NCBI RefSeq assembly: GCF_963921235.1
Contig: NC_086108.1
Location: 38,628,001-38,692,000 of the forward strand
DNA from: Mobula hypostoma
Lineage: Eukaryota
Direction: 5' to 3'
DNA length: 64,000 nucleotides
The position numbers and the translations under genes are program-made. The notes under the pieces are model-generated. The model was given only the letters and a program-made list of their open reading frames with translations, was not told where the DNA came from and ran no database searches. Positions 1 to 64,000 of this stretch are shown one piece after another. Every line of letters starts with the position of its first letter. Positions within the stretch are counted from its first letter, which is position 1.

Positions 1-1178
1 TGCCGCATCTGCTCTCAGGATGAGGCTTTTCATTCTAGGACGAGGGAGATGTCTTCATTTTTTAAAGAAAGGGGCTTCCCTTCCTCCACTATCAAATCTG
101 CTCTTAAACGCATCTCCCCCATTTCACGTACATCTGCTCTCACTCCATCCTCCCACCACCCCACTAGGAATAGGGTTCCCCTGGTCCTCACCTACCACCC
201 CACCAGCCTCCGGGTCCAACATATTATTCTCCGTAACTTCCGCCACCTCCAATGGGATCCCACCACTAAGCATATCTTTCCCTCCCCCCCTCTCTCTGCA
301 TTCCGCAGGGATCGCTCCCTACACAACTCCTTTGTCCATTCGTCCCCCCCATCCCTCCCCACTGATCTCCCTCCTGGCACTTATCCGTGTAAGCGGAACA
401 AGTGCTACACATGCCCTTACACTTCCTCCCTTACCACCATTCAGGGCCCCAAACAGTCCTTCCAGGTGAGGCATCACTTCACCTGTGAGTCGACTGGGGT
501 GATATACTGCGTCCGGTGCTCCCGATGTGGCCTTTTATATATTGGTGAGACCCGACGCAGACTGGGAGACCGCTTTGCTGAACGTCTACGCTCTGTCCGC
601 CAGAGAAAGCAGGATCTCCCAGTGGCCACACATTTTAATTCCACATCCCATTCCCATTCTGACATGTCTATCCACGGCCTCCTCTACTGTAAAGATGAAG
701 CCACACTCAGGTTGGAGGAACAACACCTTATATTCCGTATGGGTAGCCTCCAACCTGATGGCATGAACATTGACTTCTCTAACTTCCGCTAGGCCCCACC
801 TCCCCCTCGTACCCCGTCTGTTACTCTTTTTAATGCACACATTCTTTCTCTCACTTTCCTTTTTCTCCCTCTGTCCCTCTGAATATACCTCTTGCCCATC
901 CTCTGGGTCACCCCCACCCCGTCTTTCTTCCCGGACCTCCTGTCCCATGATCCTCTCGTATCCCCTTCTGCCTATCACCTGTCCAGCTCTCGGCTCCATC
1001 CCTCCCCCTCCTGTCTTCTCCTATCATTTTGCATCTCCCCCTTCCCCTCCTGCTTTCAAATCCCTTACTCACTCTTCCTTCAGTTAGTCCTGACGAAGGG
1101 TCTCGGCCTGAAACGTCGACTGCGCCTCTTCCTAGAGATGCTGCCTGGCCTGCTGCGTTCACCAGCAACTTTGATGTA
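1..1178 (+). mobile_element. Penelope-like retroelement 3' part (RT tail + GIY-YIG endonuclease, pLTR)
   Basis: ORF 49-792: C-x4-C-x2-C motif, GVIYCVRCSRCGLLYIGETRRRLGDRFAE, PVATHFN, E..LI...SLQPDGMN; pyrimidine-rich UTR and pLTR. Confidence 0.92.
1086..1121 (+). ncRNA. Minimal type I hammerhead ribozyme in Penelope pLTR
   Basis: AGTC-CTGACGA-AGGgtctcggCCT-GAAA-CG-TC-GACT: intact core, stems I and II, palindromic mini stem III. Confidence 0.8.
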
Positions 1179-1237
1179 TGCTGCCATAGTTCTATCATCA
1201 TTTTCATTTAATTTTAGTAATAATATGGACAAGTTAC

Positions 1238-1411
1238 CAATACAAGTTGGATAAGATTGGTCGGCAAACCATTATCCATCCTTGCATGTGATTACTTTAT
1301 TTCTTTGCAATCTGAACCGCTGTGCACATCTAATATTCGGTGATTCTCCATCTCTCTATGAAGATCTTCTGGGTGGTGTCATGTTGGGAATATTTGGACT
1401 TGAACATGGCC
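1238..1411 (-). pseudogene. Pseudogenised sushi/CCP (SCR) domain exon, F13B/CFH-family-like
   Basis: AG|..|GT-bounded 174-bp phase 1/1 exon: PCSSPNIPNMTPPRRSS*RDGESPNIRCAQRFRLQRNKVITCKDG*WFADQSYPTCI. It has 4 Cys plus Trp in CCP spacing and two in-frame stops. Confidence 0.8.
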
Positions 1412-1779
1412 CTGATGAAACAATAGTTAATTTAATTTTCATTAAGCAGGATTATAAGCATATCGTTGTTTTTGATGATGGTCAAGTTCTTATTTAGCTT
1501 TTAGCAATTCCTAATGAGCATTTGCTGGAAAAGGCAAGCTTGAAAAGCAACAGCAAGGGTCTGCATGGTGACAGACCTTCTCAATGTAAACAAGGTGTGG
1601 GGCATAATGGGCTCTGCCCAGCAAAATGTTGACCAGACTTTGACAGCTGGCTTAGTTATGCTCACTGGACAAGTGGGCTTATACAGTAAACATGGAGGAA
1701 AAAGTGGAGTGGACTCAATTAGTCCACAAGGGAGGCAAGTGGTTTGATAACTAAAGGAAATCCATAACTTAAATAGTGC

Positions 1780-2415
1780 CATTCAACCATGACTGATTTA
1801 TTTTCACTCTCAATTACATTCTCCTGTCTTCTCCCCATAACCTTTGACACTCTTACTAATCAAGAACCTATCAATCTCTGCTTTAAAAATACCCAAATAA
1901 CTTGGCCTCCACAGCCACCTTTGGCAATGAATTCCACAGAATCACTACCCTCTGGCTAAAGAAATTCCTCCTCATCCTTGTTCTAAACAAACATCTTTGA
2001 ATTCTAAGGTTGTACCCTCTGGTTCTAGACTCTCCGACAAATGGAAACATCATTTTCACCTACACTCTTGCTAGACTTTTCAATATTCGGTAAGTTTCAA
2101 TGAGATCACCCTCGTTTTTCTAAACTGCAGCAAGTACAGGCCCAAAGCCATCAAACACTACTGATACATTAAACCTTTCACGATGAGGATCACTCTTGTA
2201 ACCTCCTCTGGACCCTCCCAAATGCCAGCACACTCTTCCTTAGATATATGGCCCAAAACTGTTCACAATATTCCAAAAGAGCCTTATAAAGTCTTAGCAT
2301 TACATCCTTCTTAACATTTATATTCTTGTCCTCTGCAAATGAATGCTAACATTGCATATGCCTCCCTTACCACCGACTCAGCCTACAAGTTAACCGCTGG
2401 GGAATCCTGTACTAG
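1780..2415 (-). mobile_element. Degenerate CR1 LINE 3' fragment
   Basis: Reverse-complement similarity to CR1 RT C-terminus and 3' UTR seen elsewhere in the window. Confidence 0.7.
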
Positions 2416-2419
2416 AACT

Positions 2420-2980
2420 CCGAACAACACATACAAAATGCTGGTGGAACGCAGCAGGCCAGGCAGCATCTATAGGAAGAAGTACAGTCGACGTTTCGGG
2501 CCAAGACTCTTCGTCAGGACTAACTGAAAGAAGAGCTAGTAAGAGATTTGAAAGTGGGAGGGGGAGGGGGAGATCCGAAATGATAGGAGAGGACAGGAGG
2601 GGAAGGGATGAAGCTAAGATCTGGAAAGTTGATTGGCAAAAGGGATACAAGGTTGGAGAAGGGAGAGGATCATGGGAAGGGAGCAACACTTACAGTACGC
2701 TGGATGAACTCAGAAGGTCGGGCAGCATCAGTGGAAATGATGAGTCGACGTTTTGGGCCAGAATCCTTTGTTAGGACTGAAGAATGAAGGAGGTGGAAGG
2801 ATTTGAAGAATGCTTGTAGGTTCAGTTGAAAGACCAGTAATTTGAAAGACGAAAGGGTGGGGGAGAGGAAGCATCGACGTCATAGGCAGGAAAACAATGG
2901 GTAGTAGAAGAAGGAGATCCTGCTTTCTCTGGGAATAAACAGTCAATGTTTTGGGCCAAAACCCTTCACCAGGACTTCAT
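2420..2980 (-). mobile_element. Cluster of Penelope pLTR fragments
   Basis: Reverse complement of the 940-1178 pLTR; one intact (2486-2521) and two decayed hammerhead motifs. Confidence 0.75.
2486..2521 (-). ncRNA. Minimal hammerhead ribozyme (Penelope)
   Basis: Minus strand AGTC CTGACGA agagtcttggccc GAAA CGTC GACT; stem II weakened. Confidence 0.65.
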
Positions 2981-3800
2981 GACATTGGTAGACAAGATGA
3001 GGAGGTCCTGAAGAAAGATTTTAAGGAACTAGGTATAAAGCTGAAAAAAAAGCACCATTAGAGTAGTAATCTCTAGGTTACTGCCTATGCCATGTGCCAG
3101 TGAGGGTAAGAATAGGATGATTTGGCAGGTGACTGCGTGGCTGAGGAGCTGGTGCAGTGGGCAGGGGTTCAGATTTATGGATCACTGGGATCTCTTCTGG
3201 GAAGGTATGAGCTGCACAAAGAGGGATAGGTTACACTTGAGCCCGAGGGGTCCAATATCCTTGCAGGCAGCTTGGCTAGAGTTGTTTGGGTAGGTTTGAA
3301 CTAATTTAGCGGGGGGTGGGAAGAATGATAATGCTGAAGATGAGGTAATTAGTTTACAAAGAGATGCAATGTGTTGTGAGCTCCTAGCATGGAGAGGCTG
3401 ATGATAGGACAAAATTGCAGTCATCAGGATGAATTTGCAAAGCAAAAGGTGGACAAAATTGAAAAGAGTGAATACAGGACTGAAGGTGTTGTCAAATCAC
3501 AAACAAGAGAAAATCTGCAGATGCTGGAAATCCAAGCAACACACAGTGCTGGACGAACTCAGCAGGCCAGGCAGCATCCATTGAAAAAAACCCTTCAGCA
3601 GGGTTTCGGCCCGAAATATCACTGTACTTTTGTCCATAGATGCTGCCTGGCTTGCTGAATTCCTCCAGCATTTGGTCTGAAGGTGTTATATTTGAATATG
3701 TGCATTATATGGAATAAGATAGATAAACTTGTAGCACAGTTACAGATTGACATGTATGATATTGTAGGCATCACTGAATCACGATTGAAAGAAGATTTTT
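2981..3800 (+). mobile_element. Old CR1 fragment (ORF1 esterase end to endonuclease start), interrupted by a Penelope cassette
   Basis: WLRSWCSGQGFRFMDHWDLFW and [24 protein letters not shown] match the young CR1 at 5250. Confidence 0.75.
3491..3676. mobile_element. Short inverted Penelope pLTR cassette with 11-bp TSD
   Basis: CTGAAGGTGTT at 3480-3490 and 3677-3687 flanks oppositely oriented pLTR ends. Confidence 0.75.
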
Positions 3801-3804
3801 CTTC

Positions 3805-4630
3805 TATCAAAGTGCATGATCATGCACTTCCCAACACTTATTCCATTTGCCATTTCTTTGCTCATTCTCCTAAGCTGTCTTTTCTTCTTTAGCCTCTCTA
3901 CTTCCTCAAAACTACCTGCCCCTCCACCTACCTTTGTATTGTCTGCAAACTTTGCAGCAGAGCCATCAAGTCCACCATCCAAAACATTAACATATAATGT
4001 AAAAAGAACCGGCCCTGATACAGATCCCTGTTGAACACCACTAGACACCGGCAGCCAACCAGAAAAGGCTCCCATTATTCACACACTTTGCCTCCTGCCG
4101 GTCAGCCACAGCTTTATCCATGCTAGAATCTTTCCTGTAATACCATGGGCTCGTAGCTTGTTAAGCAGCCTCATGTGTGGCATCTTGTCAAAGGCCTTCT
4201 GAAAATGCAAATACACAACATCAACCAATTCTCCTTTATTTATCCTGCTTGTTATCTCTTCAAAGAATTCCAACAGAATTGTCAGGCAAGTTTTTCACTT
4301 GAGGAAACTTTGCTGACTATGGCCTATTTTATCATGTGCCTCCAAGTATCCCAAAACCACATCATTAACAATCGACTCCAACATCTTCCCAACCACTGAG
4401 GTCAGACTAATTGTCCTATAATTTCCTTTCCTCTGCCTCTATCCCTTCTTGAAGAGTGGAGTGATATTTTCAATTTTCCAGTCTTCTGGAACCATTCTAG
4501 AATTTAGTGATTCTTGAAAAATCATTATTAATATCTCCACCATCTCCTCAGCCACCTCTTTTAGAATCCTAGGTGTATACTGTCTGGTCCAAATAACTTA
4601 TCTACCTTTGGACCTTTCAGTTTCTCAAGA
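3805..4630 (-). mobile_element. Degenerate CR1 RT fragment
   Basis: EFFEEITSRINKGELVDVVYLHFQKAFDK; SGVQQGSVSGP; KFADNTK. Confidence 0.85.
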
Positions 4631-4906
4631 ACATTCTCTGCACAAGGGTTCACATGCTCATCTCAATACTTAACAAGTATCTGCCTCCAACGTTCCTCAA
4701 GCAGTGTGTTTAAATCTTTAACCATTCTCTGTATTAAAAAACTGCTTAAATTCCCTCTAAATCATGAAAACCTTATCTTAAACATAAACCTTCTGGTTTT
4801 AGATATTCCACCTGAACTAATCCAATTTACCCATGCTTGGCCCACATCCCTCTGAGCCTTTGTTATCAAAGCACCTGTACAAATGTTTTTTTAAATATTG
4901 TTGTTA

Positions 4907-7900
4907 GACCATAAGACCATAAGACATAGGAGCAGAATTAGGCCATCTGGCCCATCGAGTCTGCTCCACCATTGAATCATGGATGATTGTTTTATCTATC
5001 TCCTCCTCAACCCCAGTTCCTGGCCTTCTTCCCATAACTTTTGATGCCATGTTCAATCAAGAACCTATCAATCTCTGCCATACATATACCCAACGACCTG
5101 GCCTCCACAGCTGCATGTGGCAACAAATTCCACAAATTTACCACCCTTTGGTTAAAAAAATATCTCCACATCTCTGTTTTGAAAGGAGCCTTCTTTCCTG
5201 AGGCTATGCCCTCTTGTCCTAGACTCTCCCACCATGGGAAACATCCTTTTTGAGTACTCTTGGGGGGGACAGCTTACCCAGGGGAAGCGACAGTGGCCGT
5301 GCCTCCGGCACAGAGTCTGGCCCTGTAGCTCAGAAGGGTAGGGCAAGGAAGAGGAGGGCAGTTGTGATAGGGGACTCGATAGTAAGGGGGTCAGATAGGC
5401 GATTCTGTGGACGCAGTCCAGAGACCCAGATGGTAGTTTGCCTCCCTGGTGCCAGGGTCTGGGATATTTCTGATCGTGTCCAAGATATCCTGAAGTGGGA
5501 GGGTGAGGAGCCAGAGGTCGTGGTACATATAGGTACCAATGACATAGGTAGGAAAAGGGATGAGGTCCTGAAAGGAGAATATAGGGAGCTAGGAAGGGAG
5601 TTGAGAAAAAGGACCACAAAGGTAGTAATCTCGGGATTACTGCCTGTGCCACGCGACAGTGAGAGTAGGAATGCGATGAGGTGGAGGATAAATGCGTGGC
5701 TGAGGGATTGGAGCAGGGGGCAGGGATTCAAGTTTTTGGATCATTGGGACCTCTTTTGGCGCAGGTGTGATCTGTACAAAAAGGACGGGTTACAATTGAA
5801 TCCTAGGGGGACCAATATCCTGGCAAGGAGATTAGTGGGGGCTACTGAGGTGACTTTAAACTAGAATGGTTGGGGGGTGGGAATCAAATTAAAGAGGCTA
5901 GGCGTGAGGAGGTTAGTTCACGACAGAGGGATGGGAACCAGTGCAGGGAGACAGAGGGGTGTAAAGTGAGGGTAGAAGCAAAAAGTACAAAGGAGAAAAG
6001 TAAAAGTGGCAGGCCGACAAATCCAGGGCAAGCATTGAAAAGGGCCACTTTTCAACATAATTGTATAAGGGCTAAGAGAGTTGTAAAAGAGCGCCTGAAG
6101 GCTTTATGTGTCAATGCAAGGAGCATTCGTAATAAGGTGGATGAATTGAAAGTGCAGATTGTTATTAATGATTATGATATAGTTGGGATCACAGAGACAT
6201 GGCTCCAGGGTGACCAGGGATGGGAGCTCAACGTTCAGGGATATTCAATATTCAGGAGGGATAGACGTGAAGGAAGGGGAGGTGGGGTGGTGTTGCTGGT
6301 TAAAGAAGAGATTAACGCAATAGAAAGGAAAGACATAAGCCGGGAAGATGTGGAATCGATATGGGTAGAGCTGCGTAACACTAAGGGGCAGAAGACGCTG
6401 GTGGGAGTTGTGTACAGGCCACCTAACAGTAGTAGTGAGGTCGGAGATGGTATTAAACAGGAAATTAGAAATGTGTTCAATAAAGGAACAGCAGTTATAA
6501 TGGGTGACTTCAATCTACATGTAGACTGGGTGAACCAAACTGGTAAAGGTGCTGAGGAAGAGGATTTCTTGGAATGTATGCGGGATGGTTTTTTGAACCA
6601 ACATGTCGAGGAACCAACTAGAGAGCAGGCTATTCTGGACTGGGTTTTGAGCAATGAGGAAGGGTTAATTAGCGATCTTGTCGTGAGAGGCCCCTTGGGT
6701 AAGAGTGACCATAATATTCATGGCAGATGCAATTTAATGTGGATAAATGTGAAGTTATCCACTTTGGTGGCAAAAATAGGAAAACAGATTATTATCTGAA
6801 TGGTGGCCGATTAGGAAAAGGGGAGGTGCAACGAGACCTGGGTGTCATTATACACCAGTCATTGAAAGTGGGCATGCAGGTACAGCAGGCGGTGAAAAAG
6901 GCGAATGGTATGCTGGCATTTATAGCGAGAGGATTCGAGTACAGGAGCAGGGAGGTACTACTGCAGTTGTACAAGGCCTTGGTGAGACCACACCTGGAGT
7001 ATTGTGTGCAGTTTTGGTCCCCTAATCTGAGAAAAGACATCTTTGCCATAGAGGGAGTACAAAGAAGGTTCACCAGATTGATTCCTGGGATGGCAGGACT
7101 TTCATATGAAGAAAGACTGGATGAACTGGGCTTGTACTCGTTGGAATTTAGAAGATTGAGGGGGGATCTGATTGAAACGTATAAGATCCTAAAGGGATTG
7201 GACAGGCTAGATGCAGGAAGATTATTCCCGATGTTGGGGAAGTCCAGAACGAGGGGTCACAGTTTGAGGATAGAGGGGAAGCCTTTTAGGACCGAGATTA
7301 GGAAAAACTTCTTCACACAGAGAGTGGTGAATCTGTGGAATTCTCTGCCACAGGAAACAGTTGAGGCCAGTTCATTGGCTATATTTAAGAGGGAGTTAGA
7401 TATGGGCCTTGTGGCTACGGGGGTCATGGGGTATGGAGGGAAGGCTGGGGCGGGGTTCTGAGTTGGATGATCAGCCATGATCATAATAAATGGCGGTGCA
7501 GGCTCGAAGGGCCGAATGGCCTACTCCTGCACCTATTTTCTATGTTTCTATGTTTCTATGCTTCCACATCTACTCTGTCTAGGCCTTTCAATATTCGAAA
7601 GGTTTCAATGAGATCCCCCCCTTATCCTTCTGAATTCCAGCAAATACAGACCCAGAGCCATCAAACGTTCCTCATATGATAACCCTTTCATTCCTGGAAT
7701 CATCCTTGTGAACCTCCTCTGGACACTCTCCGATGCCAGCACATCTTTTCTGAGATGAGGCGCCCAAAACTGTTCACAATACTCAAGGTGAGGCCTCATC
7801 AGTGCCTTATAAAGCCTCAGCATTACATCCTTGCTCTTGTATCCTAGACCTCTTGAAATGAATGCTGACATGGCATTTGCCTTCCTCACCACCGACTCAA

Positions 7901-8190
7901 ACTGCAAGTTAACCTTCAGGGTGTTCTACTCGAGGACTCCCAAGTCCCTCTGCATCTCAGATCCTGGATTTTCTCCCTGTTCAGAAAATAGTCTGCACGT
8001 TTATTTCTACTACCAAAGTGCATGACCATGCATTTTCCAACATTGTGTTTCATTTGCCACTTTCTTGCCCATTCTCCTAATCTGCATCTTGCCTGTTTCG
8101 TCAACACTACCTGCCCCTTCACCAATCTTGGTATCATCTGCAAACCTGGCAACAAAGGCATCTATTCCATCATCTAAATCATTTATATAC
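4907..8190 (-). mobile_element. Older CR1 3' part split by a younger CR1 (pieces 4907-5249 and 7561-8190)
   Basis: GGAAACATCCTT | TCCACATCTACTCTG rejoin across the insert; RPHLEYCEQFWAP and RFADDTK motifs; short 3' tail repeat at about 4907-4926. Confidence 0.8.
5250..7560 (+). mobile_element. Young CR1 LINE: ORF1 SGNH esterase, APE endonuclease, internally deleted RT, (TTTCTATG)3 tail
   Basis: [54 protein letters not shown]. Confidence 0.95.
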
Positions 8191-9884
8191 AATCATTTAT
8201 TGTACTTGCTTCAAGCACCTCCTCTGGCAGCTCATTCCATATTCTTACCACCAACCATGTGAAAAAATTACTACGCAGGTCCCTCTTAAATCTTTTCCCT
8301 CTTTTCTTTAACATACTTCCTCTAATTCTCAACTCCCGAACCGTGGGATTAAAACTGTACATTAACCTCATCAAAACTCCTCTGGATCTTATACACCTCC
8401 AAGATCATGCATCATTCCTCCTTCACTCTAGGAAATAAATTCCTAGCTTGCTCAACCCCTCCCTACAAACTCAGTCCCTCAAGACCTAACATCATCCTCT
8501 TGAATCTTTTCTGGATTCTTTCCAGATTAATGGCATCTTTCCTTTAGCAGGGTTATAACAACAGTACTCCAAGTGTAGTCAACGGCATCTTTGCAACTGC
8601 AACATTTCATACTAACTTCTTTGCTCAGTGTCCAACTGATAAAGGCTAGTGCATCAAAAACCTTATTCACCACCTGTTATGTCGTTTTTCTAGTGTGGCT
8701 AACTCCCTTCTTATCATTTTCAAAGTTAAGCTTTTTCTTTTTAGCACACTGCTGTCTTAAAGCAGAGTGTTGTATCCATTGCACTTGCAGGAAATTCTCT
8801 TTCTTTTTTCCAGAGGCCTTCGCTTCTAAACTCTTAGCAATCAAGTGCAGTAACTTTACCACCTTGATCTTTAGATCACTTTCCCAATACTGAGGTGGTC
8901 TCATTTACACAATACACATGCCAGCCTATTGAATCCTTCAAAATTTTTTCTATTCTCCTTGGATTTTGGAGAGATTCAGGCTCCAGTCCATGAGTAGCTT
9001 TCTTTTTTTTTAGCATTTTCCCCTGAATCCCATCAAATACATTAATTAATGAAATAAGAAGAAGCTCTTTTGGATTTTAATTTGAGTTAATGTATGAGAA
9101 AGAGAGCGACTCAATCATAAACTTTCTAACATTAAGTTTATTGTAAAAGTACATAGAATAATAGAAAAGAGAAGACAAACATGACGTCTCTAAGAAGAGG
9201 AAGTCTGCAGACGCCGGAAATCTGCAAGAAGTGTGTGTTGCAAGAAATCTCTGGCTGTTCTGCCTGTAGACGACTTCGACTCAGGATGGCTGGTCTCGAA
9301 TGCTTGTGATCATGGACAATGCCAGGATCACCACACTGAGAAGTCCAAAGAGTTCAGCCAACTTTCGAATGATGAAACCAACATCTTACAGTACATATGG
9401 ATAAAGCTTATCAGACACACTTTAAGTGAATCCGTAGACATACTTAGTAATAACAATATTATATGCAAGTCAATGATCAGTTGCTCTTGACAATATCAAG
9501 TGTTCTCTTTGATAATTAATGTGCAGCAGAAGTTGCTTTGTGAAGCAGAGGTAGGTTTTAACAATGATTGATTACGCATCACCCTGTGATGATTTCAACC
9601 CCCTTTTGGGGTATTTCAAATGTCAGTTTCCTGCCTGCATCTGGAATGCATGGTGGTTACTTGCAGTGTCCAGCTTTGCTCCTCTGTACGTGGTTGCAAG
9701 GCATGAGTGAATTCTGCAGAAGAGTGGTCCTTAAAAACTCCGGAATTCACCAACCACAACAGGGTGTAGAGTTCTGTTCCTGCTCACTTACTATGCCGAG
9801 AAGTTACCATTTATAGTTTCATTGACCTAATTGTAACAAATTCTACTGATAATCTGACAGATTAATAGATTATGTCACTTGCAA

Positions 9885-10960
9885 ATTTCGACAGATGTAC
9901 ATTCTGACTGATTGAATCTCCACCTGCTTTGGGGAAGTTCAATGTGCAGGATTGAAAGAGGCTGCGGAGGGTTATATCATCTGACAATCCACTCATGAGC
10001 ACTACCCTCCCCACCATCAAGGGTTATCTTCAAGAGGTGGCACCTCAAATTGGTGGCATCCATCATTAAGGGCTCTCATTATCTGGGACATGCATTTTTG
10101 TTACGAGGGGTGATTGATAAGTTGGTGACCTAAGGTAGAAAGAGTCAATTTTAGAAAACCTAGCACATTAATTTTTCAACATAGTCCCCTCCTACATGTA
10201 CACACTTAGTCCAGCGGTCGTGGAGCATACGGATCCCTTCCTTGTAGAAATGGTCCACAGCAGGGGTGATTGATAAGTTCATGGCCTAAGGTAGAAGGAA
10301 ATGAGTTATTAACTTCAAACTTTCTGCATTTTCATGCAAAGAGTTGAACACGTGCATGTAACGAGAGCGTCTTGGACCTCCAGGTGGTCCACAGCAGGGG
10401 TGATTGATACGTTCGTGGCCTAAAGTAGAAGGAGATGAGTTTTACAGCTCTCGTTACATGCACGTGCAGTTCAACTCTTTGCATGAAAATGCAGAAAGCT
10501 TGAAGTTAATAACACATCTCCTTCTACCTTAGACCATGAACTTATCAATCACCCCTGCTGGGGATTGCTTCTGGAGGTCCAAGACGCTGACTTCTACAAA
10601 GAAGGGATCCGTATGCTCCACGACTGCTGGACTAGGTGTGTAAATGTAGGAAAAATAAATGTGCTAGGTTTTCTAAAATTGACTCCTTGTACCTTAGGTC
10701 ATGAACTTATCAATCACCCCTCGTATTATTACCATGGCACAGGAGCCCAAAGACCATAATCAACATTTTAGGAACAGCGCCTTCCCTTTCACCAGCAGAT
10801 TTCTAAATGGTCCATGAACATGACCTCATTATTCCTCTTTTTCATTATTCATTTTTTGTAACTTAGAGTAACTTTTATACCTTGCACTGTATAGCAGCTG
10901 CAAAAAAAAAACAAATTTCATGACATACAATTAGAGAAATAAATCTGATTCTGATTATCT
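9885..10960 (+). mobile_element. Degenerate Rex1/Babar-like LINE 3' end, host of the mariner MITE
   Basis: Decayed RT C-terminal sequence continues across the MITE; AATAAA(TCTGAT)n tail. Confidence 0.55.
10104..10723. mobile_element. Palindromic Tc1/mariner MITE, TA TSD
   Basis: TA|CGAGGGGTGATTGATAAGTT...AACTTATCAATCACCCCTCG|TA; both arms carry the mariner C-terminus FYKEGIRMLHD(R/C)WT(K/R)CV; internal TIR copies. Confidence 0.9.
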
Positions 10961-11168
10961 AGCTGTTTTCAGCATCCTGTTGTAGATATTTGCATTTGGC
11001 ATTCCGATTAGTATACAAGAAAAGAGATAATTATATTGCAGATGCTGGAACCTGGAACAATTTGCTGAAGGAATTCGGCAGGTCGAACAGCATCTGTTGC
11101 AGGAAAGGTATTATTCACATTTGGTAGCTTACTTTCCTTTCCTCCCTAACAGTTGAAATTATCCTTAG

Positions 11169-11316
11169 CAATGCATTTTGGTGAAGAGTTTTCTCAATGG
11201 AGGCAGGCTACCGTCAATCGTCTTTCTATTTTGTAACCCTATTAATATCTGCATCTGAAACAGGTAATTAGCGAATAATGATGTATCCATTTTCAGTAGC
11301 AGGTGATAGCCAATTT
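11169..11316 (-). pseudogene. More decayed second CCP-like exon
   Basis: WLSPATENGYII / FRCRY**GYKIERRLTVACLH*ENSSPKCI G|CTAAG; frameshift, stops and a mutated donor. Confidence 0.4.
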
Positions 11317-11809
11317 TAAACCAAACAATGAAGGGGTTCTTTTGGACCTATTGCACCTTTGTTGGCTCATCAGGACAATCCCATTCCTTTACTAATGTTT
11401 CCTACAAGAACTTCTCCCTAGATTCCCAACGTCTCCCACTGTCCTCTTGTCCCCTCCCCCTCCAACCCTGATCCTACCATTCACCCACTCACTGGAGCTA
11501 ATCTTCCTGTGGCTAAGTAACAGACCTTTGTGCAGGATTTGGTAGATTTTAAACTTTGAAGTAGTTTAAACTTAAAATAATGTATGAAAAGATCAGGGAC
11601 AAGAAGAATGATTTTCAAAGTAAACAGGCATGCCATCTCAGTGAAAACCAGTACCTGTATTAGCACCCAGTTAATAATTTATTGCAAAATCAATGTCACA
11701 TTACAGTGATTGCACATCCTCATAACTTTTGGTAAAAAGAAAACATTCTTGCATGTGAGTTACCTGAAAGATAAAGTTAAACAATCTAGCAAATTGTTTA
11801 AATTCTTAC

Positions 11810-11861
11810 ACTGTGCTAAATGATACCAGCAAAGCTAGTCTGTTGTCAGAAAATAGGGCAT
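11810..11861 (-). pseudogene. Possible decayed signal-peptide first exon of the CCP gene
   Basis: ATG..MPYFLTTD*LCWYHLAQ + 1 nt |GTAAG; phase 1 matches the CCP exons. Confidence 0.25.
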
Positions 11862-13941
11862 TGGGTTTTGGACTTTGTAACTACACTGGATGGCGATCTA
11901 GTGCAGTTATACAGCGATGAGTTTATTTACATTGTTCAGTAACATTAGATTCAAAATCATTGCATAATAGTTTTACTTTGAAAGAACGATAGGAGGCTGA
12001 GGATAGAAGATATCATATTGTAAGAATGCGGAGACAGGGTAAATGGCACGTTTAAGAAATGTTAATTAAAGTACCCACAATGTGATTAATGATAAGTTAT
12101 TGTCTCTGGGCTAGTGTTAGGTTTGCTGATTAAGCCGCAGTCTCAGATTGAAAACTGGTATCTGCTTACCGCACAGTAAAAATTTACCCAATTTATATGC
12201 AACATTACACATTTCATTGTTTAACATTGTTATCTTTCATATAACATACACGAGAGAGGCGTCTTTATATAAACAGATATGAGAACATGCAGTTGTGGTG
12301 CTAAAAGACCACATTGGGGTGATTGAAGCATTTCAAAGGGCAGTGTTTGAGATGTAGTTTTTGGAATGGTTGTATAAAATGAAATAGGATTGAAGTTAAA
12401 AAAGATAGATCACAAAAAGTATACTTGGCAGTGTCTGCTTCCCATGGGCTGAAATCCTCACTTGTACTTGCAAGTTTTATATTATTTTATGAAGCATCCT
12501 GTAGCTGTGTATGGTCAATGAGCTTGGAAGATTAGAGAGGTAATAATTGAATGTCTGAGCAAAGGGAAATGTCTTTGTATTTCATGAGAAGCCAAACATA
12601 CTGTAATTTGAAGATTTTTGATCTCTTTGTCTTGTGTTTTATGTTACAATGAAAATGCTCATGGCACACAAACTGTTAATACATAACCACACGTTTTCAT
12701 TGCTACCAGAAAAAGAGACACACAGAATATAAGCAGTCACCATTCAATATGATAATGGCTGGTCACCTTCTTCAGTTTTCTGCTCCTGGGTCCTCCCCAT
12801 AACCGTTGATCCAAGAATATATTTCATGATTGGACTTCCACAGGCTTCTGTGGTAGAGAATTTCATTCTCACTACTCTCTGGGTGAAGAAACCTGCACAC
12901 ATTTCAATTCTAAATGACTTTCTCCTTACAGGCTATGACACCTGGATCTGAACCTCAGGAACTTCCACCCCAGATATTGTCTGTTGATTCTGTTCAAATT
13001 TTATAGTTTCTATAAGGTCCAGAAAGCTCCATTATATTCCCTCCATGGCAGAAACATCCTTCCTCAGACAACAAGACCAAAACTTCACACCATAATTAAA
13101 TATGTGGTCTCACAAAGATTGTACAGTTACTGCAAGGCATTGTTGTCCCAGTACTCTAATCCTTTTGCAGTGAAGGTCAACATACCATATTTTTAAGAGA
13201 TTGCTATACAAGGACACCCAGATCCTGATTGGGAAGAGGAGGTTCGACAGTCACCATTCAGGTAACAATCCGTACTTTTAGCTCTAACATGGATACCTTC
13301 ATACTCACATTGAACTGCATTCACAGTGCTTTTTCTCATTCACCCAACTATTTAAAATCATATTTGAATCCCCTTTGCATTCTGCTCACAGTACCCTCTA
13401 GAATCATTTTAGCTGCAAATATGGAACTGTTATATTAAACTCTCTCATTCATACCACTGACATACTTGCAAATAACTAGGATTCCAAGCCCTGATCCCTC
13501 TAATTTCCCATTAATCACCATCTGGCAGACAAATGCTTATTCCTCCTTTGCCTCATCAATTAATTCTCAATCTAGGTCAGTATATTACCCCATTCTAAAT
13601 GTTTTCACTTTCACTCTAACCTCTTTTGTTGGATCTTATCAAAAACCTTCTGAAAGTTCACATATATCACATCCATTTGCTCTCCCTTGCCTATTACATT
13701 GCAAAATAAAGTTAACGGAGAAGCAACTTTGTGTTTGACTGTTTATGAAAAGGGCGACTGTAAACTTTTCCTCCCTAGTGGGTCTACTAGTTGCACCATT
13801 TGGCTCTCATTTGTCTCACCTTCCATTTGAACACAATCCATTTTTAAAAAAAGCATCAACCACTGAATATCAATATTACTTAGTTAAAAATGATTTTTTG
13901 AAAATAATGATGTGCTTCTGCACCTACTACTGCTGTATAAA

Positions 13942-14428
13942 GACAAGACATAGGAGCAGAATTAGGCTTTTTGGCCCTTCAAATCTGTTCCACCATTCGA
14001 TCGTGGCTGATTTATTTTCCCAGTCCTGCCTTACCCCTGTAACCCTTTCTAATCAATAATCTATCAAACTCCACTTTAAATATGCCCAATGACTTAGCCT
14101 CTACAGCCATCTGTGGAAATGAATTCCACAGATTCACCACTCTCTGGCCCTAGACTCTCGCACTATTGGAAAAATCATCTCCACCTCCACTCTTAGCCTT
14201 TCAATATTCCATAGGTTTCAATGAGATTCTTCCCCCATACCTCATTCTTCTAAACTCCAGTGAGTACAGGTCCAGAGCCATCAAATGCTCATATATTAAA
14301 CCTTTCATTCCCAGGATTATACTTATAAACCCCCACTGGACCCTCTTCAATATCATTATATCTTTTCTTAGATAAGGGGGTGAAATCTGTTCATAATGCT
14401 CCAAATGTGGTCTGACCAGTGCCTTACG
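13942..14428 (-). mobile_element. Degenerate CR1 3' fragment
   Basis: [25 protein letters not shown]1 3' UTR. Confidence 0.8.
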
Positions 14429-15481
14429 TAATGGAATATTCAGCTTTGGAAGCGGCAAGCTATTGCAGTGCATCCTTTGCATACATTTTTTTTGCTGGAA
14501 TTTTAAAGGGATCCTTTTTCCTTGCTTACACTGCATGTGGACAAGCTTACAGCTTCATTTGCTGAAGAACTGTAAATGATGATGAATGTGGCGGTCTGTA
14601 GACCAGCTTCTGGTCTGATGATGGAAGAAATGTTGGTGAAATTAATTTGGAATTGGAAGCTGTTACTGGGGCTCCTAACACAAGGATGATTGTTGTACTC
14701 CAACAAATCAGTGTTCTATTGCTGCCCACAGCTTTGCACATTTCACCTAGGCTTTTAATGGCAAAGGCACCCAAACTTCATCTCTGGAATATGCTTTTTG
14801 AAAGCACTGACAGTGAGCAACTCATATCTCTTGATAAATCCTTCTGTCAACTAGCACTCTGGTGCTGAGTGGGCTGAAGGGCCATTGACTGGCCAGATTA
14901 GATTTGTTTTCCAGTTTGTGCTGAGAATGGTAGATTGCAATTTTGCAGATGCAATGAAAAAAAAATCTAGTTAGAGTCATAGCCTGATGTGAAACGTCTT
15001 CAAGTGTTTGATTGTTTATGAAGAGGAGTTACCTGGTGATCTTTTAAGGAATTGGTTAAGTGTAAAGGTGCTTTGCTCAGCACTCAAAATCCCAATTAAC
15101 TTCACACTGGGAACACAATTTGCATAGATTACACTGGTTCTCAGTGAAAATAATAATCTTAAGGAAACCAAGGATAGGCAAAGTGTGCAGCCATGTGAAA
15201 AAGCTGCTTCCCAAGTTGTGAAATCTCTATTCAATCAGGTCTATTCTTGTTTATTTGAATCATGTACCAGGAACAATGATAAGTAAGAAGTTATTTATCT
15301 GCGGCAAAAACAAACATTCCTAACCCAAGCCCTGCTTCTTTGCTTTTTGACCAGTAATACAAGAGGATTTCTGATTTTATTTATTTTTTTCTTTTTCAAC
15401 ATATTCAAACAGCCTGCCACCAATCTAAGCTACTCAAAATTATCTGGGGTTTAAAACAAACTGATCTCTCACGAACCTTTC

Positions 15482-15635
15482 GGGTGGCACAGTAGGGTCG
15501 CGTAGGCTTAGCACTATTACAGTGCCAGTAACCTGGGCTCATTTCTTCTCCGTCTGTAAGGAGTCACCGTGACAGTATGGGTTTCCTCTAGGTGCCAAAG
15601 GTGTTTAGGTTAGTAGGTTAATGTGGTGAAATTGG
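15482..15635 (+). mobile_element. tRNA-derived V-SINE/HE1-like fragment
   Basis: GGTGGCACAGTAG A-box-like head and GGGTTTCCTC..GGTGC V-domain-like core. Confidence 0.55.
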
Positions 15636-15639
15636 GCAG

Positions 15640-18168
15640 TGCGGGCTTCAACTACTGCACAGAGTCTTGTCATCTTCAGAAGTTTTCTGATGACGCTGCC
15701 ATAGTTGGATGCATCAGCAAGGGAGATGAGGCTGAGTACGGTGGAAACTTTGTCGCATGGTGTAAGCAGAATTATCTGCAGCTTAATGTGAAAAAGACTA
15801 AGGAGCTGGTGGTAGACCTGAGGAGAGTTAAGGTACGGGTGACCCCTGTTTCCATCCAGGGGGTCAGTGTGGACATGGTGGAGGATTACAAATACCTGGG
15901 GATACGAATTGACAATAAACTGGACTGGTCAAAGGACACTGAGGCTGTCTACAAGAAGGGTCAGAGCCGTCTCTATTTCCTGAGGGGACTGAGGTCCTTT
16001 AACATCTGCTGGACAATGCTGAGGATGTTCTACTAGCCTGTGGTGGCCAGTGCGATCATGTTTGCTGTTGTGTGCTGGGGCAGCAGGCTGACGGTAGCAG
16101 ACACCAACAGAATCAACAGACTCATTCATAAGGCCAGTGATGTTGTGGGGATGGAACTGGACTCTCTGACAGTGGTGTCTAAAAAGAGGATGCTGTCCAA
16201 GTTGCATGCCATCTTGGACAATGTCTCCCATCCACTACATAATGATGATGGTGAGGACAATATGATTGATGTTCTGGAGCATGTTGATATTGAGGGAGAG
16301 GAGGTGTTGGAGTTGTTAAAATCCATTAGGACAGCTAAGTACCCGGGGCCTGACAGAATATTCCCCAGGCTGCTCCATGAGGCGGGAGAAGAGATTGCTG
16401 AGTCTCTAGCTAGGATCTTTATGTCCTCATTGTCCATGAGAATGGTACCAGAGGATTGGAGGGAGGCGAATGTTGTCCCCTTGTTCAAAAGAGGTAGTAG
16501 GGATAGTCCGGGTAATTATAGACCAGTGAGCCTTACGTCTGTGGTGGGAAAGCTGTTGGAAAAGATTCTTAGAGATAGGATCTCTAGGCATTTAGAGAAT
16601 CATGGTCTGATCAGGGACAGTCAGCATGGCTTTGTGAAGGGCAGATCATGTCTAACAAGCCTGATAGAGTTCTTTGAGGAGGTGACCAGGCATATAGATG
16701 AAGGTAGTGCAGTGGATGTGATCTATATGGATTTTAGTAAGGCATTTGACAAGGCTCCACACGGTAGGCTCATTCAGAAAGTCAGAAGGCATGAGATCCA
16801 GGGAAATTTGGCCAGGTGGATTCAGAATTGGCTTGCCTGCAGAAAGCAGAGGGTGGTGGTGGAGGGAGTACATTCAGATTGGAGGATTGTGACTAGTGGT
16901 GTCCCACAAGGATCTGTTCTGGGACCTCTACTTTTCGTGATTTTTATTAATGACCTGGATGTAGGGGTAGAAGGGTGGGTTGGCAAGTTTGCAGACGACA
17001 CAAAGGTTGGTGGTGTTATAGATAGTGTAGAGGATTGTCAAAGATTGCAGAGAGACAGTGATAGGATGCAGGAGTGGGCTGAGAAGTGGCAGATGGATTT
17101 CAACCTGGAGAAGTGTGAGGTGGTACACTTTGGAAGGACAAACTCCAAGGTAGAGTATAAAGTAAATGGCAGGATACTTGGTAGTGTGGAGGAGCAGAGG
17201 GATCTGGGGGTACATGTTCACAGATCCCTGAAAGTTGCCTCACAGGTAGATAGGGTAGTTAAGAAAGCTTATGGGGTGTTAGCTTTCATAAGTCAAGGGA
17301 TAGAGTTTAATAGTCGCGATGTAATGATGCAGCTCTATAAAACTCTGGTTAGGCCACACTTGGAGTACTGTGTCCAGTTCTGGTCACCTCACTATAGAAA
17401 GGATGTGGAAGCATTGGAAAGGGTACAGAGGAGATTTACCAGGATGCTGCCTGGTTTAGAAAGTATGCATTATGATCAGAGATTAAGGGAGCTAGGGCTT
17501 TACTCTTTGGAGAGAAGGAGGATGAGAGGAGACATGATAGAGGTGTACAAGATAATAAGAGGAATAGATAGAGTGGATAGCCAGCGCCTCTTCCCCAGGG
17601 CACCACTGCTAAATACAAGAGGACATGGCTTTAAAGTAAGGGGTGGGAAGTTCAAGGGGGATATTAGAGGAAGGTTTTTTACTCAGAGTGGTTGGTGCGT
17701 GGAATGCACTGCCTGGGTCAGTGGTGGAGGCAGATACACTAGTGAAGTTTAAGAGACTACTAGACAGGTATATGAAGGAATTTAAGGTGGGGGCTTATAT
17801 GGGAGGCAGGGTTTGAGGGTCAGCACAACATTGTGGGCCAAAGGGCCTGTACTGTGCTGTACTATTCTATGTTCTATAATGTAATGGTTGGGCACAGGAG
17901 TACGTTCAGCCAGAGACTCATTCCACTGAGATGCAACACAGAGCGTCATAGGAAGTCATTCCTGCCTTTGGCCATCAAACTTTACAACTCCTGCCTTAGA
18001 GGGTCAGACACCCTGAGCCAATAGGCTGGTCCTGGACCTATTTCCTGGCATAATCTACATATTACTATTTAACTATTTATGGTTTTATTATTACTATTTA
18101 ATTATTTATGGCACAACTGTAATGAAAACCAATTTCCCCCGGGATCAATAAAGTATGACTATGACTAT
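15640..18168 (+). mobile_element. Rex1/Babar LINE 3' part (15640-16244 and 17876-18168), interrupted by CR1
   Basis: LQKFSDDAAIVGCI, LNVKKTKELVVD, YKYLG..DNKLDW, QSRLYFLR; AATAAA(GTATGACT)-type tail. Confidence 0.9.
16245..17875 (+). mobile_element. 5'-truncated CR1 (RT) with ATAATG TSD
   Basis: Open RT ([23 protein letters not shown]); ATAATG at 16239-16244 and 17876-17881. Confidence 0.92.
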
Positions 18169-18409
18169 TGTTGGGACAGGAGCTGTGCTGTTACTGTGCT
18201 CTCTGTGTAAATAAAACAAAACTACAGAGCACATTTTTACTGACTGTATTGAAGTTCAGTGGAGACTTAGGTGATTATCTGTAAGGAGCTCCCATAGACA
18301 GTTTTCCTTCTCTACTTTAAACTATTAACCACAATATATTCATACAGCCAGGAAAAAAAGACATTACAAGACATTTCTATTTATAGTACTGTATGTAATA
18401 TTGTAAAAA

Positions 18410-18500
18410 TTTATTTCTTTTCCTTGTGACAATAAAAGGCAAGCATGGCAAACTGTACAAAAAGTATTAACAAATTTTGTTAACTTGTAAACAATTTATT
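18410..18500 (-). promoter_or_regulatory. Candidate ASPM polyadenylation signals (AATAAA at 18495-18500 and 18410-18415)
   Basis: Two minus-strand AATAAA 220-310 nt after the stop; the distal one is followed by GT/T-rich sequence. Confidence 0.5.
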
Positions 18501-18719
18501 GGATAACTCCACCCTCATTGTTTTCAGACTGAAGATGGACAATAACATTTCACCATGAGTGTCATGCATACGAAGGTTGCTTATGCAACCGAACTATATT
18601 TAACCAACTTTAGCAAATATACAAGCAGTACAAGTTGGAAAAGTTGAAGTTTTTTTGCATACATTTATATCAACATACCTAGCATTAAAATCAACTCTTT
18701 CCCCCTATTTTTTGAGATT

Positions 18720-18822
18720 TTAAAGAGAAATTCCAAGCGTATCTACGACCAACTGAATTGCTTTTAAAGGATCCACGACTTCTTTCACGTTGTCTCTCCT
18801 CAAGACCCAGTCTGGTTTTAAT
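18720..18822 (-). CDS. ASPM: ASPM last coding exon (103 bp CDS incl. TAA)
   Basis: gcAG|A TTA AAA CCA GAC TGG = [33 protein letters not shown]. Confidence 0.95.
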
Positions 18823-21800
18823 CTGCGAAACAGAGAAGTATAGAAATTTAGCCACGTCCTACAGGAAGAATTAAAGGAAACTGGAATGGGCAAGGTAAGG
18901 GAATGCCAGCAATGAACAAATGCAAAGAAAATAAATGGATTCTTACTTAGAAACTGCTCTTGTTCGCACTGGAGTGGCTGGAATATATAAACTACCATTG
19001 AGAGGAGCTTGCATGCGTTGCTTAACATTTACTCTGTCTGCATCCATTTTATGTTTCCTTGCTGTCAGTTTATAAACATTTCTGATTCGATCTACTGCTT
19101 TTGGCAAACTACGGACCTCCTGGAAGCAAAAACTATCATTAGATAATGTTACATTTATCAAATAATATTTTTCATTGTTTTGGTGGGACTACTGGAGAAG
19201 AAGAAATAAGCAGAAATTAATTGTGACCTTGTAATTATCAACACAAGTTTATTCTTTGCTACTTCTACTTATTCAACAAAATCGAAAGAGAGCAGACAAA
19301 ATTGCTATTCTGTTAAACTGCATTCTGAGAGTAATGTGAAGTATGACGTGTTAAGAAATCATCTTAGATATGACAACCAAGTTCTTTATGTGTCAATGCA
19401 AGGAGCATTCGTAATAAGGTGGATGAATTGAAAGTGCAGATTGTTATTAATGATTATGATATAGTTGGGATCACAGAGACATGGCTCCAGGGTGACCAGG
19501 GATGAGAGCTCAACGTTCAGGGATATTCAATATTCAGGAGGGATAGACATGAAGGAAGGGGAGGTGGGGTGGCGTTGCTGGTTAATGAAGAGATTAACGC
19601 AATAAAAAGGAAGGACATAAGCCAGGAAGATGTGGAATCGATATGGGTAGAGCTGCGTAACACTAAGGGGCAGAAGACGCTGGTGGGAGTTGTGTACAGG
19701 CCACCTAACAGTAGTAGTGAGGTCGGAGATGGTATTAAACAGGAAATTAGAAATGTGTGCAATAAAGGAACAGCAGTTATAATGGGTGACTTCAATCTAC
19801 ATGTAGACTGGGTGAACCAAATTGGTAAAGGTGCTGAGGAAGAGGATTTCTTGGAATGTATGCGGGATGGTTTTTTGAACCAACATGTCGAGGAACCAAC
19901 TAGAGAGCAGGCTATTCTGGACCGGGTTTTGAGCAATGAGGAAGGGTTAATTAGCGATCTTGTCGTGAGAGGCCCCTTGGGTAAGAGTGACCATAATATG
20001 GTGGAATTCTTCATTAATATGGAGAGTGACATAGTTAATTCAGAAACAAAGGTTCTGAACTTAAAGAGGGGTAACTTTGAAGGTATGAGACGTGAATTAG
20101 CTAAGATAGACTGGCAAATGACACTTAAAGGATTGACGGTGGATATGCAATGGCAAGCATTTGAAGGTTGCATGGATGAACTACAACAATTGTTCATCTC
20201 AGTTTGGCAAAAGAATAAATCAAGGAAGGTAGTGCACCCGTGGCTGACAAGAGAAATTAGGGATAGTATCAATTCCAAAGAAGTAGCATACAAATTAGCC
20301 AGAGAAAGTGGCTCACCTGAGGACTGGGAGAAATTCAGAGTTCAGCAGAGGAGGACAAAGGGCTTAATTAGGAAGGGGAAAAAAGATTATGAGAGAAAAC
20401 TGGCGGAGAACATAAAAACGGACTGTAAAAGCTTTTATAGATATGTAAAAAGGAAAAGACTGGTAAAGACAAATGTAGGTCCCCTGCAGACAGAAACAGG
20501 TGAACTGATTATGGGGAGCAAGGACATGGCAGACCAATTGAATAATTACTTTGGTTCTGTCTTCACTAAGGAGGACATAAATAATCTTCCAGAAATAGTA
20601 AGGGACAGAGGGTCCAGTGAGATGGAGGAACTGAGTGAAATACATGTTAGTAGGGAAGTGGTGTTAGGTAAATTGAAGGGATTGAAGGCAGATAAATCCC
20701 CAGGGCCAGATGGTCTGCGTCCTAGAGTGCTTAAGGAAGTAGCCCAAGAAATAGTGGATGCATTAGTGATAATTTTTCAAAACTCGTTAGATTCTGGACT
20801 AGTTCCTGAGGATTGGAGGGTGGCTAATGTAACCCCACTTTTTAAAAAAGGAGGGAGAGAGAAACCGGGGAATTATAGACCCGTTAGCCTAACGTCGGTG
20901 GTGGGGAAACTGCTGGAGTCAGTTATCAAGGATGTGATAACAGCACAGTTGGAAAGCGGTGAAATGATCGGACAAAGTCAGCATGGATTTGTGAAAGGAA
21001 AATCATGTCTGACGAATCTCATAGAATTTTTTGAGGATGTAACTAGTAGAGTGGATAGGGGAGAACCAGTGGATGTGGTATATTTGGATTTTCAAAAGGC
21101 TTTTGACAAGGTCCCACACAGGAGATTAGTGTGCAAACTTAAAGCACATGGTATTGGGGGTAAGGTATTGGTGTGGGTGGAGAATTGGTTAGCAGACAGG
21201 AAGCAAAGAGTGGGAATAAACGGGACCTTTTCAGAATGGCAGGCGGTGACTAGTGGGGTACCGCAAGGCTCAGTGCTGGGACCCCAGTTGTTTACAATAT
21301 ATATTAATGACTTGGATGAGGGAATTAAATGCAGCATCTCCAAGTTTGCGGATGACACGAAGCTGGGTGGCAGTGTTAGCAGTGAGGAGGATGCTAAGAG
21401 GATGCAGGGTGACTTGGATAGGTTGGGTGAGTGGGCAAACTCATGGCAGATGCAATTTAACGTGGATAAATGTGAAGTTATCCACTTTGGTGGCAAAAAT
21501 AGGAAAACAGATTATTATCTGAATGGTGGCCGATTAGGAAAAGGGGAGGTGCAACGAGACCTGGGTGTCATTATACACCAGTCATTGAAAGTGGGCATGC
21601 AGGTACAGCAGGCGGTGAAAAAGGCGAATGGTATGCTGGCATTTATAGCGAGAGGATTCGAGTACAGGAGCAGGGAGGTACTACTGCAGTTGTACAAGGC
21701 CTTGGTGAGACCACACCTGGAGTATTGTGTGCAGTTTTGGTCCCCTAATCTGAGGAAAGACATCTTTGCCATAGAGGGAGTACAAAGAAGGTTCACCAGA

Positions 21801-24800
21801 TTGATTCCTGGGATGGCAGGACTTTCATATGAAGAAAGACTGGATGAACTGGGCTTGTACTCGTTGGAATTTAGAAGATTGAGGGGGGATCTGATTGCAA
21901 CGAGACCTGGGTGTCATTATACACCAGTCATTGAAAGTGGGCATGCAGGTACAGCAGGCGGTGAAAAAGGCGAACGGTATGCTGGCATTTATAGCGAGAG
22001 GATTCGAGTACAGGAGCAGGGAGGTACTACTGCAGTTGTACAAGGCCTTGGTGAGACCACACCTGGAGTATTGTGTGCAGTTTTGGTCCCCTAATCTGAG
22101 GAAAGACATCTTTGCCATAGAGGGAGTACAAAGAAGGTTCACCAGATTGATTCCTGGGATGGCAGGTCTTTCATATGAAGAAAGACTGGATGAACTGGGC
22201 TTGTACTCGTTGGAATTTAGAAGATTGAGGGGGGATCTGATTGAAACGTATAAGATCCTAAAGGGATTGGACAGGCTAGATGCAGGAAGATTGTTCCCGA
22301 TGTTGGGGAGGTCTAGAACGAGGGGTCACAGTTTGAGGATAGAGGGGAAGCCTTTTAGGACCGAGGTTAGGAAAAACTTCTTCACACAGAGAGTGGTGAA
22401 TCTGTGGAATTCTCTGCCACAGCAAACTGTTGAGGCCAGTTCATTAGCTATGTTTAAAAGGAAGTTAGATATGGCCCTTGTGGCTACAGGGGTCAGGGGG
22501 TATGGAGGGAAGGCTGGGTTCTGAGTTGGATGATCAGCCATGATCATAATAAATGGCGGTGCAGGCTCGAAGGGCCGAATGGCCTACTCCTGCACCTATT
22601 TTCTATGTTTCTATGTTTCTATGGATGAACTGGGCTTGTACTCGTTGGAATTTAGAAGATTGAGGGGGGATCTGATTGAAACGTATAAGATCCTAAAGGG
22701 ATTGGACAGGCTAGATGCAGGAAGATTGTTCCCGATGTTGGGGAAGTCCAGAACGAGGGGTCACAGTTTGAGGATAGAGGGGAAGCCTTTTAGGACCGAG
22801 ATTAGGAAAAACTTCTTCACACAGAGAGTGGTGAATCTGTGGAATTCTCTGCCACAGGAAACAGTTGAGGCCAGTTCATTGGCTATGTTTAAGAGGGAGT
22901 TAGATATGGCCCTTGTGGCTACAGGGGTCAGGGGGTATGGAGGGAAGGCTGGGGCGGGGTTCTGAGTTGGATGATCAGCCATGATCATAATAAATGGCGG
23001 TGCAGGCTCGAAGGGCCAAATGGCCTACTCCTGCACCTATTTTCTATGTTTCTATGTTTCATATAGTTGCTATCAAAAAAACATTTTTTTCCACCAATTC
23101 AAGATCTGCCATGATGCGATACCCATCTAGATAATGTCAGGCAAAGATATTTCTTTCAACCACTGGAAATATCCTTCCAATCCATTGTAAGTAGCATGTG
23201 AAGACAATAGATGCAGGAGTAGGCCATTCGGTTTCGAGCCAGCACCACCAGTCACTGTGATCATGGCTGATCATCCACAATCAGTACCCTGTTCCTGCCT
23301 TCTCCCCATATCCCTTGACTCCGCTATCTCTAAAAGCTCTATCTAACTCTTCTTGAAAGAATCCAGAGAATTGGCCTCCACTACCTTCTTAGGCAGAGCA
23401 TTCCACCGATCCACGGACCAAGGACATAAATCTACACTATCTGAAATTGTGATAACTATATGCAGCAGTCTTTAATTGTTACATTATTTTGTAATGATTT
23501 CCATAAAAAATACAAAGATTTCTGGCACTGAGCCAATGATTTTGGACAAAAAAAAACAAATTCTTGGATCTCAGTGTCCTCACAGACCCAGAACATTTGT
23601 TTTCTAGACTGCATTCTGAAACTTATATGCAAACATGCACCTTGCCACTTGTGTTGTTGCCTTTTTTGACCACCAATTCATCGCAAGTTAAGTGAAACAT
23701 AATGAAATATTAACTTGAAGACAAAATTTACTCCCGGCATTGCCAAGAAAGTTTTTTTTTAGGAAAACGTTGCCGATAAGCAGAATGAAAGCTACCTTCA
23801 AGTTTTCTATGGTTGATTTGCCATGAAAATGAAGCTCACAACCATGTAAAGGAATGAGATGGAGTTTGTGTAGCGAGCCATCCTTCCTGTTACCTGTATC
23901 TCTTTTTAATATTCAGGGATTTCACATAGGAAGTGATTAACTATAAACTTAGTTTAAAAATGATTTAAATCATTTGCTAAATGTGTGATGATTTCATTAA
24001 TCCAGGTTGGGAGCAAAACTGCAAAAATGTCTCAACTTAACTTCAGTGTTAGGTCAAAAAAAAGTTCAGTAGTCTGGAAGAAGTGTTTGACTCTAATATT
24101 AAGCAAAAGCAACATCTGCTTGGATTGTGCATTTTGAGGTAGACTAGCCTGGGGACAAGACTCCCCACATGTCGGGTTAGTTACTGAACGTACTGAAGTT
24201 TAGCTGGCTCCATGTCCAGACATTACTGCATTCAACATAGAAAAATAAGGACAAAAAAAAAAGAAATGGACATTCACCACATTAACCATGGTCAACAACT
24301 GTTCACTTACAGCCTATTCTTTGGATACAATTGCCTATTGTGCTTGCTTAGGTATCTGTCAAAAGTGGGAAACCAACTGGTAACATAAACATCTTATTTA
24401 TACTGGAATATAAAAAGGCCATACAGTACCTAACAGAAAACTTAAAAATTAAAATTAAAAACATACATAAATACATATACTTACAAAAGCGTTCTTTGAA
24501 TCTTGCGACAGAATTGCCAGTAAACAGCAAACTTTTGTAAAAATACTGCCACATTTGTCAGACGTTTTATCACCAGCTTTCCCTCTATATGTATACAATA
24601 GCTCAAGCAAGGTATCAATGGAATTGTCCACTTCGTAAACCACTGAGGCTGTCTTTTCATACTGAAGACCATAAAAAATATTCATAATTAAAATTAAAGA
24701 TTGAAAATCTATCATCCAAACAGAAGGAAAACTGAGAACAATCAACGGCTTAACAAATTTGATTGACTACAACATACTTTACAACAACAATCATAAACTT

Positions 24801-27800
24801 TCTCTGAAAAAATTCTATACTTGTATGGCAGAGAAAAGAGCAGATTATGTGATGATATAATCGATCTCAGAAAACACATTTGCAAGCAGCAAAAGGGGTG
24901 TAATAAATGCTAACACACAGATTATATATACCCTGTTAAGATGGCTCACCTTCTTAAAAATAAGGCAACCTACAGTTGAAGGGAGTACAACTAAACAAAA
25001 AATTGGAAACACATCCATAACTTGTGTTCAAAACTTCCCATTGATGTTGAAACAGACATCTCCCCAAGACTGTGTGACATGAGGTTTGTTGCAACCCAGT
25101 GCAAGTTCCAAGGGATTCCTAGAGCCCAGAAGTTGTTTGACAAGCTAGCTAAGCAACTAAACACAGTAAGGAATTCACAGACATAAATCAGGAAGTAAAT
25201 TGCAAATGCTAAATATTAGAACATATAGGACATTAAAGTAGCTGAAATACAAAGAAATTAGTAATTACATTTAAAATCAATTACATTTGGAAATATTAAT
25301 GCAAGGATATTAAAACAATCATACTTAAATCATTCTCATTACAGAAGAGAAAATCTCCAAGTTTCATAATAATGGTAGGAACACTAAGGCTTTATTTTGC
25401 TAAATGAATTGTCTGGCCATGAATTGACTTCATACGGGAGGCGAAAGATGCAGACGAACTAAATGAAATAATTAAGAATTCTTATTTTAGCATTTCCCCT
25501 GAGTACATTAATTAATATAGGTCAATTTAAGAAATAGGTAAACAAATGACTTTAAAACAAAGCACTTGACTGCCTGACTGACAGTTAAATAATTTCAGTA
25601 CACGGGGCAGTTAAAAATATTAGTGTATTCAAAGGTGCAGTTATAATGCAAGTTAAATATACTCCTTCACATCCATAAAACTATCACAGGCTACTGAACT
25701 TACATCCATACATCAAGCACTTAGACGTCAGTAAAGCCATTCTAAATCCAGATAAGATTTTAAAACTTTAATGAACTAGGCAAAGTTTCTAACATATTGT
25801 TCTGATAATGCCAACAATACGCCACATAAAACAAGAGAAAATCTGCAGATGCAGGAAATCCAAGCAATACACACAAAATGCTGGAAGAACTTGCATTCGT
25901 AGATGCTGCCTGGCCTGCTGAGCTCCTCCAGCATTGTGAATCTGCCATATAAATAGCCATTACCAAAAGAAAAATTTTATACCAATGTCAAATTATAAAG
26001 ATAAATTGCGTAAGGAATTAAAGTGCCTATGAAAAACAGATAAAAGTACTTTACTAGCATTGTGGAAGACTTCGTACAGTACCTTAGAAAGATTGAGAAG
26101 AACTTGAATTGCACTTTTGATGACATCCATACAAGGCACACTGCGGTTACAACTTCTGATCAAAGTGAAAATAATAGGTGTTGCTCCACTTTGAGCAAGA
26201 TTTTCACAACAAATAGCAGATAGCCTAGTTGCAACTTCTAAAACAAAATTAATGGTAAAACCAGTCAAAATTTGTATGGCACGAAGAAGCAAAAATATAT
26301 ATTTTTTTAGAAATCAGCAACTTCAATTAATTTCCATTTGATATATTTTTAAACATAACAGCACATCAACATGGACTTAAGAAAAAAAAAGTCTATTTGT
26401 TTGATTAGATTCCTTTCTTATGCATCTTCCAACTTCAAGTTCTAGTTATTGGACCCCACACAATACTTTAAGTTCAAATTCTGGAGGGTATACCTTTATG
26501 GTGAGTGGGGGAATACTGAAAATGAGAAACAAAGTATTACGCAAGTAGGATGAACTACAGATGTATAGTGGATTGCGATTAACTGGGCCATCAGTTAATT
26601 CCAGCAGCTACTTGCCTATATTTGTGACCCTGCTTAAAGAATAAACTTTAAGTGAAAAAAATAGCCAAGATTCCTTTTGTTTATTAGGATCACTATTCCG
26701 TTAATTGGGACAGGAGATTGTGGCCAAACAGTTTTTAAATAGCGTCATCTGCAGTGCCTTTTATCGCTAACAGTTAGCGAGAAGTAAGAAGACAGACAAT
26801 TCAGAATTGCTTTGCTCACAGTGATTTCAAACATTCAAGCTTAGAGACGCGAGCAACAGCCAGAAGTGAAAATGAAACCATTTCACTACTTCAGCAAGTT
26901 AGAAACTAAGAATAATTTGAAGGTATCCACAATCACCTTGAATGTCACAATGAAAGTGAAGATTCGGAGGCTGCAAACAAAGGCTTTGTATGAAGGCAGT
27001 CCATTGTCTGCATTGATTTTTGTTGATTTACAGTCAAAATAAAACAGCAGCATACACTGGATAAATTCCTGTCGATGACTGTTAGGAACCAATACAGTTA
27101 TATAGTATTTGTTCTGTATTTCATTTAAATACATAATTTGTCACAGTTAAATGGTAGTTTGTTTTTTTTTTGACACCTTTTTAACTATTTTTATGAAATT
27201 TCGGCTAACTGGGGCAGCTGGTCAAGATGTCTGGGTCCCAATTAACTGGAATGCACTACATTTGGAAACTGATCAAAGAGATTAACCTGCTATAGATCAA
27301 AAAATATTGATTGCTTTTGACAATTTTGACTACCACTACCTTGACAGAACATGCCTCAGATCAAAGGGATCAGAACTTAGAAACTTAGAACTTGTAAAGA
27401 TCTTAGATCTGAATTGGAAGCAAGATATGCAGTAGTATCTGTAGAGTTCAGTATGGAGAGCACTAGGAAATTCGCTTTTTTTTTGAAAAAAGTCTTGGAG
27501 CAATTGGACTGAAAAAATGGAGTAATTGAATGTTGAAGTACAGATAATGGCAATGAAAACAAATTAGCATAACAAAACTGTCTGAATTACTAAAATGGCA
27601 CATACAAAATAATCTAAAATTCAAAATTGGTTTAAAACCAAAACTCTCACTTCTAGTTTTTTTTTAAAAGATAAAGGGACAAAAAGACACAGTAAAGAAT
27701 AATGAACATTTTATATTCTTGCAATTGAGATTTTCACCCAAAGTAGATTATGAATATGCTTGCATAAATATAAATAGTTAAATATTGCATCTCACCCAGC

Positions 27801-30800
27801 AAATAAGATGAAATAAAAATGAGGATAAAGGCCAAAAATAAGGACAGAAGTATAAAGATAATCATTTATTAGCTTCATCTGAACACAGAATTGGACTCTA
27901 TATAAGCACATTTCAATCTCTCAAATATCAGAGGTAAAGTCACAATGTTTCTGTTCTCTTGTTATCCAGAGGCTTAATGAGCAGATTTAAATCTCAGCAG
28001 TGCAATTGAGAAAATTATTTTATAATTCTTCTTCAGTATGCAAGCTGAAACAAGTTGCATTTACTTAATAGCAGATAATGCTTCAGGTGTAGCGACAATA
28101 CAGGAAAATAAAGATGCATTAGTGAAGGTTTGGAAATAACTAAGTAAGAGTAAGAGGAGCTAGTGCTGGAAATGTGCTTGAACAGAATCATACATGGGAA
28201 AACATTGTGAATGAGAAGCAAATCTTTATGAAGGCATGAACTTTAAATGCTCTTGGAAATTGTTTATTAATTAAATTTATAAAGATTGTGGATAACAGAA
28301 ATATACAAACCTAAATGCTGTAATGCTGCAAGAATATAGGAGAAGTGTTTATATTTAAGAATGTAATCTACAGCTACAGCTGTCCTGTTGCACAATTTTT
28401 GATCCTCGTAGCTGTTCTTATTAGCCCGTTGTATACGGTGTCTGATAGCAATGATTTGAGGATTCCTGATTTTCTTACGCAACCAATATCCCTTCCACAA
28501 AGCCTGTAAAATTAGACAATATTGACATTTTGTTAAACAAATGGGTGCATAATTATAATAAACATCTAATATCCACCAAGAACACTAAAAAGTGTAAGTA
28601 ATATTTTGTGCACTACATATTTCAACACAGCAACTATTGGTAAATAATATCCAATTGGTATTTGAAACAACTTTGCAAATTCAAATGCAAAAATATTAAA
28701 TATACATTTTTCTTTTACAATATGTGAAACGTCAAGAATTCTCAAAAAACATCAACAACCAACCTGTATTTTGATAATTCCATTGTGAATTTTCTTACTC
28801 CGGATTTTATAAAGAAACTTCCTTACAGACTTCTGAATGACAACAGCAGCTTTCTGTCGTCGCATGAACCAGGCTTTCACAATTTGTTGTGCTGCAATGA
28901 TCTTTCCACGTTCATAAAGATATCTTCTGCGTTGCAGACAAGTCCGGAACCATCTCTATAATGGAGGATTTATAATAAATGAACCGCCGCTTTGAAGGAC
29001 GAATGAACCAGAAAGAAAAGTTGACAAACACCAAACAAAACTTCAGGGTCAGAGAATCATAAAACAGAAACAGGCGCTTTGGCCCACCGAGCCCACGCTG
29101 ACCATTACTTGTACGTCAATCTCACTTCTTCCTCCTTCACCCTAAATTTTATATCTTACCCACATACAGGGCCAATTTGTTGCAGCCAATTAACATACCA
29201 ACCGGCACACCTTTGGGATACGGGCAGAAACTAGAGCACCTGATCCCTGAAGCAGTCACAGGAAGAAAATACAAACTCCATACAGTCATCACCAGAGGTC
29301 AGGATTGAGCCTGTGATCACACTTCTCAGAAAACAACACGTTTTATCTTGGCACAGACAGCACTTCCCTCGATGAACTTGATATGTGAATCAAAAAGGCA
29401 GCCAAATTCACAGAATAGGCATGCACGAATAATAAACTTGCCCAAATGACTGTGAAGTCCTTGTTCTTAGAATATTTCTATATGGTACAGATTTACGCTG
29501 CTGCCAAGAAAGACAACTTATGAGCTTCCAATTTTGGTGCAGTGATAAACATGTGTTCTCTGAAAGTAAGATGATGAACGCTGGATGTTTCACTAGTACA
29601 GACAACTTTTGTGGTTCTGGTATGGGCACAGGATGAAAGACATCAACAACAAACAATCTGCTGCAAATTCCAGCATTTGTATATTCTGTCTCCATGTAAA
29701 ATGATTATATCCGCAAGGAAATACTCAGAAGTTTTTGGTTCAACTCTGAATTTTGTTGGGACACTAAAGTTCTTAAGGATGTTAGTAAAAAGGCAAGAAA
29801 GCCTAAAACATTGATTATGACAAGTGTGAACTCTAGGTAATTAGGAAAAAACATTGACAGCAGTTTGGAGTGTGTCATCACAGGTGGCAGTTTCACAAGT
29901 CTACGGTGGACAATACCAATAGCCCCAAAAATGCCTTTTTTTTTAAGCCAATGACATTTTCTGTTGTGGCAGACTCCATTACTGCAGAAATTGCACATTT
30001 AGTCACCAATGGAAATGATTTCACCCAAGTTTGAAAATTATGTAGCTATCAACTTGCATGGATCAAAGAATAGCAAAATATCACATAAAATACTCATTTC
30101 ATCAGAACTTATATAGTCTCATGTAGCCAAACAACCACAAGTCAATAGATTATGGGTTTCAAGCACCATTGTTCAGCCATTTCCTATTTTATATTTTTGC
30201 TGTGGATGGTAGGCTGCCACAATTATTGCAGTGACTTAGGAGGAATTCATCAGGTTTTATCTTCTCTTGAACATTTGTTGAGACATTACGTATTTATGAA
30301 AGTTTTGTTTTTCAGTACTTATTAAAATTGCTAAAAATATCTTTTAAAGCAAATAGTATATTCGCTCCTCCAATCAACATATAGAAATTGCCTTATCATC
30401 CAACAATAACTAGGTTAGTTATTCCATTAATGTGTTAAATTCTAGGTTTTAAGGGAAACATTTTCAAAATTTTGAACAGCTGGATGAAGTTCCCAATTTC
30501 CGTTATTTATTACCTGGATGTAAATGACTGAATTGATCTTGTCTTTTGCATGTTTAAGAGTCAAGTAGTCCCTGTATGCTTTCTGAATCTTAACAGCACA
30601 AAGATTGTGATAGGCAGCAGCAGCAAAACGAAGTTTCCTTTCTGATCGTTTTTTCTCAGCAAGCTATGTGAAAATCAAAATAACAGATAACAGATGTCAA
30701 AATAACAGATGTCGCAATACCTTACAACAGTAAGATACAATTTTATGGCATTCCACACAAATGGCATGACAAAAATCACATTTTTATATCTGAACTCTGA

Positions 30801-33800
30801 ATGAAGGACTAGTTACAGTTTTGAAAAACCCAATAGAGCATTAACATATTTGTACAATAAAATTGATTTTTCAAACTTTTTAAAATGTGGTGCCAGCTTT
30901 TCCTTTTCCTAATTTTATTGCTAGGTATCAAACACACTATTCTCCTTCAGAAAACACTGTTTGATTTCCATGTCCAGGACAGTGGCAATGGTCATAGACA
31001 ATCACTCCATTCCTAGCAGCTTTGAAGGCAGACAACGACGTTTGTATTTTTACTATCAGGCTTGACAGATTCTTTCATTAGTGCTGTGAAATCAAATCTG
31101 GCCATTGGTTTACTTTTCATTTAATGTAATTCTCCTCATCTCCAAATGTTTTGCATGAGCCAACTGCACAAACTTCAACCTCAGCTCATTTAGTACAAAG
31201 CCCTTATCCATGGATTTCCTTACCTCTAAATTATCTAGTCTAACAAACTCCAAGCTAGCATTCCTTATTCTGAAGTCTATACAAGTTCATTAAATATTCT
31301 GCTATCTTGTCTACACACCACCCTAATGCTTGCTGATCCACATTGCATCTCTTTAAACGATGGTTCAATTTTATTCTGTCATTGTCATTTAAACTTCAGA
31401 TTACCAGTGAATTACGGATTTCCTAGTATTATTATATTTCAGGCTTTCAATTTTAGCAAGATGCCGTGCCCGGTGTTGTCTCTGTATAAGCACTGCAGCT
31501 CTCCTTTGCTGAAGGAACTTCTCTCTTTGGGTGTAAGCTCTAAATGCAAGTTGAATTCGAGAAGCTGCTTCATGTTTCTGCAATTCCAATAAAAGATGAT
31601 AAGTGCTGGAAGCATATTCATTTGGCAGTACTATTTGTACCAACTAATTAAGCTGTACAAACGTTGTAAGCGAGCTTTGCAAGCAAACCAGGATTCCTTA
31701 AAGAAATTAAATTGTTGGGTGAGGGAAAACAGCTAACATATGCTTCACTTGAAGCAGACACTTAGAAATTTACCATTCAAAGGTGGTGGGCTGAGGCACA
31801 ATACAGGAAAAACCTGTGATAGGATAGAAGTCAGGAAACTCAACAGATGACTTTAAGGCAAAAAGGGACAAGGATGAAAACAGGTTATCAACATCCAAAA
31901 ACAAGCCGCTTGTTTTTGAATTCCAGTTGGTAAACCATTCAAATGACTGGGGTTCCACTATATACAGACGAATGCCTTATACAAATGCACAGTATCCTCA
32001 CCTCAGACCATCCATACATGTAAATGCGTGGATGTGGTGGCAGAGCTGCATTGGTGACACTAGCATCTTATCTTCAGTTCATTCTGAATTTTAAGTCCAT
32101 AGTTATTGTCAGCTAAATCAACATACAAACGTTTGTATTTAGCTGTGCATTCTACAACTACTGAGCAACTTGATAGTTTTCTGTTTCATTTTTACCAGGC
32201 GTTGCCTGATCTCCTTTCCTGTATTTTCTATTTATTTCACCAGATTCCAAGAGGGATTAATTCACTTCAGAAAAAAAGGTTACCCTGGTCATTTGTTTTC
32301 TGACTTTAAATCCTTTCCAAAAAGCCTGGATTTTGATAGCTCCCATGGCTCTTCTACGACTGGCATGCTCCAGTTCCCTTGCTTCAATAGCCATTCTCCA
32401 TCTGCGTTGAATAACAATTGTGGCAACCTGGATCTTTAGAAACCTACAAACATGAAACTCAAAGTTACTAAATTAATTAAAATACACTTCACATTCAGAG
32501 TACTTACTATTTAAGGACAATTTCATCGAAAGGATATTACTCAAACCATCAACCACATTATTTTCCAGTGATTGCTCATAGACTCTTCCCCTTCCTCACA
32601 CTCTAACACAACTTGACTTTAGTTCCTGGAAATCTGCCAGTGTAGGGGTATTGTTCATTAAATGCTGGTGCAGATGGTAAAGCAGATTGTATTGTAACAA
32701 AACAAATGTCATATCAGACTCCTTAAATGCACTAGCAATTTCTGGATTGCAAATAAGAGTAACCTGATGGAGATAATAAAGAAGTACTTAACTGATCTGC
32801 TGGCTTCACATGTAATGCTTTCTATGCAAAAAAGACCAGAGGCTGGATCCTCAAACAACTCACCTCTGTAGGAATCCAGGGCAACGTGGTAGCTTCAGAA
32901 GCATATTTTTTCAATCAAATTAACAAGCCTGTTGAGTACACATCAAGGGATGCAACTAACTGATTTATTGAACCCAATGGATGTTTGGTAATGACTGGAT
33001 ACAGAGTAGGGAAGGAGGCCTTGCTTAGTTTTGGTTGGTCAAAGGGTACTGAAATCTATACATAGTTAGATGACTAAGAACACGTGCGATTGTGCTTACA
33101 GTAGAATATGAATTGTATGAAGTGTTTTTTTTTTAAATATCCTAAACTCTAGACTGGCGATATCATTGCATATACTTAAATAAGCCTGCATACGTTATTA
33201 AAAACCAAAAAGTTGTAAATTACTTTTCCTTAAATCGAGGAAATCAAGTTTTGAGGGGATGCACACCAGCCAAGACCACTTATTTCTTGCTACTAAAGAG
33301 TGAAGTACACTGGTTAATGTTTTAAAAAAATGGGAAACAGAGAGAATCATTCAGTCAGTCAGTGAAGAGAGTTTAAAAATTGCAGCATTTTTGGGAAGAG
33401 AAATCTATATTGTCTCAGAATTAACCTATGAAAACTTGTTTGCATATATGGGACAAAAATATTGAAGAAAACCAGAAAACCTTTGTTATTGAAATGTTAC
33501 CTGGATCTATCTTGTTTTGCTCTGAAGTGCCTTTGGATGAATATAACTGAAGCAAGAAAAGTCTTATACCGATGATGTACCACTTGCCCCCTGAACCAAG
33601 CCTGAATTTTTTGAGCAGCCTTTGTTTTTCTGATTACTTGTCTCACTTGGTATCGGCGAAATGAAGTCTAAAATAAAATTAATATACAAGATAAATTTTA
33701 CTAACGACAGGTGTGAAAGTCAATGAGAAAGTACAGATTTTAAAGAAAAATAAAAATGCATTTCAACTACAGAAGTAGCACATTAACATTAGAAAATTGT

Positions 33801-36800
33801 TCCAGTTAAGACTGAAAGTAGATTGAAACCAATGCAGGAAAGCAAATAATATAATTAAAAATGAAATTCTTCGATGTCAATGTTGACAGCATAAAAAAGA
33901 CACAAGGCAGAAAGTGAAGTAACACTGGATTGACAGACCACTCAAATCAATGTGTTTCAAGTTACAATACTGCTAATGGTACAAGGAGATGCAGAACACC
34001 AAGTTACTATACAAAGGATTTTACATAATCAGAGAACAATTCTGAAGACATTTCTGTGAAGTGTAGAGCTCAGAATGAAGTGCAGGATTAAAAGAAACAT
34101 GTAAAATCACAGAGTAAGAAGCATTTAATGGTAAACACAATATCAACAGCAGGTTCAATTACTAAAAATCTAGTAAAGTTATGGAGAGACTGCAAATGGT
34201 CAGTGCGTTGCATTTCAATTTCATGGTACATAGTAAACAAGTTGGTTGGAAGGATGTGGAAGAACAAGGAAATTATTGTTAGAGCACAGGTTCATGGCCA
34301 GCTCATAGCAATACCAAAAAAAAAATCATGCAGCAAGGCCCATGACCATTTTAAAAAATCAGTACGTATTGTAAAGAAAGGGCTTTTCAGAGTTGTTTGG
34401 GGGATGAAATTCAGGAAGAGAGTTTTTGAATTGACTAAGTTGGAATCAGTCTTTAAAAGGGAAAAAAAGCCATTTACTCTAGTAATATTTAACAATCAAT
34501 ATTTAAAACATTAAAAACCATCCCAGAAAGAAATGAACTTTTGAAAGCCCAAAAATACATGTGAAGCCTTCTGAAGTGAAATAGTACATATTATAAGCAT
34601 ATTTAATTAACAACTCTTCAAATTTGCCTGAAAGGGAAAAGAGATAAATAACCATTAGAAATAAGCCTTGGTCAGCAGATATGAAAACAGGCAAACTTAT
34701 CAATGATGGAGGATCTTCAATTTTTTAAAGGAACAACTGGAATAACATAACTTAATCGACAGGTAACCAGCATGGAATCAAAGAAAATACCTGTATTGTG
34801 ACAGCAGCATGTTTCATTTTAAAGTACTTTTCTTGTTCAACCCTTCTTTGACAATAAGCTCTGTAGTGTTGTTGTATCACAAGTGCAGATTCTTTGTAGA
34901 GTAGGAATGCTTGTCTTTGTTTCTTTCCACGATAACAAGCCTGCAAGAATTGTTAAATACAAAGTAAACTACTTGAAAATCAAAACAGACTTTGCAGAGA
35001 TAATTGAAATAGTGCTCTTAAATTTGCACGTGCCTCCAGTGCCAGATCTTTTCCCTATTTGACTAGCATCTGATGTGTGAATGTGTGCAGGCGAGATGAG
35101 CCAGAAAAGAAAACATTTTAGTGAACTAATTGGCCAAAATTGCCCTTCTTGCCCACTTTGCACAATAATTCGGTAAAGCTCCAATAATCCGCTGACCAGC
35201 TCATCAGAAATCCCAACGTTTCAGCATCTGGCTCACTCAGTGATGTGTGCTGCACCGTTCATCTCACGGTTGCTGGTGCTCACACTCCTTCAATTCATTG
35301 GGTACACTGGAAAATTTATCATACTGTGTAGCTTATGCAAGATCAAAATGTATTCGGTATTAACAAGAATACTTAGTTGCTTGTTAGTCTGACACTGAAG
35401 TCACAAGGGTGCTAAAATATTGGTGTTTTACTGTGTTAATTTTATTCTTCAAATGCTTTCAAACCTTATTATTGCAATAGGATATTACTGTACATATTAT
35501 AATTTAATTTACTATCAAATGTTTTACCTGAATTTTAGTGATACTCTGATGAAGTTTTTTATAGTTTCTTTGAACAATAAACCCTCGTATTCTGGCTTGA
35601 AGTCTGATTACTGTCTGATGGATCGTTAAGTAAGCATTTCTCTCTTTCTTCATTAAGAGGTAGGATCGATATTGTCTTTGTAAAATAACAGCTGCTTGTA
35701 CATAAGCTCTGTATTGTTTCCTTGCTTCATAGGCACGGTACTGCGACTGCAATACAATTGCTCCGTATTTTAGTTTGAGGAAGCGACTCCTATGGTGAAT
35801 CATACGGAAAAATGACTGAATTTTTACAGCAGCATACTGTTGCTTAATGCACTGCCTCACTACCATGCCTTTGTAGGCAGCCTGAATCACAATGGCAGCA
35901 CTACGCATGGACTGATATTGCATGAACCGTGAACGTCCTAGCTTGCAGGCTCTGTACCATCTCTGAATCAAAATGGTTGATAGCCGCATGGCTCTGTAAT
36001 GTACCCTCACTCGATAACCACGGAATGAAGCTTGTAGAGTTACTACAGCTGTCTTCTGAATCAAGAAGTGTTTCCTGGTAATACACATTAGTAGGTATGA
36101 TTTAATATAGATAGCTGCCTTCATTGTTTTAACTAAATCTCGGGCTTTTTTCCCACGGTAGAAGGCCTGAATACAGACTGCTGCTTTTCGCAAAGTATTG
36201 TATTGTCTCACATGGATATCTCTTATTTGACAAGCTCGGTATCTTCGCTGTATAGCAGTTGTCGCCCATTGCAATTTCTTGAAGCATTGTTGCTGTTTGT
36301 GCATTCGATAATATGTTTGTATGATTCTTGCAGACTTGTGCATGTTCCGCAAATGCCTTCGAACATTCATTCCTCGGTAAGCAGCCTGAAGGAGCACAAC
36401 GCTGTTGCGGATTGTCACATAATTATCGCGATCAGTTCTCCTTTGAAGGTGTGCTCTATAGTGACTCTGTATTATTGTAGCTGCCAGTCTCATTGCTCTG
36501 TATGGAAGGTATACTCTGTGCATTCGAAATGCTGCCTGTATCACGGTCGCTGCCTTGTGTTTGTGCTGGATCTCTTGCCGAACTCTCATTCCCCTGTAGG
36601 CAGCTTGTATAGATATAGTTGCCTTCTGGATCGAAACATATGCTTGCTTTTTAATCCTGGCAAGCACAAGTGCACGGTACCTCTGCTGGATTACAGAAGC
36701 AGCAGCTCTAAGCAACAGGTAATTTTTCCTTGCAACATAGCTCCTGAATCTTCTTTGTATAATCGTTGCCGCCAGGTGAATTCTTTGCATTTGCTGCCTT

Positions 36801-39800
36801 GTTTTCATTCTGCGGAAAGTAGCCTGAATACAAACTGCTGCCCTTTTCATGGCCTTATATTGTCTCACATGGGCATCTCTTATTTGACAAGCTCGGTATC
36901 TTCGCTGTATAACAACTGCTGCCCAGCGTAGTTTTTGGAAATATTGGTACTGTTTATGCATTCGATAATACGACTGTATAATTCTGGCAGACTTGTTCAT
37001 GTTCCTCAAACATCTTCGAACATTCATTCCTCGGTAAGCAGCCTGAAGGAGCACAACACTGTTGCGGATTGTCACATAATTATTGCGATCAGTTCTCCTT
37101 TGAAGGTGTGCTCTATAGTGACTCTGTATTATTGTAGCTGCCAGTCTCATTGCTCTGTATGGAAGGTATACTCTGTGCATTCGAAATGCTGCCTGTATCA
37201 CGGTCGCTGCCTTGTGTTTGTGCTGGATCTCTCGCCGAACTTTCATTCCCCTGTAGGCAGCTTGTATGGATTTAGCTGCTCTACGAATAGTCAGGTACAT
37301 TTCTCGCTGCTCTCTGCTGAGGAGAAAAGTTCTAAACTGCCTTTGAAGAACAACTGAAGCAGCTTTAAGGGCAGTGTAATGCTTCTTGGCCAGGAAAGAT
37401 TTAGTTGTTCTTTGGATAATTGTTGCAGCTTTGTGCATTTCTTTCAGCCTTTTTCTGGTTTTCATAGCACGATATGCAGCTTGTAAAACTACTACAGCAG
37501 CCCTCATATTTTGATATTTTTGATGTTGATATTTCCTTTGTATGTGAGCACGGAAACGTTCTTGTATTATCAATGCTGCTCGTCTCTTAGTTTGAAATTC
37601 TATGTATGTTTTGTGCATTCGAAAATAAGATTGTATTACAATACAAGCTTTCCGTTTCCTTCCAAGCTCTTTCCTTGCAATCTTACCTTTATAAGCTGCT
37701 TGAAGTGCTATTGCTGACTGGCGCATTGTCAGATATGCACAACGTTCTTTCTTTCCCAACAACTTTGCCCTAAAATGGCATTGGACAGTTATTACAGCCC
37801 TCTTTAATACGCCAAACTGGTACTGTGCTCTGCACCTTCGGAAAGCTGTTTGAATGGTCACCGCAGCTTTATGTTGTGCCTCTAATCTTTTCCTTGCAGA
37901 TAATCCACGGAACGCTGCTTGAAGAATAACCACTGATGCCTTAATACTGAGGTACTTGAGTTGCTGCTGTTGTCCAACTTTGCAATTCCTGTACCAATTC
38001 TGGATTGCAATGGCAGCATTTTTCATTGACAAATATTTGATCCTCGAAGCATGTCCTCTAAATGCTGCTTGAATTTTACTGGCTGCTCTATGTTGAAGCT
38101 TCATCTTTTTGCGTACACAATATCCTTTGTATGCTGCCTGCAAACGGATCACTGCTTCTCTAGTTTTAAGGAAGTCCTGCCTTTGGCGAGTTCCTTCCTG
38201 GTACACACGGAATCCTCTCTGAATTACGACGGCAGCAAAATGAATCCTCTGGTATTGAGTCCTTACTCTATACATTCTGAACATTGATTGAATTTTAATT
38301 GCAGCTTGTCGACACAAATACAGCTGCTTTTGAGCCAGATGCTGTCTAATAGCAGACTGAAGATATATACAAGCTTCCTTTTTTCTCAGATATTCTTTTC
38401 GCTTTTCTAAGCAAAGCTTGTTAGCCCGGTATCGTCTCTGGATACAAACTGCAGCTTTTTTAAGGGATGTGTAATATTTCCGTGCTTGTATCATTTTTAC
38501 TGAGGCCTGAATTTTGACAGCTGCATTTCGTATTTGTAGGTATTTCTTTCGTGAAACATATGCACGAAAGGCAGACTGAATCCTTACAACTGACTGCAAT
38601 AAGTAAACTTGTCTCCTCATTTGTAACCGCCTGTAGGCAGACTGTAAGACAATAGCTGCAGCTCTTACTGCCCTATACTCCGCTTCTGCTTTCTTTTGAG
38701 CTAAAATAGCTCTAAAATGGGCCTGTAGTGTACAAGTTGCGACCTTCACTAAATGGTATCTTTTTTGAGCATACGATCTTCTCACGTGGGCTTGCAATAC
38801 AATAATACATTGCTTGTAATACAAGAACTTCAATCGTTCTTTTCTCATTTTCCAATACGACTGAATGACTCGGGCAGCTTTCATTCTTCTGGCAAGCTGA
38901 CGACTGTTCATGCCACGAAAGTAAGCCTGGATAACTACTGCTGCCTTGCATGTTAATTCACGCTGAGCTTTACTTTCCCTGTAAGCTCTATAATATTTTT
39001 GGATAGCTAATGCTGCAGTTTTCTGAGAACAAAAAGCAGTTTGAGCCACATGGCGTCTATACCATGACTGTATTCTAATACAACTTCGTTTTGCATGTAG
39101 ATATTTTTGTTTTCCTCTGTGCATTCGATACCAAGACTGTATCGTAATTGCAGCTTGATTTTTCCTGACCACTTTTTGTGCTTGCCGTTTCCGAAAAGAC
39201 ACCTGTATTTTTAGAGCTGCTTGTCGAAGTTTCAGGTAGTGCTTCAAGTCATTTCTCCCCTGCTGCTTAGCCCTGAAGTGCCTTTGTATGATAACCGCAG
39301 CACGCTGGCATTGTAGAAACCTTGTACGAGCCTGATGCATCCTTACTAAAGACTGCATGGTAATAGCGGCTTTACGGCTAGCAACAAATCTTGTACGTTG
39401 CTTGTACATTCTAAAAGTTGATTGGATTAGTGTAGCTGACTTAGTTAGATGGCAAAGCTTTCGCATTTTTAAGCGATGGTAAGTTCTTTGAATTACTACT
39501 GCGGCCCATTTCAGTCTCTGATAAGAATCATATTCACGCTTTCCTCGCACATAAGCCTTTAAGTACTTCTTTAGGGTGACAGCAGCACTTTTCCTCCTGC
39601 ACATTTCAGTTCTTATGAGAAATCCCTTTGCATGTGCTTGTATCAAAAGTACAGAGCGTTGAAACCTTTTGTATTTGCATCGGGAGAGAAAACCCTTCAC
39701 ATATTTCTGCAGTACAATTGCTGCCCTGGTCTGTTTTTCCATTTTGTGAGCGCGCCACCTTCTAAATCCGGACTGTATTTTATCAACTGAAATCTTCAAT

Positions 39801-42800
39801 TTTAAATAATTCCTTTGCTCAGATACACACAGCTGGTGTGCTCTAAAATGCCTCTGAATGGTAACAGTAGCCCATTTAATACGATTGTAAGATGTGACTG
39901 CGATCTTCATCCTTATGCGACTTTGCATGAGAATGCAATACTGCCGAAGTCTCTGAAAATGCCTTCTATCAATATATCCTCTCCAGCAGGCCTATAAATA
40001 AAATAAAGGAAACATTATATGAATAACAGCTATACTATGCATTAAAACTAAAAGGAGAACATACACCACTTTAATTAAAATCGCTCTCAAAAAATGTTCT
40101 GTGATATACGTGCATTTATTGTCTAATGCAACACTGACCAGATTACAACAACTGTACAAGTTACGCATATAAAGGACTACTTTGGACAAAACGTAGAATA
40201 TTTGCTTCTAAAGTTAATTTGCAAATACCTCTTAAATTATAATTTTTCATTTGAACTCAACAGCTTAACCCTGATCATTCAAAAATCTGATCATCACCCC
40301 AACTTCATGCAGAGTCCTTCCTTTGGAAAATGTCAAAACATAGACTTCACCAGGCTAGAGAATAAAAGTACTAATGCCACTTTTGAAGTCACTGAAGAAC
40401 CTGGTCAAAGAAATTAACTTTGTAGCCTGGTGATCTGCATATGGAGATGTGGCCCCCTTGTGGCAAGTACTAAACGGAATCATATCCATGACTAAAGTGG
40501 AGATTCACCTGACCAGAGACTTCTGGATAGGTACATGGAGCTTAGAAAAATAGAGGGCTATGGGTAACCATAGGTAATTTCTAAGGTAGAGACTTTGTGG
40601 GCCGAAGGGCCTGTATTGTGCTGTAGGTTTTCTATGACAAGAATTAAGGATTTTTTTTAAAATAGCACCTGAAGTAAATCAGATTTGAATGGATTCATAG
40701 AAAGAAATGTGGTCAGTTAGCGAAGTCCACTGTAGAGCTTCCTCACGGGTGTCTGCATGATAGTGAGTTGCACCATTTAACACTTGAAACAGTGCAACAC
40801 CAAGTTTCAGTTGGCTAACTCCAATTTGAAAAATAATACTAAAACCAATGATGAAAACCATGAAAGTAATTTTAAGATGTGGTACCAAATGCAGATTTTC
40901 TTCATAATTTCCATGCTCTGAACAGAGAGGAAGAACTCAGGACTGCTAGCAGATAGCTCAGTCACAATCTTCATTTATAACCCTACTATTTGCAAGAAAA
41001 CAATCATCAGGAGCAACAGAGCATCTCTGTCAAATTGGGACTAGTCACTATGAAAGGAAGCTGACATACGACTGAGGAACTAATAAGTACTTTTATATCA
41101 GTCCAAAGTAAGCCAAGAGCAACAATGTTGCTGGAAACTCAACGAAGGAAGACGCAGTAAAGGTTTTAGATAGGTCAGACATTGTTAAAGAGGAATTACT
41201 AACTAACTAGCCTTGGTAAAACGGAGGGGTGATGATGAAAATGCTGCAAATGCAATACGTACGAATTTCCTAAAGGCATTTGATAAAGTGCCACATAATC
41301 AGGTTATCATTAAGGCTGAAGCCCATGGAAATAAATGATCTGCATCTACACTGATTAAAAAAAAAACAACACAGCTACAAGAAGGGAAACTTCAAGGCTA
41401 ATATTAGAGGATTTTAAATGCAACATTCAAAAGAGCTGAAAAAGTATCCAAAAGGAAAGATTTTGTAAGTTTGTGGGAAGAGGGGCCAGCTGGATTACTC
41501 ATGCAGAACCAGTGAGCAGATTCTTAGCTGGAATGCTTCTGTGAAAGAAAGTAGAGTTGAGGGCAACACAGAAAGAAATTACTCTATTATAGCAGGTGAT
41601 ATTAAAGTGACATTTAACAAATTCCCAACTCACCTGTCACGTTGTTCAATAACCCTCTGTTAGTAAACACCGTGAAAAAAATAAACTTTCATTCAGTGCA
41701 AGAAAAATTGCAAAGTAACATACAAGATGCTGCAGGAACTCAGTAGGTCAGGCAGCATTTATGAAAAAATGTAAAAGTCAATGTTACAAACTGAACCCCC
41801 TCCCCAATGTTGAGTAAAATTGCTATTTTTAAATGAAGATATTTGTTCAACCATTTAGAGGAAATCACTACCTTTTTGAAACCAAATGTTCCAAAGTAAA
41901 GTCAAAATGACCCATATATTCATATTCAATTCATTGCTAAAATGTTAGTTATCATTTTCTCACACGTTGTTTTCTTTGTTTGGTGCAATCTTTGGATATT
42001 GTTATTAGTCTTTGCAATGGAAGTCTACTCTCAAAAACAGCAATTTTGGTTTTTCCTCTACTGTATCAAAAGGTCATTTTTTTCTGTTGGTCTTTGAAAA
42101 CTTTGCACGATTTCACTTTTTAAGATCTGACAAAGCTGAGAACAAAAATGCAGCTTTACTAATATTTAAGTAATTGAAACTTAGTTCTGTGACACATATT
42201 TAAAAGTTAATTTCAGAGAATAACATTTGTAAAGTGGAAAGATACAGGTTCCAAACTGGATTCAGCACACAGTATGTTAATCATGTCTGATTTCTTAAAG
42301 CTGAATGATCCAACCTGAAGAAGTGTTGCTGCCTCATTCTGCACTGCTTGAATCTTAAACATTATCAGTGCTTTAGTCTTCTGCCTTGCCACATGGCCGC
42401 GCCAAGTACTTTGTATAACAATAGCAGCTTTGTTTTTCTTCTTGACTTGCTGTCGATGCAAAAATTTACGCACTGCTGTTTGAAGGACACTTGCAGCTTT
42501 TTCTTTCTCCTAAAATGCAATATAATTGTTAAGAGTGAATTTGCATCATAGCTCATACTTAGTTTTAATTTACAAAAATTACACCCAGCAATTTTTTCCA
42601 GTAACAAACAGCATATATTGATTAGTGCATAAAGAATAATATGAATATCAAAGTTTGGGAAGACAGTGGCTTAGAAATCCAAGTATATAGTACCTTGTAT
42701 GCCACAGACCATGTAACATTCATTTTTTCTCAACATAAGATGGTTACCTATATAAAGATGTCAAGTAGAAAACAAATTATAGTCCTTATTGTATACTTAC

Positions 42801-45800
42801 TTTTGCGCTGCCAAATATATTCTTAATGGGGAAGGAACATGAGAATTTTGTTTTTATTAAATACTTAGCCTTATTAGTAGAAAATGTAAAAATCTAATAT
42901 ATTTCAGGAAATTATAATTATGAATTGTGGCTGTTCCACAAAACCTCTAAAAGACACTGTCAGGTGCCAAATTTTGTTCATGTCACATAACTTTTGAAAG
43001 TTCTTTTGTTTCCTGATTTCTCTATTGAATTTTCGTACAGCCCATCATAGACAATGTACCTGCAAATATTCACCATCATAAAAAGTTTATGAAATAAACA
43101 GAAAGGAATTGTCCATAGACATGTTAAAATCTACCCAGTCATGTCAGTGCTATGATGGCTGATCTGATCGTTGTCCTCTGCAGAAGTGTCCCTCTTGATT
43201 ACATAGTCCAATCTTATCTTTGAATATACCAAATAACTCAAGTCTCAGCAGCTAAGTGGAGAGTCTCAATTAATTATCCTAAGAAAATCTCCTTCTTAAA
43301 AAAAAACTCTTAACCTTAAATAGCTAACCGTTCCTCTCACCCTCCCTTCTCTGTTCTAGGTTTTCCCTTCCTGATCTTCACAGCAACCACCCTTTCGGGT
43401 ACCCCCAAATTAGCTTAATTCAATAGAATCACATTTTGTTCCAATAAACTCCAGAGTGGAGCAAAGTTTAATATAGTCAAACCTTTCCTTATTAGACAAC
43501 TTCCACTCAGTCTTCTAACCTTTTCTGCAATGGTTCCACGGTAAATAATAAGACCAAGCCTATACTCTAGATGTGGTCTCACCAAAGTATTGTACAGACA
43601 TCACAAGACTTCCTCATTTTTGTATTTCACCAATCTTGTCTCAGGCTGAGCAGCAAAAATGGTGTCTGTTACCTCCCAAAGCTATTGCCATGCATCCTAA
43701 AGTTGTGTTTGATTCTTTGTTACTCTATCAAAACAGCTCTTCAAGTCATAAACATCAACCATGTTTATGTTAAAAGGTCAATAAATCCCTCCTGTCTGTA
43801 TGTAGCTCTTAACAGCGTGAGGCAAATCAACATCCTGTAATGTCTTCCTCAAACTTCTAGCGGCCTAGGACATGGTTTGCACAATTCCTTTTTTTATCTA
43901 CTTAGTTTTAGAATCATGCCATTGTGCTCTTCCAATGTTACTTCTGGAATTTCCCAAGGACTCATCTGGAACATCTCAGTCTCATCCATAAGCTTTCAAT
44001 TAAACACCAGATATTAAAATTCTTACTTTGTCATTGTTTTCTTGCTTTCAAATCCCTCCACAACCTCATTCCTTGCTATTCTAATGTTCTCCGGAGCTGC
44101 TTTACAAATTCTGGCTTCATGAACAGCCCAAATTTAATCATGTGTTACAGGTAATGCTTGAGTCAGCTGAGGAAACATAAATCTCTGAAATTCCCGTTCC
44201 ATTATGCTCCACTGAAGTATTGTCCTTTACTTTGTTCTGCAAAAATTCAGCACAACTAATCTTTTTGTCAATTGGTTAGATATCTATCACTTCGAACTGC
44301 AAATGAGTTGGACTACAATGAAGACGCAGGAAGTGAAGCTGAGGCCAAGATCAGATCAGTTGACTTCTTACTAAAAGACAGAACAATCACAAAGGTTCAC
44401 ATAGTTGCACCAATTGTTGCTTTATGAGCTTTCTCCATATGTGGCTTTATGCCAAATTTTGTCAAAGGTCATGTTTTGCTGCTTTAATGATTCCATAAAA
44501 TAGATTGCTATTTAGTTTTTCTAGCCTGCACGTTTGACACAAAAACACCGAAATCTGGAAACACATTTCCATATTTCCATGAAAATTATTGAACTTTACT
44601 GCATGTAGAGTTGTTGCCTCCCAAATACAAAATGTTTGCAAACTTTTGATATTTTAAATTGACTACAGATTACTAAAATACTTTTTTTTTCATCTCATAG
44701 GATCCAAACTTATTGAATAATTAAATGGGATTTTCTGAAATTAACTTGATGGAACAGGTCATTATATAAATAATAATTTTTGCTTAGTCAGATGAACAAT
44801 GCTTCACAATAGCTTGACCTAAAACCTTGAAGAATGGGTAATTTTGACAGCAGAACAGAGCAGGTAGTGGATAACTATACTACCTTTAAGAGCTGAAGCT
44901 CACAGTTTAGCTTGTATCGTCTCCAAGCAGCCTGAATGATTCTGGCAGCTCTTGTTTCTTTTCGTAGATCAAGAAGACGTGCACAAAGAAATGAGACATA
45001 AGTGATAACAACCTGGAAAAAAACAAAAGTGTTTAGAGAGATATCATAAAGCAACAGTAGCACTGCCATCTTGCTCAGAATTAAACATTTCATAATTTAT
45101 CTTACGCTTCTACTTGAAGGCAAGAAGCATGTACCTTCTCTTCTGGAATGGTATTTGACATATCCATGGGCCGTATCATTGCTGGGATGCCTCCAAGTTC
45201 TGCAACAGCAGTTGTCACTAAATTAAAATTCTTCTTTTCATTCTCCAAGAGTTCTTCATAGATACCGGTTGAAGGCAGTGCTAAATAGAAAGATACATCA
45301 CTGTGCATCATTTCAATAGCAAAACTGAATATAGTAGTTCACTCAAGCGTGTGTGACCATTAGTTTTTAAACTAATTTACTCCAATCAGCAGAATTTCAC
45401 TTTACTACTGCAGTAATAAAACCCAGTCATCTGACTCTTTAGAACTCAAGATTACTGTTGTTTGCCAAGAAAGCCCCAAGTATCCACTTAGTTTTTGTAT
45501 CAAATACACCGTTCATTGGATTCATTTTGCACAAAAATTATATTTAACTTCTACAGATTTTCTAAATATTTTCAAGCTACCTAATTAAAATTGGTGACTC
45601 CTAATCATCAACTTGCAAAAATGAATAGCTTTTCTGTATTCACACCAACAAAATACTTCATAAATTTTAAATTATTTGGTAATTATCTGCTGAACTTCAA
45701 CTTAAACATTCTCCTCATAATGAATACCTCATCAAAAGTAAAAATGGATTAAACACTTCAAGAGTGCAAGCTGTTCAAAAGCTGTATGTCATACAGATGG

Positions 45801-48800
45801 TCTTTACTTCAAAACGTTTCTATTCACTGAACATCTTAGTTGGAAAATCCAGAAAAATGGGCGAGTTTTATGACTTTATCTAGCAATACTCCCACTTAAA
45901 ACAGCACATGACTGCCCACTGCATTTTGTGCAAAGCCATTTATCATTTAGCAGTAAACTATTTAAATAATGAAGTAAATAGTCTTTAGAAGTGTTTGTTT
46001 CCTCTGATTATTTTGAATCTTTCACCATTCTCCCCTACAAAACCTAACCCCATATTGTATCTAAACACAAAATGAATTAAGCTGAATGAGTTCTCCTATA
46101 GTTTCGTTATTTATTTGTCTTTGATGTTCCTGCTAATGGTGTCTTCCACCTTAACTGGGGAAGTACAACAATACGAGTAGCATCTGAACTGAAATTTAAA
46201 TCAGAACTAGTTTCACCAGAACTGGGGGAAGGCGGGTGAGGTGGGCAGAAGGGTGGTAGGAAAAGTCAAACAAAATGCAGAGAACTTTGAGTTCCCAAAT
46301 CCATTACTATTTACCTTCTGGGAATCACCCACTGTGGTCATCCATTCTAGTTGTCCAGTACAGAAGAAATGGAGCACAGGAAAAACACCACAGGAACAAA
46401 ACATTCAGACCAATCATTCAGTTCAAGTCTCCTCCCTTCTTATCTAATCGTATCCGTGTAAGCTTCCATTCCATTCTCCTCCAGATGCTTTCCCAATTAT
46501 CCTTAAAATACTGTATTTGTTTCGATCACGCCTTGCAGTAATCAATTCTGCCTTCTTAACACTATGGGTAATAAAGTTTGTCTATTTCCTTACTGAATTT
46601 ATAGTATTTGCCCTCAGATATGCATTTCCCTACAAATGGAATTTTTTTTTGTATACAATAGGGTCTTTCAAGAGACTCTTAGGTACACTGAGCTTAGAAC
46701 AATAGAGGGCTATGTGGTAGGGAAATTCTAGATAGTTTCTAGAGTGGGTCACGTGGTCAGCACAACATTGTGGGCTGAAGGGCCTGTAATGTGCTATAGA
46801 TTTCTATGCATATGAAATTGGTTATAATTAGGCCTCCTATATTCTCAAGAAACAGTTTTATCAATCTTTGCTGATACTCATACCCTCACATATTGAGTAC
46901 CTTCCTTGTAAATCTTTATTTCATCCTTCCCAGTATCTTTTTATCCTTTTTATAATATGACAACTGGTACAGTATTTAGTAGGGCAGGGCTGCTCTAACT
47001 AAAATTCAATACAGGTTGGCATGACTTCACTACTCCCCTACCCCAATTATAGCACTAGAACTATAGAGCTGTTTTTTTTTCTTAAATCGCTTAAAGGATT
47101 AAAAAGGACCCTTCCAGTCTTCAGTTTGTATTTTGAAATGTTTCTCTATCCCTGCTGAACTTTCATCTTCAAAATCATAAATAGCTCTATTGTTCCTAAA
47201 AGGAAGTTAATTCCTAACATTAGATTAGATTAGATTCAACTTTATTGTCATTGTGCCGAGTACAGATACAAAGCCAATGAAATGCAGTTAGCATCTGACC
47301 AGAAATGCAAAGAATATGTTATTTACAAAATAACTGTGAATAAAAAGTAAGTGCTACAGCACACAAATATAAAAGTACTGAGACAGTACAATATGGATGC
47401 AATACTACTTAGCGCTGTGATGTGAGGTTCAGCAGGGTCACAGCCTCAGAGAAGAAGCTCTTCCTGTGCCTGCTGGTACGCCTACCGGATGGGAGGGAGG
47501 AGAGTAAAAAGTCCATGGTTAGGGTGAGATGCATCCCTGATAATGCTTTTCGCCCTGCCCAGGCAGCGTTTATGGTAGATGTTCTCAATGGTGGGCAATT
47601 GGGTGCCAATAATCTGCTGGGCCTTTTTAATCCTTTAAGCGATTTAAGAAAAAATACCAGCTCTACAGTTCTAGAGTGTTATAATTGGGGTGGGGGAATA
47701 GTGAAGTCATAGAAAGTATGACAAAGCCTTCAAGCCCTGATAGCATCCATATCAATCCTTTCGTACTCTTTCCAGCTTAATGTCATAATTTCTATGGCTA
47801 GAGAAGTGAACTGCACATAGTATTCAAATGTGATCTCACCAACATTTGATATAGTTTTAATATGACATCCTAAAATCAACAAGTTAATGTATGACTTAAA
47901 ATTGGTTATCAGACACTAAGCAAAATGAAAGTAACTGGCTTCTTGTCAGGTTGCAAGCTGAGACAGGGTCTGAGGCTGGAGTCAGAGCTTTTTAGGTCTG
48001 CAAAGATCTAGCAGAGATATTCAAATGCTATTAATGACGCTTTGTCCTGGGTATGACTCTAAACTGCAACCGCTGATGAGGCTCTGAATGGGGACGTTCA
48101 GAGCTTTGGGGAAAGTGGGTTACCCCTTCGTCATTCATAGACTCAATGCAAAACATATCCAGGTGCAGGCTGTAAGAGTGCCCATAACCCAGTAGCATAT
48201 CATGTAAAAGTAAAACTTAAAAAACTAAAGAAGCAAAAACCTGAACAATCCCTTGACTACTTGCAATTAATTAAAGACTTAAGACAAATATTTACAATTA
48301 AAGTAAGGAAGAGATTTCAAAGTCTAGAAATAGAATCTATTGAAGATGATAGCAATCATGTAGAGATGAAGTTTAACTCTCTAAAGGATGCCTTGGTAGA
48401 ATCAGCAAAGTCAGTGATTCCTAAAAAAGAATAAAGCACAAAGAATAAATGGATGACAGATGAAATCAAGAATCTAATGGAAGAAAGGAGACGGAAGAAA
48501 GCAAATCCAATAGAATATGTCCTTAGATAAAAAAGTTAAAAATTTATATCAAAAAACTAAAGAAGAATGGTTAAACCAGGAATGTGAGCAAATAGAAAGA
48601 ATCCCTATTACTGATCCAAAAAGGTTACATCAACAATCAACAATATCACTGGCAAAAAGCTCCTCTGTTCAAAGGACGGTACCATTATCATGGAAAAAGA
48701 TGAGATTATGAACAGCTGGACTGAATATATTCAGGAATTGTTTGAAGACAATCGAGGCGAAAAACCAGAAATTTAAAAAAACATTGAAGGTCCAAGTATT

Positions 48801-51800
48801 TTAAAATCTAAAGTTCGTAATGCAATAAATAAGATTAAGAAAGGAAAGGCAGCAGGTCCTGATGAATTAGTAATAGAACAAATTATCGCCCTTGAAGTTT
48901 ATGGAATTGAAAAACTTACTGATTTAATCAATGACATTTATGAGACTGGAATAATACCAGAAGAGATGAAAAAAAAAATTAGTACAGGTGTCCCCTGCTT
49001 TTCGGACGTTCGCTTTACAAAACCTCGCTGCTACGAAAGACCTACATTAGTTACCTGTTTTCGCTAACAGAAGGTGTTTTCAGTTACGAAAAAAGGCAGC
49101 ACGCGCCCAAGCAGCCAAGCTCCTCCCCCAGAACTGCATTCCAGCCAGCATTGCTTAAACACATGCCTGTGAGCAGCCGTTAGCAAGATGAGTTCTAAGG
49201 TATCGGAAAAACCTGAAAGAGCTTGTAAGGGTGTTACACTTAGCGTAAAACTAGACATAATTAAGCATTTTGATCGTGGTGAAAGAAGCAAGGAGTTTGG
49301 CTTGTGGAAGTTGACAAAGATGATGTTGAAGAGATTTTGACATCCCATGACGAAGAACTGAAAGATGAAGAGCTGATGCAATTGGAAGAAGAAAGGATAA
49401 CAATCAAAACTGAATGCAGTAGCGAACTGACCGAAAGTGAAGTCGTCCAGGAACTGAACATGAAGAAACTGCATGAGATGATAGAAAAATGCACGAGGCT
49501 AAGCAGTCAAGCATACTGTCGTTTTTCAAGCCTTTCACATCAGCCACAGCAGACAATGAACCTCGACCTTCGACATCGAGGCAGGCAGACATAGAAGATG
49601 ATGACGTGCCTACCCTGATGGAAACAGTTGACGATGAGATGACACCCCAGTGTCCCACCACCCTAACCCCCGGGCCGCGGACCGATACGTTGCTGTAGAG
49701 AACGCAGCGGTAGCGGGGACACATCCAACACATCTTTAAGAAAAAAGCCAAAATAAACAAGCTAATTAATTAGGTGCCGCCCAACACCTAAATGTCGGCC
49801 CAGATCAGAGACGATTGCCGATTGCAACGACTCTGATCTGGACCGACATTTACGTGCCGGGTAGCACCTAATTAATTAGCTTGTTTATTTCAGCTTTTTT
49901 CTTAAAGACCTGTTGGGTGCCTCCCGGCCACTACTGGACTGCTGCATTCTTCGCGGATCGGTATCAGTCGGCGGCCTGGAGGTCGGGGTCCACTGCACCA
50001 CCCCATCCTCCAACGACTCAGCTAAACACACCATCATCAGTGTGCTTGGCGCTGTCTTCCCAATTCCGGTAAGTGATACTACACTGTACATACATTATTT
50101 CTACTTTATATAGGCTGTGTATTTTTATGTGTTATTTGGTATGATTTGGCAGCTTCATAGCTTATAGGTTCATGGAGAGTGTTTCTGCCGAGAACAGTGC
50201 AGCAATGATTGTAGAAAAGTATTTCTACTTTATATAGGCTGTGTATTTATCATATCATTCCTGCTTTTACTATATGTTACTATTATTTTAGGTTTTATGT
50301 GTTATTTGGTATGATTTGGTAGGTTATCTTTTGAGTCTGCAAACGCTCACAAATTTTTCCTATATAAATAAATGGTAATTGCTTCTTCACTTTACGACAT
50401 TCCGGCATACGAACTGTTTCATAGGAATGCTCTGCCTTCGGATGGCGGGAGAAACCTGTATTTATCACTCTTCCTAAGAAACCTGGAGCAATAGAATATG
50501 AATTACATAGGACCATAAGTTTAATGAGTCATATCACCAAGATACTTCTAAGAATTTTGATGACAAGAGCTAAAAGTAAGATACAAGCTGAAATAGGTAA
50601 AGTACAATGTGGTTTTGTGAAAGACAAAGGTACAAGAAACGTGATATTGATGTTAAGGATACTATCAGAACGAGCCATTCAAGTGCAAAAAGATTTGTTT
50701 GTTTTATCGACTACATAAAAGTATTTGATAAAGTGAAGCACAATGTTATTTGAAATATTACAGGAAACTCTAGATCTAGATTCGAAAGACCTCCACCTAA
50801 TCATAAATCTGTACTGGGACAAACTGCCACCATAAGAATAGGTGGAGAAGTGAGTCAGTTTACGAAAATCAAGAGAGGCGTTAAACAAGGGTGTATTTTC
50901 TCCCCTGATTTATTTAATGTATACAGTGAAACAATATTACAAAAAATACGAGACATCTTGGGAATCAAAGTTGGCAGTGAAAACATCAATAATTTCAGGT
51001 ATGCTGATGACACTGTGTTAATTGCAAGCACGGAGGAAGAACTACAAAATTTAATTGATATAGTTGTTGAAGTGCAAAAATGGGTCATCTATCAATTGCA
51101 AAAAGCCAGAATGTCAGAATGTATGGTGATATCCAAAAAGGAGAATCCTATCTGCAGGCTGAGAATAAATGGGGAAGACATAAAACAAGTACAGAACTTT
51201 TGCTACTTAGGAAACTGGGTGACATCAGATGGCAGGTGCGACATGGACATCAAAAGAATAGGGATGGCAAAAGACACTTTTATGAGCATGAAGAGTAAAC
51301 TAACAATACTAAACTAGGCATGACAACCCGCCTCAGAGTACTGAAATGTTACATCTATCCAGTTATGTTATATGGCTCAGAATGTCGGACAATACCTAGT
51401 AACATGAGGAAATGAATAGAAACAGCAGAGATGTGATTTTTGAGAAGGATGCAAAGAGTATCATGGATGAAACAAATATCTAACGAGGATGTCATGAACA
51501 GAGCAAACACAAAAAGAGAAATAACGTATGAGATCATGAAAAGGCAAGGTAACTTCATTGGACATGTGATTAGGAACGAGGAGCTAGAATGCATGGTAAT
51601 TATGGGAAAGATTGAAGGGAAGAAAGCAAGAGGAAGACAAAGACAAATGATGATGGAGACAGCAGCCAGAGAACTGGAAATGAATACCAATGAATTGATC
51701 CACTTGACCCGAAACAGGAGTGTGTGAGCCATGGCAGTCAAAGATCAAACTGGGCATGGCATCTCATGATGATGATTAGTGATGCTAAACTAAGTCGAAT

Positions 51801-54800
51801 TGAAAGCAGATAGTGCTGCCAAGATGTATTAAGGGAATATGGAGAGACTGAGGGTGGTTAAGAACTGCTGAGGGAATAAAATATGGAAAAGTGTTAGGTT
51901 ATCCTCTTCGGAACACATAACAGAAGTAGAGTCGCTGTTAAATGAAGCAACAAATTTTGCACCTCGTTCCTGACTTCTGATAGAACTTTAGATTAAAAAC
52001 CACCACAATCCAAGAACTGGTGTGCCTCAGGGATCTGTTCTGGGATCCCTACTCTCCATGATTTTTATAAGTGACCTGTATGAGGAAGTGGAGCGATGGG
52101 TTAGTAATTTGCTGATGACACAAAGGTTGGGGGTGTTGTGGAGAGTGTGAAGGGCTGTCAGAGGTTACAGCGGGTCATCGATAGGATGCAAAACTGGGTT
52201 GAGAAGTGGCAGATGGAGTTCAACCCAGATAAGTGTGAGGTGGTTCATTTTGGTAGGTCAAATATGATGACAGAATATAGTATTAATGGTAAGACACTTG
52301 GCGGTGTGGATGATCAGAGAGATCTTGGGACCCGAGTCCATAGGCTGCTCAGGTTGACTCTGTGATTAAGAAGGCATACGGTGCATTGGCCTTCATCAAC
52401 CGTGGGATTGAGTTTAGGAACCGAGAGGTAAAGTTGCAGCTATATAGGACCCTGATCAGACCCCACTTGGAGCACTGTGTTCAGTTCTGGTCACTTCACT
52501 ACAGGAAGGATGTGAAAACCATAGAAAGGGTGCAGAGGAGATTTAAAAGGATGTTGCCTGGATTGGGGAGCATGCCTTATGAGAATAGGTTGAGTGAACT
52601 CGGCCTTTTCTCCTTGGAGCGACGGAGGATGAGAGGTGACCTGATAAAAGGTGTATAAAATGATAAGAGGCATTGATCATGTGGATAGCCAGGAGCCTTT
52701 TTCCCAGGGCTGAAATGGCTAGCATGACAGGGCACGAATTTAAGGTGCTTGGAAGTAGATACAGAGGAGATGTCGGGAAAAGTTTTTGTTGTTTTTTTTT
52801 AAATGCAGAGAATCGTGAGTGCGTGGAATGGGCTGCCGGCAACGGTGGTGGAGGTGGCTACGATAGGGTCTTTGATAAGTCTCCTGGATAGGTACGTGGA
52901 GCTTGGAAATTGCCTCAGGTTATCCATAGCCCTCTATTTTTCTAAGGTAAGGACATGTTTGGCACAGCTTTGTGGGCCGAAGGGCCTGTAATGTGCTATA
53001 GGTTTTCAATGTTTCTAACTGGTGTAGTCTGCAGGGAGATCACAAAGTTTTAAGTACTAGGGCCAATTGCAGATAAAGTGGAACTTTTAGCATGCAACAA
53101 AAGGGGCAAGAACTTCTTCTGTTCCAATTTGTCTGAGAGAAAACATGCTGGGTCCAATACATTGGATACAAGTAGGATTGAGGAAACTACCGCATTTCTA
53201 TTTTGTAAAAATCAAGGCAAGCACTGAAATTAATATTGGATTCTGCTGCACAAGCAGGTAGGGTATGGGAGAATTTTGGTTGCAGGACGATCTATTTCGG
53301 TCATGCAGCAAACTAATTTGGTACCTAGTGAAGATTTGGTTGAAATCTATTAGGTTGCTGGACAATCTATTAATTTGGTTGCTATTTATTAATATTTTGA
53401 GATTACAGTCAAAGTAATAAAAAATACATACAAATTAAGATCGAATCAAGATGATGGCCAAGAGCTCTTACCTGAATAAAACATCTCAGTTTGATATAAT
53501 TAATGAAAACATCTGGAGATAAAACCACATGGTCAGTTTGATCAAATGTCTGAGTAAATGAAAATGTTAATGGGGCAAGTAAAGTCTATAATTAATCGTT
53601 TGGGGAAGAAACGTGAAACTTGCAAAAAACTACAAAAACAGCCTGATAGAGACAGGTAAGAGTCCAAAGAAGAAACCTCTACCTTAACCGAACAAGTGAA
53701 AAACAAAACCGAAATGCTTGGTAAGGCGCTCAGAAGTAAATGGGACAACATGGGAAAACTGAACAGGGACCTCAAGTGGGCAGTCCTGTCAGCCAAGTGG
53801 GTGGTCCTGCAAATTACACTTCGAGTGACACTACCATTGACATTACATCTGGCATCCCTCCACAGAAGACACTCTCTAAGTTGAACAGTCCCCCTTGATA
53901 GCAACACCATCCAAACACTGGAGAATAACACCCTACATTGGACTGTTCTCCAAGACACCACCACCATCTGAACTCAGAGGAATTACTGGATGGACATGAC
54001 ATAAACTCCACAGGAGCCCCTAGCGATTCAAGTGGGGATGACAGTAATGAATTAAGATTAGCAGCTATGTCACAGCTTGCGTCAATGAAGACCAAAGAAG
54101 TCAAGATACACAAAATTGAAGATTAAGCTATTGCTAATCTATGTATTGACAAACAAGTGGCAGACGCAACAAATATTGCTCACACTCAACAATCTGCTGA
54201 AGGTCAGTAAGCATTTAGGGCAGGAAGGGATACAGGGAGAAGGCAGTAGGTTGGATTGAGAGGAAAATTGGATCAGCCATGATTAAATACTGGAGCAGAC
54301 TCTATAGGTTAAATGGCCTAATGCTAGTTCCTGATTTTAATAACCCATCATCAGTCTGTGGAAAAACACTTCTACTGGCCCTCTCTTGTGCAATAATAGC
54401 TGCTTATTTTGTATACTAACCATCCCAATGATCTTTAGAGACTTAAAAAATCAACCCCATGAGTTTTAATTAAATAGTTTATTCTGAAGGCATTCACAGA
54501 AAAACTCGTTTAAGTTTGTGTTTCATCACAGCAGTATGGAACACCAATAATACTTACTGTTTGTAGGTATGGCATCAATGGAATTTTCATCAGACTCACT
54601 GGTAGATGTATCAATTGCCACTGTGCCATGCTGTGCATATTCCACTGTCTGTGTGGTTCGTTGACAAATGTTGTTCACAAGCAAAAGACTCGGGTGGTAA
54701 TGATGAATAAGGTAACATAAAACTCTACCATCAGAAAAGGGGACGGTAAAATTCTCAACCTGAAACAAAACGACAAAACTGCATAATGCATACAAGATAA

Positions 54801-57800
54801 TTCTTGAAAATTCAAATTATTATGATTTTTCTCAGTTGGAACTCTTTAAAATAGCCATTTGCTAATATTTGAGTTCTAAGATAATTAACTGCATTGCTCG
54901 TCTATTTGAACATAGGCTAGCTCTTTACTGTAGTTTCAAAGATAATGTTAAAACTTACTACTTTTGTAACAAATAAGATCTCCTCTTTAAAAATGCTAGG
55001 ATTACTATCAAATTTATAGACCTGCAAACTTCAAAGCAAACAAAATTTGTTAACTATCACAAATGAATATCCTGAAATGTTTAAAGATATTAATAATAAA
55101 AATATTATTCTGTTCTTATTGCAGCTTTCTGGTAGCTCAAAACATTGAATTTATATCAATTGTATCTGGAAAAAAAATTCATAAACCTTAAATTACATTA
55201 ACCATATGCAAGACTTAGAAAGTTGCATCAAGAAACCAGGTTCATAAAAGATCAACATAAACCTATAATGAAATCAATCATGTGCGTGTGTGTTCATTCG
55301 TTCACCATACACCCCCCCCCACCCCATGGATCAGATAGGGATGTGCACATCCTGAAAATAAATAAAATTTGAGCCAAGGAATAGGAATGAACTGGAAAAT
55401 TTCCTTATACATACTATTGCATTGCCTGAAGAAGCTGTCAAAGTTCAACATCAGCAGTACCAGTCAGATAAAGAAGGCAACCAAAAGTAACTCATTTTAA
55501 AAGAGAAAAAAAACAGAATTAGATCAAATGTAACAACTTTACCTACTTTTACACCATAATATGCACATACAGCATTTATCCAGTTCATCAACAGAGTGAT
55601 CTGCGGACTGTATTTTTCTGGCAAGCATTTGAGGTCTTTATCTTTCACTGGGTGGGGTGGCACAGAAAGAGAACGCAGAGCTGCAAGTTTGTGTGATGTG
55701 TGTAAATTTTTTTTCAGAAATTCAATTTCTTCTCGCAACTGATCTTCATTTAGCAAAATCTCCACCTGAGTAGAGAAAAAGAATTAGTTAAAACCAGCAA
55801 ATGTTAGTACTCTATGAACAGCAATTAAACTGGTTAACATTTTTACTTCTCAGTCTAATCAAGTTGCTTCGACTAGTGTGGTATTAGAAGGTCAAATACA
55901 TAGGATCAGGGTTTCACAAACAAGAGAAAATCTGCAAATGCTGGAAATCCTGGCAACACACACAAGATGCTGAAGGATCTCAGCAGGCCAGGCAGCAAAC
56001 AAAAGTAAATAATCAACATTTCAGACCGAGCCCCTTCATCAGTCCTGATATGCCAAGAGTTTACTCTTTTCCATACATGCTGCCTGGCCTGCTGAGTTCT
56101 TCCAGTATTTTGTGTAGAATATGGGCTCTGGGCTTTTATAATATTATTAGTTATATTTGCATGCTCAGTTCACTTCATTGTACATATACTTTCCTGTACA
56201 AAGTTGCAGGACTAGTTACTACATTTACTTTTGAAAGAAAAATTAAATAACAATAGAAATTAAAAGATCATGTTTGACTTCCCAATACTAATTTCAATAT
56301 TTAATTTCAGAACAAATCACAATTACAAATTAACAATTACAAAAATAGTACAACTCAAAGCCTTAAATGTTTTTGAAGTTCAATTAGATTTTCATAGTCA
56401 AAAGTGTACCTGAAAGGCAAAGATGATTCTCCACAGTAGTGCCAAAGTTTTTTCCCGATGTCCATCCACAATATCTCGAGGATCTATATCAATGCCTGGT
56501 GGAGAGAAAAAAAAACATTGTATTCAAAGACCATTTAAAAATTAGGAGTAAAGCCAATTATTTTGGCTAAAGTTAAGAAAATTCAATTTTACCTCGCTCA
56601 TCTTTCAAATCAACTCGAGTTTTAAGGGCTTTCAGTGCAACATCCACATTATGCAATTTTTGAAGACGGCTGATTGCTGGGACCCTCAGCTGTTTTGAAA
56701 GTTCCCAGTCTTGGGTAAGAAGTTCAACTGCTCGCCTGTAAAAGGTCACACAACCAAAAGCTTATGGATTTTAAAAGTGCACTTCCATTGGAAATACAGA
56801 ATTAAAAAAAAACTTCATCTCGCCCCAAGATGGTAAAAATCATGGACTGCTGCAGTGATAGTTTTCTAGTTCAATAGGTTGGACAATGAGGTACAAGCTA
56901 TTGATGTCACATCTTCAAATAGGGCTAATTGATATTGTATTTAATATATTTAGGGAAGAATAATCTTAGTAGTGGATATTTTTATGCAAGGATTGAAATT
57001 GATTTAATTCACTCTAAAATTAGAGTTTTGCATCCAAATGAAATCGAATAATGGTAGGCATGAGTTGACCATGGTAGATTGGGGAAACTACACAAGATGT
57101 GAATGGCAGCAAATGCAGCAATGGACAACAACTACAGAATTGATAAACAACATGACAAGTACAAATATGGTTGGGTTTTTGTGTCTTAAAAAGGATGTGG
57201 TCAAAACATGATTAATAAAAGCTAAATATTTTATTAGATCAATGGAAAAGGTACAAATCGTTGTCAAAGAAAACAAGTCTGAGGAGTAGATCAGTTTTCA
57301 ATTCATACGGAAGGACCAATAAAGGTACATAGAATACTTAAGTAATCCAAGGAGCAAAGACTAGAAAAGCATTTAAACTGGAAACATTAGTAAACTTGTT
57401 ATTGACCCCTTATGGACGTATAAGATAAACTATATTTTGAAATAAAATTAGATTATTTTGCCATCGTCTCAACAGAAAGTTGCATACAACCACCCAGAAA
57501 ATGTGAACAAGAATGATTAATGGGCAGACAGCCAATGAAGTTCAAGATCCCTGATCTTCATCCCAACCTTGAAAATAGTTGTGAGGGACTTAAAAGATTC
57601 TCATCTCCCAGAATGCCATGAATTCTGGAATGATTCCCATAGAATATGTAACTTCCTTATCTGAGTAATCACCAGCCAAGGAATTAACTGGATTGTCTCC
57701 AGAGAAAGGGTTGTTATTTTGATTCACTAGAAAATATCAATAGAAGACACTGCCTTGTCAGTTATTTTCATTCCAGAACGACTGAGATGTCCTTTTTTTT

Positions 57801-60800
57801 CCAAAGAAAGGGAATTCCATTCCTCCACTATCAAATCTGCCCTGACCCGCATCTCTTCCATTTTGCACACGTCTGCCTCACTCCACACCAGGGATAGGGT
57901 TCCTCATGTCCTCACCTACCTCCTCACTAGCCTCCACGTCCAGGATATAATTCTCCATAACTTCCACCATCTCCAACGGAATCCCACTACCAAGCACATC
58001 TTTCCCTCTGCACACCCCACACCCCTACTTTCTGCTTTCCGCAGGGTTCGCTCCCTAAGCGACTTCCTTGTCCACTCCTCCCTCCCCACTGATCCTGTTT
58101 CGTTCCTGGCACTTATCCTTGCAAATGGAATAAGTGCCACCTGCCCAGACACCTCCACCCTCACTACCATTCAAGGCCCCAAGCAGTCCTGCCAGGTGAG
58201 GCAACACTTCACCTGCGAATCTTCTGGGGTCATCTGCTGTACCCAGTGCTCCCAATGTGGCCTTCTATATAATCAGTGAGACCCAACGTAGATTGGGAGA
58301 CTGCTTCACCCAGCACCTACACATCATCGGCCAGAAAAATCACCATCTCCCTGTAGCCACCCATTTCAATTCTACTTCCCATTCCAACATGTCAGTCCAT
58401 GGCCTCCTCTACTGCTGCAATGAGGCCACACTCAGGATGGAGGAGCAACACCTTATTGTCTGTATAGGTAGCTTCCAACCTGATGGCATGAACATCAATT
58501 TTTTGAACTTCTGGTAACTGCTAACCCCTTTCACCATTTTCCATTTCTGTTTCCCCCTCTCACCATCTTATTTGCTCATCCTTCCCTTTCTTCCATGGTC
58601 TTCTATCCTCCTATCTGATTCCCTCTTCCCAAGCCCTTTATCTCTTTCACCAATCAACTTGCTAGCTCTTTACATCATCTACTCTCCCTCTCCTGGTTTC
58701 ACCTATCACCTACTACTTTGTACTTCTTCCTCCCCTCCCCGCCACTTTCTTGCTCTGACTTCTCTTTCTTTCCGGTCCTGATGAAGGATCTTGGCCTGAA
58801 ATGTCGACAGTTTACTGTTTCCCGTTGGTGCTGCCTGGCCTGCTGAGTTCCTCTCACATTTTTTGTGTGTTCCTGCCTTGTCAGTTTTCAAAGCCATTCT
58901 CAAGTGGCCTTCCACTGTGAATGAACAACTGCAATATTTACAGGTAATGGATCTCTTTGATTACTGTTGGAAAGTTGCAGTTTTCTGTGAAGCCTGCAAA
59001 GTGAATTTCTGTTACCTAAACTGCTGTAACACAGATTATTTGTATTTGAACCATTGATAAGGTGACAGACAAAGAGACTTTTAAATGACATTCCCAGGAA
59101 ATACAAGATTGTGGGCATCATATTAGTGTGGATAAGTGATTATTAAATGTACAAAAAGCAGTTGAAATAAACACGTCATTTTCAGATTGAGAGGTTGTAA
59201 CTCATGGGGTGCTATAGGGGTCAATGCTGAGGCCCCAGTTATCAAAATCTATATAAAAGAGTTGAATGCCAAGGCATGACGTATACAAGATAATAAATTA
59301 GGTAATGATATGAATTCAAGAAATAATGCACAAAGCCTTCAAGGCGGTGTAAACAAGCTTAAAGACATGGCAGAAAGCACATTAATGCATAAAAATGTAA
59401 AGTCATCTGTTTTGACGAAAAACAAAAAAAATTTTTTTAATGACAAGAGACTGAAATGTTTTAGTGTTCATTATCAGATTTATTATCACTGCCTTAAGAT
59501 GTAATATTTGTTGTTTTTCAGAGCACAAAAATACACAAATCACTGAATATCAATGTGAAGGTTCAGTCACTAATTGGTATGGCAAATGGTATATAACCTT
59601 AATGGCAAGGGAATTGAGTAAAGGCATTGTACTACCATCACCCAGTGCCCTAGTAATAGCACAGCTGGAGTTTTGTCTACACGCCAGGACTCTGTACTAA
59701 GTATTAACTAGCACCCAAAGTTCACTAGATTTTGGGGGTGTGGGTCGAAATTATACATGAGGGAAGATTAAGCAGACTGAACCCATACAGGCTCTAGTTT
59801 AGGAGAATGAGAGTGATTTTTGAAAAAGTACAAAATTCTCATGGGAATTCACAGGGTAGATTCGAGGATAATGACTCCTGACAAAAATGCTCCAGAGGCC
59901 ATCTCAGTATATGGGAACAGTCTGTTAGGACTGAGATAAGGTATAACAATGCCCAGATGGAAAATTCAATCATTACTTCTCTACTCAAGAAGGCTGTGTA
60001 ACTCAGTCAGCAAATATGTTCAAGATGGTGCCCTGTTGATTTTTGGCTATTATGGGCTATGAGGTTAGTACAGGAAAGGGACATAGAGGTAAGAGATTAT
60101 CCAATGGAATAATAGACAGGAAATGATAAATGCCCCAACCCTATTGTCATCTAATATCCATAAAGATCTACCAGTAAAGCAATATATTAAAACAGTTCTT
60201 TGGTTCAAGGTTACAATAAAAATCATTATTGCGTTGTTAACTTGTAAAAATTACTTTTAATTTAAAATAATTATGCAATTGTAATTCAGTTGTTTGGATT
60301 ACTTCTTTTTGACAAACTAGCAGTGGCCCGACTTCCAAATCCAGCATCGTTCTCATGCCCTTATGACTTGGACTCAGTAGCCATCTACTAATACACAATA
60401 GAACTGCACAAATCTAACTGTCATTGTTGGATACAACAGACAACCAACCAATCAGTTTGGATTATACAGCTCATTTAAAAGTTAATTGTAAAAGTATTAT
60501 TGCTCCACTGGATGATTAAAATATACTGTACTTACACCAAGCGAATACCACATCGAAGATCTACAGCAAGGTTGGTGACCGCAAAATTAAATTCATGAAG
60601 TGGCATCTGACAATGACTGACCGTCAACCCCAGGAAACCAAGATGACGGCAAATGTCTCCTTCACCACTAAGAAAGTCTCTTGAGAAGGCAAATAAAAGG
60701 TCTTTGCTTGCCTAAGCAAAAAAAAGACAAGTTAAAGGAGCTTGGTAGTAAACAAAGTTACAATCTAATGCACCCTTATCCTTTACCCAGGGCACGCATA

Positions 60801-62486
60801 ATTGTAGGCCAAATGCAATTTCACAGCTGCCCTACAAAAAGTTTTCTAATATAATGAAAACACGAGGAAATCTGCAGATGCTGAAATTTCAAGCAACACA
60901 CATAAAAGTTGCTGGTGAACACAGCAGGGCAGCATCTCTAGGAAGAGGTACAGTCGACGTTTCAGGCCAAGACCCTTCGTCAGGACTAACTGAAGGAAGA
61001 GTTAGTAAGAGATTTGAAAGTTGGAGGGGGAGGGGGAGATCCAAAATGAAGACAGGAGGGGGAGGGATGGAGCCAAGAGCTGGACAGGTGATTGGCAAAA
61101 GGGATATGAGAGGATCATGGGACGGGAGGCCTTAGGAGAAAGAAGGGGGGGGGGGGAGTCCAGAGGATGGGCAAGGGGTATAGTGAGAGGGACAGAGGGA
61201 GAAAAAGGAGAGAGAAAATAAGAATGTGTGTATATGAATAAATAAATAATGGATGGGGTTCCGCTAATAACTTCCGCTAATGCCCCACCTCCCCCTCATA
61301 CTCCATCCGTTATTTATTTATTTATATACACACATTATTTTTTTCTCTCTCCTTTTTCCCCCTCTGTCCCTCTCACTATACCCGTTGCCCATCCTCTGGG
61401 CTTCCCCCCTCCCCTTTTCTTTCTCCCTCGGTCTCCTGTCCCATGATTCTCTCATATCTCTTTTGTCAATCAACTGTTCAGCTCTTGGCTCCATCCCTCC
61501 CCCTCCTGTCTTCTCCTATCATTTCGGATCTCCCCCTCCCCCCAACTTTCAAATCTCTTACTAACTCTTCCTTCAGTTAGTCCTGACGAAGGGTCTCGGC
61601 CGAAACGTCGACTGTACCTCTTCCTAGAGATGCTGCCTGGCCTGCTGTGTTCACCAGCAACTTTTATGTGTGTTGCCTAATACAATGGAGTTCATTTTTA
61701 ATTCAGAGGTACTGCCTATTTTTCTATTTTAACAAAAATCAATAAAATTGTAGAAACCAAATTAGACACGTTTACCAAATGAGTTTGTCTTTAACAGATA
61801 CCACAGGTATACATAAATTCCCAGTGCACAAAGCCAAAGGAGGCTGTATTTTAATTTATTTGTTCCATGTTTGGTGTGCACACACGCTCAAGGCCCTCGT
61901 GCACAAAACCAATTTTTACAGCATTCAAGTAAATCTTAAATCTCATATTTATTTCAAATCATTTTGGTTTGAACATCAGTCTAAATGGAGAATATAATAT
62001 TATGCATAATCAGAAAGTAGATTTTAATAAATTGAGAATGACATTTCTAAAAATTGCAACTTCACATATAAAATGTTATGATCACAAGTTAATGTAATGA
62101 ATGTTTTCATCTTAGTACTAGATTTGAAGACCAAACAGGTTAATTGAAAACATTCTATCCCAATGACCTGCTTAAAAATTTAATAAAACAATGGAAGAGT
62201 GAAATGGTATCACACAGAAACATGGGCGTAGCCATGTTCTAGACTAATTCTTCATCATTATAAAAGATAATTAATCTTCAACTACATGTATTGCTTTAAT
62301 ACTTGTTATTAAGAAAGCATATCTATGACAGAAGACATACCTGCCAGCATCTTACCTTAAATTCAGCATCTTTGCAGAAAAGACATGGATCATGATCTAT
62401 CATTCTGAATTGTTTGGCACAATCAAGAAACCAAACCAGAAGTAGGAATTTCTTCAGTGTGAATTGTGCCAAAACTTCCTGGTGTT
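18720..62486 (-). CDS. ASPM: ASPM (abnormal spindle-like microcephaly-associated protein), spliced CDS, 5'-partial; 21 coding exons in window
   Basis: CH-domain region ([67 protein letters not shown]), dozens of IQ motifs and the conserved C-terminus [33 protein letters not shown]. Exons join in one frame at GT-AG sites. Confidence 0.98.
18947..19119 (-). CDS. ASPM: ASPM penultimate exon (approx. exon 27), 173 bp
   Basis: cc[29 protein letters not shown]...[18 protein letters not shown]. Confidence 0.95.
19384..23060 (+). mobile_element. Young CR1 ORF2 (EN+RT), antisense in ASPM intron, with internal 346-bp duplication and a second 3' end
   Basis: 841-aa ORF; near-identical to the 5250-7560 copy; TGG>TGA at about 19504; (TTTCTATG)n tails at about 22600 and 23041. 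Confidence 0.95.
23200..23415 (-). mobile_element. CR1 3' end fragment
   Basis: Reverse complement of CR1 3' UTR (GGAGTAGGCCATTCGG..GATCATGGCTGATCATCC). Confidence 0.7.
24485..24661 (-). CDS. ASPM: ASPM exon (approx. exon 26), 177 bp
   Basis: tc[34 protein letters not shown]...[27 protein letters not shown]. Confidence 0.95.
25831..25943. mobile_element. Short inverted Penelope pLTR cassette
   Basis: Same two oppositely oriented ends as 3491-3676; flanked by GCCACATAAA / GCCATATAAA. Confidence 0.6.
26083..26237 (-). CDS. ASPM: ASPM exon (approx. exon 25), 155 bp
   Basis: tt[59 protein letters not shown]. Confidence 0.95.
26566..27258. mobile_element. Degenerate non-autonomous pogo/Tigger-like DNA transposon
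   Basis: Imperfect TIRs TAGTGGATTGCGATTAACTGGG / CCCAATTAACTGGAATGCACTA; TA on the left. Confidence 0.5.
28311..28503 (-). CDS. ASPM: ASPM exon (approx. exon 24), 193 bp
   Basis: ac[13 protein letters not shown]...[34 protein letters not shown]. Confidence 0.95.
28764..28955 (-). CDS. ASPM: ASPM exon (approx. exon 23), 192 bp
   Basis: at[15 protein letters not shown]...[12 protein letters not shown]...GIIKIQ|GTTGG. Confidence 0.94.
29050..29315 (-). mobile_element. V-SINE/HE1-like SINE with CR1-type tail
   Basis: Reverse complement of V-domain (GAAACTAGAGCACC..CAAACTCCATACAG..GGATTGAGCC). Confidence 0.55.
30514..30663 (-). CDS. ASPM: ASPM exon (approx. exon 22), 150 bp
   Basis: at[57 protein letters not shown]. 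Confidence 0.94.
31416..31577 (-). CDS. ASPM: ASPM exon (approx. exon 21); donor uncertain
   Basis: gc[40 protein letters not shown]...TRKS; the in-frame donor candidate nearest the TAA at 31401-31403 is a weak TCC|GTAATT. Confidence 0.75.
32284..32443 (-). CDS. ASPM: ASPM exon (approx. exon 20), 160 bp
   Basis: gt[60 protein letters not shown]. Confidence 0.88.
33501..33667 (-). CDS. ASPM: ASPM exon (approx. exon 19), 167 bp
   Basis: tt[63 protein letters not shown]. Confidence 0.92.
34791..34940 (-). CDS. ASPM: ASPM IQ exon, 150 bp (phase 0/0)
   Basis: gc[31 protein letters not shown]...HAAVTIQ|GTATT. Confidence 0.9.
35528..39991 (-). CDS. ASPM: ASPM giant IQ-repeat exon (approx. exon 18), 4464 bp, phase 0/0
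   Basis: atAG|GCC TGC TGG AGA GGA (ACWRGY) lies 21 codons before the 1474-aa ORF; tandem IQxxxRGxxxR motifs; ends SITKIQ|GTAAAA. Confidence 0.97.
36170..37269 (-). repeat. Internal duplication (period 657 bp = 219 codons) within ASPM giant exon
   Basis: 36361-36610 vs 37018-37267 differ at 4 of 250 nt by my count. Confidence 0.92.
42315..42509 (-). CDS. ASPM: ASPM exon (approx. exon 17), 195 bp
   Basis: tt[18 protein letters not shown]...[12 protein letters not shown]...AATLLQ|GTTGG. Confidence 0.93.
44884..45012 (-). CDS. ASPM: ASPM exon (approx. exon 16), 129 bp
   Basis: cc[50 protein letters not shown]. Confidence 0.95.
45135..45280 (-). CDS. ASPM: ASPM exon (approx. exon 15), 146 bp
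   Basis: tt[55 protein letters not shown]. Confidence 0.93.
47217..47621 (-). mobile_element. Rex/Babar-like LINE 3' fragment with (ATCTA)n tail
   Basis: [49 protein letters not shown] on the minus strand. Confidence 0.75.
48125..51777 (+). mobile_element. Degenerate RTE/BovB-like LINE, interrupted by Tigger
   Basis: EN end (KTYPGA..HNPV), [55 protein letters not shown]; (GAT)n tail. Confidence 0.9.
48985..50458 (+). mobile_element. Internally deleted Tigger/pogo DNA transposon, TA TSD
   Basis: TA|CAGGT..ACCTG|TA; N-terminal [18 protein letters not shown] (psq HTH) joined to C-terminal [29 protein letters not shown]. Confidence 0.88.
52015..53018 (+). mobile_element. Degenerate CR1 3' part
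   Basis: [36 protein letters not shown]. Confidence 0.88.
54558..54759 (-). CDS. ASPM: ASPM exon (approx. exon 14), 202 bp
   Basis: tc[26 protein letters not shown]...DAIPTN|GTAAGT. Confidence 0.95.
55547..55765 (-). CDS. ASPM: ASPM exon (approx. exon 13), 219 bp
   Basis: tc[19 protein letters not shown]...[22 protein letters not shown]; this phase-0 donor keeps the frame, the nearby GTAAAG donor would not. Confidence 0.92.
55914..56116. mobile_element. Short inverted Penelope pLTR cassette
   Basis: Same oppositely oriented pLTR ends, decayed hammerhead at the centre. Confidence 0.65.
56410..56495 (-). CDS. ASPM: ASPM exon (approx. exon 12), 86 bp
   Basis: cc[36 protein letters not shown]. 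Confidence 0.95.
56593..56735 (-). CDS. ASPM: ASPM exon (approx. exon 11), 143 bp
   Basis: ac[54 protein letters not shown]. Confidence 0.95.
56880..57750 (+). mobile_element. Highly degenerate CR1 ORF2 fragment
   Basis: Residual similarity (GAGTTGACCATGGTAGATTGGG; CCTGATCTTCATCCCA) to CR1 linker region. Confidence 0.45.
57775..58870 (+). mobile_element. Degenerate Penelope-like element (GIY-YIG) with pLTR
   Basis: Frameshifted homolog of ORF 49-792 ([28 protein letters not shown]). Confidence 0.9.
58775..58808 (+). ncRNA. Minimal hammerhead ribozyme (Penelope)
   Basis: GTC CTGATGA AGGatcttggCCT GAAA TG TC GAC. Confidence 0.6.
59080..60150 (+). mobile_element. Highly degenerate CR1 RT/3' region
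   Basis: GGGGTGCTATAGGGGTCAATGCTGAGGCCCC ([14 protein letters not shown]) and downstream collinear remnants. Confidence 0.55.
60536..60711 (-). CDS. ASPM: ASPM exon (approx. exon 10), 176 bp
   Basis: tt[66 protein letters not shown]; not in ORF track. Confidence 0.95.
60952..60987 (-). ncRNA. Minimal hammerhead ribozyme, sense to ASPM pre-mRNA
   Basis: Minus strand AGTC CTGACGA AGGgtcttggCCT GAAA CGTC GACT. Confidence 0.75.
61579..61613 (+). ncRNA. Minimal hammerhead ribozyme
   Basis: AGTC CTGACGA agggtctcggcc GAAA CGTC GACT. Confidence 0.7.
62356..62486 (-). CDS. ASPM: ASPM exon (approx. human exon 9), 131 bp
   Basis: ctAG|AA CAC CAG GAA ([43 protein letters not shown]) AAG|GTAAG. Confidence 0.95.
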
Positions 62487-62661
62487 CTAGAAAAGTCAAA
62501 TCACAGAAGCTAGAGTATTTAAATTTATTTTCCAATTCACATTAGTAACAGATTCAAAATTTGGATGTCAAAAGTCATCATTAAAACTATTTTCTTCATT
62601 AGTTTGAAGAAGTGACGGGCTTGAAATGCATTACTGATTACAAGCTTCATATTTTAGTTGT

Positions 62662-63325
62662 AAAATACACCTTCTGGTGCTACTTGGACACGTCATCAGC
62701 GATGAACCCAGGGTCATAGGGTGTTTCGGTCTTTAATGATCAGACAACCTCGACTGGCTGACCCAGCCGGGAGTGATCAGCCCCCGACTTGTGTCCAAGT
62801 GGCGCACTAATCCACGGATCCCCCCTCCGGATCCACAGCCACCGCAAAGCCTTTGCAGCGGCCTCAAGAATGTTCTCGGTGGTTCTTCTGCACTGCAGTC
62901 CTTTAACTTCAAGGAGTTTTAGAGTCCACTGTAATGAATGGCCAGCAAAGCCCCAGCACCCAACTTCGAATGGCTCACAGCGAGCTCAGCAGCCATTGCT
63001 TCAGCATACTGCAACAAGATCTGTGTATCTAGCCCTCTTGCGCTCGTTGGCCTCTTCAATCCGGTCTTCCCAGGGGACAGTAAGTTCCAACAGGATCACT
63101 TGCTTTGTAGACTCCGATATTAACACCATGTACGGGCAGAGCGGAGTGGCTGCGAAGTTCTCTGGGAACTTGAGCTGCCTCCTTAGGTCAACTTGGAGCT
63201 GCCAGTCTCATGCAGCGGCAAGAAGCCCTCCCGAGGAACTAGGCCAATGTTGAGCCTTCTCCCCAGCTCTAATAAAGGTTATGGACTGTTTGGGAGCGTG
63301 CAGATTTTTGCTGTCTTGGATCTTG
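62662..63325 (-). mobile_element. 5'-truncated HERO/NeSL-like non-LTR retrotransposon (restriction-like endonuclease domain + 3' UTR)
   Basis: Minus translation ITFIRAGEK..DWQLQVDLRRQLKFPE..VILLELTVPWEDRIEEANERKRARYTDL..CEPFEVG, with stops. Confidence 0.8.
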
Positions 63326-64000
63326 AACAGTTGGGGCAAAAATTCATCCTTGACTACCAGACGTAAGTGGGTACTAGATTACGGACTGCCCACTATATAA
63401 TAAATACTCCAGTAACCAAAGATGAATTTCTACCTCTTGGTGTTATGTATCAAAACATTCTAGATAACTGCATAAACTGTACACAGAGAAAACACATCCT
63501 CAGCTGATATTATTGCAATTATATAATGCAATTTTAAAAAAAAAACAAACAATCCCTTAGCTGGGATTTATAGCACTCAAACTGGGTCTAGAGGTATTAG
63601 CTTATAAAAGAGCGCCATGAAGTACATGTGACTACAATATCCAACACCAAACTATGTTAGCATAGGGTTCAATCAAATAGAATTTCAACAATAATTTCTT
63701 TTATATATTCCTAAAAGTAATGCATGATACAGATTACTGGCATTTTAAATGTAGTTTTTGGAAATCTGGATGGAACAACATTAAACAAAATTGACCAGCT
63801 TTGTATTCCAAAAATAGTGGTGATGAAAAGGATTTCAAATAAGAAATAAAACTTTTCATGATGTTAAAGAGCTTACAACTTTAAAAAAAATCAGAACATG
63901 GAGGTGTAAGGAAATCATACAATTGCTTCAGGAAGTTCTCCAATAAAGACAAATCACAGATAATATTAGCACAGATAATGGAATTTCACCAAGCTTCTTC

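What the first reader, a model, noticed from the sequence alone, without database searches (positions are those of the whole stretch)
1238..11861. Hidden pseudogene of a sushi/CCP-domain (F13B/CFH-like) gene just downstream of ASPM
Seen: a 174-bp AG/GT-bounded phase 1/1 exon (1238-1411, minus) with CCP Cys/Trp spacing and stops at 1356-1358 and 1272-1274. A second, more decayed CCP-like exon lies at 11169-11316, and a possible phase-1 signal-peptide exon at 11810-11861. None appears in the ORF track. Known: in mammals F13B and the CFH/CFHR cluster lie directly downstream of ASPM, F13B on the same strand, and CCP exons are typically phase 1/1. Inference: the ASPM-CCP gene linkage is ancient and this copy has been inactivated in this lineage.
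Basis: partly seen in the sequence, partly recalled or inferred. Interest (0 to 1): 0.72.

Follow-up and report, generated by a model that had tools for sequence, protein, structure and literature searches.

The report
Dead factor-H-related gene in devil rays
Next to ASPM in a ray genome lies a stop-broken copy of one exon of the complement regulator factor H while an intact copy exists elsewhere in the same genome, and it is likely the remnant of a short factor-H-related gene that is annotated as whole in sawfish, an ordinary kind of immune-gene turnover.

Summary
The 174-bp exon at 1238-1411(-) is real: Sushi above Pfam's cut-off, AG/GT-bounded, both stops as stated. It is a copy of module 7 of the 11-module shark/ray factor H, not of F13B. 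Contigs from the probable source sample hold both this broken copy and an intact paralog about 10% different whose visible codons match Mobula hypostoma factor H at 16 of 16; a second species has both copies and shares the first stop only. So factor H is not lost and the stops are not assembly errors. Best reading: pseudogene of an FHR-type gene, probably homogenised with factor H by gene conversion. The 11169-11316 segment is probably an older CCP relic (borderline); the 11810-11861 signal exon is unsupported. ASPM-cfh linkage is already published for teleosts.

The parts
1238..1411 (-). Broken CCP exon, copy of module 7 of shark/ray complement factor H; phase 1/1, canonical AG/GT
   Evidence: 44/57 identical to P0001, 37/57 to P0002 and P0070, 20-24/57 to six other sharks and rays
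1356..1358 (-). Older nonsense codon (TAG) at a Tyr position; shared with the matching copy of organism B, absent in organism D
   Evidence: row 1356
1272..1274 (-). Younger nonsense codon (TAA) at a Gln position; seen only in organism A
   Evidence: row 1274
1186..1694 (.). Exon plus intron flanks shared with an intact paralog of the same genome (53 other letters, 8 gap letters); left limit is the limit of the stretch laid
   Evidence: table 8, X1 record 2
9258..9426 (-). Decayed stretch homologous to the N-terminal 55 residues (leader) of sawfish 'complement factor H like 5'; core 9258-9344; frameshifted, no ATG at the matching place, no GT at its end
   Evidence: 18/31 identical; score 70; 0 of 150 sequence shuffles and 0 of 150 query shuffles reach it
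11169..11316 (-). Probable much older CCP exon relic, not assignable to any module; membership of this gene unknown
   Evidence: For. Against:
18720..18822 (-). Last coding exon of the neighbouring ASPM-like gene (landmark)
   Evidence: domains; the name ASPM is assigned from the domain layout (recalled)

Best explanation
The stop-broken factor H module-7 exon and the decayed leader-like stretch 8 kb upstream are likely the first two exons of a dead, short factor-H-related (FHR-type) gene, the probable counterpart of sawfish 'complement factor H like 5'. Shown: the exon, its two stops, an intact paralog in the same genome, the absence of modules 1-6 between it and ASPM, and the homology of 9258-9426 to the sawfish leader. 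Inferred: the gene arose by partial duplication of the 3' half of factor H before sawfish and devil rays split; it would have encoded a secreted protein with the surface-binding end of factor H but no regulatory modules 1-4, hence a competitor of factor H on surfaces; gene conversion kept its modules close to each lineage's own factor H; selection lapsed in the devil-ray lineage, the first stop arising before organisms A and B split and the second after.
For: Module identity. Two copies at equal depth in X1 (17 and 16.2; X1 may be the assembly's source) and in X5 from another study and species (6.4 and 6.8). Visible paralog codons match P0002 at 16 of 16 and P0070 at 14 of 14 (from the 40 of 70 rows shown). 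No exon for the signal peptide or modules 1-6 anywhere in the window. P0140 joins a unique 55-residue leader directly to module 7; that leader matches the window once, on the right strand and in the right order. P0140 and sawfish factor H P0003 list the same 144,684,616-bp contig length. Visible exon changes private to the window lineage: 6 amino-acid-changing or nonsense against 1 silent. Each short copy groups with its own lineage's factor H (P0140+P0003 99/98 for modules 10-11), the pattern expected of conversion; partial duplication and conversion are the described mode at the human locus (PMC10099856, section 4 read).
Against: A clade of the window exon with P0140 is rejected (AU p=0.0007), so common origin rests on the leader match alone plus assumed conversion. 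That match was first seen among 218 queries at tblastn E=0.001, beside two unrelated hits of like E-value. The stretch has no ATG or donor here, and its opposite strand looks by eye like a decayed pogo-type transposase (no Pfam support), so it could be a dispersed repeat. P0140 is a predicted model and its place beside aspm could not be checked. Modules 8-11 would lie left of position 1 and were not seen. The exon is closer to unnamed full-length P0001 (44/57) than to its own genome's factor H (37/57), which needs fast evolution of the Mobula gene or conversion in the other direction.
Confidence: 0.63

Rival explanations
1. Independent partial duplication of factor H within stingray-type rays that never had, or soon lost, a function; the leader match is a repeat copy that a sawfish gene model happened to use.
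For: Trees put the exon with myliobatiform factor H and reject a clade with P0140. No ATG or donor at the leader stretch; transposase-like look of its other strand (by eye). Organism D shows one copy only, and it already carries the Pro at position 24 that 0 of 12 intact module-7 sequences have.
Against: The leader match occurs once in 128 kb of both strands, on the right strand between ASPM and the very module it abuts in P0140; no second copy by self-BLAST. Both duplicates would have had to start at module 7 independently.
Confidence: 0.24
2. Relic of a second full-length factor H gene whose 5' exons were deleted; P0001 is its intact ortholog in another ray, so stingray-type and devil-ray factor H genes would be paralogs.
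For: Exon groups with P0001 (76/95 and 89/95 support). In intron 1412-1617 about 8 changes map to the window lineage, about 11 to the paralog and 2-3 to organism D, which fits a duplication older than D better than the reverse (p about 0.01-0.04 for D as outgroup under a clock; partly from totals, since 30 rows were hidden).
Against: A clade of the exon with both Mobula proteins is not rejected (AU p=0.16 and 0.26). No trace of seven 5' exons in 17 kb. Module 7 is among the fastest-changing modules, so the grouping may be conversion or rate.
Confidence: 0.09
3. Pseudogene of coagulation factor XIII B, which holds this slot in mammals.
For: Same strand as, and downstream of, ASPM (mammalian order: PMC7768046 figure 7 legend names the genes; strand recalled). 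The unassigned relic at 11169-11316 could come from another CCP gene.
Against: Best F13B module 14.0 bits, i-E 0.62, against 27.2 bits for human factor H and 97 bits for ray factor H module 7; about 90% DNA identity to the ray factor H exon and flanks.
Confidence: 0.02
4. The species has lost its only factor H, or the stops are assembly errors or an allele.
For: Two contigs at equal depth could be alleles in a single run.
Against: A read-derived contig equals the window with 0 differences; both types occur in two species; the first stop is shared across them; the intact type matches annotated full-length proteins.
Confidence: 0.02

Closest known systems
Shark/ray complement factor H-like proteins of about 800 aa (e.g. 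XP_062919927.1 Mobula hypostoma, XP_072130829.1 M. birostris, XP_051868095.1 Pristis pectinata)
   Same: The exon is their module 7, with the same boundaries and intron flanks
   Different: Two stops, a Pro in a position hydrophobic or small in 12 of 12 intact copies, and no exons for modules 1-6 upstream
Pristis pectinata 'complement factor H like 5' (XP_051868804.1, 424 aa, predicted model)
   Same: Leader-like stretch followed by module 7 as first CCP; no regulatory modules
   Different: Window copy is dead; its module 7 is only 27/57 identical and groups with myliobatiform factor H
Human CFHR1-5 cluster (PMC10099856, section 4 and passages read)
   Same: Partial duplicates of CFH that keep surface-recognition modules, lack modules 1-4, sit in the CFH-ASPM neighbourhood and undergo conversion and loss
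   Different: Separate origin; starts at a module most like human FH residues 798-847 of the mature chain rather than FH 6-7; dimerisation motif not tested
Teleost cfha genes linked to aspm (PMC7768046, section 24 and passages read)
   Same: Tandem, lineage-specific cfh copies beside aspm
   Different: That study examined only elephant shark and whale shark among cartilaginous fishes and no ray
Coagulation factor XIII B chain
   Same: CCP-only protein; ASPM-adjacent slot in mammals
   Different: Far weaker sequence match

Membership tests
Sushi/CCP module (PF00084) | Score above Pfam's gathering cut-off; four Cys and one Trp | tested here: met
   Exon 1238-1411: 25.8 bits against 20.7; Cys 2, 28, 42, 56, Trp 47
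Sushi/CCP module (PF00084) | Same test for 11169-11316 | tested here: inconclusive
   No Pfam hit; above null only with pooled profiles and frameshifts, not with 12 others
Factor XIII B | Best match among CCP proteins is an F13B module | tested here: not met
Full-length complement factor H gene | Exons for signal peptide and regulatory modules 1-4 upstream | tested here: not met
   None in the window by tblastn or 14 profiles
FHR-type gene | Derived from CFH and lacking modules 1-4 | tested here: met
   P0140 layout
FHR-type gene | Keeps the C-terminal surface-binding modules | not testable with these tools
   They would lie left of position 1; no genome held. Present in P0140, best match human FH 1023-1212
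FHR-type gene | Secreted, binds C3b/surfaces, competes with FH | not testable with these tools
   Needs protein work on the sawfish product
Ortholog of sawfish cfhl5 | Shares its unique leader in the same order and strand | tested here: met
Ortholog of sawfish cfhl5 | Module 7 forms one clade with it | tested here: not met
   AU p=0.0007; expected if conversion acted, so orthology is inferred, not shown
Ortholog of sawfish cfhl5 | Same position beside aspm in sawfish | not testable with these tools
   Only the shared contig length is available
Duplicated (unprocessed) pseudogene | Disabling changes present in read-derived contigs, intron flanks kept, intact paralog present | tested here: met

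The most novel reading that the evidence does not exclude
Batoid rays evolved their own FHR gene independently of mammals: a duplicate of the 3' half of factor H that took a new secretion leader from the antisense strand of an old DNA-transposon relic, traded modules with factor H by gene conversion in both directions (a module 7 of the duplicate's type now sits in the full-length factor H of another ray, P0001), and was then lost in devil rays and mantas.
Probability: 0.25. Interest if true: 0.52.

Novelty: new member of a known kind. Interest (0 to 1): 0.3.

Why it matters
It extends the duplicate-convert-lose pattern of the CFH/CFHR locus to cartilaginous fishes, where the papers found here report at most one factor H gene, and gives a datable loss (one stop shared by two species, one private). 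It does not show loss of factor H or of F13B. It is of use to complement-evolution specialists, not surprising beyond them.

Tried and rejected
No whole genome held, so nothing left of position 1 could be read. No RNA holder listed for the exon; the one RNA-guessed run laid, X17 of unknown tissue, did not cover it: no evidence either way. Search for short relatives of modules 6-8 gave 2 catfish proteins among 7 candidates. Metagenome scan with P0140: 28 pattern matches, 0 confirmed. ESM Atlas: only hits under 0.8 for P0140 and for the plus-strand ORF 9194-9487. Rfam: 0 matches in 1-19000. Pfam on 12 frames of 8400-10103: no transposase hit, so the transposon origin of the leader stretch is an impression only. 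A bacterial promoter scan is irrelevant to this genome. Pairwise frameshift alignment of 11150-11345 with 219 of 879 CCP modules gave no preferred module (best an arthropod protein). The end of paralog similarity at 1694 was considered as a duplication breakpoint and set aside: a repeat begins just beyond it (records 3-10). Paper searches found nothing on a ray FHR gene or this pseudogene; subscription papers are mostly outside the library, and the supplements of PMC7768046 were not read.
Full report
Observation. The minus strand holds AG at 1413-1412, a 174-bp exon 1411-1238 and GT at 1237-1236. Its frame gives 57 codons with Cys 2, 28, 42, 56, Trp 47 and stops at codons 18 and 46. With X at the stops it passes the Pfam Sushi cut-off (E=1.4e-5, 25.8 against 20.7 bits). 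The large gene upstream on the same strand has a CH domain and a 1495-codon IQ exon and ends at 18720; I call it ASPM from that layout (recalled). Much of 1-23000 is retroelement debris.

Which CCP gene. Against solved structures the best single module is in human factor H (27.2 bits); the best F13B module scores 14.0. A protein search returned 1 of 1 candidates, unnamed P0001, 803 aa, 77% identical. Searching with P0001 gave 67 proteins among 1546 candidates, headed by six named shark and ray 'complement factor H(-like)' proteins of 773-810 aa, with 11 CCP modules and a C-terminal domain. The exon is module 7: tblastn E=5e-23 with P0001 and 4e-19 with P0002. Fourteen profiles covering signal peptide, each module and the C-terminus found only this exon: 80.1 bits, next 9.0, reversed control 7.9. 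So the 5' half of a full-length factor H gene is not in the window.

Are the stops real, and is factor H lost? Contigs of four runs were laid on 1186-1827 (40 of 70 difference rows shown). X1, which may be the assembly's source, has one contig equal to the window (0 differences, depth 17) and a second with 53 other letters and 8 gap letters over 1186-1694 (depth 16.2) that lacks both stops. X5, another species and study, also has both types (4 and 29 differences over 1190-1408); its window-type copy keeps the stop at 1356 but not the one at 1274. X10, a third species, shows one contig, 20 differences over 479 bp, with neither stop. The visible codon changes of the X1 paralog give the P0002 residue at 16 of 16 codons, those of the X5 paralog the P0070 residue at 14 of 14; these are named Mobula hypostoma and M. 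birostris proteins. The genome is therefore likely a devil ray's, factor H is intact in it, and the window holds a dead duplicate with intron flanks. Visible exon changes private to the window lineage are 6 replacement or nonsense against 1 silent. The X10 copy shares a Pro at position 24 that 0 of 12 intact module-7 sequences have, so decay may predate the stops.

What the duplicate was. A profile search of 1.84 billion representatives (best 150 listed) brought P0140, named 'complement factor H like 5' of the sawfish Pristis pectinata: a 55-residue leader joined directly to modules 7, 8, 10, 11 and the C-terminal domain, best matching the C-terminal end of human factor H. A tblastn of all 218 stored proteins against 1-19000 showed its leader hitting 9344-9252 on the minus strand (18/31 identical, E=0.001; two unrelated proteins gave chance-looking hits of similar E). 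With frameshifts allowed the match covers 9426-9258, 20 of 29 residues in the core, and scores 70 where 0 of 150 shuffled windows (max 58) and 0 of 150 shuffled queries (max 62) reach it. It lies on the right strand and in the right order, and explains why modules 1-6 are missing. Against it: no ATG at the matching place, no GT at its end, a predicted gene model as the only witness, and an opposite strand that by eye resembles a pogo-type transposase (motif recalled; Pfam silent).

Trees. For module 7 the exon joins P0001 (76/95, 89/95); a clade with the two Mobula proteins is not rejected (p=0.16, 0.26); a clade with P0140 is (p=0.0007). P0140 joins sawfish factor H for modules 10-11 (99/98) and 7-8 (67/89), but its C-terminal domain leans, without support, to the myliobatiform proteins (64/67). 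One old duplicate kept alike by conversion, or two independent duplicates starting at the same module, both fit; the shared leader favours the first. Why the exon is nearer P0001 than its own genome's factor H is unresolved: modules 6, 7 and 11 are the least conserved between the two Mobula proteins (41/52, 49/57, 54/62), so fast change in the live gene or conversion into P0001's lineage are both open. A rough count of intron changes (about 8 window, 11 paralog, 2-3 organism D in 206 bp, partly from totals) mildly favours a duplication older than organism D.

11169-11316 has no Pfam hit and did not exceed background with a gappy general profile or 11 single-module profiles. With two better pooled profiles it was the second minus-strand peak in all 18 settings, with 0-4 null peaks in 192 kb (donor weights were approximate and recalled), and with the shark/ray profile 1 null peak in 1.92 Mb and 0 in 0.64 Mb. 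After 14 profiles tried I put it at about 65% a real, far older CCP relic; no module is preferred. 11810-11861 resembles none of four tested N-termini.

Literature. PMC7768046 (passages and section 24 read; supplements not read) reports teleost cfha genes linked to aspm and one CFH homologue in elephant shark, none retrieved in whale shark. PMC10099856 (passages and section 4 read) describes FHR genes as incomplete duplications of CFH that keep surface-recognition but not regulatory modules, prone to conversion, possibly selected to compete with pathogen-recruited FH; the function I infer for the live ancestor rests on that analogy. PMC9207270 (one passage) lists factor H in nurse shark plasma. 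Eight searches (listings only otherwise) showed nothing on this locus in rays. Five look-ups of earlier scan notes found no match.

Verdict. A real duplicated pseudogene of the factor H family, likely FHR-type, in a neighbourhood already known to carry cfh genes. New member of a known kind; interest 0.3.

Noticed in passing
P0002 vs P0070; P0006 vs P0071: Module 6 is the least conserved part of ray factor H in both close pairs (41/52 and 34/53, most others 86-100%), recalling the pathogen-bound modules of human FH (recalled); a candidate for positive selection.
   Followed up: no
P0167: Little skate also has a short CFH-related model (modules 8-11 with module 10 doubled, plus C-terminal domain) on a 96-kb scaffold, so 3'-half duplicates of factor H may recur in batoids.
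   Followed up: no
P0001-P0007 residues about 673-803: Shark/ray factor H carries a conserved C-terminal domain of about 130 aa (Cys-rich start, then beta-rich) after the last CCP with no Pfam hit; mammalian FH matches stop before it.
   Followed up: no
   Followed up: no
window 10102-10725: About 620-bp imperfect palindrome (76% self-match), MITE-like.
   Followed up: partly
window 5223-7560 and 19384-23060 (+): Young CR1-type LINE pieces 97-99% identical to each other, with GDSL-esterase ORF1 and internal tandem duplications of the 3' end; one sits in the last introns of ASPM.
   Followed up: partly
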